64,000 nt of DNA from an uncultured Nitrososphaerota archaeon. GTDB lineage: Archaea > Asgardarchaeota > Njordarchaeia > Njordarchaeales > Njordarchaeaceae. Where the stretch lies: NCBI GenBank assembly GCA_964518475.1, contig CAZFGR010000001.1, forward strand, positions 320,001-384,000. The letters run 5' to 3'. Of this stretch, positions 1-64,000 are shown one piece after another. The notes beneath the pieces are model-generated. The model was not told the DNA's origin. It ran no database searches and saw nothing but the letters and a program-made list of their open reading frames with translations. Position 1 is the first letter of the stretch. Each line of letters begins with the position of its first letter. Position numbers and translations under genes: made by a program.

Positions 1-603
1 ATAGACCCAGGTGTAGGCACCGCTAGAGAACCAATTATTATGAGAACCAAAAGATATTTCTTTGTCGGTCCTAACAATGGACTTTTTAGTTTAGTTCTTG
101 AGAAAGAAGAGTTGATTGAAGTAAGAAAAATTGAGAATCCAAAATACATGTTACCAAAAGTATCCACAACATTTCACGGCCGGGATATTTTTGCACCAGC
201 TGCTGCTTATCTATCTAAAGGAGTTCCAGTAGAGAGTTTTGGATCTCTTCTCCCTTCTGACGCATTTATAAGGATTCCCTATAAGGTGGCAACTATTGAT
301 GAGCAAAATCATACATACATTGGAGAAATTTTAGCAATAGACAGTTTCGGTAATGTAATAACTAATATCCCTGGAGACGCTTTTCTTAGAAATGAAAAGT
401 ATTCCTCCAAATTCATTATCGAGATTCGTGGACATAAGCATGTTACAAGATTCGTTAAGACTTATGGTGAGGGCTCGAAAGGAGAGCTAATACTACTGAT
501 TGGGAGCCATGATTTTGTAGAGATAGCAATCAATCAAGGCTCAGCTAAAGATAGAATTCGGGCAAACGAAGGTAATGAAATAATTATCACGCGGATAGAA
601 TAG
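1..603 (+). CDS. SAM hydrolase / SAM-dependent halogenase family (DUF62), 5'-truncated
   Basis: Frame is open from base 1 (IDPGVGT..R); motifs FVGPNNG, STTFHGRDIFAPAAA, IDSFGNVITN, EIAINQG. Confidence 0.9.
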   Translation: MDPGVGTAREPIIMRTKRYFFVGPNNGLFSLVLEKEELIEVRKIENPKYMLPKVSTTFHGRDIFAPAAAYLSKGVPVESFGSLLPSDAFIRIPYKVATIDEQNHTYIGEILAIDSFGNVITNIPGDAFLRNEKYSSKFIIEIRGHKHVTRFVKTYGEGSKGELILLIGSHDFVEIAINQGSAKDRIRANEGNEIIITRIE

Positions 604-618
604 CTTACTCTTTAGCTC

Positions 619-1509
619 TTATTCTTCTTTTTCGAGATCTTTTATACTTGCGCCTCTCGATAATTTAATGAGTATATCTCTCATTTTGATAGCATCTTGT
701 TCTAATACAGGGGACTCCGATATTATCACAACTTTACTAGATTCTAACTCAAGCAGAATCTGTGCAAGAGGAATGAATTTTGGTCCCATACCTTCTCCAA
801 ATGCTCTGTGGCATCTCTCTCCTTTATCCGTAAATTCGACTTTTGTAAAATGTATATGTAATCGCCTTAATGCTTTAGCTCCAAGCTCTGTTTCGATTTT
901 TTCAAAGATTTTCTCATAGTCTCTTCTAGTATTAAGTGTTCCCCCCTCCCTAGCATGTATGTGAGCAAAGTCTAGAACTGGAATTGCCTTCTTTACTTCT
1001 TTCACAATTTCGATAATTTCATCCAGACTTCCCACTTGAGATTTTTTCCCCATAGTTTCGGGTCCAATAAGAGGCCTTAATCGTTTTTTCCGCGCAGCTC
1101 TCTCTACGTCTTTTAGAGCCTCAATTACAAGATCTAGAGCCTCCTTAGGCTTTCTTTTACCATAGTAACCAGGGTGTAATACAACAACCTCCGCATCCAT
1201 CCAATGTGCTACCTCTAGAGCCCTCAATAGCCTCTCTTTAGATGCTTCAATTACATTTTCCTTCTCTGAACTAAAGTTTATTGCGTATGGGGCATGGAGC
1301 GATAATACGATATCGTTCTTCTTTGCTTCCTCTTTTAACATGCTAGCTTTTTCTTTTGTAATATTTATTTGCCGAACCTGTTGCACCTCCAGAGCGTTTA
1401 GTCCCATTTCTCTTAGTGCCTCTGGTACTTTTGTTAGATCTCCAGTAAAGCCTATGGGCTTCCCCGCAGGTCCAAATCGTATTCGCCATAGAAGATTCGA
1501 AATTCTCAT
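619..1509 (-). CDS. Endonuclease IV / AP endonuclease family TIM-barrel protein
   Basis: HAPYAIN, HPG, ETMGK, DFAHIHAR, HIHF and ESP metal-binding motifs. Confidence 0.85.
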   Translation of the reverse strand: MRISNLLWRIRFGPAGKPIGFTGDLTKVPEALREMGLNALEVQQVRQINITKEKASMLKEEAKKNDIVLSLHAPYAINFSSEKENVIEASKERLLRALEVAHWMDAEVVVLHPGYYGKRKPKEALDLVIEALKDVERAARKKRLRPLIGPETMGKKSQVGSLDEIIEIVKEVKKAIPVLDFAHIHAREGGTLNTRRDYEKIFEKIETELGAKALRRLHIHFTKVEFTDKGERCHRAFGEGMGPKFIPLAQILLELESSKVVIISESPVLEQDAIKMRDILIKLSRGASIKDLEKEE

Positions 1510-1721
1510 TTTTAACGCCTTTAAATTGTTCTGAAAACCAAAGCATTATCTATAATTTCGATCTTAGCGTTTAACTATATGTACATGATTATTTTTGAAG
1601 GGACTATATTCTAGATTGACGCAGCTACGATTCTATTTATAATTATATTCATTTTTAATGACAAAACTTATGTATTCATATGTATTCATACAGTGGTACT
1701 ATGAGAGGAGGCACTTGTAAA

Positions 1722-2765
1722 ATGCAAAATGCTGATTTAGACAATGTAAAAAACGTGCTTATTGCTTCATCATTAACAATTTTATCAGTTCTACTATTGT
1801 TAGTGGGAGTTAACATAATTTACAACTTTCAATTTTCCCCAAATATTCTGAGAAATACATTCGCACTTAGTATATTACGATTAGGCCTGGGTGTCTTACT
1901 GATAAGTTTAGTAGTTTTAGCGTTAGGTTTAATAACAGGTGCGTTGGAAAATTATCAACTTGCCTTAAAGATTGGAACAATTTTTATTACCCTAGTAGGG
2001 ATAGGCAATTTCCTCACTTGGCTATCAGAGAATCTGTCTTCCATTTCATCACCGTCACTACAGTTGTTACCGATAGCTAGTTGCATAGCTATTGTTGCGG
2101 CAGGGATTTATGGTCTAAAACATTCGGGGACAGTTTCAGAATCCAAACTGAAGCCAACAATTGCGGTGCTCTCTCTTATTTTTGTAGCAATGCTTATTGA
2201 AGCCTCTTATAGATATCTACAATCAGCCCCTCCAATAAATGACTTTGTTAGTATAATCTACTATTTCAGTACCAAATTATTCGAGACTAGTATAACAAAT
2301 ATTCTCTACATTCCCTTTGGTGGATTTCTAGCATTTTTTAGCCTAATTTTCGGTTTGCTAGGTTTTATAGTTGCTCAGCGAAAAAGCGGTTTGAGCCACA
2401 GTATAGTAGCAAAAGTATTTCTAGCGTTCTCTTCCATACTCGTGATTACTGGCGCACTTCTTTCAACGGTTATTAACGTTCCAGAATTAATAAGCAAAGT
2501 GCTCGTGGATATTATTGGGGTGGTGAATTACGATTCAAATTTGATGAAAATATTTTTATCAATAATCCTTGCCACGGATTTCTTATTGTTAATAGTTTCT
2601 ATAAGCTGGACGTTCCTAATCCACTATAAAGTAACTCCGCTAGTAAGGGAAGCACCTACGCTGGAAGAAACCATTGAAGAGACGGCTATTTCGGAGGAAA
2701 TATCAGAAGAAAAAGAAGAGGAAATATCGCTTGAGAATCTAGAAGACTTCGAACTGAAGATTTAA
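1722..2765 (+). CDS. Polytopic membrane protein with acidic C-terminal tail
   Basis: About 8-9 hydrophobic segments; GAGGAGG RBS before ATG 1722. Confidence 0.7.
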   Translation: MQNADLDNVKNVLIASSLTILSVLLLLVGVNIIYNFQFSPNILRNTFALSILRLGLGVLLISLVVLALGLITGALENYQLALKIGTIFITLVGIGNFLTWLSENLSSISSPSLQLLPIASCIAIVAAGIYGLKHSGTVSESKLKPTIAVLSLIFVAMLIEASYRYLQSAPPINDFVSIIYYFSTKLFETSITNILYIPFGGFLAFFSLIFGLLGFIVAQRKSGLSHSIVAKVFLAFSSILVITGALLSTVINVPELISKVLVDIIGVVNYDSNLMKIFLSIILATDFLLLIVSISWTFLIHYKVTPLVREAPTLEETIEETAISEEISEEKEEEISLENLEDFELKI

Positions 2766-2791
2766 TATACATTCGAAATCAATAAGTAGTC

Positions 2792-3250
2792 ATGAGGCTA
2801 GGAAAGTTGGGTGGTACGTTGATATTTATCGAGACAGAAAAGGATCATTATTCAAAATTTTTCTTGATAAAAGGGAATAAAAAAGAAATAAACAAATTAT
2901 TAAAGGCAGTGAAAGCGATTTTCAAAGAGCCCTCTACAGAAAAGTTTCTTACTCAGATAAACAATCTCTTTGAAGAACTAAAAAATAAATGCATAAAAGA
3001 TGTAGAGAAATTCCCCTTTATATCCGCGAATCCTATAGGAGAAGCAAAAGCTATTGTACTCAACTACAATAGACTTCCCGAGAATTTATACGCTATAACA
3101 ATTTCTAAACGCGTATGGCAAAATCCTAAAGATCCTAGTGAGAAACAAATATCTATTGAAACCCAAGTAATAGATCATAGGGGTATTCTTACGTCTTTTC
3201 AGCGTGTATTAATTATGAAAGGTAATGTCTTATTTGATGCAAAATTTTAG
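2792..3250 (+). CDS. Hypothetical protein
   Basis: 152-aa ORF with typical composition; start uncertain. Confidence 0.55.
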   Translation: MRLGKLGGTLIFIETEKDHYSKFFLIKGNKKEINKLLKAVKAIFKEPSTEKFLTQINNLFEELKNKCIKDVEKFPFISANPIGEAKAIVLNYNRLPENLYAITISKRVWQNPKDPSEKQISIETQVIDHRGILTSFQRVLIMKGNVLFDAKF

Positions 3251-3253
3251 CTC

Positions 3254-3763
3254 CTATCTTTTTTCTTCAAAGATTTCTTCTAAGAATTTATATACCCCGT
3301 CCCAAGCTTCCTCTAAATTTTTCCCAACAATTATTGCATCTAGATTTTTATATCTTGATTTCTTTATTGGGTCGGGTTCTTCATCGATACCAGCAAAAGC
3401 TGTAAGAACTCCAGGAAATAGTCTTTTGAAAATCTTAGCCGCTTCTTCAGCATCATCAATAGTTGATCTTTTAGCATTACCATCAACGAAGAAAATTACA
3501 AAAGGTTTTTCTCGAGGCGATGCTCGCTTATAGATCACTACCCCTACACGCTCTAACGCTCTTTTAAGAACGTTTCTTTTAATTCCGGAAGTATCTAATA
3601 ATCCTCCTTCAATCCAGGATCTTAGTATTTTTCCCCTATCCACTTTATACGCTCCTAGGAGCTTCACATCTTGTTGAAGGAACTCTTCTTTGAATCCATA
3701 CATTATCTCTTTCTCTAAATCATTCCTAATCGATTCCTTAGGCTTCTTCTTCAAATCTAACAC
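3254..3763 (-). CDS. Hypothetical protein
   Basis: 169-aa ORF, last gene of the minus-strand run from nnr. Confidence 0.6.
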   Translation of the reverse strand: MLDLKKKPKESIRNDLEKEIMYGFKEEFLQQDVKLLGAYKVDRGKILRSWIEGGLLDTSGIKRNVLKRALERVGVVIYKRASPREKPFVIFFVDGNAKRSTIDDAEEAAKIFKRLFPGVLTAFAGIDEEPDPIKKSRYKNLDAIIVGKNLEEAWDGVYKFLEEIFEEKR

Positions 3764-3770
3764 CCACGTA

Positions 3771-4094
3771 TTAGGGAATATTCTTCCTCAATAACACTTT
3801 TCCTTTACATAAGACATTGATAACTTTTATTTTTTCTGGGATCCCTGTGATCCTTATCTCAAACTTTTTAACCGCTATACACTGAACACAAATCTCCCCG
3901 GAATACTCTAATTTTATTTTGATATCAAGGCAATCGTTTATTACTTCATAGCTAACTAAAACCTTATAGCATGGATTAGGTAAGTTGATTATCCCTTGTA
4001 AGATTGTTTCTCTTCTATTAATTGATACAGCGTCGATTTTTTCCTCCACGACATTTCCACAAAATGTTTTCTCCTCAATGACGTTTATTTTCAT
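3771..4094 (-). CDS. Small beta-rich hypothetical protein (PrcB C-terminal-like PNPCY...CxQ pattern)
   Basis: Overlaps the nnr stop by 4 nt; LPNPCY and ICVQCI motifs. Confidence 0.55.
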   Translation of the reverse strand: MKINVIEEKTFCGNVVEEKIDAVSINRRETILQGIINLPNPCYKVLVSYEVINDCLDIKIKLEYSGEICVQCIAVKKFEIRITGIPEKIKVINVLCKGKVLLRKNIP

Positions 4095-5629
4095 GACTCA
4101 GTAAACCTCCTCACGAAACTTAGCGCTTTTGGAACGTTTTCTATTACATCAGTTGCAAGCAATTCATAACCTTTTTCTTTGTACGCAAAATCACCAGCAA
4201 GTCCAGTAATAAAAGTTCCAGCAACCGCTGATCTAAACAAATCCTCAGAGATAGCACAAAACGCGGCTATAACTCCCGCCAGCACATCACCCGTCCCACC
4301 AACAGTCATTCCTGGATTACCCGTTAGGTTATACTTGATCCTCTCCCCATCAGACACTATATCTATTCTCCCCTTTAATACGATTACCGACTTTACCTCC
4401 CTAGCTTTCCTCTTGACAATTTCTCCTCGCTCTTTCAGTTCTGTAGGAACTTCTTCATTAAATAATAGGTAAAATTCTCTAGCATGCGGAGTAAGAATCT
4501 TCTTTCCACCTTCCGGTAAACCTTTTCTAGCCGCGCTTTTAAGCGCATCTGCATCAATTATTAACGGTTTCTCCATGTCACAAAAAATCCTTATCAATTC
4601 TCCTGCCGCGTCCAAACTTTCTTCAGTTAGTCCTATTCCCGGCCCTATAAGTATTACATCAAATTTTTCAATAAATCCTGGATCCGCGAGCTCCTTTATG
4701 TGATCATGACTAAGGTACTTGCCAGGCAGGCTTTTCACTATTAAATTTGGTGAAAAACTTCTTATTATGTTTCCGACAGCTTCTGGTGCAGCTATTACTA
4801 CTAGGTCAGCTCCAGCTCTGAGAGATGCTAATCCAGCTAAAGCAGGAGCTCCCGAAAAATCTTTACTTCCTCCAATTATCAAAATTCTTCCAAAATCTCC
4901 TTTATGACTCCACTCATCTCTCCTAACAAGTTTTCTTATGGCCAGTACATCTCCGGGCCCGGCGAATTCTTCTGCTTCCGGGGGTATTCCTATCTTTTTG
5001 ACTACGACCTCTCCTCCAACTCCCTTTTCAAGTCCCTTTTTAGAGCTATGAAAAGTTATTGTAATATCTGAATGAACAATGGGACCAACAGCTTTACCAA
5101 TATAGCAATCTAAACCGCTTGGAACATCAATAGAGATTACCAGAATATTCTTTCTTTCCTTGATCTCATTTATTAGAAAGATCGCTTTCCTAGGTAGTCC
5201 TCTTACTTGTCCTCTCAAACCCACACCTAATATAGCGTCAACTATTATTTCAGCGTTTTCCAGATATTCCTTAATGTTCAATAACTCTTCGGAATCTCTT
5301 ACTTCGATAAGTTTAACTGAGAGAGCTAGATTCTTGACAATTTCTGCATTCTCCCTAGCGGCTGAGCTCTTAATCCATTCTATTCGTCCAAGGAGGATCA
5401 CTGTAACATCATACCCGTAACCAGCAAGATGTCTAGCGGCTACGAAACCGTCGCCTCCGTTGTTTCCGAGTCCAGCTACGATCACTATTCGTTTTTTTGA
5501 TGGAAATTTATTCCATATGAAGTCTGCTACTGCTTTTCCAGCATTTTCCATTAATAGTCTAGTGTCAATGCCTAAGAACTTGGAGTTAATATCTAGTGCG
5601 TATACGTCTTCCGGTCTTAATAACTTCAT
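4091..5629 (-). CDS. nnr: Bifunctional NAD(P)H-hydrate epimerase/dehydratase (YjeF, NnrE-NnrD)
   Basis: LMENAG, GNNGGDG, DVPSG, SHKGDFG, DADAL, TPHAREF, GGTGDVLAG. Confidence 0.95.
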   Translation of the reverse strand: MKLLRPEDVYALDINSKFLGIDTRLLMENAGKAVADFIWNKFPSKKRIVIVAGLGNNGGDGFVAARHLAGYGYDVTVILLGRIEWIKSSAARENAEIVKNLALSVKLIEVRDSEELLNIKEYLENAEIIVDAILGVGLRGQVRGLPRKAIFLINEIKERKNILVISIDVPSGLDCYIGKAVGPIVHSDITITFHSSKKGLEKGVGGEVVVKKIGIPPEAEEFAGPGDVLAIRKLVRRDEWSHKGDFGRILIIGGSKDFSGAPALAGLASLRAGADLVVIAAPEAVGNIIRSFSPNLIVKSLPGKYLSHDHIKELADPGFIEKFDVILIGPGIGLTEESLDAAGELIRIFCDMEKPLIIDADALKSAARKGLPEGGKKILTPHAREFYLLFNEEVPTELKERGEIVKRKAREVKSVIVLKGRIDIVSDGERIKYNLTGNPGMTVGGTGDVLAGVIAAFCAISEDLFRSAVAGTFITGLAGDFAYKEKGYELLATDVIENVPKALSFVRRFTES

Positions 5630-5686
5630 TGCAGTAACCTTAGCTAACTTTTTATATTACTCCCAGTACTGAGCTTATTTTAGTTT

Positions 5687-5748
5687 AGGGATGATGATGC
5701 GAACAGCCGGCGAAGCACATAAATGAGCGGAATGATTTTCACTGACCT
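5687..5748 (+). ncRNA. Box C/D guide sRNA; D' guide complementary to the 23S rRNA A-loop (Um2552 equivalent)
   Basis: C ATGATGA 5691-5697, guide GCGAACAGCCG, D' GCGA 5710-5713, C' TAAATGA 5720-5726, D CTGA 5742-5745; AGG/CCT terminal stem; intergenic. Confidence 0.8.
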
Positions 5749-5841
5749 CTGCGTATGAACACTATAAATATATCAGAAGATTCTATGTAGAATTTGAACA
5801 CCACCTCTTTTCTCTTAAGAAACCCGACAAGGTGAGGAGAT

Positions 5842-7188
5842 TTGTCTAGCAAAGCAAGAAGAAAAGTAATCATAATGGGTGCTGCTGGCAGAGACTTCCA
5901 TAACTTCAACGTATTTTTTAGAAATAATCCTGACTATGAAGTTGTAGCCTTTACAGCTGCTCAAATACCTGGGATAACGGGACGTAAATATCCTCCCGAG
6001 CTGGCAGGCCCACTGTATCCAGAGGGAATTCCTATTTATCCAGAGGAGGAACTACCAGAGCTTATAAAAAAGTATAATGTAGATCTCGTAGTTTTCTCGT
6101 ATAGTGATGTCTCTCATCAGTATATTATGGAGAGAGCAGCTATTGCTCAAGCTAATGGCGCGAGTTTTATGTTATTAGGTCCAAAGGATACAATGTTAGA
6201 AGCAGAGGTTCCTGTTATTGCTGTTGGAGCCATAAGAACGGGTTGTGGAAAATCTACAGTAAGTAGGAAAATTGCACGGATTCTTAAAGAAAAAGGCCTA
6301 AAGGTAGTGGCTGTCAGGCATCCAATGCCTTATGGAGATCTAAGAGAACAAATCATACAACGATTCGCAACATTTGAGGATCTAGATCGCTACAACGTCA
6401 CTTTCGAAGAGAGAGAAGAGTATGAGCATTATATAGAAAACGGTTTCGTTGTCTATGCTGGTGTTGATTATGAGAAAATCCTTCAGGAGGCACAGAAGGA
6501 AGCAGATATTATACTCTGGGACGGAGGTAACAATGACTTTCCTTTCTATCGTCCAGACCTATTCATAGTGGTGGCTGATGCTTTGAGACCTGGCCATGAA
6601 TTAACTTACTGGCCGGGATCTGTTAATATTAGAATGGCTGACGTCGTAATAATAAATAAAGTGGTTGAAGCAGATTTAAAGGCTGTTAAGCAAGTTGAAG
6701 AGAACGTCAGAAAGGTGAACCCCGAAGCAAGAATCATCCTAGGGGCATCCGCGCTTTTCGTGGAAAAACCAGAATTAGTTAGCGGCAAACGAGTTATTGT
6801 TGTAGAGGATGGCCCTACCGTATTGCATGGTGAAATGCCGTATGGCGCTGGATATGTAGCTGCTCTTAGATATGGTGCTAAAGAAATCATTGATCCTAGA
6901 AAATATGTTAAACCAGGAACTGATCTTGCCAAGGCCTACAAAGAGTATCCCCATATGGGTCCCGTATTGCCTACTCTCGGATATACGGAGAAGGAGAAAA
7001 AGGAATTAGAAGAAGTAATTAATGCTATAGATGCTGATACTGTCGTAAGCGGTACTCCCATAGATCTGTCTAGAGTATTAAAAGTGAATAAGCCAATTGT
7101 AAGAGTTCGTTACGAATTAGTAGAAGTAGGCAGACCTACACTAGGACAAATAATTGATGAATTCCTAGAAAAGCATGGTCTTAGATAA
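5842..7188 (+). CDS. COG2403 P-loop protein (cyclic 2,3-diphosphoglycerate synthetase-like; probable arginine synthetase ArcE)
   Basis: GAAGRDFHNFN, RTGCGKS, RHPMPYG, EEREEYE, WDGGNND, EDGPT. Confidence 0.8.
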   Translation: MSSKARRKVIIMGAAGRDFHNFNVFFRNNPDYEVVAFTAAQIPGITGRKYPPELAGPLYPEGIPIYPEEELPELIKKYNVDLVVFSYSDVSHQYIMERAAIAQANGASFMLLGPKDTMLEAEVPVIAVGAIRTGCGKSTVSRKIARILKEKGLKVVAVRHPMPYGDLREQIIQRFATFEDLDRYNVTFEEREEYEHYIENGFVVYAGVDYEKILQEAQKEADIILWDGGNNDFPFYRPDLFIVVADALRPGHELTYWPGSVNIRMADVVIINKVVEADLKAVKQVEENVRKVNPEARIILGASALFVEKPELVSGKRVIVVEDGPTVLHGEMPYGAGYVAALRYGAKEIIDPRKYVKPGTDLAKAYKEYPHMGPVLPTLGYTEKEKKELEEVINAIDADTVVSGTPIDLSRVLKVNKPIVRVRYELVEVGRPTLGQIIDEFLEKHGLR

Positions 7189-7341
7189 GCAACAGAATCT
7201 CTATTTTATGCTACCTTTGTAACTCTTTTTCTAACATTCTTTTTCTTCATTACGTGTAACGATACTTTCTAGAGTTTCGTTCCAGTGAGAGATAGCTAAT
7301 TTTTATTTACCAAAACATTGGAATATCAAAAGAAATTAGAA

Positions 7342-9759
7342 TTAGAAAATGATACCTATCTTTATTCTCTTGCCCTCTATTATCTGCGTTTCGTTACTTG
7401 GTTCCCCATAAACGATCTCCTTAACCTTATGCATTCCTCTAAGATCAATTTCGAAGCCTTTCAGTTCTTCTGGCAGGTAAAGCTTTTTAACTGGATGTTT
7501 AAGCGACAATCCTTTGTCTTTCTTTGCTTTCCATATTAGAGAATTGACTTCTGTTATTAATTTTGTATAATTTAGAAGTTCCTTATCATATCTAGAAGGT
7601 TCTGGAAATTCCTCTAGATGTATTGTTTTGCCGTATAATTTTCGGTAAATATAGTCTGTGATGAAAGGTGTTACTGGTGCGAGCAATTTAAGAATTATCT
7701 TAAGCACTTGATGCAATGTCCACCAAGCTCCTTTTTGCTTTCTTTCATCAACTAAGTTACCGCTTGCACGGGATTTCACAAGCTCAATATAGTGATCCGC
7801 GAACAGTTCCCAAGCAAAAGTCTTCACAAAGTTTGCTCCAAAGAAATCGAGCCTTTCATAGTGCTCTTTAACGATTTCTATTGTTTTGTTTGCCTCAGCG
7901 AGTATCCATCTATCTGTTAGTAGCAAATCGGTTTCTTCGTAATTCGGTTCTGGGAACATAGATACAAATCGAGCAATACTGTATAGTTTTTGTATGAATT
8001 TAGCCATGCCTTCAACTTTTCTTTCTGAAAAACGGATATCACTTCCAAGCATAGCTTCGCAAGCACCGAACAAGCGTAAAGCATCCGCGCCATATTTCTC
8101 AATTAGTGGTTTTGGATAAATAATGTTACCCGCCGATTTAGACATCTTCCTGCCCTGCTCATCCATGACGAGGCCAGATATCCAGACATATTTAAATGCT
8201 GGTTTACCCGTTAATTGGTAAACTCTTAGAAGCGTATAATATAGCCATGTTCTAACAATCTCTTTTCCTTGAGGTCTTAGACTCACTGGAAATGCTTTTT
8301 TAAATAAATTCTCATCACGCATGTAGCCAGAGACATATAAGGCTGAAATACTACTATCAAACCACGTATCAAAAGTTCGTTTTTCTCCTCTAAATTTCTC
8401 AGAACTGCATTTAGGACACTTATTAATCGGTGGCTTATCCTTCCAAGGAATATAATATTTACCAGGTTCAGGAACGATAATGTATCCACAGTTTTCACAA
8501 TACCATAGTGGTATTTCAGTGCCGTAGTAACGCCTTCTAGAAATCGGCCAGTCGGTGGCTATTGACGATAGCCAATTATCTAGAATACTCTTATTCTCTG
8601 GAGGGAAAAATTTAATTTCCTCTGAAATCTTTTTGAGACCGTCAACGAAATCTAATTGCTTTAAGTACCATTCCTTCATCACAATGAACTCTATCGCCGT
8701 TTTACAGCGCCAACAGATAGGAACTTTGTGTTTGATAATTTCTTCCTTAATCACTAGTCCTAAGGCTTTAAGATCATTAATTATTTGTTCTCTCGCCTTT
8801 TTTACGGGTAATCCCTTATACTTACCAGCAAGCTCGGATAATGTGCCCTCCTCAGTAATCACTTTGATTGGTTCTAAACCAAGCTCCCTAAATAACCGGA
8901 CATCAGTGTAGTCTCCAAAAGAACATAACATCATTGCTCCAGTACCGAATTCTGGTTTTGCTTCATGATGAGGGATAATAGGCACTTCCTTTTTGTATAT
9001 GGGAACTATGGCATGCTTACCATGTAAATGCTTATAGCGGTCGTCCTCTGGATGAACAAGAATAGCAGCACATCCTGCTAATAGTTCTGGCCTAGTCGTT
9101 GCTATTATTAATTCCTCATCCGTTTCCTTCACTTTAAACTTTATATAAACTAATAGTGTTTCTTCTTCCCGGTACTCTACTTCGGCATCTGCTAGAGTAG
9201 TTCTACAACGAGGACACCAATTATTAGCTCTCTCATCTTCATATATTAGACCTCTCTTAAACAGTTCAATAAATGTTGCTTGTGTAATCGCACGGTATTC
9301 TGGCGAATCTGTCCGATACACTTCTTTCGGATCCAAAGAATTCATACTAAAACCTAGTCTCTTAGAAATTTCCAGAATCTCTTTTTCGTACTTATCTAGG
9401 AGCTTACGGCATAAATTAAGGAATTCCTCTCTTGGAGTCTCATACATGCGAATATTGTAGAGTTTCTCCACCTGAACTTCAACAGGTAACCCATTTCTGT
9501 CAATTCCCATAGGAAACAATACTTCAAAACCTTTCATTCTCATGTACCGTGCAATCATATCTATTTGACTATAATGAACAGCAAAGCCCACATGCGGCGT
9601 TCCTGATGCGTATGGTGGAGGCGTATCTATAGAGAAAATGGGTTTTTTGGTCTCTTTGTTAAACCGGTAAATACCTTCTTCTTCCCATTTAGCGATGAGC
9701 TCTTCTTCTTTCTCGACGTCCCATCTTTTTTCGCGCAGCTTCGGCTCGAAACGCGACAA
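7342..9759 (-). CDS. valS: Valine--tRNA ligase
   Basis: DTPPPY, HVGF (HIGH), KMSKS, ATTRPE, DTWFDSS, RPQG. Confidence 0.95.
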   Translation of the reverse strand: MSRFEPKLREKRWDVEKEEELIAKWEEEGIYRFNKETKKPIFSIDTPPPYASGTPHVGFAVHYSQIDMIARYMRMKGFEVLFPMGIDRNGLPVEVQVEKLYNIRMYETPREEFLNLCRKLLDKYEKEILEISKRLGFSMNSLDPKEVYRTDSPEYRAITQATFIELFKRGLIYEDERANNWCPRCRTTLADAEVEYREEETLLVYIKFKVKETDEELIIATTRPELLAGCAAILVHPEDDRYKHLHGKHAIVPIYKKEVPIIPHHEAKPEFGTGAMMLCSFGDYTDVRLFRELGLEPIKVITEEGTLSELAGKYKGLPVKKAREQIINDLKALGLVIKEEIIKHKVPICWRCKTAIEFIVMKEWYLKQLDFVDGLKKISEEIKFFPPENKSILDNWLSSIATDWPISRRRYYGTEIPLWYCENCGYIIVPEPGKYYIPWKDKPPINKCPKCSSEKFRGEKRTFDTWFDSSISALYVSGYMRDENLFKKAFPVSLRPQGKEIVRTWLYYTLLRVYQLTGKPAFKYVWISGLVMDEQGRKMSKSAGNIIYPKPLIEKYGADALRLFGACEAMLGSDIRFSERKVEGMAKFIQKLYSIARFVSMFPEPNYEETDLLLTDRWILAEANKTIEIVKEHYERLDFFGANFVKTFAWELFADHYIELVKSRASGNLVDERKQKGAWWTLHQVLKIILKLLAPVTPFITDYIYRKLYGKTIHLEEFPEPSRYDKELLNYTKLITEVNSLIWKAKKDKGLSLKHPVKKLYLPEELKGFEIDLRGMHKVKEIVYGEPSNETQIIEGKRIKIGIIF

Positions 9760-10002
9760 TAAGCATCACCAGTTATCTAGGGAATGAGAACTTTTCTACA
9801 TTTTTTAGCATGGTAATCATTACAGAATCTACACTTTAAGACCTCTCTTATAATATATTTTTTTCGCGTAAAACTAATCAAAAATTTCCACATACTTTCT
9901 TAAAAAGTGAATAAAGCTAATTTTTCTCCCGTGAATCACTCAAGATAAGATTATAATCACCATTAAGCAGACTGTATGTAGTATGATATATTTACTTAAG
10001 GG

Positions 10003-10896
10003 ATGGCGCGGTTTATGATTCATGCAGTATTTATTTTGGATGCTTCAGGCACACCTATATATGTCTGGAAATCCGAAACAGCTCCACCTCAAATCTTTAA
10101 AGGAAAAGATGAAAACTTGATAGCCAGTTTTGTATCAGCTCTATTAAATTTTGGTCAGGAAACTTTTGTGGCTCCTCAGAGAATTGACTTCATGACTTTT
10201 GCACTGTCATTTTTCACTTTCAAAATTGGGGAGCGCGTGTTCTGGGTTGCAGCTATTTCAGATGTAACTGATCACCAACGGGCAACAAACATCGTCCTTA
10301 AAGATTTGGCTAAGAAGCTAAGTAATTTGATCATAGAGGCTCAACTTGAAGAGGGATTAATCGTAGTCAGCGAAGAAATTAGCAAGAAAATTGAAAATGT
10401 TATCCAAGATACTATTAAATCTCACACTAGATTATTTCCTCAACTACGATCAACAATACCGTTTTCTACAATATTTAGCCTAGTACTTGGAACCCCTACA
10501 GTTCTTGCCTCTTATTATCTACTTATGTTCTTCTTTACCGCATTGCCCTCAGAAGCCTTAAATCCTTACTTATCTGCTTTCGCACTAGTCGTAAGTTTCG
10601 GAATAATAACGGGAATTATTTGCGGATCTCTTGCAGCAAATAATATCGCTGGATTTATCAGTAGCTACATTGCTTCTCTTGTAGTCTCCGCACTAACCTA
10701 TCCAGAGTTAAACCTCATCGTCATAATCGTATTAGCGTTGACAATTTCACTGTTAAGTGGATTAATAGGATTCGTAACTGGATATTGGCGTGATGCATCT
10801 ACCCTTACGTTACAAAGAACCTCAAGAAAACCGATACTTGGCAAGACAACTATTGAATTTGAGGAAGAAGCTTTTAAGGAACTCGAAGAACTATGA
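10003..10896 (+). CDS. Longin-like domain fused to about 4 C-terminal transmembrane helices
   Basis: IHAVFILDASGTPIY...LIASFVSALLNFGQE longin/roadblock-type pattern, followed by hydrophobic helices. Confidence 0.65.
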   Translation: MARFMIHAVFILDASGTPIYVWKSETAPPQIFKGKDENLIASFVSALLNFGQETFVAPQRIDFMTFALSFFTFKIGERVFWVAAISDVTDHQRATNIVLKDLAKKLSNLIIEAQLEEGLIVVSEEISKKIENVIQDTIKSHTRLFPQLRSTIPFSTIFSLVLGTPTVLASYYLLMFFFTALPSEALNPYLSAFALVVSFGIITGIICGSLAANNIAGFISSYIASLVVSALTYPELNLIVIIVLALTISLLSGLIGFVTGYWRDASTLTLQRTSRKPILGKTTIEFEEEAFKELEEL

Positions 10897-10975
10897 AGAA
10901 ACAATAAAAATTTAATACCCAACTAAGCCACACATAAACACATACTAGTTTTAAGTCGTTTCCGAGGGAAAAGTA

Positions 10976-11374
10976 ATGTCTGAACAAAGTTCAGAAAAAG
11001 TTCAACAAAGAATACGAAGATTCGCTAGACGGAGACAAAGAAGAACCGTACCAAGAGTACGTCGAATGAAGATCCATCTAAAAGTCGCGGGAATAGATTA
11101 TAGAATCTTGGAAGAATACACGCAAAGCCTAGCTGCGATTCTGAGAAATAGAGGGGCTAAAGTCTCTGGTCCAATAAAGTTGCCCACAAAGAAGCTTTAC
11201 TTGTCTGTTCGTAAGTCTCCATGTGGAGAAGGAACGCCAACTTACGATTTCTTCGAATTATCAATCCACAAAAGATTGATTGTTGCTGAACTAACATCCC
11301 GAGATCTTACGTATATCCTAACAGTTCCCGTTCCCAAAAATACTTGGACTGAAATAAGGTTACAGCCAAAGTAA
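10976..11374 (+). CDS. rps10: 30S ribosomal protein uS10 with Arg-rich N-terminal extension
   Basis: SGPIKLPTK, RKSPCGEGTPTYD, IHKRLI. Confidence 0.93.
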   Translation: MSEQSSEKVQQRIRRFARRRQRRTVPRVRRMKIHLKVAGIDYRILEEYTQSLAAILRNRGAKVSGPIKLPTKKLYLSVRKSPCGEGTPTYDFFELSIHKRLIVAELTSRDLTYILTVPVPKNTWTEIRLQPK

Positions 11375-11541
11375 ACGACAAGGTATAAATACGCACCTTT
11401 AGCAAGACATAGCTTTTATTTCCCTTCTCTTTACTACCTACTCATTTGTTGCCAAAAAATCTTATTTTCTGTTAAGTTTAGTGTTGATTATTAGAATGAG
11501 AGATGAGACAAAGTAATCAGTAGAATCTACGGGTTATTTTT

Positions 11542-11799
11542 ATGCCTATTGAAATTCTCTTTTTATGCATTAAAGATTCCGCGGTTTGTGATTATTTCCT
11601 AGAAATACTTAAAGAAGTTCTGAAAGAAATTGAGAGAAAGGAAGTAAAAATATCGTTCATCGATATTCTAGAGGATTACAAATTAGTTAAAAAATATCAG
11701 ATAATCGCGATACCAACGATAATTATTAAGAAAGATGGAAAAGTTATAAAATTGATATCTCCGGATACGAAAACTTTGAAAGAAGTTATGACCTCTTAA
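11542..11799 (+). CDS. Thioredoxin-fold protein lacking canonical CxxC
   Basis: IDI...KYQIIAIPTII cis-Pro motif; Cys spacing is C-x6-C. Confidence 0.6.
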   Translation: MPIEILFLCIKDSAVCDYFLEILKEVLKEIERKEVKISFIDILEDYKLVKKYQIIAIPTIIIKKDGKVIKLISPDTKTLKEVMTS

Positions 11800-12367
11800 A
11801 CCGTCCAGCTATTCCATACCCAATATATATGAGGATGATTCCTGACATAATACCCATTACCAATAGAACAGCGGGGGGAATTTCAAGACTAGGCAATACT
11901 TGGAACTCATGACTCTTTATTGCATATACCTCAAAATACCTACCTGGAAAGTAATAGGCCTCAAAGTATGCTGTTATGTTATATCTACCTGGGGGGAAGT
12001 TCTTCAATGATATTTTTACAGACAAGGTGTAGCTTGCGTTCCCTTCTAGCGCATACCCATAAAGTTCCCTTATAATTACTGTGAATTTTGTTTGCCTTTC
12101 ACCACCCGCTTCAAATCGGAAGATTGTCAAATTAAATTTATCGAGTCTGAGCGTCGCTCCTTGTTTGTCGTTTCTCACTACAACGATTACATGTAGTTCC
12201 TCGTTTTGTCTATATATATCCTTAAGCTTATTTGAAAAGGTCGCTACATCCTGTTCTTCTTGCGCTATTACATTACTTGGCATGGTTACTAACGCTAATA
12301 CTTGGAGAACAATGAACATCGCAACTACGAACTTCTTGCTTTTAATGCTAAGCGACATTTTTTCCAC
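11786..12367 (-). CDS. Type I membrane protein (signal peptide, Ig-like domain, C-terminal TM); TRAP-alpha-like candidate
   Basis: Signal peptide ending VIA-QEE, beta-rich domain, TM helix followed by a basic tail. Confidence 0.6.
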   Translation of the reverse strand: MEKMSLSIKSKKFVVAMFIVLQVLALVTMPSNVIAQEEQDVATFSNKLKDIYRQNEELHVIVVVRNDKQGATLRLDKFNLTIFRFEAGGERQTKFTVIIRELYGYALEGNASYTLSVKISLKNFPPGRYNITAYFEAYYFPGRYFEVYAIKSHEFQVLPSLEIPPAVLLVMGIMSGIILIYIGYGIAGRFKRS

Positions 12368-12483
12368 CAGATACTAGATCTTTTTCTTTTTGAGACTTGA
12401 GAAATTATAAATATATATAAATCTCCTAATGCTTTGGTAAATCTGATTAATTACTGAAACTAATTTTTAATCACATAATTTAA

Positions 12484-13161
12484 TTGGTGGTTATTTTGGA
12501 ACAACGAGAATTAGAACGAATAGTTATTCGATCATATTCAAAGATTATTGTCTTACTTCCTTCAGCGATAATAGCTGCTATTCTAGGGTTATTGCAACTT
12601 TATCTTGGCTCCACAATAGATCGATTTCTAGGCTTAATATTTATGGTAATTCTCTTCTTTAATATTCTCGTAGCAGCTTTTGAATTCACTGAAGCAAAAA
12701 CATTCGGTTTTTTCGCCTTACTGATTATTGCTGCCTTATCTTACCTTATAATGGTTCAATATAATGTAATACCTGCGCTACCAGCGTCTGCTCTATTAGC
12801 TTCATTAGATATAACTCTCTCTACACAAGCATACTTCGCTTACAGCTTAATAATAAGCATTATTGTTTTTCTTGCATGGCTTTCTAAACGCTGGGATTAC
12901 TGGATAATAGAGCCTAATCAGGTTACTAGACGAACGGGCATATTCGGAAAAAGAGAAAGATTTCCAACTCATGGTATGCAATACGGGATCGAGATAAGAG
13001 ATATTTTTGAATACCTACTATTTGGTAGCGGCACTTTAACGCTCTACTTCCCTAGTGAAAAAAGAATATATGTGCTTCCATTAGTACCAAAAATTAAACA
13101 TGTTGAAAGAGCTATTAGCATGCTTCTTGGAATAATCGAAGTCGAAGAGGAGGAGGTATAA
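12484..13161 (+). CDS. Membrane protein with C-terminal bacterial-PH-like domain
   Basis: 4 TM helices then RRTGIF...IFEYLLFGSGTL pattern. Confidence 0.6.
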   Translation: MVVILEQRELERIVIRSYSKIIVLLPSAIIAAILGLLQLYLGSTIDRFLGLIFMVILFFNILVAAFEFTEAKTFGFFALLIIAALSYLIMVQYNVIPALPASALLASLDITLSTQAYFAYSLIISIIVFLAWLSKRWDYWIIEPNQVTRRTGIFGKRERFPTHGMQYGIEIRDIFEYLLFGSGTLTLYFPSEKRIYVLPLVPKIKHVERAISMLLGIIEVEEEEV

Positions 13162-13164
13162 CAA

Positions 13165-13326
13165 ATGCAAGCGGGTATTACGACTGGATATTATTTGGAA
13201 TTAATCCTTTACGTGATAGGCATTATTCTAATAATAGCATTACTTGCCTTTCATTATCTAACATATGAACCGACAATTGTTAGGGAGGAAAAGCGCAGAA
13301 GAAGACGCCAACGCAGAAAAAAGTAA
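13165..13326 (+). CDS. Small single-TM protein with poly-Arg tail (53 aa, absent from ORF track)
   Basis: MQAGITTGYYLELILYVIGIILIIALLAFHYLTYEPTIVREEKRRRRRQRRKK; GGAGGAGGT RBS; 3 nt after the upstream stop. Confidence 0.7.
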   Translation: MQAGITTGYYLELILYVIGIILIIALLAFHYLTYEPTIVREEKRRRRRQRRKK

Positions 13327-13397
13327 CCTTCAAATTATTTTTTAGCCTTATACTCCTTAAAATCTAGAATCATTCCAGAACTCTTTTTAAAACATCC

Positions 13398-13988
13398 TTA
13401 AGCACCACTTTTGATAATTTTTTTCCTCACAAACTCTAGCATCTTAGTTGTTGAGATTCCTCTATGAGAGATCGCATTTTTCTCATCAATAGACATTTCT
13501 GCGAAGGTCTTTGAGAAACCATTTGGAATGAATATAGGGTCAAAACCAAATCCATGTTCGCCTCTTGGTTCTTCCGAAATTTTACCATATACAATTCCTG
13601 TGAAGATTTTTGTTTCCCCATTTAAACAAATACCGATCGCAGACTTGAAGTATGCTCTTCTATCCTCTACGTTCTCTAATAATTTTAAAATTCCAGAAAG
13701 TCCTATTGTTTTGAATACATAATTTGAAAAAGGCCCCGGAAATCCATTTAGAGCATTAATAAACAAACCAGCGTCTTCAATAAAGAAATTATCTAATCCC
13801 CGACTTCTGATGTAATCAACAGCGAATTTGACAATCTCCTCAAGGCTTACTGCTTGGATTTCCAACTTTATACCCGGTTTTTTAAACATTTCTATCTTAA
13901 TTGGCACTTTCATTTTCTCTGCAATTCTGACTATTTCTGAGAATTTATGACGATTACCTGTTATGAAATATAGTTTATGTATGCTCAT
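13398..13988 (-). CDS. rdgB: Non-canonical purine NTP pyrophosphatase (RdgB/HAM1)
   Basis: TGNRHK, EDAGL, GFPGPFS, GFGFDPIF, EKNAISHRG. Confidence 0.95.
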   Translation of the reverse strand: MSIHKLYFITGNRHKFSEIVRIAEKMKVPIKIEMFKKPGIKLEIQAVSLEEIVKFAVDYIRSRGLDNFFIEDAGLFINALNGFPGPFSNYVFKTIGLSGILKLLENVEDRRAYFKSAIGICLNGETKIFTGIVYGKISEEPRGEHGFGFDPIFIPNGFSKTFAEMSIDEKNAISHRGISTTKMLEFVRKKIIKSGA

Positions 13989-14029
13989 TCTCTATCACTT
14001 TTCTTAGCAAGTAATTTGGTGAAATTAGT

Positions 14030-14515
14030 ATGGATATTGTAGAACGTGCAATAAATCTTTTCTTTTTAGGAAAGGTAAGACAGGCTGAAAACATATTGGA
14101 AGATATTTTTAATTCAAGAAAAAATGATCCAAGAATTTGGTTTCTTAAAGCACTTATCGAAAAATCTAAGGGAAATCTCCTTCCAGCGTTGAATTCTATA
14201 GAGAAGGCATTAGAGCTAAAGCGTGATTACGTAGAAGCTTGGACACTTAAAGCCTCCATTGCGAGAGAAGCGAATAATTTCGGAGAGGCCCTAAGAGCTA
14301 TTGACGAAGCTTTAACCATCATATACAAACAGGACGACTATGAAGACTATGAATTATTGATAGAGAAAGCAAAAATCTTATATCTCATGGGCAATATAAG
14401 AGCAGCACAAAGAATATTAATAAAAGTATTGGAGATCAATCCAGAAGACATGGATCTTCAAGATCTGCTAGAGAAAATTAGAACAGCTAAGAAATCACTT
14501 AACAAGGAGAAATAA
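14030..14515 (+). CDS. Tetratricopeptide repeat protein
   Basis: Repeated W..KA....G....AL...KAL...P TPR pattern. Confidence 0.85.
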   Translation: MDIVERAINLFFLGKVRQAENILEDIFNSRKNDPRIWFLKALIEKSKGNLLPALNSIEKALELKRDYVEAWTLKASIAREANNFGEALRAIDEALTIIYKQDDYEDYELLIEKAKILYLMGNIRAAQRILIKVLEINPEDMDLQDLLEKIRTAKKSLNKEK

Positions 14516-14622
14516 TTCTACTACAAAAAGTCGTTAAAGTTAAATTCCCCATGAATAAGATTTAAGGTGCTAATTAAGACCTGATACTGATTAATTATCA
14601 GAAGAGGCTCAAAATTAATAAT

Positions 14623-15003
14623 ATGGAGCGGAGCAGAATGACATTAAAAACAAAATCGACAAATGTCCTGCTTCATGCCTTAATAAGGACTCTAAGAAAA
14701 GTAGCACGAGAAAATAATGCAAAAATATGGAGAGCCGTCGCTGACATCCTAGAGAGACCTAGGAGAAAGAGGGTCATTGTGAATCTCTCAAAAATAAATA
14801 GACTAACTAAGAGTGGAGAAGTTATCATTGTGCCTGGGAAAGTCTTGGGTGGGGGAGAACTAGATCATCCATTAAAAGTAGCAGCTCTAGGTTTTTCCGA
14901 AAGTGCTAGAAAGAAAATAATTAATGCTGGTGGACAAACTCTAACAATAGAAGATCTTATAAAAGAGAATCCAAAGGGTTCAAACGTAAGAATTATTATT
15001 TAA
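14623..15003 (+). CDS. rpl18e: 50S ribosomal protein eL18
   Basis: VNLSKINR, VPGKVLGGG, NPKGSNVRII. Confidence 0.95.
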   Translation: MERSRMTLKTKSTNVLLHALIRTLRKVARENNAKIWRAVADILERPRRKRVIVNLSKINRLTKSGEVIIVPGKVLGGGELDHPLKVAALGFSESARKKIINAGGQTLTIEDLIKENPKGSNVRIII

Positions 15004-15038
15004 AAACTTTCCGTGATAAAGAAACATGAAGTTATCAG

Positions 15039-15533
15039 GTGATGCCGATGTCTCAAACTACTGAGAAAGAAAAAAGTGGCAAAAAACCAGATTTCGTCTT
15101 AATAGATGCGACTAATATGATCCTAGGGCGCCTAGGAGCTAGAGTAGCTAAAATGCTACTTGAAGGGAAGCGAGTAATAATTGTAAATGCAGAGAAAGCA
15201 GTGATCTCTGGAGACCCGCAGTTTATTATAGAAAAATACAAAGATATCTGGGAAATTCATTCTAGAACAAACCCAAGGAGAGGTCCATTCCACTACTCTC
15301 GTCCAGATCTATTTGTAAAGAGAACAATCAGAGGAATGTTGCCATGGAAGAAAACTAGGGGTCGCGAGGCTTATCGACGACTACGCGTTTACTTAGGGGT
15401 TCCTCCAGAGTATAGAAAATTACAACCCCTAAGATTTGAAGAATTAGACGCCACCAAGAGACTAAAATGCAAATGGATTTATGTGGGAGATTTGCTTAAA
15501 CATTTTGGATGGAAAGGAATTGTTAGGTACTAG
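15039..15533 (+). CDS. rpl13: 50S ribosomal protein uL13
   Basis: ILGRL, NAEKAVISG, GPFH, RTIRGMLP. Confidence 0.95.
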   Translation: MMPMSQTTEKEKSGKKPDFVLIDATNMILGRLGARVAKMLLEGKRVIIVNAEKAVISGDPQFIIEKYKDIWEIHSRTNPRRGPFHYSRPDLFVKRTIRGMLPWKKTRGREAYRRLRVYLGVPPEYRKLQPLRFEELDATKRLKCKWIYVGDLLKHFGWKGIVRY

Positions 15534-15552
15534 AAATCTTTAACTTTTGCAA

Positions 15553-16197
15553 TTATTTCTTAGCCCTAAATATTGGAGTGAGAAGAACAACCTTATTTCC
15601 TCTCATATATGTTATTCCCGCTTCTGAAGTAACTTTAAGAAACTCTATAATTTTATCTCTAGGAGTTCTTAGCATACGTGCTAATTCATCAATATCCATC
15701 TCACCGGCTTGCTCTATTAGCGGCAACGCATGAAATCTCGGTTCAAATTTTATAATGAGATTAAATAACTTTCCCAACCTGTCGCTTAAATTCGTAAGCC
15801 TTATTCTACACTCTCGTAATTCTTTTAGAACTCTTTCTTTGTCCTTATCTCCACTCATAACTCTCGTTACCGTCTTTTGGCCCATGCGACTATATGAGAC
15901 TCTCTTTAACTCTTCCCTTATAATTTCTCGCAGTTTTGCCTCTATTATATGACTACGTTTTCTAAGAGCTGATTCAACAACCTCTTTTATCGTATTAATC
16001 ATTACGTAAAGAAGCCTCCTAGAAATAGTAGTTAGTAATGTGGATTCAACGCTCTGTAATAAAACACTTTCTTTCGACATTAATTCCGAACGAACATCTT
16101 CAGCTATTTGACGAGCATAAATCTGTAAGGCTGTCTCGAGATGCTTTGTAAGAATGCTTTCAATAATTGTTTCATCGTCACTACTCATAGCGACCAT
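15553..16197 (-). CDS. Helical/coiled-coil protein with C-terminal winged-helix domain
   Basis: C-terminal GEMDIDELARML...GITYMRGNKV wHTH pattern. Confidence 0.55.
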   Translation of the reverse strand: MVAMSSDDETIIESILTKHLETALQIYARQIAEDVRSELMSKESVLLQSVESTLLTTISRRLLYVMINTIKEVVESALRKRSHIIEAKLREIIREELKRVSYSRMGQKTVTRVMSGDKDKERVLKELRECRIRLTNLSDRLGKLFNLIIKFEPRFHALPLIEQAGEMDIDELARMLRTPRDKIIEFLKVTSEAGITYMRGNKVVLLTPIFRAKK

Positions 16198-16417
16198 CCT
16201 CTAACGCGTCCTCAGCCTTTATTAAGTTCTTATACATAGGCTCTTAAACATTGTTTTCATAGGTTTAATAGTCAACAATAACTGATAAAAAGAGAATCAT
16301 CACTGAAGTTAATAAAAAATGTTAATATCTAGAAATTCTATAGCTATCCATAGTTCCTCTTGAAATGATGTATTATTATCAGAGAAATTTAAGAGAAGCT
16401 GCCAAGGAACCTTTGTA

Positions 16418-16474
16418 ATGATGATAAAGCCCCGCCTTACTGATTTTTCACATGATGATGTGCACCACCACTGA
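16418..16474 (+). ncRNA. Box C/D guide sRNA; D guide complementary to SSU rRNA GGUGGUGCA (h34 region)
   Basis: Perfect boxes: C ATGATGA 16418-16424, D' CTGA 16440-16443, C' ATGATGA 16452-16458, D CTGA 16471-16474. Confidence 0.9.
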
Positions 16475-16496
16475 CTTAATAAGGGGATGTCTAAAA

Positions 16497-17333
16497 ATGT
16501 ATGAAAGAAAAGAAAAGCTTATGCGATTACTTTCCCGAGTTGAAGAGATCTTTGAAAGTGAGCCTCGGGTAATAGATATCTACTCTGATAAAGTAATTTT
16601 CATAGGCGATCTTCATGGAGATTGGGATGCAGCAGAGAAAATAATTAAATATATGATGAATCGTAAAGGCATTTTCGTTTTCCTAGGTGATTATGTAGAT
16701 AGAGGATACTACTCTCTAGAAATACTAGAACACCTCATCCAATTAAAACTGGAGAAACCAAATAATGTTTTTCTTTTACGGGGCAACCATGAAACTATGC
16801 TTGTTAATGAATACTACGGCTTCAGAAGCGAAGTGCTAAGGAAATTTGGAAAAGACGGTGAGGAAATTTACATTAAGTGTAATGAAGTCTTCGCCAAAAT
16901 GCCTCTTGCCGTGTTGGTTAATGATGGTGAAATACTAGCATTACATGGTGGAATACCTATTGAAGTACCGAGTCTCAATCAAATAAATTCGCTTCCTAAG
17001 AATGATCTCTATGGAGAACGTGATCCGCTTCTTTTTCAAATCTTATGGAACGATCCTGATGACTCTATCGAAGATTTTGCACCAAGCCCTAGAGGGCCGG
17101 GGTGCTACTTATTTGGAAGAAAAGTTTTTGAAGAATTTACTAGGAAGAACCACATTGAGAGGATAATAAGGGCTCATACCTTTCTCCAAGAGGGATATAG
17201 ATACTTTTTTGATAATAAGTTGCTGAGCATATTTTCGGTACTTAGCTATATCACCGGACCTGTTAGAGGCAAAATCGCAGAGTATGTTTCTGGTAAGATA
17301 AAAATAACTAATGTATCTGATTTACCCTATTAG
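16497..17333 (+). CDS. PPP-family Ser/Thr protein phosphatase
   Basis: GDLHG, GDYVDRG, LRGNHE, HGG, LWNDP, RAH, SIFS; the ORF-track start at 16452 lies inside the C/D sRNA, so ATG 16497 is preferred. Confidence 0.93.
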   Translation: MYERKEKLMRLLSRVEEIFESEPRVIDIYSDKVIFIGDLHGDWDAAEKIIKYMMNRKGIFVFLGDYVDRGYYSLEILEHLIQLKLEKPNNVFLLRGNHETMLVNEYYGFRSEVLRKFGKDGEEIYIKCNEVFAKMPLAVLVNDGEILALHGGIPIEVPSLNQINSLPKNDLYGERDPLLFQILWNDPDDSIEDFAPSPRGPGCYLFGRKVFEEFTRKNHIERIIRAHTFLQEGYRYFFDNKLLSIFSVLSYITGPVRGKIAEYVSGKIKITNVSDLPY

Positions 17334-17345
17334 GAGGTGATTTCT

Positions 17346-17588
17346 GTGGTTAAAAGAACAACAAGTTATCTCGTATGCATGAGCTGTCGAAGAGTCTATC
17401 CTAAAAGCGAATTAGAAAGAGAAAGAAAAGAAAAACGCCGAGAGACGTACGTCTGCCCCTATTGTGGTTCAATGAAATTTTCCCAAAATTTTGATAATAT
17501 AGTGCTTATAATGAACCCAGAGAAGTCTCTTGTAGCTAAAAAATTAAAACTTATCCATTCAGGTGTTTTTGCATTTTCAATCGAATAA
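17346..17588 (+). CDS. spt4: Transcription elongation factor Spt4 (RpoE'')
   Basis: CxxC...CPxCGS, NPEKSLVAKKL, G.FA; AGGAGGTG RBS. Confidence 0.85.
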   Translation: MVKRTTSYLVCMSCRRVYPKSELERERKEKRRETYVCPYCGSMKFSQNFDNIVLIMNPEKSLVAKKLKLIHSGVFAFSIE

Positions 17589-17632
17589 TCTTAAGGAGAA
17601 TTCTATGGACCTTATCAATACTCCCGCCTAGA

Positions 17633-18787
17633 TTATATGATAAATTCTAGTAATCCTCCTTTACCCATTTTTCGTGCTAGAATATCTGTAGGAGAAGGTT
17701 TGAGCTCAAAAGCTTTTGCTATCTCTTCTTTTCGCTTTATTACTTCTTCCACACGTGCTAATTTGGGTGAGAATCTTTTGATATCATTAAGGCTAATAGG
17801 CACTGAAACTAATCCAGTACGGTAATGCATGGAGAATGGTGCTCTTACATCACCCTCGGGCTTTAAAGAAGACCAATCCAATAGAATTCTTCGACGTCTT
17901 AATTCTTTCTTAGCGACGGTTGTAGTAGTAATTGGTATTTCGAATATATCTCCATAATCGCTTCTTAGTTCGTCGTAGCGACCTTTTAATTTTTCTTCCA
18001 CGAGATCTCTAATTATCTCAACAGCTCTTCTATAGTCTTCAAATGATCCTAAGGGTTTTTCGGGTTTCAACCATATCTGAAAACCTCGGGAGCCACTAAA
18101 TTTCACGCATGGATGCATTCCAAGATCTTCTTGGATAACTACGCATGTTTCCCAAGTTATCTCCTTTATTAGTTGGAACCCTACTTCTCCAGCTTCCTTT
18201 ATACTATCTCCAGCATCGATATCTATGATTAACCAATCTGGATAATCATTTCCAAGTCTGTGTACATAGGGAATGAAGTCTATTGCATGAGCATTAACAT
18301 ACTTGAGAAGTTCGTCACGGCTATTTATGAAGTTATATTTTCTTGGCTTTAACTTAGCATATCTTGAGAAGATCGGTTTAATGCTTCTTATCGGGTCATT
18401 ATCATCCGAAAAAACCTTAACTACAGTAACTGGTCTATCCCTAAGGAATGGGAGAATTAGATCCGCAATTCTCGGATAATAATATCGCGCTAAGAAAACG
18501 AGTCGATAGCTAAGATTCATTTTGGGATCATAAGCAAGTTTCCAAGCCTCTTGTCTTCCATCTTCCGTAATTCTATACTTATCACCAACGCGCTCGATAA
18601 ACCCTTGATCCATAAGTTCTCTTAAGGCTTTAAGAATCTCTTCTTTTGATGCTCCACAATCTCTATTAACCTTCTCATATATATGAGAGAAGTCAACTAA
18701 TTTATCTTGCGGTTTGATGGCTAAGAGTAGAAGAACTCTATCAATAACTCTTTTATCTTGCCCCGTTACAGACAATATATTCACCAT
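17633..18787 (-). CDS. LigD-type AEP primase-polymerase with N-terminal winged helix
   Basis: IIDID, KFSGSRGFQI, LLDW, RAPFSM..GLVSVP motifs; N-terminal LRELMDQGFI...YRITEDG wHTH. Confidence 0.8.
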   Translation of the reverse strand: MVNILSVTGQDKRVIDRVLLLLAIKPQDKLVDFSHIYEKVNRDCGASKEEILKALRELMDQGFIERVGDKYRITEDGRQEAWKLAYDPKMNLSYRLVFLARYYYPRIADLILPFLRDRPVTVVKVFSDDNDPIRSIKPIFSRYAKLKPRKYNFINSRDELLKYVNAHAIDFIPYVHRLGNDYPDWLIIDIDAGDSIKEAGEVGFQLIKEITWETCVVIQEDLGMHPCVKFSGSRGFQIWLKPEKPLGSFEDYRRAVEIIRDLVEEKLKGRYDELRSDYGDIFEIPITTTTVAKKELRRRRILLDWSSLKPEGDVRAPFSMHYRTGLVSVPISLNDIKRFSPKLARVEEVIKRKEEIAKAFELKPSPTDILARKMGKGGLLEFII

Positions 18788-18887
18788 AACCCAAAAAGAA
18801 CCTTTAATTACTTTATCTTATCATTAAGGCCTCTTTAAGAAATAACAATGTATTGAAATTCTATTTTAAAATGTTAAAAATGTTAGA

Positions 18888-19979
18888 TTAAAGAACTATG
18901 CTAAGCTTATATCCGCAATCTGGACAAATAGGCTCTTTAACTAAAACTTCTACTGCCCAAGGCGATAATAGACTGTATCCTCGTTTAATAATAATTCTCC
19001 CACATTTGGGGCAGTAAGTATTTTCCCAAGGATGATTAGGAATATTGCCAACGTATACGTATTCTAAACCCTCTTCTACTCCAATTCTTCTAGCCTTCTC
19101 AATAGTCTCTATGGGTGTAGTAGGCGGTAAGTTATACTCTAACGCTCGATATTCCGCAAAGTATCTCGTAACGTGCCAAGGTGTATCGGATCCCAATTCA
19201 TCACATATTCTCCTAGCAATCATGCGCAAGCAATCTTCGCTATCATTAACCGAGGGGATAATTAATGTTGTTATTTCTACGTGAACTCCTTTTTCCTTAA
19301 ATATTCGGGCATTCCGAAACACGATTTCTACATCCGCTCCCGTCCATTTTCCTATTTTTTTACCACAGCCTTTTATGTCTATGTTAATAGCATCAAGTCC
19401 CGATTTAACAAGAAGATCAAGAGCTTCTACTGTCATATAGCCGTTACTAACGTATGTGTTGAACATATTCTCTTTTTTGGCTAGAGGCATTACATCCAGG
19501 GAATATTCGAATAATGTTACTGAGGGTTCATTGAAAGAAAAACTTGTACCAGCAGCGCCATATCTTTTAGCTAGTTCAATTAAGCGCCGAGGAGAAATAT
19601 AGTTGCATTTAGATACCCAGAATTTTGATATCTCCCAGTTTTGGCACCAGGGACATGTAAAGTTGCAGCCCCAAGAACCGACCGTAATGGCGTATTTATC
19701 TGGATAAAAGTTGAAGAAAGGTTTTTTAGCCATAGGATTATTACTAATCGCGCTTATATTCCCATACGTCAAAACGTATAATTCGCCTCCATGATTATAA
19801 CGTGCACCACACATCCCCCTCATTCCTGGCGGAATCACACAACGACGTTCGCAGACAAGACAACGAACTTTTTTCCCACCTAGTTCTTCCCATAACATTG
19901 CAATTCTTGCACAAGGAGTTTCTAACAATTTTTCGCTTATCTTTCTTATCCTTTCCAAGCTATATTTTCCCATTAACAT
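18888..19979 (-). CDS. amrS: AmmeMemoRadiSam system radical SAM enzyme
   Basis: CNFTCPWCQNWEIS, NEP, DAINIDIKG, YVYVGN, CPKCG. Confidence 0.9.
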   Translation of the reverse strand: MLMGKYSLERIRKISEKLLETPCARIAMLWEELGGKKVRCLVCERRCVIPPGMRGMCGARYNHGGELYVLTYGNISAISNNPMAKKPFFNFYPDKYAITVGSWGCNFTCPWCQNWEISKFWVSKCNYISPRRLIELAKRYGAAGTSFSFNEPSVTLFEYSLDVMPLAKKENMFNTYVSNGYMTVEALDLLVKSGLDAINIDIKGCGKKIGKWTGADVEIVFRNARIFKEKGVHVEITTLIIPSVNDSEDCLRMIARRICDELGSDTPWHVTRYFAEYRALEYNLPPTTPIETIEKARRIGVEEGLEYVYVGNIPNHPWENTYCPKCGRIIIKRGYSLLSPWAVEVLVKEPICPDCGYKLSIVL

Positions 19980-19982
19980 AAA

Positions 19983-21293
19983 TTACTCACTCAGAATTTC
20001 TTTTAGATAAGTTATGACATTCTTCATTGAAACTTCTTTTCTCGTGTTCGATTCTCTATCATAAATAGTCACGACGTTTTTTTCAACCTCTTTACTTCCC
20101 AAGAATATTAAAACCGGCACCCCTTTCTTTAAAGCATATTCTCTTTGTTTTTGCTGGGATCTCCTCATTAAATCTATTTGCACCCTGAATCCGTTCTCAC
20201 GAAGATAAGATACTAGATGCCAAGCGCGCTGGTATAAATCTCTGGATAATACAACGACGTATATTTGTGTATAAGTTTTCTTTTTTGTTTCAAAGACACC
20301 AGTTAATAGACCTGCATCGATTACGCGATCAATACCAATAGAAGTTCCTGTTGCGGGATAATCGTGGCCAGAGTATAGCTTTATTAGTTCATCATAACGC
20401 CCACCACCAGCCACGGATCCTATTCCAGCATCCTCTATAACGACCTCCCAAATTGGCCCCGTGTAGTAATCGAGCCCCCTTACAAGGCTAAAGTCAATCT
20501 TCACAAATGATTTTTTAGATCCTAATAGATCGAGTATTTCCATTATATGAGTCATTTTTTCCCGAATCTTACTGTAATCAATACTTTTCATTACTTGGAG
20601 TCTCTCGATTACTTCATCTAATCCTCCTTGTACATCAATAATTTCAAGAATTCTCTCTATTTCTTTTTTGGATAATCCTGCTTTAGTTAACTCCTCTTTT
20701 ACGCCTTCCAATCCTATCTTATCAAGCTTATCTATGATACGATAAATTCTAATACACTCCTGCTGGGAAAAGTTTAATTCCCGCTCAAAAAGATCAGAAA
20801 GTACTCTTCTATCATTTAGTTTTAAACAAAAATTTCTGAACCCTAATTTATGGAAAATTTCAATAGTAAGATCAATAACTTCCGCGTCCGCCTCAGGAAA
20901 GGGAGAACCTACGATATCCGCATCCGCCTGCCAGATCTCTCTATAACGACCACGCTGGGGTCTATCGTGTCGCCATACACGTCCTATATGATATCTCTTA
21001 AATGGTAGGGGATAGGAATGCATCGAGAAAAATCTAGCTAATGGTACTGTTAAGTCATACCTTAATGCATACCATTGCTCTGACCAAGGATCCTTAAATT
21101 TATAGACAAGCATCCTCTCGGCTTCTTCTCCATACTTACCCTTAAGCGTATCCCAATACTCTAGCGCTGGGGTTTCTATTGGATCAAAACCATATTTTTG
21201 AAAATTATCTTCAATAATCTCAACAACTTTCTTTCTTAATATCATTATCTCCGGAGGGAAATCTCTGAAACCGCTAGGGATCTGGTATGGCAT
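19983..21293 (-). CDS. hisS: Histidine--tRNA ligase
   Basis: GFRDF, LRYDLTVP, PQRGRYRE, RGLDYYTG, GGGRYD. Confidence 0.96.
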   Translation of the reverse strand: MPYQIPSGFRDFPPEIMILRKKVVEIIEDNFQKYGFDPIETPALEYWDTLKGKYGEEAERMLVYKFKDPWSEQWYALRYDLTVPLARFFSMHSYPLPFKRYHIGRVWRHDRPQRGRYREIWQADADIVGSPFPEADAEVIDLTIEIFHKLGFRNFCLKLNDRRVLSDLFERELNFSQQECIRIYRIIDKLDKIGLEGVKEELTKAGLSKKEIERILEIIDVQGGLDEVIERLQVMKSIDYSKIREKMTHIMEILDLLGSKKSFVKIDFSLVRGLDYYTGPIWEVVIEDAGIGSVAGGGRYDELIKLYSGHDYPATGTSIGIDRVIDAGLLTGVFETKKKTYTQIYVVVLSRDLYQRAWHLVSYLRENGFRVQIDLMRRSQQKQREYALKKGVPVLIFLGSKEVEKNVVTIYDRESNTRKEVSMKNVITYLKEILSE

Positions 21294-22501
21294 TAAGCTG
21301 CACCAGTTGGCAAGGATTTCTCCTTTTCAATTATTTTCTCATTACCAATTCCTACAGTATTTCCTATACCCGCTATTATTACCTTTCCTTCTTTAGGAAC
21401 CTCCTCTCTTATTAGCTTTTTCACTACTTCAACTGCACGATCAGCAGCTTCAGCTATTTCCCTATTCATCGGAGTAACAGCCTCTATGTATGATTCCTTA
21501 ATAACTACCGCATATAGGGGTATCTTGTACTTCGCACATACTGTTTCGATTTTGTATTTTTCTGGCCCTGGGTCCCCAATCGCCGCTCCAACACCTACTG
21601 CTATATCTCCCGTTTTTTCACTTTCTAATCTAAGCGCAGCATCAATTGTGATAACTGCTTGAACGTCTCCTTTAAGCTCTTCGATTACCTTCTTGATTAC
21701 CTCTCCTGGTTTTCCTACTTCGCTTCCAGGGCCATGGGCTTTTAATGAGAGTATGTATCGGTCCTCAAATTCAGAGACGCTATAGATTACATCGTTGGTT
21801 TCATCTACTGTGACCTCCTCGCCGAAAAACCTTTGAGCAACCATTGGACCTACTCCGTCACCTATTGGTATTCCTGCCCTGAAGGCTTTTAGAGCGTCAT
21901 AGTACGAAATTATCATCTCCCTAAAATATGGTATCAGCATCTTAAGCTGCATTAAGTAAATATATGATTTCGTGTTGACGCCTACTCGGTATATATGCTC
22001 GGATAGTTTGTATATTGAGTGAATAGCAGACGCCGCCTCTAACGCGCTCTCTAAGTTTTTCTTAATGTATAAGGGGGCATCTGGGATTATTCTGTTAGCG
22101 ATTCCTCTTAACCGTTTTTTCCGGACATCAAGAAGATGCTCTAGTCGTTGAAGTACCCCTGAGGGATCTAAAGTTACAGGACTTATTACAAAAGAATCTA
22201 GAACTTCTTTCGTCCAGTCGAGCAGTTTATTGAATTCCGGATCTTTTTTCAGTTGTTCGGCTTTTTCTCTTGCTGTGATTCCTGGTACTTTCTCAATTAA
22301 ATCTCTGCGTGCTGAGAGTATTATTGAAACGATATACCATCTCCCTAGTCCGTCATATACTCGAACTTCATTTAGAAAAGATCTTACGGAGTATATCAGC
22401 ATGTATGCTTGGATCTCGCTTAGAAATAGTAGGAATATAAAGAAGATTATCCAGGACAACCACTCAGTTCCCGTTTGAGCTTGTTGAATAAGCATAAACA
22501 T
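21293..22501 (-). CDS. DUF1512 family protein
   Basis: PIGDGVGP, KAHGPG, IDAALRLE, GVGAAIGDPGPEK, GIGNTVGIG. Confidence 0.85.
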   Translation of the reverse strand: MFMLIQQAQTGTEWLSWIIFFIFLLFLSEIQAYMLIYSVRSFLNEVRVYDGLGRWYIVSIILSARRDLIEKVPGITAREKAEQLKKDPEFNKLLDWTKEVLDSFVISPVTLDPSGVLQRLEHLLDVRKKRLRGIANRIIPDAPLYIKKNLESALEAASAIHSIYKLSEHIYRVGVNTKSYIYLMQLKMLIPYFREMIISYYDALKAFRAGIPIGDGVGPMVAQRFFGEEVTVDETNDVIYSVSEFEDRYILSLKAHGPGSEVGKPGEVIKKVIEELKGDVQAVITIDAALRLESEKTGDIAVGVGAAIGDPGPEKYKIETVCAKYKIPLYAVVIKESYIEAVTPMNREIAEAADRAVEVVKKLIREEVPKEGKVIIAGIGNTVGIGNEKIIEKEKSLPTGAA

Positions 22502-22680
22502 GAGTTATTACCTCATACAAATCTTAGTTGACTTTATAAGAAAACTCCAGAGTCTATGAAAAATATATGTGTTTATCCATTACAGTTTATGGAAATCATT
22601 AACTACACAACCTAAGAAGCACTAAGTAGAATGAATTTCTTTGGTGAACATAGAGAATTTAAAGAATAGTGGAGATAATT

Positions 22681-25230
22681 ATGGGCAAGCAATCAAGACT
22701 TGATATGTTCTTTCGACAAGACTCTTCGGGCAAAAAAACTACTGAGATAATGGATAAAAACACCACTATTTCATCGCTAAGCGATATGATAAAGGAATTT
22801 AAGTCTAAAATAAAATTACCAGAAATAAGGGATACTATTAGTAAAAGATATTCTATAGGAGAGATAACCTCTAAAGCCAAGAAAATTCTTGTTGTTACTG
22901 AGAAACCAAAAGTTGCTCAGGCTATAGCGAAGGCTCTAGGATCTGGTAAAGCACGTAGTATAAAATCGCGTTCAAGATCCCTCATTGTGTATGACGTAAA
23001 TTGGAATAATAAGAAAATAACAATCATACCTCTCCGGGGACATATCATAGAGTACGCACCCATAGACAGATTCTCTGGTAAATGGGAGGAAAGCGATCCT
23101 AGACAGATTATTAATCCTTCATCATTACGAGAGATTGTTACGGAAAAATTAATTGCTGAGGTTTTAAGTGCTGAGAGCCGAAACGCCGATCTTTTACTGT
23201 TAGCTACTGATGCTGATGAAGAAGGTGCTAATATTGGATTAGAGGCCTACGAAATTGTGAGAAAACAAAGAAAGGATATTCCAGTGTATCAGATGTGGTT
23301 CATTTCTCTCCAACCCACTGAGTTGAGAACTGCTTTTAATAAACCTATAGAGCCTAAGTGGAATTGGGCGTATGCCGTTAAAGCTCGTAGAATTATAGAT
23401 GCCATGATAGGCTTTTCCGCAACAAGAGAACTCACGGTAGCTTTTAGAGAAGTTACCAAATCATTGCGAATTAAGGCTCTTTCTATAGGACGAGTGCAGA
23501 CACCGACTTTATATCTTCTCTTCTTGCGTGAAAGAGAGATAAAAAATTTTAAACCAAAGCCATACTGGGTGCTTAGAGCACAGTTCCAGATAAACGGCTC
23601 CAGAGCCGAAGGGCAGCACATTGATTCGCCTTTTTGGGACGAAGAAAGAGCAAAAAACGTTTTTTCTAGAATAAGAGACGCACGTAGAGCGGTCGTTAAA
23701 GAAGTACATGTGTCTAAAGAATCGAAGCTTCCACCAACTCCTTTAGATACAACAAAAGCCTTAGCGATGATAAACAATATCTTAGGTATTCCTTCGTCGA
23801 GAGCTATGAAAATTCTAGAAGATCTTTATTTAAACGGCCTAATCACGTATCCTAGAACAGATACAGATAAATATCCGGAAACCTACAATCACATTCCCAA
23901 CCTCAGAGCTTTGCAAAAAATCCCTACTTTCTCATCTATTGTAAGAGATATCTTCTCGAAAGGCGCAAAACTACGTAGAAATGGAACTAGGCTAGTTGGT
24001 GATCACCTTCCCATAACACCAATAGATGCTGCAACACCGGGAGATAAAAGATTGCCTACTCAGCAACATGCAATGGTATATGATTTAATTGTTAGGAGAT
24101 ATCTCTCTCTATTCTTGGAGCCTGCAGAAATAATCCGCTTTAAAGCGCTCATTGCCATTAATAGTGAGCTTTTCGAGTTTTCTGGGACTAGAATCTTAAA
24201 GAGTGGCTTCTATATTGTGTATCCCTACGATAAACCGAAGGAGTCTATCTATGCAGAGATTTTTGAGGGACAGGAAATCCTTGTTGAAAAGGTTTTTCCA
24301 CCCGAGAAAAGGTATACCCAACCTCCTCCTCGCTTGAAGGAAAGCGATTTAATAAAGATCATGGAAACGCTTGGACTTGGTACAAAAAGCACAAGACCCG
24401 ATCATATAGAGACGTTAATATCGAGACGATATGTAGAGAGAAAAGGAAAAACTCTGAGAATAACGAGTATTGGATGGATCTTAGCTGAATTTCTAGAACA
24501 AATATGGCCCGATTTCGTTAAACCATTCTTTAGCGCTTACGTACATGCGTGGATGAGAAAAGTAATGAATGGAGAAATCCACTGGCAGGAAATGGTTCGG
24601 GATGTCCAAGAAAAGTTCCTTAGTTTGTTCGACGAGTTAAGAAAAAACATTACTAATCTCAAAGGAAAACTTCTAAAAGTCTCGAAAGAATATGCTCAAA
24701 AGAATGAAATAATGAAGTGTCCTAGATGTAACAGCTCGGTTATCGCTATACCTAGTAAGAAAGCAAAGGTAAACATCCTAAAGTGCACACACTGCGACTT
24801 CTCAACTATAGTGCCGAAAGCTACTAAATACGTCGCTCAAGAAATTAAGTGCTCAATTTGTCATACTAATGTATTATTACTTAAGAGAAGAGGAAAAGCC
24901 GATATATATCTATGCCCTATTTGTTGGCGTACAAAAGGAATTTGTAGTAAATGTGATCATCTAGAATACTGTGATATGAAAAAAATTCTTGAAAAAGAAC
25001 GAGAAAAAACTATTGTTGGGAAATGCGACTGTGGCGGAAAACTAATTTATCTAGTAAATTGGCGCGTGGTAAAGTGTGATAATTGTAATCAACAATACCA
25101 CTTACCTAAGAGAGGATCTATTAAATTGCTGAAAAAGACATGCCCCATTTGTCAAAAGTATAGATTACTAAGAATAAAAACAGCGAAGAGCACAACATAT
25201 TACTGTATAAAGTGCGGTATTGTGAAATGA
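22681..25230 (+). CDS. topA: Type IA DNA topoisomerase with C-terminal zinc ribbons and N-terminal PIP-box-like motif
   Basis: TEKP, ATDADEEG, GRVQTPTL, ITYPRTD, LGTKSTR; many CxxC motifs. Confidence 0.93.
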   Translation: MGKQSRLDMFFRQDSSGKKTTEIMDKNTTISSLSDMIKEFKSKIKLPEIRDTISKRYSIGEITSKAKKILVVTEKPKVAQAIAKALGSGKARSIKSRSRSLIVYDVNWNNKKITIIPLRGHIIEYAPIDRFSGKWEESDPRQIINPSSLREIVTEKLIAEVLSAESRNADLLLLATDADEEGANIGLEAYEIVRKQRKDIPVYQMWFISLQPTELRTAFNKPIEPKWNWAYAVKARRIIDAMIGFSATRELTVAFREVTKSLRIKALSIGRVQTPTLYLLFLREREIKNFKPKPYWVLRAQFQINGSRAEGQHIDSPFWDEERAKNVFSRIRDARRAVVKEVHVSKESKLPPTPLDTTKALAMINNILGIPSSRAMKILEDLYLNGLITYPRTDTDKYPETYNHIPNLRALQKIPTFSSIVRDIFSKGAKLRRNGTRLVGDHLPITPIDAATPGDKRLPTQQHAMVYDLIVRRYLSLFLEPAEIIRFKALIAINSELFEFSGTRILKSGFYIVYPYDKPKESIYAEIFEGQEILVEKVFPPEKRYTQPPPRLKESDLIKIMETLGLGTKSTRPDHIETLISRRYVERKGKTLRITSIGWILAEFLEQIWPDFVKPFFSAYVHAWMRKVMNGEIHWQEMVRDVQEKFLSLFDELRKNITNLKGKLLKVSKEYAQKNEIMKCPRCNSSVIAIPSKKAKVNILKCTHCDFSTIVPKATKYVAQEIKCSICHTNVLLLKRRGKADIYLCPICWRTKGICSKCDHLEYCDMKKILEKEREKTIVGKCDCGGKLIYLVNWRVVKCDNCNQQYHLPKRGSIKLLKKTCPICQKYRLLRIKTAKSTTYYCIKCGIVK

Positions 25231-25271
25231 GATTATGAATTTCTAACACTCGTTAGATTAGAGAAAAAATA

Positions 25272-25334
25272 GTGCTCCGAACTTAAAGGACTCATCATTA
25301 ATATAATCAGAGATCACCTCCTTCTTCATCGCAC
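25272..25334 (-). ncRNA. Box C/D guide sRNA with guides to the 16S 3' end (GAUCACCUCCU) and to AACUUAAAGGA
   Basis: Minus strand: GTGC-g-ATGAAGA-aggaggtgatct-CTGA-ttatatta-ATGATGA-gtcctttaagtt-CGGA-GCAC (4-bp terminal stem). Confidence 0.85.
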
Positions 25335-25499
25335 ATCTACTTCGACATAATAAGTATAGATTAATTTCTTTGTTGAATTTAATCCCGTATCACCTATCAC
25401 TACGCTTAATCATCAATAATATAATATCAAACTTTAATAACGGGAAATAATTGGTGAATTTAATTACACTCACATTGCGATTAGTAGGTTCTTAGCTTA

Positions 25500-25919
25500 A
25501 TGGTAAACGGATCTAAAGAGAGAAGACTTATGCACGATCTAATAGAATATGCTGAACTAGTAAGAGCTCGAATAAATCTGTTAGAGAAGAGAATAAGGGA
25601 AATACAATCAAACTTGGAGCAAATAGAAAGCGATTTCGAGGAAAGATCGGGTGTTGAGGAATTAGAGGAATTTTTCTCCAGACTTAATGATTCACAGGAA
25701 AGACTAGAAAAAATAAAAAGACTTATTGGTAGAGTCGATGAGTATATTCAGGAACTAGAAATAATTAAGGGACGTTCTGAAGTATATGATGAACTTCTTG
25801 AGAATACAAGCACATTACTAAAAATCGTAGAAAAAGATCTGGATAATATAGAAATAGAAACTGATGAGCTAATTGAAGATATAGAATCTTTAAGAGAAGA
25901 ATTGGAAGAGAGTGATTAA
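25500..25919 (+). CDS. Acidic coiled-coil protein
   Basis: Heptad-rich E/L/I sequence, abuts the downstream gene. Confidence 0.65.
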   Translation: MVNGSKERRLMHDLIEYAELVRARINLLEKRIREIQSNLEQIESDFEERSGVEELEEFFSRLNDSQERLEKIKRLIGRVDEYIQELEIIKGRSEVYDELLENTSTLLKIVEKDLDNIEIETDELIEDIESLREELEESD

Positions 25920-26618
25920 ATGAAAGCTCTAATTCTTGCGGGTGGATTTGGTAAGCGACTAAGACCGTATACAGAAAACATCCCCAAGCCATTAGTTCGT
26001 GTTAAAGGAAAACCTATTCTTGTTCATCAGATTGAATGGCTAAAAAAATTTGGCATAAGAGATATCGTTTTAGCAGTAGGTTATTTAAAAGAAAAGGTAA
26101 TTGAGGAAATTGGTAGCGGAAAAAACTTTGGTGTAAGAGTAGCTTATGTAGTAGAGGAAGAACCACTTGGTACAGCAGGAGCGATAAAAAACGCCGAAAA
26201 TGTATTGCATAATGAGAAATTCTTTTTCGTATTGAACGGAGACATTATCACTGATATCGATCTCAATGTAATCATAGACAAAATCCTGAATAGCGGACAC
26301 AATGTTCTTGGGGTACTTGCTTTAGTTCCTCTTCCAAGCCCCTACGGAATTATCGAAATTGATGATGAAGGAAGAATATTGCAATTTAGAGAAAAACCAG
26401 TACTAAGGAATTATTGGATCAACGCTGGTGTCTATTGCTTTAGGCCAGAGATATTTGAGTATTTACCAGAGAAGGGAGATATCGAAAGAACAGCGTTTCC
26501 AAAGTTGGCAGAAGAAGGTAAACTATTAGCCGTACCTTTTGAGAATGTCTTCTGGAAAGCCATTGATACGCATAAAGATATAGAAGAGGCAGAAAAACTT
26601 TTAGAAAGAAAAAGCTGA
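25920..26618 (+). CDS. NDP-sugar pyrophosphorylase / nucleotidyltransferase
   Basis: ILAGGFGKRLRP..PKPL, EPLGTAGA, NGD, FREKP. Confidence 0.92.
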   Translation: MKALILAGGFGKRLRPYTENIPKPLVRVKGKPILVHQIEWLKKFGIRDIVLAVGYLKEKVIEEIGSGKNFGVRVAYVVEEEPLGTAGAIKNAENVLHNEKFFFVLNGDIITDIDLNVIIDKILNSGHNVLGVLALVPLPSPYGIIEIDDEGRILQFREKPVLRNYWINAGVYCFRPEIFEYLPEKGDIERTAFPKLAEEGKLLAVPFENVFWKAIDTHKDIEEAEKLLERKS

Positions 26619-26636
26619 TGACTTAGGACTTTTCAC

Positions 26637-27239
26637 TTATTGTTTTATTCTTTGTTTTCGCACCATCCTTGTTTTTCTTAAATTATCTTCGCGAATTAAT
26701 TGTTGCAGACCATTAAGTAGCTCATGTAACATCTCTATATCCTTAAAATTCTTTACAAGCCCCTTCTTAAGCAATTCTTTACCGCATTCTCTAACTAGCA
26801 TATTTGAGTCCAAAGGTTCATTATTCTTTTTTACTTCATCGAGTAATATCGCATAATAAGCCAAGGCAGCAAGAGTCCTAGTATTGTATTGTGATAGTAT
26901 TTTAGCAAGCTTCCAAAGCTTGATTCTCTTTTCAGAACTAAGCATATGCGAAATAAGTAGTCTTCCTCTCTCTGTCAACACCAATTCTCCATTACTTTTT
27001 TCTGAGAGTTCCCCCAAAGACAACAATGCATTTACAGCATTGTTTACGCTTGCCGCTTCCACCCCATCATTATATATCTCCAGTACTTCTAGTTTTTTTC
27101 CGAGATTACTTTCTCCTAAACAGTATTTCAGAATGATCAACATGGCAGCTAATGCCCTTCTAGTTAATACAGAGCCCGTCCCTAAAGTTGCGTGCACAGA
27201 GACTATAATCTCAGCTATGATATTTGCTTTAGTTTTCAT
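26637..27239 (-). CDS. Hypothetical protein with winged-helix-like segment
   Basis: LLSLGEL...LVLTERG wing motif. Confidence 0.5.
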   Translation of the reverse strand: MKTKANIIAEIIVSVHATLGTGSVLTRRALAAMLIILKYCLGESNLGKKLEVLEIYNDGVEAASVNNAVNALLSLGELSEKSNGELVLTERGRLLISHMLSSEKRIKLWKLAKILSQYNTRTLAALAYYAILLDEVKKNNEPLDSNMLVRECGKELLKKGLVKNFKDIEMLHELLNGLQQLIREDNLRKTRMVRKQRIKQ

Positions 27240-27536
27240 TTAAAAGCCCCATCTATTATTTTCCAGAAATCGATAAGTTATTTGTTTAAAAAAGAATGTG
27301 ATAGAGAGCTACAGATCAGCGTATTATCCTACTTGAAATTGATCACTGACTTTAGCATTAATCATCTTTATTTATTCATTTAGAAGCTCGCGATCAAATT
27401 TATAAGTGATTATGACCTTGACCTAAAGAAACAAGAATCTAGGTTTAAGTAGCATTGATAGAATATGAAGAAGTTTATAACATCCGTTTGCTCAGAATAA
27501 GCACAAAACACAGAAGCAAGTATAAAAACTAGAAAT

Positions 27537-27640
27537 GCCGGGGTCGCCTAGTCCGGACCAGGGCGCCGGTTAAAGATAGGCGAAACTTGAGATCCGGTGG
27601 CGATTACGCCTCGCGGGTTCAAATCCCGCCCCCGGCACCA
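27537..27640 (+). tRNA. tRNA-Ser(UGA) with 15-nt non-canonical intron at 30/31 (27570-27584)
   Basis: GCCGGGG/CCCCGGC acceptor stem, long variable arm, GGTTCAAATCC, encoded CCA; removing the intron restores CCGGA-CT-TGA-GA-TCCGG; BHB helix CGCC/GGCG. Confidence 0.9.
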
Positions 27641-27658
27641 TTACTTATTAACCCTTCG

Positions 27659-27709
27659 ATGATGCGTACGGCCCCATCTGAGTTTCATGATGTAAGCTGG
27701 CATTACTGA
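27659..27709 (+). ncRNA. Box C/D guide sRNA immediately downstream of tRNA-Ser
   Basis: C ATGATGC, 12-nt guide, D' CTGA 27678-27681, C' ATGATGT 27687-27693, 12-nt guide, D CTGA 27706-27709. Confidence 0.75.
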
Positions 27710-27713
27710 GCTT

Positions 27714-28283
27714 CTACGTGTACTCAACAGAGACTGTTTCCTTTCTTTTTTCACTTATGATCTCCTCTTTTTCAACTATGAGCTTATTATCCACATCAAT
27801 CATTGAACTCAGAATTAGTAAAAACCAAGCCTTATCTCTAAGAGAAAATACATGTAAGCGATGCGAGAGAACTAGATAATAAATCTCAACTCCTTGTCTC
27901 CTATCTTTCTGTTCCTCTCCTTTGTAAGGCCTATGAAGAACCTCCACATCTACTCCCAGAACCCCAGTAATATTGCCTACTATCTTAGGAATAGACTCCT
28001 GAGAATCTATTGGAATTCGTCGCGATATGTTTATTACCAACGCCCTTTCCTTGTCATTGGGATGGGGTTGAATAGTTATAAGAATTGGTGGAAAATGGAG
28101 ATATCGCGGGGGTAAAATAATGAAACGACTTGTTTCTTGTCTAATAACGTAACGTTTATAATTCTCCTTAAAGATGTCTCTGAGAATTTTTTCCAACTCA
28201 TCACCAACTTCTGTTATATATGGAAACTCCTCAAGACTAACACTCCTAAATTTATCATCTTTCTGGGGCTGCTTCGACCTCAT
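27714..28283 (-). CDS. Hypothetical protein
   Basis: 189-aa ORF filling the gap between sRNA and acdB. Confidence 0.6.
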   Translation of the reverse strand: MRSKQPQKDDKFRSVSLEEFPYITEVGDELEKILRDIFKENYKRYVIRQETSRFIILPPRYLHFPPILITIQPHPNDKERALVINISRRIPIDSQESIPKIVGNITGVLGVDVEVLHRPYKGEEQKDRRQGVEIYYLVLSHRLHVFSLRDKAWFLLILSSMIDVDNKLIVEKEEIISEKRKETVSVEYT

Positions 28284-28385
28284 CTAGCATGCCTCAATAA
28301 ACCAATCTTGCTCCAAAATATGTATATAGTGTTAAAATTTCTTGTATAGGAAAAAACTGTTAAGAACTTATGTAAGGTGATTCTT

Positions 28386-29060
28386 ATGTCCCATGAAAAA
28401 AGAGGCCATCCATTAACTGAGGCAGAAACTAAAGCACTTCTCGAAAAATACGGAATCCCCTTCCCTAAAAGAGCTATAGCTAAGAGTAAGGAAGAGGCAG
28501 TTGAGAAAGCTAAGGAAATAGGTTTCCCAATTGTAATGAAAATCTTAAGCCCAGACATTATCCATAAAACAGATGTTGGGGGAGTTATATTAGACATAAA
28601 GAATGAAAATGAGGTCGCAACAGCATGGGACAACATGATGAACAATGTTAAGAAAAAAGCTCCATCAGCGAGAATCGAAGGTGTGTTATTAGAGGAAATG
28701 ATTAAAGGCGGTTACGAAGTAATTATTGGAGGCCTGCGTGATCCCGTATTCGGTCCTGTTGTAATGTTTGGTGGCTTGGGGGGAATTTATGTCGAACTTT
28801 TTGAAGATGTATCATTTAGACTTGCTCCAATAGACGAGAGAGAAGCTGAAGAAATGATGAAAGAAACTAAAGGTTATCAAATCCTAGCTGGTTATAGAGG
28901 AATGGAAAAAGGAGATTTAGAGGGACTCAAAAAACTTTTAGTAAAGGTTTCGCAAATAATGGCAGAACATTCAGAGATACTTGAGCTTGACTTGAACCCA
29001 GTGCGCGTCTTTCCAAATCGAGTCGTGGTTCTAGACGCTAAATGTATCGTCAGTCGGTGA
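28386..29060 (+). CDS. acdB: ADP-forming acyl-CoA synthetase beta subunit (ATP-grasp)
   Basis: SPDIIHKTDVGGV, DPVFGPVVMFG, ELDLNP. Confidence 0.9.
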   Translation: MSHEKRGHPLTEAETKALLEKYGIPFPKRAIAKSKEEAVEKAKEIGFPIVMKILSPDIIHKTDVGGVILDIKNENEVATAWDNMMNNVKKKAPSARIEGVLLEEMIKGGYEVIIGGLRDPVFGPVVMFGGLGGIYVELFEDVSFRLAPIDEREAEEMMKETKGYQILAGYRGMEKGDLEGLKKLLVKVSQIMAEHSEILELDLNPVRVFPNRVVVLDAKCIVSR

Positions 29061-29293
29061 AGATATTGAAAAATGCTTACTTATTTCCATTCTTTTTAAT
29101 ATTATTCGCATGGTTATTCTTAGTCTTGATTATTCCAATTATAGCTAAATTCTCTCTTACAATTATAATGCCTCATAGACTCCTAACAAATATTGCTAGA
29201 GTTCTAATCCCATTAATCACGTTCTTACTTTTCCTATACCTATGGTATAAGTTGGCTGAAATATATATAAACAGACTCTCAACACCTCAGTAA
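29057..29293 (+). CDS. Small 2-TM membrane protein
   Basis: GTG overlaps the acdB stop; two hydrophobic helices. Confidence 0.55.
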   Translation: MKILKNAYLFPFFLILFAWLFLVLIIPIIAKFSLTIIMPHRLLTNIARVLIPLITFLLFLYLWYKLAEIYINRLSTPQ

Positions 29294-29402
29294 AAGAGGA
29301 AATTTTTACCTTATAGGTAAACTAGTCTGTAATAGTGTAATTATTTTTAAGAAGAAATCTAACTCATAGCAAAATCGATTATCATTCATGAACTTTGTTG
29401 CA

Positions 29403-29451
29403 ATGATGAAAAACCCCTTCTCTGATCATTGATGAGGGTTCCGAGTACTGA
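29403..29451 (+). ncRNA. Box C/D guide sRNA
   Basis: C ATGATGA 29403-29409, 12-nt guide, D' CTGA 29422-29425, C' TTGATGA 29429-29435, 12-nt guide, D CTGA 29448-29451. Confidence 0.9.
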
Positions 29452-29524
29452 GCTTTTAATTAACCATATTCTATAAATCTCAAATTAATTAGGGTTAAGA
29501 AATTGGGTCTTTTGGAGGAGATAG

Positions 29525-30700
29525 ATGAAAACCGATCTGTTCCTGATATATTTTGAGACCTCTATTATTCGGGCGTGGCCTCTAGATCAGAAAGGACTCC
29601 CCTTTTTAAGTCTTCTTGGAAAACCTCTGATAGTACATGTTCTTAATAATTATAGAGAAGCGCTAAACATAGGTGACATTTACTTACTCCATAATAAGCG
29701 ATTAGATAGCAAAATAACTGAGGTTCTCTCACAGCATAGGATAAATACTCAACAAATAAGCCTTAAAGAACTTAAAAGCGAAAGAGATATCCTAGCTAAT
29801 CTATTAGAAGTAATCGCACCAGAATCCACATCCGATACTATAACCATTGCATGGGCACATGATATAGTTGGTAGCTGGTTAGTAAAGGATTTCGCAGAGA
29901 TAAATAAGGGGCACAGTTTTTTCCTATGTTCTAATAGAGGCAATCTAGGTCCCTTAGGTGGTATATGGGTACTAGATAGATCCACGATAGTAAATCTTCA
30001 AAAAAAGATTACAACAGTAGAAAAGGATCCTTGGAAGTCTATAGTTCCATCGATTAAAGTTAATGGATATTCGATTCCCGTTTATCCATGGGAGTTTTTT
30101 CTAATATTTCATAAATTCTTGGAAAAAACAGTAAGCAACAAATATATTCATCCAGCGGCGAAAGTAAGCAAGTGGGCTTCAATAGAAGGCCCCGTATATA
30201 TTGATGAAGAAGCAACAGTGCTTTCTTTCGCAAGTATTAAAGGACCAGCATATATTGGAAAAAATGTAGTAATCGGCGACCATACTCTGATAAGAAATAG
30301 TATTATTGAAGAAAACTGCGTAATAGGATGTCACATGGAAGTAGCTAGAAGCATTATACAACCAAAAACAGAAACTCATTCCGGCTTTCTAGGTGATTCC
30401 ATTCTAGACGAAAAAACTCATTTAGGAGCAGGTTTTATCTCAGCAAATTTACGGCTAGACAGAAAAAATGTGCGCGTAAAAATAGGTAACAGAAAAATAG
30501 ATTCTGGCCTGAAAAAACTAGGGGTGATAACGGGTTTTCAAGCAAATTTCGGTGTTTCTGTGTCAACTATGCCTGGTATCCTCGTAGGAAAACGTGCAAT
30601 AATAGGTCCTGGAACCATTCTTTTTGAAAATGTACCTGATGACACTATAGTATACAGCAAATGCGCTACCATTATCAGAAAGAAGGAATCTAAGGTTTAA
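29525..30700 (+). CDS. GlmU-like sugar-phosphate nucleotidyltransferase/acetyltransferase with degenerate N-domain
   Basis: C-terminal hexapeptide left-handed beta-helix with GDS, LGAG, NLRLD, KLG; N-terminal GxGxR motif absent. Confidence 0.75.
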   Translation: MKTDLFLIYFETSIIRAWPLDQKGLPFLSLLGKPLIVHVLNNYREALNIGDIYLLHNKRLDSKITEVLSQHRINTQQISLKELKSERDILANLLEVIAPESTSDTITIAWAHDIVGSWLVKDFAEINKGHSFFLCSNRGNLGPLGGIWVLDRSTIVNLQKKITTVEKDPWKSIVPSIKVNGYSIPVYPWEFFLIFHKFLEKTVSNKYIHPAAKVSKWASIEGPVYIDEEATVLSFASIKGPAYIGKNVVIGDHTLIRNSIIEENCVIGCHMEVARSIIQPKTETHSGFLGDSILDEKTHLGAGFISANLRLDRKNVRVKIGNRKIDSGLKKLGVITGFQANFGVSVSTMPGILVGKRAIIGPGTILFENVPDDTIVYSKCATIIRKKESKV

Positions 30701-30760
30701 ATTTTGCAGAGAGAAATACTCCTCTAGTTTCCTTCTTCCAGTAATAACGATGCATGATTT

Positions 30761-30976
30761 TTAAAGTTTAAGAATAAGCTCGGCTGCCTTTTTCACATCC
30801 TCTTTCATAATTGTTCTCCTTTTAGCATGTTGTGCCAATTCAACAGCTACCTTTGCGATTTTTACAACTATATCTTCAACAATTTCTCTCATAGTTTCTA
30901 CGGCCTCTTTACTTACTCTCTCAGCTCCTGCTTTATATATTAGCCTTCGAATACCCGCTAAAGACAAGTCCGCCAT
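30761..30976 (-). CDS. Archaeal histone (HMf family)
   Basis: GAERVS..A, AQHAKRRTI..EDV histone-fold signature. Confidence 0.95.
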   Translation of the reverse strand: MADLSLAGIRRLIYKAGAERVSKEAVETMREIVEDIVVKIAKVAVELAQHAKRRTIMKEDVKKAAELILKL

Positions 30977-31014
30977 GATGTTTCCCTCTCCAAATTATCT
31001 TGCTTTATATCATT

Positions 31015-31494
31015 TCATTTAGAAACGCATATTTTTGTATTTCTATGCTTCGCAAAAGAAATAGCTTCATGAATAATTCTGCTTAAGAAAGACTTTGTTA
31101 ATTTCTTCTCATTGGTTATCTTTTTAGCAATCGCTTCTAAAATCTTGAATAAGGCATCTATATCAGCATTAGCGGTAGCCTCTAATACAACATAGTTTAT
31201 ACCGATTCGTCCATCGATTTTTGATTTAAACTCCTTTAGTAGCACCCTAGTGTTATCTCTCAGAATTATCTCTTTAGCATATTTTCCAGCAATAGCTAAT
31301 TCGACAGTAAACGCACTATTGCTTAATAGTTCAGTCACTAATCTGCTTCTACGATTGTAATAATATTTAATAATCGGTCCAATGGCATCATCAAATTCTA
31401 TAATAACTATTCCTCGTCCTCCTAAAGCTTTAAGAGATCTTCTCACAGAATCACTAAGTCTAAGTCGTTCTGGCTTCATTATCTTTTCTAACAT
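31015..31494 (-). CDS. uDENN/longin-like domain protein
   Basis: IVIIEFDDAIGPII resembles the F(D/H)xxxGP first-hairpin signature of uDENN longins. Confidence 0.55.
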   Translation of the reverse strand: MLEKIMKPERLRLSDSVRRSLKALGGRGIVIIEFDDAIGPIIKYYYNRRSRLVTELLSNSAFTVELAIAGKYAKEIILRDNTRVLLKEFKSKIDGRIGINYVVLEATANADIDALFKILEAIAKKITNEKKLTKSFLSRIIHEAISFAKHRNTKICVSK

Positions 31495-31680
31495 TCTAGT
31501 TTACCCCACTCAAAATAAGGGAAAAATCACTTTTCTACCCCCTAAGATCTATCAATTTACTAAAAATATCAGATATTATCATGAAAATACTTCTACGTAA
31601 CTTCAACAACATTTTTCTACAGTTTTCCGATGCATCATTAATTTCCAGAGAAAATCAAAAAAGAAGAAGTTGGAAGGTAT

Positions 31681-31795
31681 TGGCGCCGGGGGGCGGACTC
31701 GAACCGCCGACCTCCCGGTTTCTGCCAATTTGTAGCTTACTTATTTAGTTGTGCATGATAACAGCCGGACGCTCTACCAGCTGAGCTACCCCGGC
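31681..31795 (-). tRNA. tRNA-Asn(GUU) with 39-nt canonical 37/38 intron (31720-31758)
   Basis: GCCGGGG acceptor, TCCGG-CT-GTT-A|intron|A-CCGGG; BHB CTGT/GCAG with TAT and AAA bulges; encoded CCA. Confidence 0.93.
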
Positions 31796-31963
31796 AACCT
31801 TTTTCTATTACATAATACCCTCTACTAATTGGCAGAGGTTATAAATTTAACTTTCTTTTACTCGATCTTCTCGCTTTATTTCTATTTCCTAGGTACGGAT
31901 TTTTCCTATATTTAGTTTTATTTTAATCAACGGGAGAATAAGTATGTGAGAGTTTGTGAGGTT

Positions 31964-32377
31964 CTATTTCTTGGCGACGAACTTTGATGATCTTGTAGCT
32001 CCTTTTCCTGGAGCTGAGTGTTGTACTGGTTTATTCGTCGGAGCGAATTCTCCCAAATAGTGGAATATCATTGGAGGCGTTATTCTAATGGTTACAAATT
32101 CTTTTCCATTGTGTATTGCTATTTTTCTTCCAATCATTTCTGGTAAAATAATCATATCTCTGACATGAGTTCTGATTACTTTATTTGGATACTTTCTTAA
32201 TTTTTCGAGCAATTTCCTTTGTTCGGGAGTTAAACCCCTCTTTAAGCTCCTTCTAATACGAGCTGGTGCTATCTCAGCTAGTTTTTCTAAGGGCATTTCT
32301 AATAATTCCTCTAACGTGTATCCACGATAAGTAAACCTTTTCCAGGAACTTGGTAATTTGCTAATATCAAGGCTCAT
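31964..32377 (-). CDS. rps19: 30S ribosomal protein uS19
   Basis: [37 protein letters not shown]. Confidence 0.96.
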
Positions 32378-32495
32378 TGTTCATCCCAACCTTCAATAAT
32401 ACCTATGACTATTAAGCTTTTTCTATTCGCCAGCGTTTATTTTAAAAGTATTCCCTTCTGATTCTTCCAAATTGAATGTTTATTCGGTGCTCCTC

Positions 32496-32972
32496 ATGTC
32501 TGAGGAATTACGAGTAAGAAAAATAAAGAATGGTACTGTAATAGATCATATACCTAGCGGACGTTCTTTAGCAGTTTTACGAATTCTCGGAATAAAGGGT
32601 GATGAAGGACTAGTAGTTGCTATTGTAATGAATGTGGAGTCCCGTAAATTGGGAAGAAAAGATATTGTAAAGATAGAGGATCGTGAATTAAGCCAAGAAG
32701 AAGTAAATAAAATAGCTCTTATTGCTCCAACCGCTACGATAAATATTATTAGAAATTACGAGGTTGTTAAAAAGTATAGAGTTTCTCTCCCTAACGAGAT
32801 AGTTAATTTAGTAAGATGTGTGAACCCTACGTGTATTACTAATAAGCCTAACGAACCAATAAAGCCTCTTTTCACAGTTGTTTCTCGGAACCCAGTAAAA
32901 CTTCAGTGCACTTATTGTGGCACATATATCAACTATAATGATATACTGCTACAATTAGCAGGCAGAAAATAA
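32496..32972 (+). CDS. pyrI: Aspartate carbamoyltransferase regulatory chain
   Basis: [29 protein letters not shown]. Confidence 0.96.
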
Positions 32973-32981
32973 AGTGTGACT

Positions 32982-33614
32982 TTAATAGAGGTACTGTTCA
33001 GTCTCCTCAACAACTATCCTATAAGATACCTCCTCACCCGCGGGTGTTAACTGTTTTAAAATCTCATAGGCTTTTTCTCCGAATTTTTTCCCATAACGCT
33101 TAATTAGTTCTTCTTTAGGAATTACTCTCCTCTTGATTTCTATTACATCACCTGGTTTTGCTCTAAGGATTCTTACTGCTGGATCCGTCACTAGTATCTT
33201 AGGTAATAGATCTGGGTTACCACCAGCATACCTCTCAATTATTTCCTTAGCTTCTTCTGGAGACAACACTCGATGCTCTGGAACTAACCAGTGGTCAAAG
33301 ATATAAACTAATGGGGCGCCTCTGTGTATAAATTCGACCTTGTTTTCTTTACCTATCTCCTCTGCTTGCGTAGTTACCTTATCCAAGGTGGCTATCATGA
33401 TCTCATTGCATTCAAGTTCTCTTGCATCATTGATGACTCTCCTTACCAATTGAACGGATACTTGTCTATCTGTAACGTATACATAAGCTCTAGACTCTCC
33501 TTTCTTGAAAATTGCGACTTTTGCTCGCTCTTTCTCTTGAAGCTCTAGTAATTTATAACCTCTTCCTTTCTCCCAGATTTTCTTGACATTTTCCCAAAGT
33601 ACGTCTATGCTCAT
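32982..33614 (-). CDS. rpoH: RNA polymerase subunit RpoH/Rpb5, long form with N-terminal jaw-like domain
   Basis: [32 protein letters not shown], plus about 100 aa N-terminal domain. Confidence 0.88.
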
Positions 33615-33700
33615 GCCACATCCCATATCTCACTATTCACAATATTGTTATCAAAAAGTGATAGGAGTTATAAATAGATTTTGCGTGCGTAGATTATTCG

Positions 33701-35023
33701 ATGAGTATCAGGGTGAGAAGAATGTCCAAAAGATTACTCGGGCTCTTGTTCATATCACTATTACTACTATCGCTTAACACCACCTTATCTATAACCAGGA
33801 TAAACAGTCAGAGCCAGGAACCCATAATTTTCGTCTATTACTCAAGGGAAAACGAGCTCTCTAAGGGAGATCTAACCCTCTTCTTCCAGAAAATTAATAG
33901 TAGTGGCTTCGAATTAAAGGAAACTACTAGCCTAGAAGATTATGGGACTCTAGAGGGAGCTGATGTCATATTAATCCTAGGCTCAAAAAATCTCAACTTT
34001 ATCAAGAAGGATATATTGCTTAGATTCCTCGTTGAAGGTGGCTCGTTAATTATCGCTTTGCCAACGGAGAGTATTTCTCTCTACAACGACTTAGTACTGG
34101 AGTACTTTTCATACAAAATAGGAGGAACTATTAAGGATAACACCTCATACTACGAGAAAATCTCAACAGTTATTGTTGATAACTCAACTATCTTATCGAA
34201 TCACCCGCTCACCAAGAATTTATCAAAAATTATAGTTCCTGAAGGATTAGGACTTGTATATGAGAACAGTACGAATGTATTCCCATTACCTTACCACGCA
34301 TACACCATAATCTGGGGATCGAACACTACATACATAGATAAGAATAATAATGATAAGAAAGACCCAGAAGAACCGTCTGGTAATAATGTTACATGTTGCC
34401 TTGTCATAGAGCTATATTCTGGTGGTAAGATTGTCATCTTACCTTCTGTAAAGATGCTCTCTGATGAGCATTTATCAAATCCACGTTTCGGAAATAAATT
34501 CCTTGCTTACCGAATAATTGATTGGTTAGGAGGCCGGTACGCGACCATCTATATAAAAGATCTAAAAGTTAGCACCACTTATATTGATCTAGACAATCCA
34601 AATTCTAGAGTAAATGTGAGCTTTGAAGTCGTGGACGAGAAAAACAGACCAGTAGAAAATCTCACTGCACTAGTATGCTTGGTAAGACTTGGTCACGTTC
34701 TCAAAAACTTCACAGCCATTCGAATTAACGAGACAAATTACTATGTGGAGATATCATTTGAAAACCTAACAATTAGTAGAGGCATTATCTACTTAATGGT
34801 GTTGGTGTACAAGCAATTCTATGGATACTATTGGTCAGAAGCTGTAAGACTTTACTTGTATAAGAGCCCACTTCCCGTAACAGGTGCTGATCAAATATTA
34901 CTCGTATTGGGATTTATAATACCTGTAATACTAGGGATAGTCCTACTTGTTGCAACATACCCAGAATATCGAAGAAATAGAGGACGATTAAAGAAAGCAT
35001 ACAAAAAAATCTCTAAGTCTTAG
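33701..35023 (+). CDS. Type I membrane protein with GIFT/GATase-like and Ig-like domains; OST48/WBP1-like
   Basis: Signal peptide, FLVEGGSLII, GNKFLAYRIIDWL, Ig-like domain, C-terminal TM and basic tail; many NxS/T sequons. Confidence 0.65.
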   Translation: MSIRVRRMSKRLLGLLFISLLLLSLNTTLSITRINSQSQEPIIFVYYSRENELSKGDLTLFFQKINSSGFELKETTSLEDYGTLEGADVILILGSKNLNFIKKDILLRFLVEGGSLIIALPTESISLYNDLVLEYFSYKIGGTIKDNTSYYEKISTVIVDNSTILSNHPLTKNLSKIIVPEGLGLVYENSTNVFPLPYHAYTIIWGSNTTYIDKNNNDKKDPEEPSGNNVTCCLVIELYSGGKIVILPSVKMLSDEHLSNPRFGNKFLAYRIIDWLGGRYATIYIKDLKVSTTYIDLDNPNSRVNVSFEVVDEKNRPVENLTALVCLVRLGHVLKNFTAIRINETNYYVEISFENLTISRGIIYLMVLVYKQFYGYYWSEAVRLYLYKSPLPVTGADQILLVLGFIIPVILGIVLLVATYPEYRRNRGRLKKAYKKISKS

Positions 35024-36152
35024 CCTTCTTTTCCTCTTCTTCTCTAATCTTCTTTATGATCTCGGATATTTTGACCTCTTTTTTCCTCTCTTCTCGCTTT
35101 TTGGCAACCTCTCTCTCCTTCCTAGATGCTATAGGAATAATAGCTAATGCTGGTAACGGAAGAATGAGAAATACCACATATACAGGTCTTACTGGTAGAG
35201 TTCTCTCAACCCTCCATTTATCAATATCAAGCACCCATTGAAACAGGTTTATGAAGAATTTTGCTACATCTCCTACTTCTATCCAAGGTATACCGAGAGG
35301 AGAGGTAATATTTGTAAAAACTTGTCCAAATCCGAGCCCAATTATTTTACCGTCATTTATCTTCTTAACGACAAGAATTGGGAACCCTTCTTGCTCCCAC
35401 CTAATTTCATTATCTATATCTATGCTGCAAGCTGTTGGTAGTGTTCTTATCTTCATTAAATCTTCGGATTCCTCTATAATTTCTAGCGACGCTGTCTCTA
35501 GATATATTGGTGCAGATACGTTCTCTAAGAGCTTTTCTTTCAATTCCTCGTCGTCAAAGATTGTAGAATTTTGTAAAATTAGAAGACTACCATTCCCGTT
35601 TACATAATCGTATATTATGTCGCTTTTCTCGTTCTTAGCATAAAAACGAAAGCCCACTGTGATATTATAAGTTTCTATATCTGAAAGAAGATCATTGATT
35701 AAAACCACACTTACGTTGTCCCTAAATGTTTCATCTATGGGAACACCAAGGAAGATGACGTTCCCACCTAATGAGACATAACTCGCTATTGCTCTAGCTT
35801 CTTCAGAGGCATACCTTACATATCCACTATTCGGTGGGATCATAAGAATATCGACACCAGAGAGAAATGTCGCGTTGATTTGCCCTCTTAAAACTGTTAC
35901 TTTAAGAGGAAGCGATAAAGAGTTATTGAGCTCCTCAAACGCTATCATAAGTTCCTTGTAACCGAATAAAGGTGCGTGGTGCTCATCGATAGCAATCACT
36001 ACAGCTTCTTTGATAAATATAGCTTCTTCCGCATGCAATTGTACGACGTTAGAAAAAGCAGTTGTTACGAGAGGAGACATTATCAATAAAAAAATGAGGA
36101 AGACTCTTGAATTGCTCGACATGATACTCGCTCTCTCCCCATATTTTAGCAT
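35013..36152 (-). CDS. Type I membrane protein with GIFT/DUF4350-like domain
   Basis: Signal peptide, IDEHH, VDILMI, YVSLGGNVIF, FFINLFQWV, C-terminal TM and charged tail. Confidence 0.65.
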   Translation of the reverse strand: MLKYGERASIMSSNSRVFLIFLLIMSPLVTTAFSNVVQLHAEEAIFIKEAVVIAIDEHHAPLFGYKELMIAFEELNNSLSLPLKVTVLRGQINATFLSGVDILMIPPNSGYVRYASEEARAIASYVSLGGNVIFLGVPIDETFRDNVSVVLINDLLSDIETYNITVGFRFYAKNEKSDIIYDYVNGNGSLLILQNSTIFDDEELKEKLLENVSAPIYLETASLEIIEESEDLMKIRTLPTACSIDIDNEIRWEQEGFPILVVKKINDGKIIGLGFGQVFTNITSPLGIPWIEVGDVAKFFINLFQWVLDIDKWRVERTLPVRPVYVVFLILPLPALAIIPIASRKEREVAKKREERKKEVKISEIIKKIREEEEKKAKT

Positions 36153-36155
36153 CTT

Positions 36156-36365
36156 TTATTCGTAATACTTCTTCAAGATTTTTGCATAAATTTCTGCTTT
36201 TCCTCCAGTGGGTTCTGCCAGAACCTTACCACACACCAAACATTTAACAATCGTGGATGCATGCGAGAAGATTATCTGCTTATTCGAACAGTCGGGGCAC
36301 TGTACTAACAGGAAATAGGACTTTGGTTTTGGAAACAATTTTCTTAATTTGTCATCCCGCGTCAT
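36156..36365 (-). CDS. rps27e: 30S ribosomal protein eS27
   Basis: PKSYFL.VQCPDC, FSHA, CLVCG..LAEPTGGKA. Confidence 0.96.
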   Translation of the reverse strand: MTRDDKLRKLFPKPKSYFLLVQCPDCSNKQIIFSHASTIVKCLVCGKVLAEPTGGKAEIYAKILKKYYE

Positions 36366-36383
36366 TCAAATCACCCATTGGTA

Positions 36384-36437
36384 TCAGCTAAAGGAATTCT
36401 CTTCATTTATCTAATCGGAGGATCACCTCTTCATCAT
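36384..36437 (-). ncRNA. Box C/D guide sRNA with guides to the 16S 3' end (GGAUCACCUC) and to UAAAGGAAUU
   Basis: Minus strand: ATGATGA-agaggtgatcct-CCGA-ttaga-TAAATGA-agagaattcctttag-CTGA; directly upstream of rps27e. Confidence 0.85.
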
Positions 36438-36619
36438 CTTAACTTTCATGTGGGTCTGCTCTCGTAATAAAAATTTATCTCGTTACTTCTGAGAAAACTC
36501 GCAGGATGCATGGTTTTTTCCTAGATTCTAACATCAATCTATATTCACAACTTATTTTTATAATGTTTTTAAGGACTTGATTAAAAATCAAGCCCGAGGA
36601 CTTGGGGATGTGAATCTAT

Positions 36620-36937
36620 ATGAAAGTAGCTGTTATTGGAGATGAGATATTAGTTCATGCGCTAGAGCTAATCGGAGCGGAGGGCTTTATCATAGAAAGC
36701 GACAATCAAGTCCCAGAACTGCTCAGAAAGCTTGCGAGTAAAAATGAGTATGGGATAATAATTTTGCCCGAGAGATTCGTGTCTATGACCCGACCTTTAA
36801 GAGAAGAACTAATTCGTCGATCAGAAATCACGCCTATTTTTATCTTCGTTCCCGATTTGACGGAGATAAAGGGCGAGAGAGCAAAAGAACTTCAACGAAT
36901 GATCTCACTAGCCATAGGAACCGAATATGAATTGTGA
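36620..36937 (+). CDS. atpF: A/V-type ATPase subunit F
   Basis: MKVAVIGDE...LIG, YGIIIL, AIG; first gene of the cluster. Confidence 0.88.
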   Translation: MKVAVIGDEILVHALELIGAEGFIIESDNQVPELLRKLASKNEYGIIILPERFVSMTRPLREELIRRSEITPIFIFVPDLTEIKGERAKELQRMISLAIGTEYEL

Positions 36938-36980
36938 GGAGTACTACGGGAAGGGAAAGAAATATTTTGAGGGGAGTTAT

Positions 36981-37283
36981 ATGTCACTAGATGTGTTGTT
37001 AGAAGCGGAACTTCTCTCGCGGAAAAAACTAGAAGAAGCAAAAGAAAAAGCTAAGGAAATATTAAAAGAAGCTCAGAAAAAAGCTCAAGAGATAACTCGA
37101 CGAGAAACGCTAGAAAAGCGTTTAGAGGAACACCTAGAGAAAAAACGCATTGAATTAGAGGAAGAAGCTCGAAGGATAAGAGAAGATTTTGATAAGCGCG
37201 TCAAGAAAATTTACGAAATTCCCGACGAAATATTAGATGAAATAGCCGAAAAAATCTTGAAGGAGGTTATTGGGTTTGAGTGA
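36981..37283 (+). CDS. atpH: A/V-type ATPase subunit H/G (peripheral stalk)
   Basis: EAKEKAKEILKEA coiled coil; operon position; GGGGAG RBS. Confidence 0.75.
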   Translation: MSLDVLLEAELLSRKKLEEAKEKAKEILKEAQKKAQEITRRETLEKRLEEHLEKKRIELEEEARRIREDFDKRVKKIYEIPDEILDEIAEKILKEVIGFE

Positions 37284-37908
37284 TCCCGTACAAGCAATGC
37301 TCCAAGAAATCGAAAGGAAAACTGAGGAACAGATCCAAAAAATTCTACAAGAAGCAAAAATGAAAGCAGAAGCGATTATCAAAAAAGCCCAAGAAGAATT
37401 TGAAAGAGAGTTCCAACATGAGTTACATTCTAGAATATTATTATTGACTCGACAAATCATAGGACGAGCTGAATATGAGGGACGAGTCGAATTACTAAAA
37501 GCAAAAGATGAGATAGTTCGGAAAATTTATAGAAAGGTTTCCGAAAAGCTGCAGAGAATCATTGATGGAAAGGAGCCAGGAATAGACTATAAGGAGATCC
37601 TTTATAGACTCCTAAAAAAAGCAGTGTCGAACATCCCCGACGACGAGATAATTATTATTACTAATAGTAGGGATAAAGGATTGTTAAGTAAACACCTAAG
37701 GGAAATTGAGACACGGCTACAAAGTGAGTTAGCGAGGAATATCAAACTTCTTCTGGATGAAAAAGAAATAAACTGCATGGGCGGTGTTATCGCTAGAAAC
37801 AAGGATAATACGTACATTTATCTGAACACGCTCGATGGTAGACTAAAAACCGCGATAGAGAAATTAAGAACCAGACTAAATAAGGATCTATTCAAGAAAT
37901 TTATTTGA
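37270..37908 (+). CDS. atpE: A/V-type ATPase subunit E
   Basis: N-terminal coiled coil, MGGVI, NTLDGRL. Confidence 0.88.
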   Translation: MGLSDPVQAMLQEIERKTEEQIQKILQEAKMKAEAIIKKAQEEFEREFQHELHSRILLLTRQIIGRAEYEGRVELLKAKDEIVRKIYRKVSEKLQRIIDGKEPGIDYKEILYRLLKKAVSNIPDDEIIIITNSRDKGLLSKHLREIETRLQSELARNIKLLLDEKEINCMGGVIARNKDNTYIYLNTLDGRLKTAIEKLRTRLNKDLFKKFI

Positions 37909-37917
37909 AGGAGGATA

Positions 37918-39702
37918 TTGGCTATGCAAAAAGGTCGCATTATTAGGATTAATGGCCCACTAGTAATCGCACAAGATGTTCCTAACGCAAAGATTGGAGA
38001 TATTGTGTACTTGGGCGAGGAAAAACTTATCGGCGAAATCGTTAGAATATTCGGTAATAAGGTCGCATGTCAATGCTACGAAGACACAAGCGGATTGAAG
38101 CCAGGCGATCCCGCAATAAACACGGGAGAACCCCTATCTGCGGAGTTAGGTCCTGGGCTCATAGGTCAGATTTTTGATGGATTGGAATTCTCAGAGTTAG
38201 AGCTCTGGCGAGAGTACGGGCCTTTTATGCAGAGAGGAGCAAAAATAGAGAGACTGGATAAGAAGAAGAAATGGTCATTCATTCCAACAGTAAAACCAGG
38301 GGAGGAAGTCGTAGAAGGAGATATTCTGGGAACCATCCATGAGACTTCTGCTGTAATTCACCGAATATTAATGCCCGTCGGCATTAAAAAGGCTAAAGTA
38401 CTGGAAATCTACGAAGGATCATTTACTGTAGTAGAACCAATAGCATTGATAGAAACTAGTAATGGAGAGAAAAGAGAACTCACAATGTTACAGAGATGGC
38501 CCGTCAGACTAAACCGACCCTACAAGGAAAGGCTTCCTTCTACCGAACCTCTAATAACAGGTCAAAGAGTTATCGATACTTTCTTCCCAGTTGCGAAAGG
38601 AGGAACAGCCGCGATACCAGGCGGTTTTGGCACGGGGAAAACAGTTACATTACAGCAATTGGCGAAATGGAGCGATGCTGATATAGTAATCTACATAGGG
38701 TGTGGGGAAAGAGGAAATGAGATGGCTGATGTCATAACACATTTCCCAGAGATAAAGGATCCTAGAACTGGCAAGAGATTGATTGAGCGATCAATATTCA
38801 TTGCTAACGTAAGTAATCTTCCCGTATATGCACGTGAAGCTAGTATTTACTTGGGAGTCACCATCGGAGAGTACTTCCGAGATCAGGGATATAGCGTTGC
38901 TTTAATGGCAGATTCCACATCACGTTGGGCCGAGGCTCTTCGAGATATTTCAGGAAGACTTGAGGAAATCCCAGCTGAGCGAGGTTTCCCGGCCTACTTG
39001 GCTGAGAGAATAGCTGAGTTCTACGAGAGAGCTGGAAGAGTTATTACCTTAGGTAAAGACAACCGTATTGGAGCGTTAACTATAATGGGCGCTGTTTCTC
39101 CACCAGGAGGAGACTTTAGCGAGCCTGTTACTTCGATAACTCTGCGATTCGTAGGAACATTATGGGCGCTTGATAAAGAGTTAGCCTTCAGAAGACACTT
39201 CCCCGCTATTAATTGGCTACTGAGCTTCTCTAGGTACTTGGATCAACTCGCTGGTTATTGGACGAGAGTAGATCACGATTTCCCACGATTTAGAGAGGAA
39301 GCCTTGTCGCTTCTCCAAGAAGCTGCTAAGATCGAGGAAATCGCTAGAATTGTTGGTGAAAAAGCACTGCCAGAGTCCCAAAAATTGATCCTATTGATAG
39401 CTGAGATTCTTCGGGAAGGATACTTGATACAGAACGCTTTCCACCCCGTAGACACTTACTGCCCACCAGAAAAGCAGGCAAAAATGTTGCGGATAATCAT
39501 GGAGTTCTATGCACTAGCTAAGAAACTTGTCGAAAACAACGTACCGGTAGATCGCATCCGAGAACTTTCGGGTATTATCCGGAATCTCAAGATGATGAAA
39601 GAAATGGAACGCTTAGAGGACGTTGAAGCTACAGGTAATCAAGCAAAAGAGGCCTTAGTAAAACTGGCCGAGGAATACGGTATTTCCCTTGAAGAGACCT
39701 AA
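37918..39702 (+). CDS. atpA: A/V-type ATPase subunit A
   Basis: [33 protein letters not shown]. Confidence 0.97.
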
Positions 39703-39725
39703 TCAATTTTTAAGGAGGAAGCTTA

Positions 39726-41144
39726 ATGAGCTTGGAGAAATTTGATAAAACTGGTTTAATTTATCGAACTACACGAGAAATTAGAGGTCCACTTCTGGTT
39801 GTTGAAGGTGTAAAAGGCGCAAAATATAACGAGTTGGTAGAGGTTATCCTACCAGACGGCCGAGAAATGTTAGGTACTGTTCTAGACTCGCAGGAAAACC
39901 TGGCAGTAGTGCAAGTCTTTGGAAGAACCGAGGGGCTTGAGCTTGGGGCATATGTCCGCTTTACAGGAGAGGTAATCAAAATTCCCCTCTCCGATGATGT
40001 GATTGGGAGAATTTTTAGTGGTAGCTTTAAACCATTAGATCATCTACCACCCCCTGTCGGAGAAGAAGAAAGAGAAATATTCTTCTCCGTCATAAATCCA
40101 GCAGCAAGGGAACCTCCTAGCGAGTTTATTCAGACGGGTGTCTCAGCAATAGATGGAATGAACTCTCTTGTCAGAGGTCAGAAATTACCGCTATTCTCCG
40201 AATCTGGACTGCCTCATAACGTCCTTGCCGCTCAGATAGCGAGACAAGCTACAATTCCTGGCAGAGAAGAGGATTTTGCCATCGTCTTCTGCGCGATGGG
40301 TATTAAGCACGAGGAATATGCCTACTTTAAAGAAGAATTCGAAAGAACGGGTGCTTTGAATAGATCTGTCATGATCCTTAACTTGGCCGACGACCCTGTT
40401 ATAGAAAGGATCATCGCACCAAGAATAGCTCTAACAATAGCTGAGTATCTTGCCTTTGAACTCGATATGCATATTCTCGTAATCTTAACAGATATGACAA
40501 ACTATGCTGAAGCACTTAGACAAATATCTATAGCTCGAGAAGAAGTTCCCGCTAGAAAAGGGTATCCAGGATATCTCTATACGGATCTAGCAACAATCTA
40601 CGAAAGAGCCGGAAAAATCAAAGGAAAGAAAGGCTCCGTGACTTTAATGCCTATCCTAACAATGCCTGGCGGAGACATGACTCACCCAGTTCCAGACTTG
40701 ACTGGTTACATTACAGAGGGTCAGATTATATTGGATAGAGAACTCCATGCGCGTGGCATATACCCACCCATAAACGTGCTACCTTCCTTATCGCGGTTAA
40801 TGAAGGATGGTATTGGTGCAGGAAAAACTCGTGAGGATCATCCAAGCGTAGCTAATCAGTTGTACGCAGCATATGCTGAGGGAGAGAAAGCTAGGGGATT
40901 GGCTAGAATAGTTGGAGAGATTGGTTTAAGCGAGAGAGAACGCAGATATCTACGATTCGCTGACGAGTTCGAACGCAGATTTGTGAATCAGGGAGTATAT
41001 GAGAATAGGTCAATCGAGGAGACATTAGAAATTGCTTGGGAGTTATTGACAATACTTCCCGAAGATGAACTAACAAGAATAAGTGATAAGATCATTAAGA
41101 AATACCATCCCAAGTACAGAAAAATTTCTACGGAGGTCGAATAG
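39726..41144 (+). CDS. atpB: A/V-type ATPase subunit B
   Basis: [42 protein letters not shown]. Confidence 0.97.
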
Positions 41145-41147
41145 TAG

Positions 41148-41771
41148 TTGTCTATAGGTCTCAGGATTAGACCAACAAGGGGATTCCTATTAGAGCTAAA
41201 GAGAAGAATCCAAATAACTGAGGAAGGTTATAGGATATTATCTCACAAACGAGATGAATTAATATCCAAATTACGTGAACTACTAGAGCTACTTAGAGCT
41301 GTGAGAAAAGAAGTCTTAGAGAACTTCCAGAGATCGCTCAGGGAGTTTGTAGAAGTATATTCCTTGATAGGCTCTGATAAAATTATTTCATACGCTACAG
41401 CCTCTAGAGGTCTCCTTCGTGTACGCATCCTCCCAATAAGTGTAATGGGTGTTATTGCACCAACCGTGAAAGCTATAGAAACCATCGAAATAGCTGATAA
41501 GTACCCTCCCATATTAAGACAATTCGTTTATTCCCTCTGGGAAATCACTCAAGACCTTATAAAACTCGGGGAACTAGAAGCACGTGTAGAGGGACTTGCC
41601 CTAGATCTAGAGAGAACTAATAGAACCGTTAATGCTCTAGAAAAAATCATCATTCCCCAGCTTAAAAGCATTGCAAAATATATCCAAGATCTAATTGAGG
41701 AAGAGGATTTAGAAGAATTCACGCGAATAAAACTAGTACGGGATATAATTATTAAACGCCGAGGGGGATAA
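41148..41771 (+). CDS. atpD: A/V-type ATPase subunit D
   Basis: PTR..L, KRDEL, TNRTVNALEKIIIP. Confidence 0.93.
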   Translation: MSIGLRIRPTRGFLLELKRRIQITEEGYRILSHKRDELISKLRELLELLRAVRKEVLENFQRSLREFVEVYSLIGSDKIISYATASRGLLRVRILPISVMGVIAPTVKAIETIEIADKYPPILRQFVYSLWEITQDLIKLGELEARVEGLALDLERTNRTVNALEKIIIPQLKSIAKYIQDLIEEEDLEEFTRIKLVRDIIIKRRGG

Positions 41772-41773
41772 CC

Positions 41774-42799
41774 ATGTACCCAATAATAAGAGCTCATGGT
41801 CTGTATACTAGATTAATACCAATTCAATTTTACTATGATCTCATCCTCTCACCAAATGTCAAGATATTCGCTGAACTACTCTCGCGTACAGATTACTCCG
41901 ATGTCTTACGGCAAATTAATATGGAGCAGCCCAATCCTATACTGCTAAGAGAGTTAAAAAAGGCTCTGAGAGAGAAATTTCGGGCACGCATGGAGTTCCT
42001 CGTTAAGATCTCCTTAGGAAGAGGATTTGAAAACCTTATAATTAACTATCTAAGGAAGTACGAGTTACTTGACATACTAAAGCTCGCAAGCGCTATACTA
42101 TCGTCTACAGAACCGCCGATTCATCAACTTTTTGCTCTAAAGTTCTTTGACATCGATTTTCAGGATATTATTGAAAAAGTAAAGAGTTTTGAGGAGTTAG
42201 TGAGTTACTTATTGACTCACGAAATATACTCTCAGACACTTAGCAAAATCGCATCAGAGATTATTTCGAAGAAGAGTCTCTTCTTACTAGAAGCTGCACT
42301 TAAAAAAGCTTACTACGAGACCTTAATAAATACAATAAGAGAAACTCGATACCCTCGATTAGAGCAATTAGAAAAGATAACTAGACTAGAGATAGATATT
42401 GAAAATTGTTTCCTCGCAACTGCTCCTTATTTATATGGATATTCTCCCAAACTTTTAGAGCTCTTAGTAATTGAATACCCAATGGCGCTTTCGTTAGGTT
42501 CTATATACCAAGCATTAAGATCATCATCAAGAATAGATATTCTCCGAAATCTGCAACCATATACTAAGATTGTTGAGAAAATACTGGATAATAAAGAGGA
42601 TGAAGCACACAAAGATGCGCTTAGAATTATCAAAAAATATATGCTGAAATTACGAATACCGGGGGTTACCGTTGGTTATATCTTCTATTATATTAGAAGA
42701 TGCGAGTGGGAGATGATGGATTTAGAAACAATATTGCACGGAATTTTCTATCGTGAGCCTCCAGAGAGAATAAAGGCTAATTTAGTAGCTTTTCTTTAA
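41774..42799 (+). CDS. atpC: A/V-type ATPase subunit C (d)
   Basis: LSRTDY, LEAAL..AYY, EIDIEN, E...L..I..G; operon position. Confidence 0.8.
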   Translation: MYPIIRAHGLYTRLIPIQFYYDLILSPNVKIFAELLSRTDYSDVLRQINMEQPNPILLRELKKALREKFRARMEFLVKISLGRGFENLIINYLRKYELLDILKLASAILSSTEPPIHQLFALKFFDIDFQDIIEKVKSFEELVSYLLTHEIYSQTLSKIASEIISKKSLFLLEAALKKAYYETLINTIRETRYPRLEQLEKITRLEIDIENCFLATAPYLYGYSPKLLELLVIEYPMALSLGSIYQALRSSSRIDILRNLQPYTKIVEKILDNKEDEAHKDALRIIKKYMLKLRIPGVTVGYIFYYIRRCEWEMMDLETILHGIFYREPPERIKANLVAFL

Positions 42800-42921
42800 T
42801 TCTTCATATCAACAGTTATAACCTTAATCGATATAATGAAATGATGCTATATTTAGTTTGTAATTTGTGATAAGTTTCCAAGCTACATATTTACTTAGTT
42901 TCTTTCTAAGTTTCTTTCTAA

Positions 42922-44118
42922 TTATATCCAGTCTCCCGTTTCTAGTTTTTCTGGTAGATATTTCTCCGTAAGATACCTAAAGCCTTTACTAGCTAGGGCC
43001 TGAATCTCCGCTTTTTCTTTTTTCCTTAGCATCTCTTCTATTTCCTCTTTATATTTTGGTCTTCTTTGGATAAATTCCTCTTGTAACAATTGTTTACCTC
43101 TCTCAATATCCTTTTTCGTCATGGGTATCCTAACAGTTTTTGGTATACCATATCGATCCAGATCACTTGGTCTAACACCAAGCCACTTGATATCTGGGAT
43201 AGTGATAAAGGGTGTCTCGTAACTCATTCGCTTCGATCCAACAGCATAAACTAGCATTATGTGTACCCCGAAGGGATCCGAGTCAACTAATGCAAAAACG
43301 GGTAGCTTGAGTTCTCTCACGAGTAGCTTCAGAAACATTCTAGTCCCAATGTCAGGTTGGCCTTTCCCAGTAACAATTATACAGGGGTATTTCTCATAAA
43401 AACGATCCTCAGCAAGTCTCAGGAATGCAGCGTCTTTCTCTACCACAAGAATGAACTCTGCATCACTCTCAATATCAAATATTCTGTCTACAAGAGGCGA
43501 TATTGCCCATCCACCTGTACCTAACTTAGTACAATCTATCTCATGCACATCGTTTCCTACTCTTTCCTTGAACCTAAGCCTACCTATTACGGCACCTTTC
43601 GCGGCCGCTACGACGTGTAAGGAGTTCCTTTCGACTCCTAACATTGCTGCAACATCTTCCAGTGCTTCATCACTTTCTCTCTGCGTTTGAAATAGTACGA
43701 CATCATTATAGAAAACTTCTCTCTTTGTTGCGTGAATATCAGCTTCTAATAATTCATGCACAATACTTAGGATTCTAGCTGTGATGGTTGCTTCTCTCAC
43801 AGATTTTGCCGAGAGAAAACTTCTTTTACGGAATCTCCTTCTTAAGAAAACCATATCAGTTGCCGGATCATAAATCACATTATCGGAAGATCTGTCAGGG
43901 ATCAAGAAAAAGGGTTCTTCCCCGTTCAATACTTTCTCAGTAAATTCTTTGATAACTTCATGCAGTTTCTTATGCACTTCCTGCGGAGGCAAAGCTTTAA
44001 CTTCGATCACATCTCGCGGCAATTTTATCTTCTTGCCATGCGTTTTAGCGATTTGCGCTCGTAATTTACGCACCTTCTCTAATACCTTATCAACGTGCCC
44101 TTTACCGCTCCTAGGCAT
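42922..44118 (-). CDS. top6A: DNA topoisomerase VI subunit A (Spo11 family)
   Basis: TKREVFY, VVEKDA, TGKGQPD, DSDPFG, KAEIQAL. Confidence 0.95.
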   Translation of the reverse strand: MPRSGKGHVDKVLEKVRKLRAQIAKTHGKKIKLPRDVIEVKALPPQEVHKKLHEVIKEFTEKVLNGEEPFFLIPDRSSDNVIYDPATDMVFLRRRFRKRSFLSAKSVREATITARILSIVHELLEADIHATKREVFYNDVVLFQTQRESDEALEDVAAMLGVERNSLHVVAAAKGAVIGRLRFKERVGNDVHEIDCTKLGTGGWAISPLVDRIFDIESDAEFILVVEKDAAFLRLAEDRFYEKYPCIIVTGKGQPDIGTRMFLKLLVRELKLPVFALVDSDPFGVHIMLVYAVGSKRMSYETPFITIPDIKWLGVRPSDLDRYGIPKTVRIPMTKKDIERGKQLLQEEFIQRRPKYKEEIEEMLRKKEKAEIQALASKGFRYLTEKYLPEKLETGDWI

Positions 44119-44278
44119 AATCCCGCCCCTACAAGAATTCTTCATTCAGATTAACCAATCATTCGCCATAAGATTACAGTCAGTCTTAACACATATATTC
44201 CAACACTACGTAAGTTCATTACATTTAAATCTACATCCTTTAATAGGAGAGTTAAGGCTAAACGTAGGGTAATCTTTT

Positions 44279-46297
44279 ATGCCAGTAACTCCCGTCAAAA
44301 AACTAACGATTATAACGTTTCAAGAATACGAAGACACTATTCTAACAGCGCTCGGTAGAAAGGGCATTGTTGAGCTAAAGCCTCTTAGTGAAGAAGAATT
44401 TGGCGTTTTTAGAAAAGCTACCGTTGAAGAACTTAGAGATATAGAAAATCTCTTGTTTAAATTAGAGGGACTCCGCGAGAAACTAGATGTTCCTAAAGTT
44501 AAACCTCAACTACGCAAGGATATATCAAAGGATGATCTAAGAATAGCTGGAGAAAAACTAACAATTTATGAAAAAGAAATAGAGCAAATACAACACCAGA
44601 TAGCTAAGACAAAAGAGGATATATTGTACTATAATCAATTACTTGCTTTAGTAGGCTATTTAGAAAAATCGGGCATCCCTCTAGCAAGGATACGTCAACC
44701 CGAAGAAGGCAGAATTATAATAGGGCTTTTGGGGAATGATGTTCTCCAAAGAGTATTGTCTTTCCTTGAGAAGTTTTCGCGAGTAAATTACAAAGTTTTT
44801 AAACTCGACGAAAACAGAAGTTTTCTCTTTCTTGAGGTGCGTAGTGTATTAGAAGATTATATTAAAGCGATCGTCGATTACCTAAAATTATTCGAGTTTA
44901 ATCCTGTAGAAATCCCTGAAGAACTCCCTCCAGATACGGCGGAGGCTAAGAAACGGCTAGAAGATAAAATTAACAACCTAAATAATCGCTTAGCGGAACT
45001 TACCGACAAATTAAGTAAAGTAAGACAGGAATTCCTAGAAGAAGCCCCCTTCTTGAATGCAGTGATACGCTCGGCATATGCCGTGGCCAAAGCAAAGCTC
45101 AATATGCTCAGAAGTGCTACTATGAGCGTCCTCCAAGGCTGGATTCCCGAAGACATGTTACATGAAACACAAACTGTCATTAATGAACTAAAATCTAAGA
45201 TAGGCAATAAGCTACTAGTTTTCTACGAAGATCCCTTACCTCACGAAGAAGTACCGACAGTTATGCGTGTACCGTCGTTGTTTAAACCATATGAGTCAAT
45301 GATACGTCAGTACGGTGTGCCAGATCCTCATGAGACAGATCCTACAATAATTTCAGGTATTTTATGGACTATAATGTTTGGTTTCATGTTCCCCGATTTT
45401 GGCCAAGGCCTAGTAATTATGCTCTTGGGAGTACTATTTACTTATGTACTGAAGCGAAATGAGCTTATGGGACTACCCGTGAAAAAACTAGGCAAAATAA
45501 TGATCGGAGCAGGGTTATCAGCGGCTTTCTTTGGATTATTAGTAGGGGATTTCTTCTTAACGGAACATGTCATTCATCCATTATGGCCGGGTCTGGCTCC
45601 TGGTTGGGTAGAGAAGTCGTCTAACGTCGTATGGTTGCTAAAAATCGCTATCTACTTCGGTATTCTGCAAATAACATTAGCATTGCTCATCGCGATCTAC
45701 AACAGTATTAGGGAGGGACATTATCTAGAAGCATTACTAGGAGAAAAAGGTCTCGCTGGATTAATCACCTTCTGGTCATTCGTATTGATGGCCTTTGCAT
45801 TCCTAGGAATAACCGTGATTCCTGAAATAAGAACTCCTTGGGGAACTACTATTCCACGAATAGCGTTTCCAGAGCTAAAATTAGAAGTATTCAACATCTT
45901 CGACCCATACATGCCGGTCTACAAGATCCCCACAATCACATTCCTTGTCGGCATCATACTCATGCTCATAAAGCCAATTATGGAAAAAGAAGGCGTCGCG
46001 ATGGCTTTCGGAGGCCTTCTCGAGACTGTAATCGCATTCATGTCCAATATGCTCTCATACACACGATTAGCAGGATTTAATATAGCCCACGTAGCCCTAG
46101 CAGTTGTCATCGCGAGACTTCTAGAGGTCAATCCACTACTGGGCATAGGAATGGGATTGATCTTCCTGAATATTTTCGCTTTGACCCTAGAGTTCCTAGT
46201 AGTAATGATACAGGCTCTAAGGCTCGTATTCTATGAGTTCATGACGAAGTTCTACAGAGGCACTGGAAGATTGTTCAAGCCTTTCAGAATTCTCTAA
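44279..46297 (+). CDS. atpI: A/V-type ATPase subunit I (a)
   Basis: GWIP, DPT, FGFMFPDFGQG, SYTRL, QALRL.FYEF.TKFY.G. Confidence 0.95.
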   Translation: MPVTPVKKLTIITFQEYEDTILTALGRKGIVELKPLSEEEFGVFRKATVEELRDIENLLFKLEGLREKLDVPKVKPQLRKDISKDDLRIAGEKLTIYEKEIEQIQHQIAKTKEDILYYNQLLALVGYLEKSGIPLARIRQPEEGRIIIGLLGNDVLQRVLSFLEKFSRVNYKVFKLDENRSFLFLEVRSVLEDYIKAIVDYLKLFEFNPVEIPEELPPDTAEAKKRLEDKINNLNNRLAELTDKLSKVRQEFLEEAPFLNAVIRSAYAVAKAKLNMLRSATMSVLQGWIPEDMLHETQTVINELKSKIGNKLLVFYEDPLPHEEVPTVMRVPSLFKPYESMIRQYGVPDPHETDPTIISGILWTIMFGFMFPDFGQGLVIMLLGVLFTYVLKRNELMGLPVKKLGKIMIGAGLSAAFFGLLVGDFFLTEHVIHPLWPGLAPGWVEKSSNVVWLLKIAIYFGILQITLALLIAIYNSIREGHYLEALLGEKGLAGLITFWSFVLMAFAFLGITVIPEIRTPWGTTIPRIAFPELKLEVFNIFDPYMPVYKIPTITFLVGIILMLIKPIMEKEGVAMAFGGLLETVIAFMSNMLSYTRLAGFNIAHVALAVVIARLLEVNPLLGIGMGLIFLNIFALTLEFLVVMIQALRLVFYEFMTKFYRGTGRLFKPFRIL

Positions 46298-46422
46298 ACA
46301 TATTTTTATTCGACTTTCCCCCATACCGTTAGAACTCTATATTTATATTTCAAATAGGTTTTCCAATACCAAAATTCACCAGAGATGTCGATTAAGTATT
46401 AGTTAGTGTGGTGAAATATAAC

Positions 46423-46737
46423 ATGCGCTCTAGTAGATTTCTTCAGTACCTCTTCCTAGGCCTTCTTCTCGCTCTTTCGGTATATTCAATAGGGAGTGTT
46501 CAGGCACAGGAACACGTTACAACGGGTGAAGAGGGCTTAAAATTCCTCGGCATGGCATTATCAACAGGTTTAGCGGCTATAGCTGCTGGATATGCCGTGG
46601 CTAGAACAGGAGAGGCGGCGATCGCCGCTATAACAGAAAAACCCGAGCTTTTTGGTAGAACCATTCTTTATGTAGGTTTAGCAGAAGGTATTGCCATATA
46701 CGGTATCCTGATCTCGTTCCTGATATGGATCACATAA
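46423..46737 (+). CDS. atpK: A/V-type ATPase proteolipid subunit K (c), single hairpin with signal peptide
   Basis: EKPELFG, GLAEGIAIYG with conserved Glu. Confidence 0.93.
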   Translation: MRSSRFLQYLFLGLLLALSVYSIGSVQAQEHVTTGEEGLKFLGMALSTGLAAIAAGYAVARTGEAAIAAITEKPELFGRTILYVGLAEGIAIYGILISFLIWIT

Positions 46738-46833
46738 AAACCACACCAGCCAGCCCGAGAGTTCTTATCATCACTCGCTAAATCCTCCTACTAATTTATT
46801 TTGCTCCCCACTATGTTTTCATTCTAATAATTT

Positions 46834-47106
46834 TTGGAGATACCCGTTATGGTTCCTAACGAAACTAAAACAATAAAAGAAAGCACCGCCGTTAAGAAAT
46901 ATCTGTTCATGTACTTTATCTTATTAGTCACAGTTCAGCTAGTAGGTGCCCTTGCAATCGTCTTTTATGTACGGTACATACCTAGTCGGCTCGTTAAGTT
47001 TCTAGCTGGAGTGTTGATAGCTACATTCATAGGGTTTATTTGGCCGATCATATTAGCCATAATCATTCAGAAAATGTTAGCAAGCGGGAAAGCGGAAAAG
47101 GGATGA
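46834..47106 (+). CDS. Small 2-TM membrane protein
   Basis: Two hydrophobic helices; start uncertain. Confidence 0.55.
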   Translation: MEIPVMVPNETKTIKESTAVKKYLFMYFILLVTVQLVGALAIVFYVRYIPSRLVKFLAGVLIATFIGFIWPIILAIIIQKMLASGKAEKG

Positions 47107-47179
47107 GAGATCCTTTCACGTCATAGATCAATAAAACTTTTAAATTGTCGAATAGAATAAACTACAAATGATCCCAGAT

Positions 47180-47254
47180 GGGGCCGTGGTCTAGTGGCAG
47201 GACGCCCGGCTTACGACCGGGAGGTCGGCGGTTCGATTCCGCCCGGCCCCACCA
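47180..47254 (+). tRNA. tRNA-Val(UAC)
   Basis: GGGGCCG/CGGCCCC acceptor, CCCGG-CT-TAC-GA-CCGGG, GGTTCGATTCC, CCA. Confidence 0.95.
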
Positions 47255-47345
47255 GAATTTCCTTCTCATTACTCCGAAGAATAATTTAAAAAATCCTAGT
47301 GATACTCTATACACTAAAAATAATATTATGAATAGAAGTCAAACT

Positions 47346-47419
47346 GCGCCGGTGGTCTAGCGGTAGGATGCCGGCCTCCCAAGCCGGTGGCGCGGGTTCA
47401 AATCCCGCCCGGCGCACCA
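47346..47419 (+). tRNA. tRNA-Gly(CCC)
   Basis: GCGCCGG/CCGGCGC acceptor, CCGGC-CT-CCC-AA-GCCGG, GGTTCAAATCC, CCA. Confidence 0.95.
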
Positions 47420-47445
47420 ATTGCTTTTTTACTATGTGTTTCAGG

Positions 47446-48216
47446 ATGTTATTCCCCGAATATCCTCTTTCACGAGACATTCTTCTTCTGAGAAATCGAG
47501 CATTATACATTCGGTCTCTCAAGGCTGTGGTCGTAGCTGATCTTCATATTGGCATAGAATACGCGATGGCCTTGAAAGGATTGTTTATTCCAGCAATCCA
47601 GTTTAAAGAATTATCCAACACGTTGAGAATGCTGATTGAGGAATTAAGCCCTCGAAAACTCATTATAGTGGGTGATCTTAAGCACGAATTTGCGCAAAAA
47701 ACATTACAGGAGCATTCGGAGACAATAAAACTACTTGAAATGATAAAGGACGTTGGCATACATTTTATCCTTGTGAGAGGTAATCATGATAATTTTATCA
47801 AGGGTGTGTTAGAGAGATTCGATGTTGATTTTAGAGAACCGTACTATGTGGATGGACAATATCTTTTCATTCATGGGCATAAAGATCTACCCCCCGAACT
47901 TCTTGATAAGCACAACGTTAAATGGGTAATAATGGGCCATGAACACCCAGCAATAATGTTCCGAGACGAAGTTGGTGGAAAAGAAAAAATTCCAGCATTC
48001 TTGGTGGGCCCGTTTCCAGATAATAAAGACGTCCGCTTATTAGTTTTACCAGCGCTTTCTCCTCTCGCTACCGGCGTTGAGGTTAATGCGTCTCTTCCTG
48101 ATGATTTTCTATCCCCAATACTTCAAAGAGCTGATATAGATAACTTCACAGCCTTCGGTATTCTTTCTTCAGGAATACTAAAACTCCCAAAAATTAGGGA
48201 GATTAGAATATTTTAG
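47446..48216 (+). CDS. Metallophosphoesterase (Lhr-associated MPE/ICC-like)
   Basis: ADLHIG, GDLKH, RGNHD, HGH, GHEHP; the ORF-track start overlaps tRNA-Gly. Confidence 0.88.
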   Translation: MLFPEYPLSRDILLLRNRALYIRSLKAVVVADLHIGIEYAMALKGLFIPAIQFKELSNTLRMLIEELSPRKLIIVGDLKHEFAQKTLQEHSETIKLLEMIKDVGIHFILVRGNHDNFIKGVLERFDVDFREPYYVDGQYLFIHGHKDLPPELLDKHNVKWVIMGHEHPAIMFRDEVGGKEKIPAFLVGPFPDNKDVRLLVLPALSPLATGVEVNASLPDDFLSPILQRADIDNFTAFGILSSGILKLPKIREIRIF

Positions 48217-50861
48217 CTCGCTTTCTCTTCCTTGCTCTTCTTGAGTCTCTCATACATTGCTAGAATCCATGCTTCCCTATCTTTCATCGTTAATATGTCG
48301 GCTTCTGCTGAGAGGATCAGATTATGCGCAAATGGTGACGCTAGAGTTAGGTCTCTCTTCTTCGCTTGCAAAACCCTGATTTTTCCTTCTCTAATCCATT
48401 TTAACACTTGCTCGGCATGTTCTACGTCCATGTAATCTTCCAAGATTTCCCTGAAAGTTTCTTTTATCACTGGAAAATCTTCGCCTAGATACTTGAGAAG
48501 CGTCTGTGCTTTGATTTTCCTTTTCTCCACGGAGATTACTTTTCCTTTATAGGCTCTAAGAATCATAAAACTTCTGACTGCACAGTGCCTGAACCTGTTA
48601 ACAAAGAGCTCTGTTCCCTTAATAGCTTCCTTTAAAACACTTCTCAAATCTGCTTGGAGCAACTCATCAATTATTTTCCTAGGCTCTAGTCGTATGCCTC
48701 TAGGTAACACGAGAGCGAAACCATCATCCGTGATTCCTATACCGACGTTGCTTCTTACAAGTTTTGACGCGATGTACGCACAAGCTCGAGAAAGCGCGTC
48801 GTTCACTCTTCTACCGTATGGTGCATGAAAGATTATGGTGTACCTTCCCAGGTCATCAATGAATTCCTCTAGAACAATCTTTCTATGCGATGGAATAATT
48901 CCAAGAAACTCCAGTTGATCCTTAAAATACCTCACTATGTTCTCGGCACAATAACGTCCTAGCTTAAAGTTCTCTCTTAACCATTTCTTAGCCGCTTCAC
49001 GACCTTCTTCTTTAAGGACTTTTTCAAGTATCTCTCTAAATTCTCCCACGCCTAGTGAGAGATCCCAGCTTCTCGGTAACATCTCACCTATCCAAGAGGG
49101 TACTGTTGGTTTCTCCTCTTTAGCCTCGGATACAAAAACGTTATTTCCTCTTATCTTGATTACTTTATATTTACGGCCGCCTAATACGAAGACGTCTCCG
49201 GGAACTAATCGTTCAACGAATGGTTCCGATAGCCGCCCAATAAATTTCCTTCTCTTCTCCTTCGTAACTAATATAACGTCATAATCAGCTTCTTCTGGAA
49301 TCGTACCTAAGTTGAGAAAATATATCATTCTGGATCCTTTCTTCCGGCCAAAAACACCCTCCTCTTCATCGTACCATAGTTTGCGATAAACCTGCCTGTA
49401 CTCTAGATCCACATGATATCCTGCTAAATATTTTAGAACAGCTATGAAGTCTGCCCAGTCTAGTGAGTGAAAGTTATAGGATCTCTTAATCAGCTTATAA
49501 GCCTCATCCACGCTCCATTTCTTTTCAAGGCTCATCCCAACGAGGTGTTGTGCGAGTACGTCGAGAGGGTTCTTAGGTATCCGCACTCTATCGATTTTTC
49601 CCTCATAGGCATACTTTACTAGGACAGTACACTCTACGAGATCATCTTCGTCCATCGCTATGAATCGTCCTCTCGAAACCTTATGAAGTGCGTGGCCGGC
49701 CCGGCCTATTCTCTGGAGCCCTTTGGCTACGCTTTTAGGGGATCCTATTTGAACAACAAGATCGATATACCCTATGTCTATGCCCAGTTCTAGGCTTGTG
49801 CTAGTTACAACGGCTTTAAGCTCGCCCCTCTTTAGTTTTTCTTCCACCTCTAATCTAATATCCCTCCCTAATGAGCTATGATGCGTTCCTAGAAGCCTCG
49901 TGAAGCTCTCACCCAGGATTTCCGCTAGCTTATGGGCTACGTTTTCTGCTCCCGATCTAGTGTTCGTAAAAATGAGTGTAGTACGATATCTTCGGATATA
50001 GTTTTTAAGAATCTCGTACATTTTTCTGCTCGCAGCCTCTCTATTTCGCAAATCCTTAACGGGACAGATAACCCTAAGGTCTAGCTGTTTAATTGCTGGT
50101 ACCTTTATTATATCGCATTGACGCGGCTTGCCATCATCTCTAAAGCCCACTAACCATTTGGCGATCTCTTTCACAGGTGCTTGTGTTGCACTTAAGCCTA
50201 TACGCGTAAATTCCTCATCGACCCAGTATTGCAACCTCTCCAGACTCAACGATAGGTGTGCTCCTCTCTTATTACTGCTTAATTCATGCACCTCGTCTAC
50301 GATTACCCATCTAACATTCGATAGGTGCTTTCGGAACTTAGGCGCGTTTAAAACTATCGCGAGAGACTCGGGCGTCGTTATCAGGATATGGGGTGGTTTC
50401 TTGAGCATTTTGTTTCTCTGCGACTGTGGCGTATCACCCGTTCGCACAAATGCCCTAATGTCTGGTAATTCTACCCCCAACTCATCCGCAACCATCTTTA
50501 TTCCCGCTAAGGGGACTTGCAGGTTCCGTCTTATATCATTAGAGAGGGCTCTTAGAGGAGAAACGTATACGCAGTATACTTTATCCTCTAATTCTCCTTT
50601 TTCACCAAGTTTGAACAGATCATTAATTATCGCCAAAAACGCTGCCAAGGTTTTTCCAGAACCCGTTGGGGAGAAAACTAATACGTTTCTTCTATTCTTT
50701 ATACGAGGAATAGCATATCGTTGGGGAAGAGTAAATGTTTTAAACGTCTTGCGGAACCACTCCGCAACATATGGTTGGAGCATCGAGAAAATGTCTCTGT
50801 CTGCTGGAGGTTTTTCATTAACAGTTATTATTGTATCCTCTTCCCTATCCTTTTTCATCAT
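48213..50861 (-). CDS. lhr: Lhr family SF2 ATP-dependent helicase
   Basis: PTGSGKT, ITTPESL, DEVH, LSAT, SLELGID, QRIGRAGH, PSWIGE, SPFA. Confidence 0.95.
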   Translation of the reverse strand: MMKKDREEDTIITVNEKPPADRDIFSMLQPYVAEWFRKTFKTFTLPQRYAIPRIKNRRNVLVFSPTGSGKTLAAFLAIINDLFKLGEKGELEDKVYCVYVSPLRALSNDIRRNLQVPLAGIKMVADELGVELPDIRAFVRTGDTPQSQRNKMLKKPPHILITTPESLAIVLNAPKFRKHLSNVRWVIVDEVHELSSNKRGAHLSLSLERLQYWVDEEFTRIGLSATQAPVKEIAKWLVGFRDDGKPRQCDIIKVPAIKQLDLRVICPVKDLRNREAASRKMYEILKNYIRRYRTTLIFTNTRSGAENVAHKLAEILGESFTRLLGTHHSSLGRDIRLEVEEKLKRGELKAVVTSTSLELGIDIGYIDLVVQIGSPKSVAKGLQRIGRAGHALHKVSRGRFIAMDEDDLVECTVLVKYAYEGKIDRVRIPKNPLDVLAQHLVGMSLEKKWSVDEAYKLIKRSYNFHSLDWADFIAVLKYLAGYHVDLEYRQVYRKLWYDEEEGVFGRKKGSRMIYFLNLGTIPEEADYDVILVTKEKRRKFIGRLSEPFVERLVPGDVFVLGGRKYKVIKIRGNNVFVSEAKEEKPTVPSWIGEMLPRSWDLSLGVGEFREILEKVLKEEGREAAKKWLRENFKLGRYCAENIVRYFKDQLEFLGIIPSHRKIVLEEFIDDLGRYTIIFHAPYGRRVNDALSRACAYIASKLVRSNVGIGITDDGFALVLPRGIRLEPRKIIDELLQADLRSVLKEAIKGTELFVNRFRHCAVRSFMILRAYKGKVISVEKRKIKAQTLLKYLGEDFPVIKETFREILEDYMDVEHAEQVLKWIREGKIRVLQAKKRDLTLASPFAHNLILSAEADILTMKDREAWILAMYERLKKSKEEKAS

Positions 50862-50994
50862 TTTAAATCCCGAAACCCCTGTTAAGGTAATGTGATTATC
50901 AGGATAATAGCTTTCCAGATCAGTGAGCAATATGTGAGAATACTGTATTCAAAATGTGAAGACATCAACATACTATTAGATTATGGTGTAAAAG

Positions 50995-52302
50995 ATGAAA
51001 CACAACAAAAAAATTGCGAATGTAGCCATAATCACAACGGGTTGTGCTGTTAATCAAGCGTACTCTGAAATAATGAGGGGGCTCTTAAAAGCCGCTGGAT
51101 ACACTATCGTACAGGATGTTAATGAAGCCGATGTAATCATTTTGAATGCGTGTGCGATTAAAAAGCCTACTGAGGATAGGATGATTTCCCTTGCCAAAAA
51201 ATTATCGATGAGCGGAAAGAAGCTAATAATAGCTGGTTGCTTAGCCGAAGTATCACATGATAGAATTCAGCGAACAATTCCTACAGCTAGTTTAGTAGGG
51301 CCCTATAACCTCTTCAAAATCCAGGACCTCATCCCCCAAGTGCTGGAAGGGAAGAGAGTAGTATTGATGGAGAAGGAAGACTTCACGCCCCTCGGTAAAA
51401 CAAGAGAACTTTTCAATAAGTTCATTGCTGTCGTACCGATAGCCAGAGGCTGCTTAGGCCATTGCGCATATTGCGTGGATAAGAGGATATGGGGGGATCT
51501 AAAGTCCTATCCAAAAGAACAGATAGTTGAGGAAGTAAAAGCTCTTGTAGAAAAAGGCGTACGTGAGATTAGATTATCCGCTCAGGATACCGGGCCTTAC
51601 GGCTGGGATCTAGGTTATACGCTAGTCGATTTGCTTAAGGAAATAATAGAGATTCCTGGAGATTTCCGCATAAGGATTGGGATGATGTCCCCTGACACTG
51701 CTATGAAGATAATAGATGATCTTTTAGAGATCATGAAAACAACATCGAAGATATACAAGTATCTCCATATTCCTGTTCAATCAGGATCAAATAGGATTCT
51801 GAGGAAAATGAATAGAAAGTATACTGTTGAGGAATTCATAGACCTTGTCGAGACCATACGGAGAAAATTAGGCCCCGACACAACAATAGCCACCGATATA
51901 ATAACGGGTTTCCCAGGAGAAACAGAAGAAGATCACAGAGCCTCTATAGAACTACTCGAAACTACCAAACCAGATATTATCAATCTCTCCCGCTACGGAG
52001 ATAGACCAGGTGTTCCCTCCTCAAAGCTTTATCCAAAAATTCATAGCAAAATACTGAAGAGAAGATCAAGGGAACTTGCTGAAGTTATACGAAGAATAAG
52101 CTACGAGCGGAACCAGCCCTATGTTAACAAGGCTTATGAAGCCTTACTTTTAGAAAAAGATGGCGCTAATCTTATCGGAAGGCTCTTTAACTATAAGCTA
52201 ATCGTTGTTAAAGGAAAAGGTAACGAGGACTTACTCGGGAAATTCGTTAAGGTACGGATCAATGACGCCACCTGGAAAACTCTTTATGGAGAAGTACTAT
52301 AA
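50995..52302 (+). CDS. mtaB: tRNA t6A methylthiotransferase (MiaB-like, archaeal/eukaryal MtaB type)
   Basis: GCAVN, GCLGHCAYC, QDTGPYG, RIGMM, PVQSGS, GFPGET, TRAM domain. Confidence 0.9.
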   Translation: MKHNKKIANVAIITTGCAVNQAYSEIMRGLLKAAGYTIVQDVNEADVIILNACAIKKPTEDRMISLAKKLSMSGKKLIIAGCLAEVSHDRIQRTIPTASLVGPYNLFKIQDLIPQVLEGKRVVLMEKEDFTPLGKTRELFNKFIAVVPIARGCLGHCAYCVDKRIWGDLKSYPKEQIVEEVKALVEKGVREIRLSAQDTGPYGWDLGYTLVDLLKEIIEIPGDFRIRIGMMSPDTAMKIIDDLLEIMKTTSKIYKYLHIPVQSGSNRILRKMNRKYTVEEFIDLVETIRRKLGPDTTIATDIITGFPGETEEDHRASIELLETTKPDIINLSRYGDRPGVPSSKLYPKIHSKILKRRSRELAEVIRRISYERNQPYVNKAYEALLLEKDGANLIGRLFNYKLIVVKGKGNEDLLGKFVKVRINDATWKTLYGEVL

Positions 52303-52944
52303 TTTGTACCAACTAAATACTAGGTACTTTATCTCACCATTAGCGAGTATAGTAGCTATAACGAATTTCTTCCTAACACTAGTTGCTAATCGGCCGGCCC
52401 TTATGATATCTATTCCTAACAACTGCGTATCTTTAGAATACACTGTTACGAGGAAGGGCGCGTGATCAATCCCTGGCCCATATTTATAGACTGAGAAATC
52501 ACTCCCGAACTTCAAACCAGGTCTCACTATAAAGCCTTTATCCCTGAGATCTTTATACACATGGTACTTAGCATCAAAAGCACTATAGTTCCTTCTCCCT
52601 ATCTCCCTAACCGCCTCGGCCTCGAGTTCCTTACCCTCACTATCCACTACTTTAACGACCCCTGCCTCCAGTAGGTACAATACTTCATACAGGGAGAGTT
52701 CATAGGGCACATTATACTTCACACCAATTTTTGGTTTAGGGATTCCTAGTGGTTTCCCAAAAAACCCGCAATAATACAGCTTATAGCCCTTTTCAGGATC
52801 CCATATGATGGCTCTATCCCCGAAGAGTTGTACTACGATGCCCTCTCCCTTGAGATCTTCTAACCTTCTCTGCCACGGATTCTCCTCAAAGAACCTTTTG
52901 AGATTTTCTAAGGACTTCGATGATAAATCCTTCAAGTGAATCAC
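52297..52944 (-). CDS. endA: tRNA-splicing endonuclease catalytic subunit with crenarchaeal-type specificity loop
   Basis: GLKFGSDF.VY..GPG.DHA, RKK catalytic residues; GFFGKPLGIPKPK loop. Confidence 0.93.
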   Translation of the reverse strand: MIHLKDLSSKSLENLKRFFEENPWQRRLEDLKGEGIVVQLFGDRAIIWDPEKGYKLYYCGFFGKPLGIPKPKIGVKYNVPYELSLYEVLYLLEAGVVKVVDSEGKELEAEAVREIGRRNYSAFDAKYHVYKDLRDKGFIVRPGLKFGSDFSVYKYGPGIDHAPFLVTVYSKDTQLLGIDIIRAGRLATSVRKKFVIATILANGEIKYLVFSWYKL

Positions 52945-53013
52945 CTAAGCATCAGAAAGACCTTACTGAAAACTTAAAAAGATAGTCCAAATTGTATAAA
53001 GAATGAATCACAT

Positions 53014-53113
53014 GCGGGGGTGCCCGAGAGGTCAAAGGGGCCAGTTTCCTAAGGTCATACTGAGGCTCTGGTGGCGCAGGCCTTCGCGGGTTCGAATCCC
53101 GCCCCCCGCACCA
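53014..53113 (+). tRNA. tRNA-Leu(GAG) with 14-nt intron at 30/31 (53045-53058)
   Basis: GCGGGGG acceptor; spliced CCAGA-CT-GAG-GC-TCTGG; BHB helix GGCC/GGTC; long variable arm; CCA. Confidence 0.92.
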
Positions 53114-53193
53114 ATCTATACCTCTGAACATTTAATAACATATTCTTCTTCTCCTTAGCATCATTCCTCGAACCATATTATGAGAGGATAACA

Positions 53194-54273
53194 TTGCGTA
53201 TACTTGAGATCGATAAAAAACAAGGCCTCATCAAGATTCTAGTGGAGAACACCGATGATCTGTATGTCTTGTTCTCTTTCATAAGACCCGGCGACATAGC
53301 GGTGGCGAGAACCTCAAGACGCATAAAGATTCGAGAAGGCGTATCTGTGCGAAAACCAATGGTTCTAAAAATAGAGATCCAAGACGTGGGGTTTCACGAG
53401 TTTGCAGAAATGTTGCGATTAAAGGGAAGAATTCTTGAGGGGCCTGAACGTTTCGTCTCCATAGGATCTTACCACACAATTAATGTAAAAGCGGGCGATT
53501 CTATCACAATAATAAGGCCGGAAGGCCTCAGTGATATTGATCTACAACCCCTCAGAGAAGCCGAGGAATTGACCAAGTTTAGCCCTATATTATTGATAGC
53601 TATTGAAGAAGAAGAAGCCACAATCGGAGTCTTAACTTCTTACGGATTAAAAGTATTAACCAGCGTCCGAGGAGTTTTCGCTGATAAATCCGATAAAGAG
53701 TATGAATCCCGCTTACGCAAATTCTTCTCCGATGTCTTAAGCGTTGTTTCAGAAGCTATAAACCAGTATGAGCCACAAGCAATAATTATTGGCGGCCCTG
53801 GATTCACAAAAGAACACTTCGCAGATTTTGTTAAGGAAAGACTCAACAGGAAGATCCCCATTCTGATTGACTCCGTCACTAGTGGTACTGAGGCCGGCCT
53901 CTACGAATTAATTAGACGAGGCACACCTCAGAAAGTTTTGGCTGAGCAGCGAGTAGCTGAGGAGACAGCGAAAATAGAAGAATTACTCATGCATATTGGG
54001 AAAAACGATAGATTAGCGGTCTATGGATACGAAGAAGTCAAAGAAGCATTAGAGATGGGGGCCGTAGAGACCTTGATGATATCAATGTCTCTTATAAACA
54101 CCACTGATTTGAATCTTAGAAAGAGGATCTTGGAACTCGTGAAATTGGCCAAAGCTACGAGGAGTAGGATATTATTCGTAAGTACGATGCATCCTGCAGG
54201 GAAGCAATTTGCGCGACTAGGTGGAATCGCGGCCATACTAAGGTACCCTATAAAAACATTAAATCATTATTAG
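53194..54273 (+). CDS. pelA: mRNA surveillance protein Pelota (aDom34)
   Basis: DDLY.L, RLKGRI, GSYHT, GPGFTKE, LGGIAAILRY. Confidence 0.95.
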   Translation: MRILEIDKKQGLIKILVENTDDLYVLFSFIRPGDIAVARTSRRIKIREGVSVRKPMVLKIEIQDVGFHEFAEMLRLKGRILEGPERFVSIGSYHTINVKAGDSITIIRPEGLSDIDLQPLREAEELTKFSPILLIAIEEEEATIGVLTSYGLKVLTSVRGVFADKSDKEYESRLRKFFSDVLSVVSEAINQYEPQAIIIGGPGFTKEHFADFVKERLNRKIPILIDSVTSGTEAGLYELIRRGTPQKVLAEQRVAEETAKIEELLMHIGKNDRLAVYGYEEVKEALEMGAVETLMISMSLINTTDLNLRKRILELVKLAKATRSRILFVSTMHPAGKQFARLGGIAAILRYPIKTLNHY

Positions 54274-54312
54274 TATCATAAGTAAGGACTAGACAAGGAA
54301 GGAGGAGAATTC

Positions 54313-54975
54313 ATGCCGAGGCCTCTTCTACAAATAGCTCTGGATCTCATAGACTTGAAAAAAGCTCTCGAGTTAGCCCGAGTTTTGGTCGAAAATAATG
54401 TCGATATCGTGGAGGCCGGCACCCCCCTTCTATATGCTCACGGCGTTCGTAACGTAATACCAAAGCTGCGGCAAATTGTTGGTGATCGATCCCTCATATC
54501 CGCTGATTTGAAGATTTCTGATGCTGGTGCTTTGTCTAGTAAAATAGCGTTCGAGCATGAGGCCGATATAGTATCGGTGATAGGGGTGGCCTCTGAAAAA
54601 ACGATCTTGGATGCTCTAGATACTGCTAAAGAATACGGAGGCCAAGTAATGGTTGATTTGATCTGCTCTAAGAACCTAGTTGATGATGCTTTAAAGGCAC
54701 TAAAACTTGGCGCGGATTATGTACTGGTCCATGTGGGCCTAGATCAGCAATCCTCAGGAGTAAAAGTTGTAGATAGACTAGAGAGGATAGGGGGAATAAT
54801 ACCTCCGAAGAAACTCGCCGTAGCGGGAGGCATAACACCACAGAATGCTCATGTGGTACTAAAGTACAACCCAGCTATAATGATTGTAGGGGGAGCAGTC
54901 TATAGATCACCTAACCCAGCAGAAGTCCTTCGTAAACTAAAAGAGATTATTCAGTTAAGCGGTTCTGATCAATAA
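54313..54975 (+). CDS. hps: 3-hexulose-6-phosphate synthase (OMPDC/HUMPS family)
   Basis: LQIALD, EAGTPL, ADLKISDAG, HVGLDQQ, AVAGGI. Confidence 0.88.
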   Translation: MPRPLLQIALDLIDLKKALELARVLVENNVDIVEAGTPLLYAHGVRNVIPKLRQIVGDRSLISADLKISDAGALSSKIAFEHEADIVSVIGVASEKTILDALDTAKEYGGQVMVDLICSKNLVDDALKALKLGADYVLVHVGLDQQSSGVKVVDRLERIGGIIPPKKLAVAGGITPQNAHVVLKYNPAIMIVGGAVYRSPNPAEVLRKLKEIIQLSGSDQ

Positions 54976-55411
54976 CTGGCTCTACCTCTAACGGTTTTCT
55001 TAAACTATATTCTACGATACGCCCCTGCTTCCTCGAAATCAAGAAACCATCCTCTTCCAGCCTTCTCAGGTATGTCGAGCACGTAGATACTCTAATTTCC
55101 TCTCCAAAAAGCTCCTCATAAGCCTCTTTAGCCTCCAAGCTGTTAAACCATTGACCATACCTGAAAACCGTTGATATCGCTTGTTTGAGCCTCTCGTATA
55201 TGGATATATTTGTCCTAGCTCTCGGCTTCTCACTACTCGACTCCACAGTGTTTGCACCCGATATTATGTTCGAGATAAATTTCTGCAAGATCTTAAGCTG
55301 CTTCTCACCAAAATCACTACTGATAGATACCTCGAGCTCCAAATCACCCTTCCGCAGTTTCAATTTAAGGCCACTGTTGTCTGCCACTGGAATCTCCCGA
55401 GAAACACTCAT
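54947..55411 (-). CDS. Winged-helix DNA-binding protein adjacent to the putative origin
   Basis: WFNS..AKEAYEELFGEEI..STCSTYLRRLEEDGFL...KQGR..EY. Confidence 0.75.
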   Translation of the reverse strand: MSVSREIPVADNSGLKLKLRKGDLELEVSISSDFGEKQLKILQKFISNIISGANTVESSSEKPRARTNISIYERLKQAISTVFRYGQWFNSLEAKEAYEELFGEEIRVSTCSTYLRRLEEDGFLISRKQGRIVEYSLRKPLEVEPVIDQNRLTE

Positions 55412-55557
55412 TATTTATCCCTAGTCTCGATGATTGATACTCACCATGGACTATATAAACAGGCGAAACACATTAGAAACACAGGATCTCTAACCAAGAA
55501 CATAATTTGATAAGGAAATCACTCAATGGAAAAGATCTTCACTATGAAGATCCCATG

Positions 55558-56080
55558 CTCTCCTTGTTTCCAGTGGAAACCGAGTCTATGAATCGCTCGA
55601 ATTACAGCTCTAATTAAACATTTTGATTTTTTCGAGTCAGAGACTCTAGTCTCATTTACTAAAGACTTTCTCTATACTTGATTCATGATACTAAACAATA
55701 TTCCATAACTAGAATTAGCAACCTTATTATTCTCTGATAGTGTTCCCGTAGTTAGCTAATACTGCGTAATAAACATCGCCGAGAAGAGTTAGCTGGAGAT
55801 CATTAGAGTGCAGGTGTGTAGACGCACTGTTAAAGGGTCTTTTCCAATAGAAATATGGGGGGATTGTTTCTTCACATTTCACAACATTGTGAATATTTTT
55901 TGAACCCCCTCATTTCCAGTGGAAACATCGAAACGAAGCATTCCTTGTTCACAACAAGGCAATTGATACAAAATAAAATTTTCTCACTGTGATCTTTGCA
56001 AAATGAAGCGATTTTTGGCCAATCGGCGCATTTTGAATTTTTCACACTTACACTCTGTGAACACCAAATTTCCACTGGAG
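55558..56080. other. Putative chromosomal replication origin (oriC) with ORB elements
   Basis: GTTTCCAGTGGAAAC 55566-55580; TTTCCAATAGAAATATGGGGGG 55841-55862 (+); GTTTCCACTGGAAATGAGGGGG 55905-55926 (-); CTCCAGTGGAAA 56069-56080 (-); AT-rich 42-nt spacer between the inward-facing G-strings. Confidence 0.8.
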
Positions 56081-56133
56081 AATACTTGATATGGTATGTC
56101 AAGAAGAACAGCTTATTATACGAGAACAAAGGT

Positions 56134-56241
56134 TGGTGCGGGGGGCGGGATTCGAACCCGCGAAGGCCTGCGCCACCGGATCTTGAGTTTGGCCCTGAGT
56201 CAATAAAGTCCGGCCCCTTTGGCCAGCTCGGGAACCCCCGC
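56134..56241 (-). tRNA. tRNA-Leu(CAA) with 21-nt intron at 30/31 (56189-56209)
   Basis: Spliced CCGGA-CT-CAA-GA-TCCGG; BHB helix GGCC/GGCC; long variable arm; CCA. Confidence 0.92.
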
Positions 56242-56441
56242 ATGCTGATTCTATCATCGATAAATAGTGGTTCCATTTTTTTAAAACTATTCCTGCAATT
56301 GATTAGAGAAAACAAAAAGATTTTCTAACAGCTGCAAGTAAAAAGATATATCAACGGAACCGCAATATCCCCTGTTAAAGAAATTAGATTAGATAAGAAT
56401 AAATAAGGATAAAGGGAATCCCTTTTCTAGAGGTGTGAAGT

Positions 56442-56669
56442 ATGGTTAAGCTCACTCTACCTGATGGTAGAACTATAGAAGGTGAAGAAATAAAATTCGA
56501 GCCGATTAAGGAGGACTGGAATATTTATAGATTAGAGGATGGTAGAATACTGAAAGTGAAACTTGTCTTAGTCAAAGTATATAAAACGTCGGAGAGGGAT
56601 CCAATTACAGGAGAACCCATATATGTGACAGTATCAACAAACGTCGTAACTACATCTTCCAAACAATGA
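56442..56669 (+). CDS. Small hypothetical protein
   Basis: GAGGTG RBS; EDWNIYRLEDG...DPITGEPIY. Confidence 0.7.
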   Translation: MVKLTLPDGRTIEGEEIKFEPIKEDWNIYRLEDGRILKVKLVLVKVYKTSERDPITGEPIYVTVSTNVVTTSSKQ

Positions 56670-56686
56670 TTTAAGGGAGAGAGAAT

Positions 56687-56923
56687 ATGTCTTCTCTTTC
56701 AGTTAATTTAACGGTATACGAGATCGATTACCTTCGCCAGAAAATTAGTAAAACTAGTACAATGAATCTCAGTGATACAAGAATAAGATCTCATGAGGTC
56801 GTCCTCTCGACCAGAACTGAACTTAAAGAGCTCTTAAGGAACCTTAGGGCACGTGCCGCTATTTTTTCCGACGAAGAGATATTAGAGGAAATAAAGAAAT
56901 GGAGAGAAGAGAAGAAGCACTAG
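56687..56923 (+). CDS. Putative antitoxin
   Basis: 78 aa, SDEEILEEIKKWR C-terminus, overlaps the PIN gene. Confidence 0.55.
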   Translation: MSSLSVNLTVYEIDYLRQKISKTSTMNLSDTRIRSHEVVLSTRTELKELLRNLRARAAIFSDEEILEEIKKWREEKKH

Positions 56924-57366
56924 GCATTGTCATGGACACTAATGTGCTCGTCTCAGCTGTTCTCTCAACTCATGGAAAATGTGCTCGAATTCTGGAGTAT
57001 GTTATCGATGGTCTTATAATAAATTTCATCTCCGTAGAGATCTTATGTGAACTAAAATGCGTATTAAGCAGACCCAAATTTGCAAAAGTCTTGTCCCAAG
57101 AAGATATTAATAACTATGTACAACTCATAAGACAAGTCTCGAATATCGTCATTCCTCTTACTAGAATCTCTGTATGTAAAGATCCCGATGACAATAAATT
57201 TCTGGAGGTCGCATACGACTCTTGTGCTCAGATAATTGTAAGTGGAGACCCAGACCTACTTTCCTTGAGAAACGCGCATACAAGAGAGACAAAGATAATG
57301 AATAAGAGGATCAAAATACTAGGTCCTACAGAACTTCTAGCATATATTCACAAGAAGAAACCATGA
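56899..57366 (+). CDS. PIN-domain (VapC-like) putative toxin
   Basis: DTNVLVSA, CKDPDDNKFLEVA, IVSGDPDLL. Confidence 0.9.
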   Translation: MERREEALGIVMDTNVLVSAVLSTHGKCARILEYVIDGLIINFISVEILCELKCVLSRPKFAKVLSQEDINNYVQLIRQVSNIVIPLTRISVCKDPDDNKFLEVAYDSCAQIIVSGDPDLLSLRNAHTRETKIMNKRIKILGPTELLAYIHKKKP

Positions 57367-57642
57367 AAACAACCAGCATATACGCTCCACCTTCACGAGA
57401 AAGAAATATCATGCTCAGTTTGAGATACTTTTAGATGCTAAAGAATTGTTCTCTAAGTTTTGATAGGTCTAGATCTTGTTTTTAGTCCTTCGAGAGCTCC
57501 TGTATTATCCATGATGCGTTAGGAATGTTGCATGAGAAAGCTACTATTTGTTTGGCTGATGGAGTGGGGTAAAACCTAGATATGATTCTTAGTATAAAAT
57601 GTCTTTGAGGTTCAGATGTTGTTCTAGTAAGGGGTTGTCGGT

Positions 57643-58616
57643 TTGATAACGAGCCTAGAGATTCGGAATTTCAAGTCTATAAGACATATAAGAATAGATT
57701 GTAAAAGAATTAACGTTTTTATCGGCGAGCCTAATTCTGGGAAATCCAACATCTTAAAAGCCATAGGTTTTCTCTCGTACCTCGGCTTGGGCGGTGCCCC
57801 TGAAAAATACGTGAGAACTAGGGTTTTCAGGGAGCTATTCTACGATAAGGACATTGAGCAAGAACTTGTCATAAAAGCGAATTTTGCCGAAGTCTCCGCG
57901 AAGGTGGAAGATGCTAATATAATGTTCAGATATAGGATCGATGGCCCGAATCATCTGAACGGAGAGAGGGAAGACGGCCTGTGCGTCCAGATTTTTTCGT
58001 GGAATCTTTAGGTGTTGATCAGTTGAAGTTTTTCCGTTTTTATCGTTTCTTGGGCACAATAGGGACTAGGTCTGAGCCGACTGATTATCTTTACCCTCCC
58101 TCAGGTGATAATCTCTTGGGCGTATTGTATAGCAATCCCAATTTGAGGATGCTTATCGGTAGTTTGTTTGAGAAGTTCGGGTATAAGCTTATCATTAAGC
58201 CGGATGAGAAACGGATCGAGATTTTGAAGATTATGGATGGTGTTGGCATCTCTCTTCCTCCGTATCTTGTCTCTGAGACATTGTTGAGAATGGTGTTCAA
58301 TTTTACCGTTATCGAATCTAATAAGGGAGCGGTAATAGCGCTTGAGGAACCGGAGAGCCATGCTTTCCCTTTTTATGTGAAAATGCTGGCGGAATCTATT
58401 GCCGACGATAAGGAAAATCAATATTTCATATCCACTCATAATCCCTACTTCCTCATACCTCTAGTTCAGAAAACCCCAATAAAGGATATTAACGTGGTTG
58501 TCACCAAATTCTCAAATTATGAAACAAAGGTTTACGTCGTATCTAAGGAGAAACTTTCAGAGCTCTTAGATCTTGATGTTGACGTCTTCTTTAACCTAGA
58601 GCGCCTAATAAGGTGA
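57643..58616 (+). pseudogene. ABC/AAA_21-type ATPase split by a -1 frameshift near 57960-58010
   Basis: Walker A (GEPNSGKS) in the first ORF; Walker B LEEPESHAFP and STHNP in the overlapping second ORF. Confidence 0.8.
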
Positions 58617-58620
58617 GGAG

Positions 58621-59124
58621 ATGAAAGAGATAATCGTAGAATGTGAACCAGACAAAAAACTTATCGAAACTATAGTCGAAGTTGAGAAATTGAAAACAAG
58701 AGTTGATATCGATATAATTCATGCTGGAGATAAGCCGAGAGTGCTAAAACGTACTCTCAAAATTGCAGGGTCAGTAGGAGTTATTGATGAGGATCTATGG
58801 AGCGCTCAACCATCTGCTCTTAAGAAGTTCAAAGAGATGAGCGAGGATAACGATTTGATGATAAGGATATACAAGGGACCCAATGGTTCCACTCTCGTTG
58901 AATTAAGGCCTCGTCTTGAGGAATGGTTGTTGAGATTATGTAAGCTCTTTGGGATAAACCCTAATGAATATAGCTGTCCTCCAGATTTATTCAAGAAAAT
59001 AGTTAATCAAAAACTAGATAACCTTGGGAAACTTTTAGACGAGTTGCATCGCAAATCTCAGCACCTTAAGAGGTTCCATCAACTTATGGTTGATCTCATT
59101 AGTCAAGTTTCTCCGTCAGAATAA
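58621..59124 (+). CDS. TOPRIM-like (DUF4435-like) partner of the ABC ATPase
   Basis: IIVECEPD and GVIDED acidic motifs; GAGGAG RBS directly after the ATPase stop. Confidence 0.6.
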   Translation: MKEIIVECEPDKKLIETIVEVEKLKTRVDIDIIHAGDKPRVLKRTLKIAGSVGVIDEDLWSAQPSALKKFKEMSEDNDLMIRIYKGPNGSTLVELRPRLEEWLLRLCKLFGINPNEYSCPPDLFKKIVNQKLDNLGKLLDELHRKSQHLKRFHQLMVDLISQVSPSE

Positions 59125-59641
59125 AAGGGGGCACTTCTCAAAATAGTTGAGATGTTTTGGATTATTTAGGCAAATATTATCTCTTTCCGCAACCCGGTTC
59201 TAGCCAGTTAATGCCTTTCGCGACTTTGTGGTAAAGTGCCTTTATGGGTACTCTATCCATATTTATCTGTGACCACACAGGGGAGAGATGCCTCGATGAG
59301 AGTATACCAGCTCGGTAAGCTTATAGCTATGACGTTAAGAAAAAGCTACCAATCCATTATGAACCGAATTGAGAGCAAAGTGATAGTGTAAGTGTCTAAG
59401 TTTGTCTCTAGTTATGGGGTCATAAAATTCCCTGTAATGGGTTTGTCCCAGAGGGTGTTCATCTGCAGATTGAGGCCTGATGAGCTGTGTGCCCAAGCGG
59501 CGTCTCTCGCTGATAGGTGCCCATTGAAGGGGATGATATGCGGAATGAGAGTGAGTATTTCTCAACTAAATTAAATATAACTAAATTTTGGGAATACTTA
59601 TTGGGAGTGAAAAACGTAGTGTAACATAGTAGGTGGTCTCT

Positions 59642-59845
59642 ATGCCCATAGTGCATGTTTACATGTGGAGTGGTGTTTCAAAGGAAGCCAAGATCAAGAT
59701 AATAAAGGGGATCACGAAGACTTTCGAAGAACTCGGAATACCAGCACACGCGGTTGAGGTAGTGATACACGAGATACCTAAGGAAAACTGGGGCGTAGGA
59801 GGAGAACAGGCAAGCGAGAAATTCAAGGAGACAAAACCTCCATAG
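59642..59845 (+). CDS. 4-oxalocrotonate tautomerase family protein
   Basis: N-terminal Pro (M-PIV), VVIHEIPKENWGVGG. Confidence 0.9.
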   Translation: MPIVHVYMWSGVSKEAKIKIIKGITKTFEELGIPAHAVEVVIHEIPKENWGVGGEQASEKFKETKPP

Positions 59846-60086
59846 TTTCAGGTAGCTTTCACTCCTGAATACGATGGTTGTGAGTCCTATGTTTCGACAA
59901 AATTAATCTCCACTTGTTCACAGTTCCGCGTACACCGCAATTAAAGGGCATAAAACTTTACATTTAATTTCCTCTTATATTTGGGAAAAGTCAAGTTTGG
60001 GTCTATCAGGTTGAGTGAAAAGAACTCGTTTACAATTATGAAACCTTTTGGAATTATGTGAACTATTAATGTTTAAGTGTTAAAGA

Positions 60087-60889
60087 ATGAGGAGTCAAAG
60101 ACAAACAGCATCGAGGAGAGCCACTCAACCGAAATCTTATTATTTTGCGATGCAGGCTTCTTGGGGTCTGACCAAGCATATGGGTGGGTTGAAAGCTACT
60201 AAAGAGCTGATTGAATTATGTCGCGTTAATAAAGACTCGTGGGTTCTGGAGGTTGGTTGCGGCGTCGGAATAACCGTTTGCTACATAGCAAAAGAGTATG
60301 GCTGCGAAGTGGTGGCGGTAGACATTTCCGAAGAGATGATTGAGAGGGCCAAAAAAGAGCTAAGAGAAATGGTGTTAAGGATAAAATCGAGTTTATAGTT
60401 GCGGATGCGCAAAACTGCCCTTCAAGGACAGCCTCTTCGACGCTGTTATCTGCGAGTTTCGTAATTGTCTTCATAGAGGATAAACAAGAAGCAATAAAGG
60501 AATTCAAACGAGTGGTAAAGCCTGGAGGCTACGTTGGGTTTAATGAAGTAACATGGATAGAAAACCCATTTTCAGAGCTAGTTGAGTATTTGTCCCGTGC
60601 CTTAGGCGAGGCGGAATTTCTGACCCCTGAAGGCTAGAAAAGCTTACTGAAAAAAGCCGGTTTCTCCAACATAATAGCCAGGATTTATAAAACTACGGCA
60701 TGGGGTCAGTGGATTAGCGAAATTAGAGCAATAGACATCAGAGATGTCTTGGGTGCGTGGGCCAGATTCCTAACACTACTTTTCAAGAGCCGAGAAGTGA
60801 GAGAATATGCAAGGGAAATAAGTAGGCCGCCTAAAAGTGTTTTCAGGATTTTTGACTACTTTAGCTATGGGATATACGTTAGTAAATAA
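60087..60889 (+). pseudogene. Class I SAM-dependent methyltransferase pseudogene
   Basis: VLEVGCGVG motif I; continues through frameshifts as ADAQ/LPFKDSLFDAV/KPGGYVG; in-frame TAG near 60635. Confidence 0.85.
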
Positions 60890-61119
60890 GACAGTGATCC
60901 TTCATCCAGCGTGGGCACATTTTATACACCTTAGCTTGCGATTATAACCTTCGAGAAAAATCAAGGTTGCGTGGATAGTATCTGACACATATGGACTTGT
61001 TTAGATTCGAGATTGAAAGTCGGCCAGAAAATAGAGCAATAATAGTTGACAAAAAGTCAAAATTAATAGAGCAATAATAAACAACAAACAATCAAGTACT
61101 TACTATTGGGTAAGGATCT

Positions 61120-61842
61120 ATGCGAGTTGTTGTGAAAATAGGTGGCTCTGTTCTCTGGCCCGAGAGAACTTTGGATAAGGATCGATTTATCTCGTGGGCT
61201 AAAGTCATTTGTTCTCTGGCTCAGAAAGTGGACAAATTACTTGTTGTTACTGGCGGAGGCTATATCGCGAGGGAATATATAAGGGTTTTGAGAGAGGCTG
61301 GTGGCTCCTCGTTTGAAGGGGATCTGCTGGGGATTCACGTATCTAGGGTAAACGCGTTTTTGCTCCTGAGTATTTGTAAGAACTTGTGTAAGATAAATGC
61401 ATATCCTGAGGTAATATTATCTGTCAATGATGTTCTCCGATTGATTGATTTTTATCAAGTGTTTTTCTCGGGCGGGTTCTTTCCGGGCCAATCAACAGCT
61501 GGTGTGGCTGCGGAGATAGCTGAGGCTGCGAGAGCAGATATTATCCTATTAGCTACTAACGTTGATGGTATCTATACGAGTGATCCTTTCAAGGATCCGA
61601 ACGCGAAGAAGATCCCTATAATAAGTACTCAGGAATTGCTAGAGATAATTAAGAATTACGAAGCAGAGGCCGGGACGTATAGATTAATAGATCTAAACGC
61701 GCTTAAGATTATTCAGAGAGCGAGGATCCCTGTTGTAGTATTTAATGGGAATAAACCGCAGGAAGCTGTTCAGATTATAGATCTTGTTAAGAGGAACGAC
61801 TTAAAGGCTGTGACTAAGTATGGGTCATTGATTACTCCTTAG
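61120..61842 (+). CDS. pyrH: Uridylate kinase (archaeal)
   Basis: KIGGSV, GGGYIAREYI, PGQST, TNVDGIYTSDP. Confidence 0.93.
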   Translation: MRVVVKIGGSVLWPERTLDKDRFISWAKVICSLAQKVDKLLVVTGGGYIAREYIRVLREAGGSSFEGDLLGIHVSRVNAFLLLSICKNLCKINAYPEVILSVNDVLRLIDFYQVFFSGGFFPGQSTAGVAAEIAEAARADIILLATNVDGIYTSDPFKDPNAKKIPIISTQELLEIIKNYEAEAGTYRLIDLNALKIIQRARIPVVVFNGNKPQEAVQIIDLVKRNDLKAVTKYGSLITP

Positions 61843-62128
61843 AGGTCTCTCCTATTTTTTCTAGTTTCTTAACAAGCTCTAGTAATGCCTTAACAATTGG
61901 GCTATCAGTGTTTAGTTTGAATATTTTTGCTTTCTCGCTGGATCCTACGAATCTTATTATTCCCAGTTCCCCTAATTTCTCGACTCTTGAAGATACGGCG
62001 CTGGGTGACGCGTTGATTAGCTTAGCCATCTTACTAACAGTGAAGTACTCGTTGGGGTTCTTTAGTAATTCCTCAATAATTCGTACTTGTGTAGGGGTTC
62101 TGAAAATTTGATATAGCGATATAACCAA
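61832..62128 (-). CDS. Winged-helix transcriptional regulator
   Basis: TVSKMAKLINASPSAVSSRVEKL..LGII. Confidence 0.8.
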   Translation of the reverse strand: MVISLYQIFRTPTQVRIIEELLKNPNEYFTVSKMAKLINASPSAVSSRVEKLGELGIIRFVGSSEKAKIFKLNTDSPIVKALLELVKKLEKIGETSKE

Positions 62129-62174
62129 TGTTCATCACCGTGGATATGGTATAGGTTAAAGAGGTGTTCATTTT

Positions 62175-62756
62175 TTGCAAATTAAAAACTACGAGTTACG
62201 GCTCGATAATATTGTATTCAGGAATTGCGAATTTGAGGATATCCCGCAAGTTATGTTTGTGAATAGGGCGACGCTTCCAGAGAATTATTCGAGATACACG
62301 TTTTTATCAATATGGAGATTGTATAGAGATATGTTTTTCGTTGCTATAGATTCTAAAGAGGATAGGGTTGTTGGTTATATAATGAATAAGCTTGATGATG
62401 GTCCTTCTTTTTTCGATAAATCAAGAATAGTTACTAAGGGTCATGTATTTTCGATAGGTGTGCTTAAAGAGTATAGACGTAGAGGCATCGCCACTTGCCT
62501 AATGGCTCTGGCTTTCAAAGCAATGGGTAAGAGAAACGTTCATGAGGTATTTTTAGAGGTTCGTGTAAGTAACGTGCCGGCCATAAGACTGTATGAGAAA
62601 CTCGGTATGAAAATTGTTGCTCGAATAAGTAAATATTATGCTGATGGAGAAGATGCTTATGTAATGGCTGTATTGTTTAAAGACGTTAAAACTTTCGCTG
62701 AAGAGCTAGTAGATTATCTAATCAAAAACAAAAAGGTGATCCTCGATGGCGAGTAA
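62175..62756 (+). CDS. ard1: N-terminal acetyltransferase Ard1/RimI (NAA10-like)
   Basis: LPENY, VVGYIM, GHVFSIGV, RRRGIA, LEVRVSN, YYADGEDAY. Confidence 0.9.
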   Translation: MQIKNYELRLDNIVFRNCEFEDIPQVMFVNRATLPENYSRYTFLSIWRLYRDMFFVAIDSKEDRVVGYIMNKLDDGPSFFDKSRIVTKGHVFSIGVLKEYRRRGIATCLMALAFKAMGKRNVHEVFLEVRVSNVPAIRLYEKLGMKIVARISKYYADGEDAYVMAVLFKDVKTFAEELVDYLIKNKKVILDGE

Positions 62757-64000
62757 AGAGCCAAAGAGAATAGCTATCATAGATACGGAACGCTGTAGAC
62801 CAGATAAAACAAATTACACCTGTATGCGTGTTTGTCCCCCTCAGAGAGCGGGAACCAAGGTATTCGAGATAGATGAGGAAACAAAGTTTCCGAGAATAAA
62901 TGAAGATCTATGTATTGGCTGTGGAATATGTGCTAAATATTGCGTCTTTAAGGCAATAATTATTGTGAACCTGCCGTATCCCGTTGAAAAAGAAATCATT
63001 CACAGGTATGGCCCCAACATGTTCGCATTATATAGACTGCCTATCCCTATCAGGGGGAATGTTACGGGATTGATAGGCCAGAACGCTATCGGAAAATCCA
63101 CTAGTCTCAAAATTTTAGCAGGATTATTGAAGCCTAATCTGGGCAATTACGAGAATCCACCTGATTGGGACGAGATTATAGAACGTTTCAAGGGATCTCT
63201 TCTCCAGCAATACTTCTCCAAGCTCGCTAATAAGGAATTACGAGTTGTTTACAAGCCTCAATACGTTGACATGATTCCCAAAATAATCAAGGGAACTGTG
63301 AGGAACGTATTAAAGGAGCGCGATGAAAGAGGAATAAGCGACGTTCTAATCGATGAACTAAGGCTAAGAAGCGTTCTTGATCGACCAATAAGCAAGCTTA
63401 GCGGGGGAGAACTTCAGAAACTGGCCATAGCAGTCGCCATGGAAAAAGACGCTGACGTCTACCTATTTGATGAGCCTTCATCATATCTAGATGTGCTTGA
63501 AAGGATGCGGGTGGCGAAGGCTATAAGAGAGTTAGCGGAGAAGAACCAGAAATATGTTCTAGTTGCTGAACATGATTTAGCAATTCTCGACTACATAAGC
63601 GACTATGTTTGTATATACTACGGAGAACCAAATGCTTATGGGATAGTATCCAAGCCTCGAAGCGTAAGGGACGGCATCAATATCTTCTTGGAGGGGTACA
63701 TTCCTGACGAGAATGTGAGATTCAGGGCTTCACCGATAAGATTCACGGTATGGGCTCCAGTTGATGAATCTGTCAAGAAAGAAGTACTGCTAACCTATCC
63801 AAAACTCAGGAAATCCTTTAACGGTTTCGTACTAGAAGTGAATCCAGGAGAACTAAGAAAAGGTGAAGTGATAGGTATTCTAGGGCCTAATGGGATCGGG
63901 AAAACAACGTTTGTAAAACTGATTGCAGGTATTTTGCGACCAGATGAAGGATATGATTGGGAATTGCCTTCGCAATTGGAGATATCCTATAAGCCGCAAT
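62746..64000 (+). CDS. rli: Ribosome recycling ATPase ABCE1/Rli1 (3'-truncated; absent from ORF track)
   Basis: MASKEPKRIAIID..C..CP, CIGCGIC, HRYGPN.F.LYRLP, GQNAIGKST, LSGGELQK, DEPSSYLD, GPNGIGKT. Confidence 0.95.
   Translation, partial: MASKEPKRIAIIDTERCRPDKTNYTCMRVCPPQRAGTKVFEIDEETKFPRINEDLCIGCGICAKYCVFKAIIIVNLPYPVEKEIIHRYGPNMFALYRLPIPIRGNVTGLIGQNAIGKSTSLKILAGLLKPNLGNYENPPDWDEIIERFKGSLLQQYFSKLANKELRVVYKPQYVDMIPKIIKGTVRNVLKERDERGISDVLIDELRLRSVLDRPISKLSGGELQKLAIAVAMEKDADVYLFDEPSSYLDVLERMRVAKAIRELAEKNQKYVLVAEHDLAILDYISDYVCIYYGEPNAYGIVSKPRSVRDGINIFLEGYIPDENVRFRASPIRFTVWAPVDESVKKEVLLTYPKLRKSFNGFVLEVNPGELRKGEVIGILGPNGIGKTTFVKLIAGILRPDEGYDWELPSQLEISYKPQ

Follow-up and report, generated by a model that had tools for sequence, protein, structure and literature searches.

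Box C/D sRNAs of a Njordarchaeales genome with guides complementary to both the 3' tail and the 915 region of 16S rRNA

Can two small archaeal RNAs, each complementary to both the 3' tail of 16S rRNA and a strand of its central pseudoknot, be regarded as a counterpart of the eukaryotic U3 RNA, or are they methylation guides of the usual kind? The question is raised by a window of 64,000 nucleotides (the whole stretch of DNA that was analyzed) from a MAG of Njordarchaeales (Asgard), a thermophilic lineage; the genome is denoted G000 below. A reading of the sequence alone had proposed a U3-like system of small subunit (SSU) maturation. We found that the two RNAs, sRNA-A and sRNA-B, are genuine, conserved methylation-guide RNAs, i.e., ordinary guides with a new, recurrent long-range target pairing. 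The novelty lies in the pairing of the two targets, as both target types and the checkpoint idea have already been published. We estimate a probability of about 0.8 that these are canonical archaeal box C/D sRNAs, most likely guiding 2'-O-methylation of 16S rRNA. The features of the two loci are listed below, with positions counted in the window.

25272..25334, minus strand: sRNA-A, complete box C/D sRNA closed by a terminal stem of 4 bp
25331-25334 and 25272-25275, minus strand: sRNA-A terminal stem, GUGC/GCAC
25323..25329, minus strand: sRNA-A C box AUGAAGA, pairing with the D box CGGA
25311..25322, minus strand: sRNA-A D' guide AGGAGGUGAUCU, complementary to the 16S 3' tail; N+5 = C1533
25307-25310, minus strand: sRNA-A D' box CUGA
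25292-25298, minus strand: sRNA-A C' box AUGAUGA
25280..25291, minus strand: sRNA-A D guide GUCCUUUAAGUU, complementary to 16S 908-918; N+5 = U912
25276-25279, minus strand: sRNA-A D box CGGA, non-consensus
25264..25269, minus strand: oligo-T run directly past the 3' stem of sRNA-A
25348..25358, minus strand: putative A/T-rich TATA-like element, ~14-24 nt upstream of the 5' stem of sRNA-A
36384..36437, minus strand: sRNA-B, complete box C/D sRNA with no evident terminal stem
36431-36437, minus strand: sRNA-B C box AUGAUGA
36419..36430, minus strand: sRNA-B D' guide AGAGGUGAUCCU, complementary to the 16S 3' tail; N+5 = U1532
36415-36418, minus strand: sRNA-B D' box CCGA
36400-36406, minus strand: sRNA-B C' box AUGAAGA
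36388..36399, minus strand: sRNA-B D guide GAAUUCCUUUAG, complementary to 16S 911-921; N+5 = A915
36384-36387, minus strand: sRNA-B D box CUGA
36465..36478, minus strand: putative A/T-rich TATA-like element, ~28-41 nt upstream of the C box of sRNA-B
36370-36376, minus strand: SD of rps27e itself, GGGUGAU
36156..36365, minus strand: rps27e, encoding ribosomal protein eS27 (Pfam Ribosomal_S27e, E = 2.8e-26)

The coordinates, strand and boxes bear out the earlier description of two minus-strand C/D RNAs with the same layout. The order C (RUGAUGA), D', C', D (CUGA) is found in both RNAs, which span 54-63 nt; all four guide spacers are exactly 12 nt long, as expected for the box C/D family, and an 8-nt spacer separates the D' box from the C' box in each RNA. 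Each RNA shows two departures from the box consensus, and in both RNAs these fall at the fifth base of the C-type box and the second base of the D-type box, two positions that covary in a compensatory manner in the k-turn. For example, among sRNA-A orthologs the C/D pair combines A with G in G000 and G002, and U with U in G001, G004 and G006; in C'/D' pairs genome-wide, A occurs with G or C 15 times, and U occurs with U in 34 of 34 cases. The non-consensus D box of sRNA-A is explained by this covariation. In sRNA-A, the C box begins 1 nt past the 5' stem, the oligo-T run is likely to be an archaeal terminator, and the RNA is probably transcribed as a unit of its own. In sRNA-B, the start codon of rps27e follows 18 nt past the D box, an order retained in 10 of 12 genomes; this RNA lies within the rps27e leader and is probably processed from the rps27e transcript.

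The G000 assembly contains neither 16S nor 23S rRNA; therefore, the 16S of G005, a genome of the same genus, was taken as the pairing reference (E. coli numbering is used for sites), and the rRNAs of G005 and of G010 (same order) served as stand-ins. The G005 16S contains both target motifs, GGAUCACCUCCU and AAACUUAAAGGAAUU. Against the 3' tail, the D' guide of sRNA-A forms 12 pairs (11 Watson-Crick and one GU) and that of sRNA-B forms 10 Watson-Crick pairs; against the 915 region, the D guides form 11 Watson-Crick pairs (sRNA-A) and 11 pairs, 10 Watson-Crick and one GU (sRNA-B). Thus, the complementarity described from the window alone holds against a same-genus 16S with 10-12 pairs, compared to a criterion of at least nine contiguous pairs. 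The N+5 position is a Watson-Crick pair in all four guides, and the staggered sites were reproduced, C1533 and U912 for sRNA-A versus U1532 and A915 for sRNA-B, i.e., an offset of 1 nt at the tail and of 3 nt in the 915 region. The 908-918 target of sRNA-A includes the 3' strand of helix 2 (916-918), and the 911-921 target of sRNA-B includes the same pseudoknot-strand positions. Shuffled guides equaled the sRNA-A scores anywhere in 16S and 23S in 2 and 6 of 1500 trials, and the sRNA-B scores in 26 and 21 of 1500. G005 and G010 are the two genomes in which the sRNAs and 16S occur together, and the cognate guide-target checks hold in both. Contigs of the source sample aligned to the G005 16S are short fragments from many organisms and no substitute for the cognate 16S; among the variants listed for them, none falls at the two target sites. 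With ~615 nt between targets, compared to 17-160 nt for the others, sRNA-A and sRNA-B are the longest-range double guides in G000.

The box scanner detected ~57 C/D sRNA candidates in G000, compared to one in each of two Markov-shuffled genomes. The core C/D RNP proteins fibrillarin (322 bits) and Nop5 (229 bits) are encoded by adjacent genes. Rfam models at gathering thresholds yielded tRNAs only; at E <= 10, there were sub-threshold matches to generic archaeal C/D models (22.6 bits with a cut-off of 38, and 17.7 bits with a cut-off of 44).

Conservation distinguishes the two guides of each RNA. An anti-Shine-Dalgarno (anti-SD) guide in a C/D context is present in every genome of the order (14 of 14); in the rest of the phylum, matches occur at chance level (20 of 287 genomes), and those that were read back are without C'/D boxes. 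Orthologs of sRNA-A were found in 12 other genomes of the order, and the core of the D' guide, GGAGGTGATC, is invariant in 13 of 13. The 915 guide of sRNA-A is kept in 6 of 7 genomes of the genus, with an invariant core TCCTTTAAGT in all six genus orthologs, and is replaced in sister families by other 16S partners: h24 in f2 (3 of 5 genomes), a region around position 1380 in f4, and, in f3, a variant with two positions changed relative to the 915 guide. Since the partner guide differs between families, the conserved module is the anti-SD guide and not the pair. The same tendency is seen in sRNA-B, for which 10 further genomes of the order gave parsed orthologs and an eleventh (G012) was read: the D' guide sequence AGAGGTGATCC is the same in all 11 parsed orthologs, whereas the 915 guide is restricted to G000 and G002, the other nine having A-rich, unconserved D spacers. 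Five of the seven genus members carry sRNA-B with an orphan D spacer.

The expectation that relatives keep the paired layout therefore stands for sRNA-A within the genus, and it is extended by a third sRNA, in G003, in which an anti-SD guide is once more combined with a 915 guide; it fails for sRNA-B outside the two genomes and for the sister families. Genus-wide, each 915-region guide found shares its sRNA with an anti-SD guide (nine instances, three box contexts, three registers), and a further sRNA in the genus has a guide to 16S positions ~10-20, which form the 5' strand of the pseudoknot. It should be noted that the tight pattern search for 915 guides found the G003 sRNA and missed guides of the sRNA-A type. 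A GTDB-wide scan for the joint layout, restricted to the order with the anti-SD guide at D' and the 915 guide at D, gave four Njordarchaeota records with boxes and ten further matches without them.

The closest known RNA is sR13 of Nanoarchaeum equitans, a double-guide C/D sRNA in which one guide pairs with 16S 1531-1540 and directs a 2'-O-methylation within the anti-SD, Am1534, confirmed experimentally, and the other targets A1408 in h44; an RNA-based checkpoint of SSU maturation was proposed by its authors (Dennis et al. 2015, PMC4644070; Seistrup et al. 2017, PMC5389701). Like sR13, both sRNA-A and sRNA-B combine a guide complementary to 16S ~1531-1540 with a distant core target in the same 16S, so that a checkpoint of this kind has a published precedent. 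There are differences: the second target is 908-921 instead of A1408, the anti-SD guide is the D' guide instead of the D guide, and the predicted sites are 1532, 1533 and 1535 compared to the methylated 1534. Furthermore, N. equitans is without KsgA/Dim1, whereas this family (RrnaAD) scored above the cut-off in 15 of 15 genomes searched, including all Njordarchaeales among them, and replacement of KsgA, as in Nanoarchaeum, was rejected on these grounds. Guides to the 915 region are known from sR101 and sR105 of Sulfolobus acidocaldarius and sR70 and sR114 of Methanopyrus kandleri (Dennis et al. 2015, supplement). Apart from its last base, the D guide of Sac-sR101 equals that of sRNA-A, and the 12-mer D guide of sRNA-B recurs unchanged as the D' guide of Mka-sR70; in Sulfolobus, too, two 915-guide sRNAs occur in staggered registers. 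However, the second guide of Sac-sR101 and Mka-sR70 targets the nearby 5' strand of h27, CCUGGGGAGUAC, ~30 nt away, compared to the 3' tail, ~615 nt away, in our case. Pyrobaculum sR56 and sR57 are paralogs with a UCCUUUA guide core offset by 2 nt and staggered methylation sites; their partner guide, with the core UUCACC, targets 16S G906/G908 (Pae numbering), whereas the partner here is the anti-SD tail (Lui et al. 2018, PMC6009581). Pseudoknot-strand pairing is shared by equivalent guides with other partners in Methanopyrus, Sulfolobus and Pyrobaculum. As noted by Lui et al. (2018, PMC6009581), double guides that span long distances seldom persist outside a single genus, and the turnover of the partner guides of sRNA-A and sRNA-B matches this pattern.

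Two readings would deny the RNAs a guide function. In the one, box-like and SD-like words in AT-rich intergenic DNA produce a chance resemblance; SD-like words are indeed common in a genome with 38% G+C, and shuffles of single sRNA-B guides reach the observed score in ~1.5% of trials. Conversely, both guides match in both RNAs, the boxes covary, the scanner contrast is 57 to 1, and invariant guides are conserved order-wide beside variable spacers and flanks; chance is refuted by the conservation data and retains a negligible probability. In the other, the SD-like stretch is a cis-acting element or a normal ribosome-binding site, such that the k-turn and perfect SD of sRNA-B control translation of rps27e (through L7Ae binding, or as a standby or decoy site), and sRNA-A serves a short ORF. 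Binding of L7Ae to k-turns in archaeal mRNA leaders has reportedly been proposed, the position of sRNA-B 18 nt upstream of the rps27e start in most genomes fits such a role, and a 21-codon ORF begins in the C' box of sRNA-A. Nevertheless, rps27e is preceded by a properly spaced SD of its own, with the sRNA-B guide ~55 nt upstream of the start; in G003 and G008, sRNA-B keeps its boxes and guide with no rps27e downstream; the SD-to-ATG spacing in sRNA-A orthologs varies with the 3-8 nt spacer; and the four-box architecture and box covariation are left unexplained. The short ORF of sRNA-A stops after 9 codons in G002 and was rejected as a coding sequence because it is not conserved. We consider this reading very unlikely.

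U3, a box C/D-class RNA of ~200-300 nt, base-pairs with a conserved part of 18S in which the 3' strand of the central pseudoknot lies, and thereby delays pseudoknot formation. The 5' domain of U3 bears A'/A boxes as well as hinges pairing with the 5' ETS, and the RNA also has a B/C motif; it contains no methylation guide and forms no pairs with the 3' end of 18S. The D guides of sRNA-A and sRNA-B resemble U3 in pairing with the central-pseudoknot strand (908-918 and 911-921), but the published Sulfolobus and Methanopyrus guides do so as well, and neither RNA has the length, 5' domain, hinges, B/C motif or guide-less state of U3. Instead, both contain a standard C'/D' pair and two N+5-competent guides of 12 nt. 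The U3 model RF00012 of Rfam had no match in G000 and likewise none in 14 prokaryote control genomes, so that this negative carries no information; the 5' ETS of G000 is not assembled.

A dedicated U3-like system, in which the RNAs hold the pseudoknot 3' strand and mask the anti-SD until late assembly, with methylation being secondary, would account for the joining of all nine 915-region guides of the genus to anti-SD guides, when Sulfolobus and Methanopyrus pair identical-type guides with the h27 5' strand; the exceptional range of ~615 nt and the guide to the 5' strand of the pseudoknot also fit, and the role is formally vacant, as archaea have no known U3-like RNP. However, no 5' extension, A/A' or B boxes or hinges are found in either RNA, the N+5 rule makes each of the four guides competent for methylation, and the pair is unconserved beyond the genus (sRNA-A) or beyond two genomes (sRNA-B), with the orphan D spacer in most genus members. 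KsgA/Dim1, the usual late checkpoint, is retained in all 15 genomes searched. Furthermore, the 57 or more sRNAs cover about a third of the rRNA with guides, such that matches on pseudoknot strands are expected, and the shared anti-SD guides give the paralogs homology, through which module exchange could yield recurrent pairing without selection. We therefore regard a U3-like system as unlikely, and the finding does not identify an archaeal U3; of the sequence-only reading as a whole, a part is supported.

As methylation guides, the sRNAs would assemble with L7Ae, Nop5 and fibrillarin, sRNA-A directing methylation at C1533 and U912, and sRNA-B at U1532 and A915. The anti-SD guide is an old, order-wide module with a quickly changing partner, which in the genus has repeatedly become a 915-region guide. 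Because the mature subunit buries the 915 region, a guide to it must pair with 16S during synthesis, ahead of helix 2 formation; transcription reaches the single-stranded 3' tail ~620 nt later. A particle holding both sites, which the sequence-only reading placed close together in the 30S subunit, might form a transient tether, the generic chaperone effect proposed for long-range double guides, for which a role as rRNA-folding chaperones is a published proposal. A more specific scenario, which we offer as a doubtful one, is that in the genus Njordarchaeum selection keeps pseudoknot-3'-strand guides joined to anti-SD-tail guides, as the three sRNA contexts and several registers might suggest. 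One sRNP would then hold the strand until the last 16S segment is transcribed, an RNA timer for 30S assembly that would be analogous, not homologous, to the box A' pairing of U3 and maybe coupled to eS27 synthesis via the rps27e leader.

The recurrent joining of anti-SD and 915 guides provides a concrete, testable case for the long-standing view of double-guide sRNAs as chaperones of long-range rRNA folding. Order-wide guides for 2'-O-methylation in or beside the anti-SD extend the few measured cases (Nanoarchaeum, Ignicoccus); Cm1533 has been measured in Ignicoccus hospitalis, and the anti-SD guides described here suggest candidate designs for its guide, which was reported as unknown. Our literature search turned up no account of box C/D sRNAs from Asgard archaea, and the ~57 candidates in G000 offer a first inventory of these RNAs for a thermophilic Asgard lineage.

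Read on the minus strand, the two RNAs sRNA-A and sRNA-B are compact and have a complete archaeal box C/D layout, with the coordinates and guide strings that the sequence-only reading had assigned to them.

Elements of sRNA-A and sRNA-B (window positions; elements in minus-strand reading)
Whole RNA: sRNA-A 25334-25272, minus strand, terminal stem GUGC/GCAC (4 bp); sRNA-B 36437-36384, minus strand, no terminal stem evident
C box: sRNA-A AUGAAGA; sRNA-B AUGAUGA
D' guide, 12 nt: sRNA-A AGGAGGUGAUCU; sRNA-B AGAGGUGAUCCU
D' box: sRNA-A CUGA; sRNA-B CCGA
Spacer: 8 nt in sRNA-A; 8 nt in sRNA-B
C' box: sRNA-A AUGAUGA; sRNA-B AUGAAGA
D guide, 12 nt: sRNA-A GUCCUUUAAGUU; sRNA-B GAAUUCCUUUAG
D box: sRNA-A CGGA; sRNA-B CUGA

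Within sRNA-A (window 25280-25322, minus strand), one guide is in part complementary to the other, AAGGA pairing with UCCUU, so the naked RNA is predicted to fold guide on guide.

That both are genuine C/D sRNAs, as proposed from the sequence, is indicated by their boxes, by comparison with shuffled genomes, by covariation and by conservation. A custom box scanner found 57 candidates of the same architecture in the 2.33-Mb assembly, both loci included, and one candidate in each of two Markov-shuffled genomes. Among the 57, A at position 5 of C' is paired with G or C at position 2 of D' in 15 cases and with U in six, and U at position 5 of C' is accompanied by U at position 2 of D' in 34 of 34. 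Within the sRNA-A family the change is compensatory, with AUGAAGA plus CGGA in G000 (the window's genome) and G002, and AUGAUGA plus CUGA in G001, G004 and G006. The non-consensus boxes of the sRNAs are not noise. Genome-wide, roughly one sRNA in four has a lineage-typical variant of the internal k-loop, in which the U-U position becomes A-G or A-C (C' AUGAAGA opposite D' CGGA or CCGA), with clean covariation. Genes for fibrillarin and Nop5 are encoded adjacent to each other. The generic archaeal C/D models of Rfam match below threshold only, which places both RNAs outside any curated family.

G000, a Njordarchaeales (Asgard) genome, is represented by a MAG in 121 contigs with 91% completeness and without rRNA genes; the reference rRNAs were the partial 16S and full 23S of G005 (same genus) and both rRNAs of G010 (same order). 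The guides agree with the 16S of G005, as do the predicted methylation (N+5) sites, staggered between the two RNAs as first proposed. The tail numbering is consistent with published fragment positions, and for 912-918 we assume the numbering of the textbook E. coli sequence.

Pairing of the guides with G005 16S (WC, Watson-Crick pairs; E. coli numbering)
sRNA-A D' guide: 11 WC and 1 GU, 3' tail; N+5 site C1533
sRNA-A D guide: 11 WC, 908-918; N+5 site U912
sRNA-B D' guide: 10 WC, tail; N+5 site U1532
sRNA-B D guide: 10 WC and 1 GU, 911-921; N+5 site A915

Shuffled guides reached the observed scores in 2 and 6 of 1500 trials for sRNA-A, and in 26 and 21 of 1500 for sRNA-B. The sRNA orthologs of G005 and G010 pair with the 16S tail of their own genome. 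Contigs from the probable source sample, which are short fragments from many organisms, showed no variant base at the two target sites when aligned to the G005 16S, which lends weak support to a match with the cognate 16S. The metagenome runs containing G000 DNA are from sediment and hydrothermal vents.

All 14 genomes of the order carry the guide to the 16S 3' tail (anti-SD guide) within a C/D context. In the rest of the phylum, its pattern matched in 20 of 287 genomes, where the matches that were read had no C'/D boxes, and a reversed-pattern control gave a similar background. In box-anchored parsing, GGAGGTGATC was unchanged in 13 of 13 sRNA-A orthologs and AGAGGTGATCC in 11 of 11 parsed sRNA-B orthologs, while flanks and inter-box spacers were free to vary. 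The second guide of sRNA-A, directed to the central-pseudoknot (helix 2) strand region (915 guide, TCCTTTAAGT), is invariant across the six genus genomes that carry this RNA. In the sister families, its place is taken by (i) a guide with the target GAAAGCCGGGG, in 16S h24 or at a 23S site, in three of five f2 genomes; (ii) a variant two positions off in f3; and (iii) a guide to AAUACGUCCC, near 16S position 1380, in f4. Only G000 and G002 have the 915 guide in sRNA-B; in the nine other orthologs the D spacer is A-rich and unconserved. It is therefore the anti-SD guide, and not its combination with a partner, that stays constant throughout the order. When GTDB was scanned for a pattern joining both guides (anti-SD in D', 915 in D), four Njordarchaeota records matched, with the same sequences as the same-genus loci, and there were ten further matches without boxes. 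Conservation of the paired targets thus holds for sRNA-A within the genus, and does not extend to the sister families or, for sRNA-B, beyond G000 and G002.

The combination nevertheless recurs. A third sRNA, in G003 (L099, C13 ~15315-15375, minus strand), has a D' guide, AGAGGAGGUGAA, that pairs with 1532-1540 (N+5 site C1535), and a D guide, GAAUUCCUUUAU, that targets A915. The C1535 register (guide GAGGAGGUGAA in both genomes) is also used by a G000 sRNA outside the window (C7:24223-24274, minus strand), the D guide of which is different and matches weakly. The 15-nt spacer of the latter RNA might extend past the mature 16S 3' end. All 915-region guides found in the genus (six sRNA-A, two sRNA-B and one in G003) co-occur with an anti-SD guide on one RNA, with three registers in use on the tail (1532, 1533 and 1535) and two in the 915 region (912 and 915). 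Among the double guides of the genome, these have the longest range, with targets ~615 nt apart, compared to 17-160 nt for other same-rRNA pairs. The recurrence may result from selection for the pairing, or it may have arisen by exchange of C'-guide-D modules among paralogs with near-identical D' guides. The pairing of anti-SD and 915 guides is a lineage-specific twist, and its occurrence in an Asgard lineage merits an experimental test.

Each target type has precedents. Ribose methylation in or beside the anti-SD has been measured in N. equitans (Um1528, Gm1530 and Am1534) and in I. hospitalis (Cm1533, guide reported unknown). N. equitans sR13 pairs with 1405-1415 and 1531-1540, and its authors proposed an RNA-based checkpoint in place of the absent KsgA/Dim1 (Dennis et al. 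2015, PMC4644070; Seistrup et al. 2017, PMC5389701), whereas all 15 genomes searched here have KsgA/Dim1. The 915 region is a widespread guide target. Sac-sR101 has a D guide one base off that of sRNA-A, Mka-sR70 has in its D' guide the very sequence of the sRNA-B D guide, and Sac-sR105 and Mka-sR114 use additional registers (Dennis et al. 2015, PMC4644070); the Pyrobaculum sR56/sR57 guides to this region have the UCCUUUA core in common, with a 2-nt offset (Lui et al. 2018, PMC6009581). The partner guide of Sac-sR101 and Mka-sR70, however, is directed to the nearby h27 5' strand. That distant double guides act as folding chaperones has been proposed, N. equitans sR15 and sR17 serving as examples (Dennis et al. 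2015, PMC4644070), and long-range pairs are seldom kept outside a genus (Lui et al. 2018, PMC6009581).

The sequence-only reading had taken the two RNAs for a candidate U3-like SSU maturation system and folding checkpoint. This reading is partly supported: the guides are real and conserved and their pairing recurs, but the U3-like system is not supported, and the checkpoint or chaperone concept, like both target types, is already in the literature. The sole likeness to U3 is pairing with the rRNA segment bearing the helix 2 3' strand, which the published Sulfolobus and Methanopyrus guides also have. Both RNAs lack a 5' domain, A'/A and B boxes and ETS hinges, and they carry methylation guides, which U3 does not. 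An Rfam U3 search of the genome, run without a positive control, gave no match, and according to a 2021 review neither U3 nor any modification-independent snoRNP is known from archaea. Both RNAs are outside the U3 family. They may resemble U3 partly in function, by sequestering the pseudoknot strand transiently, but this would fit many archaeal guides.

An oligo-T run directly follows sRNA-A. This RNA has the 3' end of the convergent gene topA on one side and a small coiled-coil ORF on the other, and it appears to form a separate transcription unit. The rps27e gene (window 36156-36365, minus strand; Pfam E = 2.8e-26) begins 18 nt downstream of sRNA-B, a gene order found in 10 of 12 genomes from two families; sRNA-B is therefore likely to be processed out of the r-protein leader, and a cis effect on eS27 translation is possible. 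An SSU rRNA guide in the leader of an SSU protein gene recalls the eukaryotic snoRNAs hosted by ribosomal-protein genes. topA (window 22669-25230, plus strand) adjoins sRNA-A in G000 and G002, and adjoins sRNA-B and rps27e in f2, which suggests a rearrangement of ~11 kb with one end at these sRNA genes.

Another C/D sRNA of G000, outside the window (C1:175350-175400, plus strand; orthologs L101 in G002 and L100 in G006), has a D' guide, AGGAUCAACCGU, whose complement is CGGUUGAUCCU in the conserved 5' end of 16S, at approximately positions 10-20; this segment contains the central-pseudoknot 5' strand. Its D guide core, ACGGUCC, is retained in the three genus genomes, and one possibility is that it targets the 3' spacer, as in G010.

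Other RNA genes in the window
29403-29451, plus strand: C/D sRNA (just short of the Rfam snoPyro_CD cut-off, 41.4 against 45 bits), with guides to 16S and 23S
16452-16504, plus strand: C/D sRNA; its guide to 16S helix 34 is of the GUGCACCAC type, as in two sRNAs at C1:306762-306975
27655-27712, plus strand: C/D sRNA candidate, weak match only
31684-31795 (minus strand), 27537-27637 (plus strand) and 53014-53110 (plus strand): tRNA genes of 97-112 nt, presumably with introns

Follow-up and report, generated by a model that had tools for sequence, protein, structure and literature searches.

The intergenic gap at positions 55412-56133 of the window, by which we mean the whole 64,000-nucleotide stretch of DNA that was analysed, is very probably an origin of chromosome replication and belongs to the oriC1 (ORB/Orc1) type that is conserved in archaea. 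We read it as an origin because it holds a cluster of ORB sites that is unique in the assembly, because this cluster is conserved in relatives, and because the skew of the contig switches at the cluster independently of gene strand. An earlier note on this DNA had already called the gap a probable replication origin and these observations bear it out. Beside the gap lies a small winged-helix (wH) gene, P0001, and the gap carries repeats of the hexamer TGTGAA; that these words are binding sites of the adjacent wH protein, as an accessory origin factor, is a less certain proposal.

The window is G000:C1:320001-384000 of an Njordarchaeales MAG of 2.33 Mb in 121 contigs that is 91% complete, and the closest homologues of P0001 are in records named Candidatus Njordarchaeales or Njordarchaeota. 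In sequencing run X1 one contig covers 54534-56161 without any difference and the assembly of the origin itself is therefore supported. It was also observed that unitigs of the sequencing runs break at tRNAs.

ORB sites and layout of the gap

The gap is 722 bp long. On its left is the wH gene (54947-55411, minus strand, 154 aa), which is transcribed away from the origin, and on its right is the gene for tRNA-Leu(CAA) (56134-56241, minus strand), which has an intron of 21 nt and includes the CCA end. This tRNA was missed by default ARAGORN and by Rfam in both gathering and E-value modes, and ARAGORN in intron mode was required to find it. The earlier description of a gap of ~720 bp between a wH gene and tRNA-Leu was thus correct on all counts. 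A search for TTCCANTGGAAA with at most one mismatch gave matches at 55568, 55842, 55914, and 56070, which are the four ORB matches that had been claimed, and none other in the 64-kb window. The four sites lie at 55566-56082, in ~520 bp of non-coding DNA. How frequent the motif is genome-wide had been named as a check on the origin claim, and when this was carried out on the whole 2.33-Mb assembly ~36 TTCCANTGGAAA sites with at most one mismatch were found, the origin gap being the sole spot with two or more of them inside 1 kb. The Poisson probability of at least four ORB sites in 520 bp is 1.7e-10, and ~8e-7 when corrected for all windows.

The four sites are not equivalent. ORB1 (55566-55580, minus strand, GTTTCCAGTGGAAAC) has a perfect core and a degenerate G-string on its wH side; its counterpart, the distal ORB, is found in all six loci of the genus and has a clear G-string in G003 and G005. 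ORB2 (55841-55862, plus strand, TTTCCAATAGAAATATGGGGGG) has one mismatch in the core, and the G-string behind it is directed right into the spacer and terminates in GGGGGG at 55857-55862. ORB3 (55905-55926, minus strand, CCCCCTCATTTCCAGTGGAAAC) has a perfect core, agrees with the consensus of the relatives, TCCAGTGGAAATGAGGGGTC, and opens with CCCCC at 55905-55909, so that on its own strand the G-string is directed left into the spacer. ORB4 (56068-56082, minus strand, ATTTCCACTGGAGAA) has one mismatch in the core and a degenerate G-string (GGTG), and it is kept beside the tRNA in G002. ORB2 and ORB3 form an inverted repeat with 21-nt arms that are 81% complementary and face inward across 55863-55904, and the earlier claim that G-strings point inward over a 42-nt AT-rich spacer therefore stands. 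The spacer is 76% AT compared to 61% in the window, which places it in the top 3% of 42-nt windows, and this enrichment is only moderate. From its position the spacer is presumed to be the site of unwinding and MCM loading.

Between ORB1 and the wH gene there is a TATA-like box, TTTATATAG, on the minus strand at 55451-55459, ~40 nt upstream of the wH start codon. Words resembling TATATAA are at an equal distance from the wH gene in five congeneric loci, and we infer that the box is the putative wH promoter. A perfect inverted repeat at 55534-55552 was not treated as a conserved site because no counterpart was seen there by eye in G002, the closest congener.

The layout is shared by the six genomes of the genus, in which the order is a wH gene pointing away, a distal ORB, an AT-rich stretch, a facing pair of G-string ORBs that are 43-115 bp apart, and a further ORB; tRNA-Leu(CAA) ends this order in five of the six congeneric loci. 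The ORBs are retained in these six genomes and also in other Njordarchaeales, against a background of diverging intergenic DNA; the DNA between the ORBs has ~67% identity or is below detection in the congeners.

Strand composition around the ORB cluster

Cumulative GC skew across the contig had been proposed as a check, and it was computed over all 402,640 bp. From the left contig end cumulative G-C falls almost steadily until it reaches its global minimum inside ORB4, at contig position 376,075 (position 56,075 of the window), and from there it climbs to the right end. The plus-strand GC skew is -0.051 over the left 375.8 kb and +0.122 over the right 26.8 kb, which puts figures on the by-eye impression in the earlier note that the plus strand is richer in G/T on the right. 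On the right side 73% of coding bases belong to plus-strand genes, and the effect of gene orientation was separated by computing the skew per gene strand, in non-ORF DNA, and at third codon positions. In plus-strand genes the skew is 0.097 on the left and 0.211 on the right, in minus-strand genes it is -0.203 and -0.084, and in non-ORF DNA it is -0.044 and +0.074. Third positions give 0.011 on the left and 0.229 on the right in plus-strand genes, and -0.187 and 0.075, respectively, in minus-strand genes. Since the shift, about +0.12, is found in both gene strands, in non-ORF DNA, and at third positions, gene orientation is not its explanation. A switch in skew that is independent of strand is as expected from replication asymmetry. 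The right arm is only 26.8 kb long, and an equal absolute skew is found in ~6% of genome windows of this length. The skew sampled along the closed relative G034 shows a local minimum at its ORBs, in a noisy profile that has other minima too.

Some Orc1/Cdc6 paralogues, such as Orc1-2 of Saccharolobus, also regulate transcription, and the ORB array could be read as a set of regulatory operators that control the divergent wH gene. ORB1 is ~155 bp upstream of the wH start and near the TATA-like box, and the genome has two divergent Orc paralogues; both observations would suit such a role. Alternatively, the array could be a dormant origin, and dormant origins are known in haloarchaea (PMC4595724). 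If either were the case, the skew would have to be accounted for in another way, because a strand-independent switch with its centre at the cluster implies that replication has started from the site over a long time. Moreover, an inverted pair of G-strings around an AT-rich spacer is the layout of an origin and the ORB cluster is the only one in the assembly. We therefore consider operators or a dormant origin to be unlikely, and an origin that has been in long-term use is the reading that we prefer.

Initiator genes

Three Cdc6_C-bearing proteins are encoded in the assembly, two on contig C3 and one on contig C15, and no Cdc6_C-bearing gene was found on the 402-kb contig C1. That there is no orc1/cdc6 gene adjacent to the gap, as the earlier note had it, is thus true of the whole contig. 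One of the proteins, L001 on C3, has 414 aa and an intact Walker A motif (GKTGTGKT). Its best solved relatives are Cdc6-1 of Sulfolobus (2QBY_A, 1.7e-107) and ORC1 of Aeropyrum (2V1U, 9e-101), the two initiators solved on ORB DNA. In closed Asgard genomes the Orc1 encoded beside the wH gene and the ORBs is the orthologue of L001, with 44-51% identity. The other two Orc proteins are divergent paralogues and in one of them Walker A is degenerate. From these comparisons L001 appears to be an Orc1-1-type initiator and is the candidate cognate of this origin.

The end of C1 is 26.7 kb away from the origin, and on C3 the L001 gene is ~22 kb from the nearer contig end; orc1 must then be at least ~49 kb from the origin. 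This raises the question whether the separation is an accident of the assembly. When 6 kb on each side of the wH gene in 13 Njordarchaeales loci was searched by tblastn with the three Orc proteins no match was obtained, and most of these 13 loci have ORBs with G-strings upstream of the wH gene. The absence of an Orc match in the 13 loci indicates that the unlinking of orc1 from the origin is a trait of the order and not an assembly accident. There is a precedent for an unlinked initiator in Aeropyrum pernix, where neither cdc6 gene is beside the predicted origins (PMC5333045). The MAG, being 91% complete and in 121 contigs, does not allow further origins, or an orc1 gene past the end of C1, to be located.

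The winged-helix gene and its family

P0001 consists of an N-terminal beta-hairpin and helix, which are weakly modelled, a variable linker, and a C-terminal wH domain, residues 70-140 of which have a pLDDT above 90 in an AF2 model. Searches of Pfam, NCBIfam, PDB sequences, the PDB by Foldseek, and the ESM Atlas named it only as a generic wH or 'hypothetical protein', and in fold it matches MarR, ArsR, BlaI, and PadR ahead of the WH domains of Orc. No similarity to the three Orc proteins of the genome was found by BLASTP, and on this result the possibility that the wH domain is a detached Cdc6_C domain was ruled out. The CDT1 family was not among the Pfam matches of 14 family members with E up to 1, and a genome search with PF08839 (CDT1) gave zero matches in every genome, control genomes included, and so carries no weight either way.

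The family is present in 13 of the 14 genomes of the order Njordarchaeales, and a profile built from 14 Njordarchaeales members located it in 175 of 251 sampled Asgard genomes, mostly in one copy. Among 1.84 billion proteins the profile matches 291 representatives at 50% identity, and among the members with a name are proteins of Bathyarchaeota, Methanothrix, Methanosarcinales, and Methanoperedenaceae. Family members hardly differ in their recognition helix, STxSTYLxRL, as would suit a target that is conserved.

The family was found near ORBs well beyond the genus. Eight other Asgard families were represented by 17 loci, and at 15 of these there is at least one G-string ORB within ~1 kb 5' of the wH gene. 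Among closed genomes, orc1, the wH gene, and ORBs lie within 3 kb in G034 and within 3.5 kb in G048, ORBs, the wH gene, and orc1 lie within 3 kb in G014 (1.42 Mb), and in G037 and G079 orc1, the wH gene, and ORBs are spread over ~11 kb. Two Bathyarchaeia loci have DP1, orc1 on the minus strand, G-string ORBs, and the wH gene on the plus strand. In Methanothrix, MCM is directly after the wH gene, and on a Methanoperedenaceae contig a gene that weakly matches GINS (Gins51_C) is ~3.6 kb from the wH gene. Across these loci it is the wH gene, and not orc1, that is most faithfully linked to the origins.

The TGTGAA word

Six TGTGAA/TTCACA hexamers were observed in the origin gap, counted here over 725 bp, compared to 0.36 expected (P = 2e-6). 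Three hexamers of the TGTGAA class are in the spacer between the facing ORBs, at 55871, 55878, and 55888, and the further ones at 55948, 56041, and 56056 complete the cluster of six. TGTGAA is the most enriched of 532 hexamers in the gap, and six or more of them occur in only 5 of 22,483 windows genome-wide. When the 900 bp upstream of 30 wH genes from Asgard, Bathyarchaeia, and Methanothrix were pooled, TGTGAA was observed 128 times, in 27 of the 30 loci, compared to 17 expected from the rest of the loci, a comparison that sets intergenic against mostly coding DNA in related genomes. In this pool it is first among all hexamers and is far above 89 other words of the same composition. The extended form of the word is roughly TTGTGAAT.

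If TGTGAA were merely a promoter element of the wH gene, it should follow this gene. In G037 and G079 there are 5 kb between the wH gene and the ORB, and nine TGTGAA words are found within ~600 bp at the ORB. Since the cluster stays at the ORB when the wH gene is distant, it is an origin element and not merely an element of the wH promoter. Genomes in which the wH family was not found are informative in the other direction. In G024, which is closed and belongs to the family of G034, orc1 and ORBs are present and the wH segment of G034 is replaced by other sequence, a GC-rich segment in which an Rfam scan gave no match. The TGTGAA cluster is absent from the ORBs of G024, G016, and G050, which are the three genomes of the wH-negative set; G024 is closed, and G016 and G050 are MAGs that are 95-100% complete, for which the absence of the gene is less certain.

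Based on the co-occurrence of word and gene and on the near-invariant recognition helix, we propose that the wH protein binds the TGTGAA words beside its gene. In its wider form, which we offer tentatively, the proposal is that the wH family is an undescribed and widely conserved origin factor of Asgard, Bathyarchaeia, and relatives in Methanothrix that binds TGTGAA and acts with Orc1 in licensing or regulating initiation.

It is also quite possible that the origin is real and that the wH gene is a mere syntenic neighbour, for example an ordinary small transcription factor, with TGTGAA being bound by an Orc paralogue or a chromatin protein or forming part of an extended unwinding element. The generic matches of P0001 in fold and sequence, to MarR, ArsR, BlaI, and PadR only, are what would be expected of such a neighbour. 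The arrangement in G037 and G079 can be taken in the same sense, because the word remains at the ORBs with the wH gene 5 kb off, and in G014 there are few TGTGAA words at the ORBs, which are close to the wH gene. On the other hand, the linkage of the wH gene to ORBs outlasts the unlinking of orc1 in Njordarchaeales and spans phyla, and in Methanothrix the wH gene adjoins MCM and the DNA upstream of it again carries TGTGAA words. The near invariance of STxSTYLxRL also argues for a specific role, as does the finding that the three genomes without a detected wH family are without the TGTGAA cluster at their ORBs. A wH protein that acts at the origin through TGTGAA is the reading that we carry forward, in the tentative form given above.

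Synteny and ancestry of the locus

In G002 and G003 a pyrH-like gene is directly after the tRNA. Here, the homologue is an amino-acid-kinase gene at 61120-61842 on the plus strand, which has 62% identity by tblastn to the G002 gene and a Pfam AA_kinase match and serves as the right synteny anchor. As pyrH directly follows the tRNA in these two relatives and its homologue is at 61120 in the window, the ~4.9 kb between them, 56242-61119, is an insertion specific to this genome and is not part of the origin. This accessory island contains small ORFs, a PIN-domain protein, a split AAA_15 ATPase with a partner gene, a tautomerase, and a broken SAM methyltransferase. Pfam detected neither an integrase nor a Rep or orc gene in it.

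The earlier note had remarked that the flanks, a small wH gene on one side and a tRNA with an island on the other, recall origins that are proposed to have come from captured elements. According to this explanation the origin would derive from an extrachromosomal element, as has been proposed for oriC3 and WhiP of Sulfolobus, the wH protein would be the initiator of that element, and the tRNA and the island would be the scar of its integration. The usual place of the initiator gene is indeed held by a small wH gene, and a tRNA and a variable island do adjoin the origin. In addition, the depth of run X1 is ~34 on the island contigs and 44-46 on the flanks, which hints, weakly, that the island varies in the population. 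However, the ORBs are of the canonical oriC1 type, and the order of wH gene, ORBs, tRNA-Leu, and pyrH is common to the genus. Further away, the wH gene is paired with ORBs in eight further Asgard families and in Bathyarchaeia, usually together with a vertically inherited Orc1-1 orthologue. The island, which would have to be the scar, lies beyond the tRNA, is missing from G002 and G003, and is devoid of integrase, Rep, and orc genes, and the wH family has no CDT1 among the Pfam matches of the 14 members. A captured element is thus very improbable, and the resemblance that the flanks had suggested does not hold. Judged from its conservation, the origin appears to be ancestral and not captured. 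The probable ancestral layout had orc1, the wH gene, and oriC together, and it is likely that in Njordarchaeales the linkage to orc1 was lost and the wH gene stayed.

Model and significance

By analogy with oriC1 of Sulfolobus and Aeropyrum, we propose that monomers of the Orc1-1 type, supplied in trans by L001 from contig C3, would bind the four ORBs. ORB2 and ORB3 would hold Orc1 in opposite orientations on either side of the 42-nt spacer, and loading of MCM and opening of the duplex at the spacer would lead to bidirectional replication. The switch in strand composition would be the trace of long-term use of the origin. The wH protein, bound at the TGTGAA words in and beside the spacer, may regulate initiation, assist it, or help to build the structure of the origin.

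A literature search of incomplete coverage yielded no description of ORB elements or of a sequence-defined origin for any Asgard archaeon, and no description of a wH gene as a conserved neighbour of origins in archaea. For the closed Odinarchaeum chromosome, skew alone was used to set the orientation (PMC9246712). The locus described here supplies base-precise and conserved candidate origin sequences for Asgard together with a matching Orc1; it would be an ordinary oriC1-type origin with an unlinked initiator gene in a lineage for which none had been described before. The wH gene and the TGTGAA word make up a concrete candidate for a new origin factor, for which the wH-negative genomes are natural controls. 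If the wH protein does bind TGTGAA and act with Orc1, it would be a second sequence-specific component of origins in the archaeal lineage closest to eukaryotes, and its linkage to the origin would be tighter than that of orc1 itself.

Comparison with known origins

The closest likeness is to oriC1 of Sulfolobus and Saccharolobus, which has ORBs with the core TCCAGTGGAAA and a G-rich extension, inverted ORBs around an AT-rich region, and an initiator of the Orc1-1 type. Both Orc1-1 and the sites that it binds are considered to be conserved among the archaea (PMC3607249). The two origins differ in that orc1-1 directly adjoins oriC1 in Sulfolobus whereas here it is on another contig, and in that the cluster of TGTGAA words and the conserved small wH gene found here are features that we did not find described for oriC1. 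In the placement of its initiator the origin is more like oriC1 of Aeropyrum pernix, an archaeon of a different phylum, which is also an ORB origin bound by ORC1 monomers and has unlinked cdc6 genes (PMC5333045). The comparison with A. pernix extends to the ORBs and their initiator; we are aware of no published account of a wH neighbour that is conserved, or of a second repeated word, at that origin.

The replication genes that cluster at origins in the euryarchaeal orc1-oriC-polD (DP1) neighbourhoods of Pyrococcus and Methanothermobacter (PMC2643942) offer another parallel. The order DP1, orc1, ORBs, and wH gene in Bathyarchaeia resembles these neighbourhoods, whereas the origin in the window has no known replication gene on its flanks and only the wH gene remains.

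The wH gene itself is best compared to WhiP at oriC3 of Sulfolobus, where a winged-helix gene is also present at the origin in the place of orc1 and its product binds repeats in the origin (PMC3607249). Beyond this the two differ. WhiP has tandem wH domains, is limited to some Crenarchaeota, and is related to Cdt1, while P0001 has a single wH domain with an N-terminal beta-hairpin module and no Cdt1 similarity detectable in the Pfam matches of 14 members of its family. Furthermore, oriC3 is independent of Orc1/Cdc6 and is thought to come from a captured element, whereas P0001 is found at what is very probably a canonical and vertically conserved ORB origin.

Apparently decaying genes and word depth in the island adjoining tRNA-Leu(CAA)

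The island, that is, the insertion of about 4.9 kb (56242-61119) between tRNA-Leu(CAA) and the pyrH-like gene, carries genes that appear to be broken. An ATPase of the AAA_15/AAA_21 type (57643-58616) is divided between two overlapping ORFs, 57643-58011 and 57981-58616, and is followed by a partner ORF of 167 aa (58621-59124) for which a Pfam search gave no match. Taken together, the segment 57643-59124 has the appearance of a defence-type ATPase pair with a frameshift. A broken class I SAM-methyltransferase gene (60087-60890) lies at the island's far end; in this gene, the matches to methyltransferases are confined to an ORF of the first 103 aa and the remainder of the fold seems to run on in other frames; it has the look of a decaying gene.

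Two public sequencing runs, X1 and X2, contain the locus as contigs. In X1, the contigs over the island (56507-61515) had a word depth of about 34 as against 44-46 over most of the flanks, and loose contig ends were found at 56130-56422. This hints that the island is missing from part of the population, but the depth signal is ambiguous because the stretch 53090-54563, which is outside the island, was equally low at about 34-35. In X2, one contig links 53113 directly to 56134 and skips the intervening 3 kb. These positions belong to two intron-bearing tRNA-Leu genes, namely, tRNA-Leu(CAA) at 56134-56241 and, 3 kb to its left and on the opposite strand, a tRNA-Leu with the anticodon AAG at 53014-53113. 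The two genes have an identical stretch of 41 nt in common, and it is probably through this stretch that the join in X2 arises.

The unlinked orc1 gene and the winged-helix family in other genomes

The short gap 5' of the unlinked orc1 gene on contig C3 of the same genome (about 540-620 of locus L001) has a single ORB-like word with an insertion, TCTCCAGTCTACTTGAAGTAGGGTC, and no ORB cluster. This word could be an autoregulatory site.

Three loci in other genomes concern the small winged-helix (wH) family. On a Methanothrix contig (L063, 6001-9315), an MCM gene with an intein lies directly downstream of a wH-family member, and the 1-kb upstream gap contains several TTCACA/TGTGAA words and no canonical ORB. 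In the closed Asgard genome G024 (L116, C1:640.5-641.5 kb), orc1 and the ORBs are separated by about 1.1 kb of GC-rich sequence in place of the wH gene, and neither a wH match nor an Rfam family was found in it. In G014, a closed Asgard genome of 1.42 Mb, an ORB pair, a wH gene, and orc1 are grouped at about 622-625 kb (L069, C1:622.6-625.5 kb). The published closed Odinarchaeum chromosome is close to this in size, and its origin was placed by skew alone (PMC9246712).
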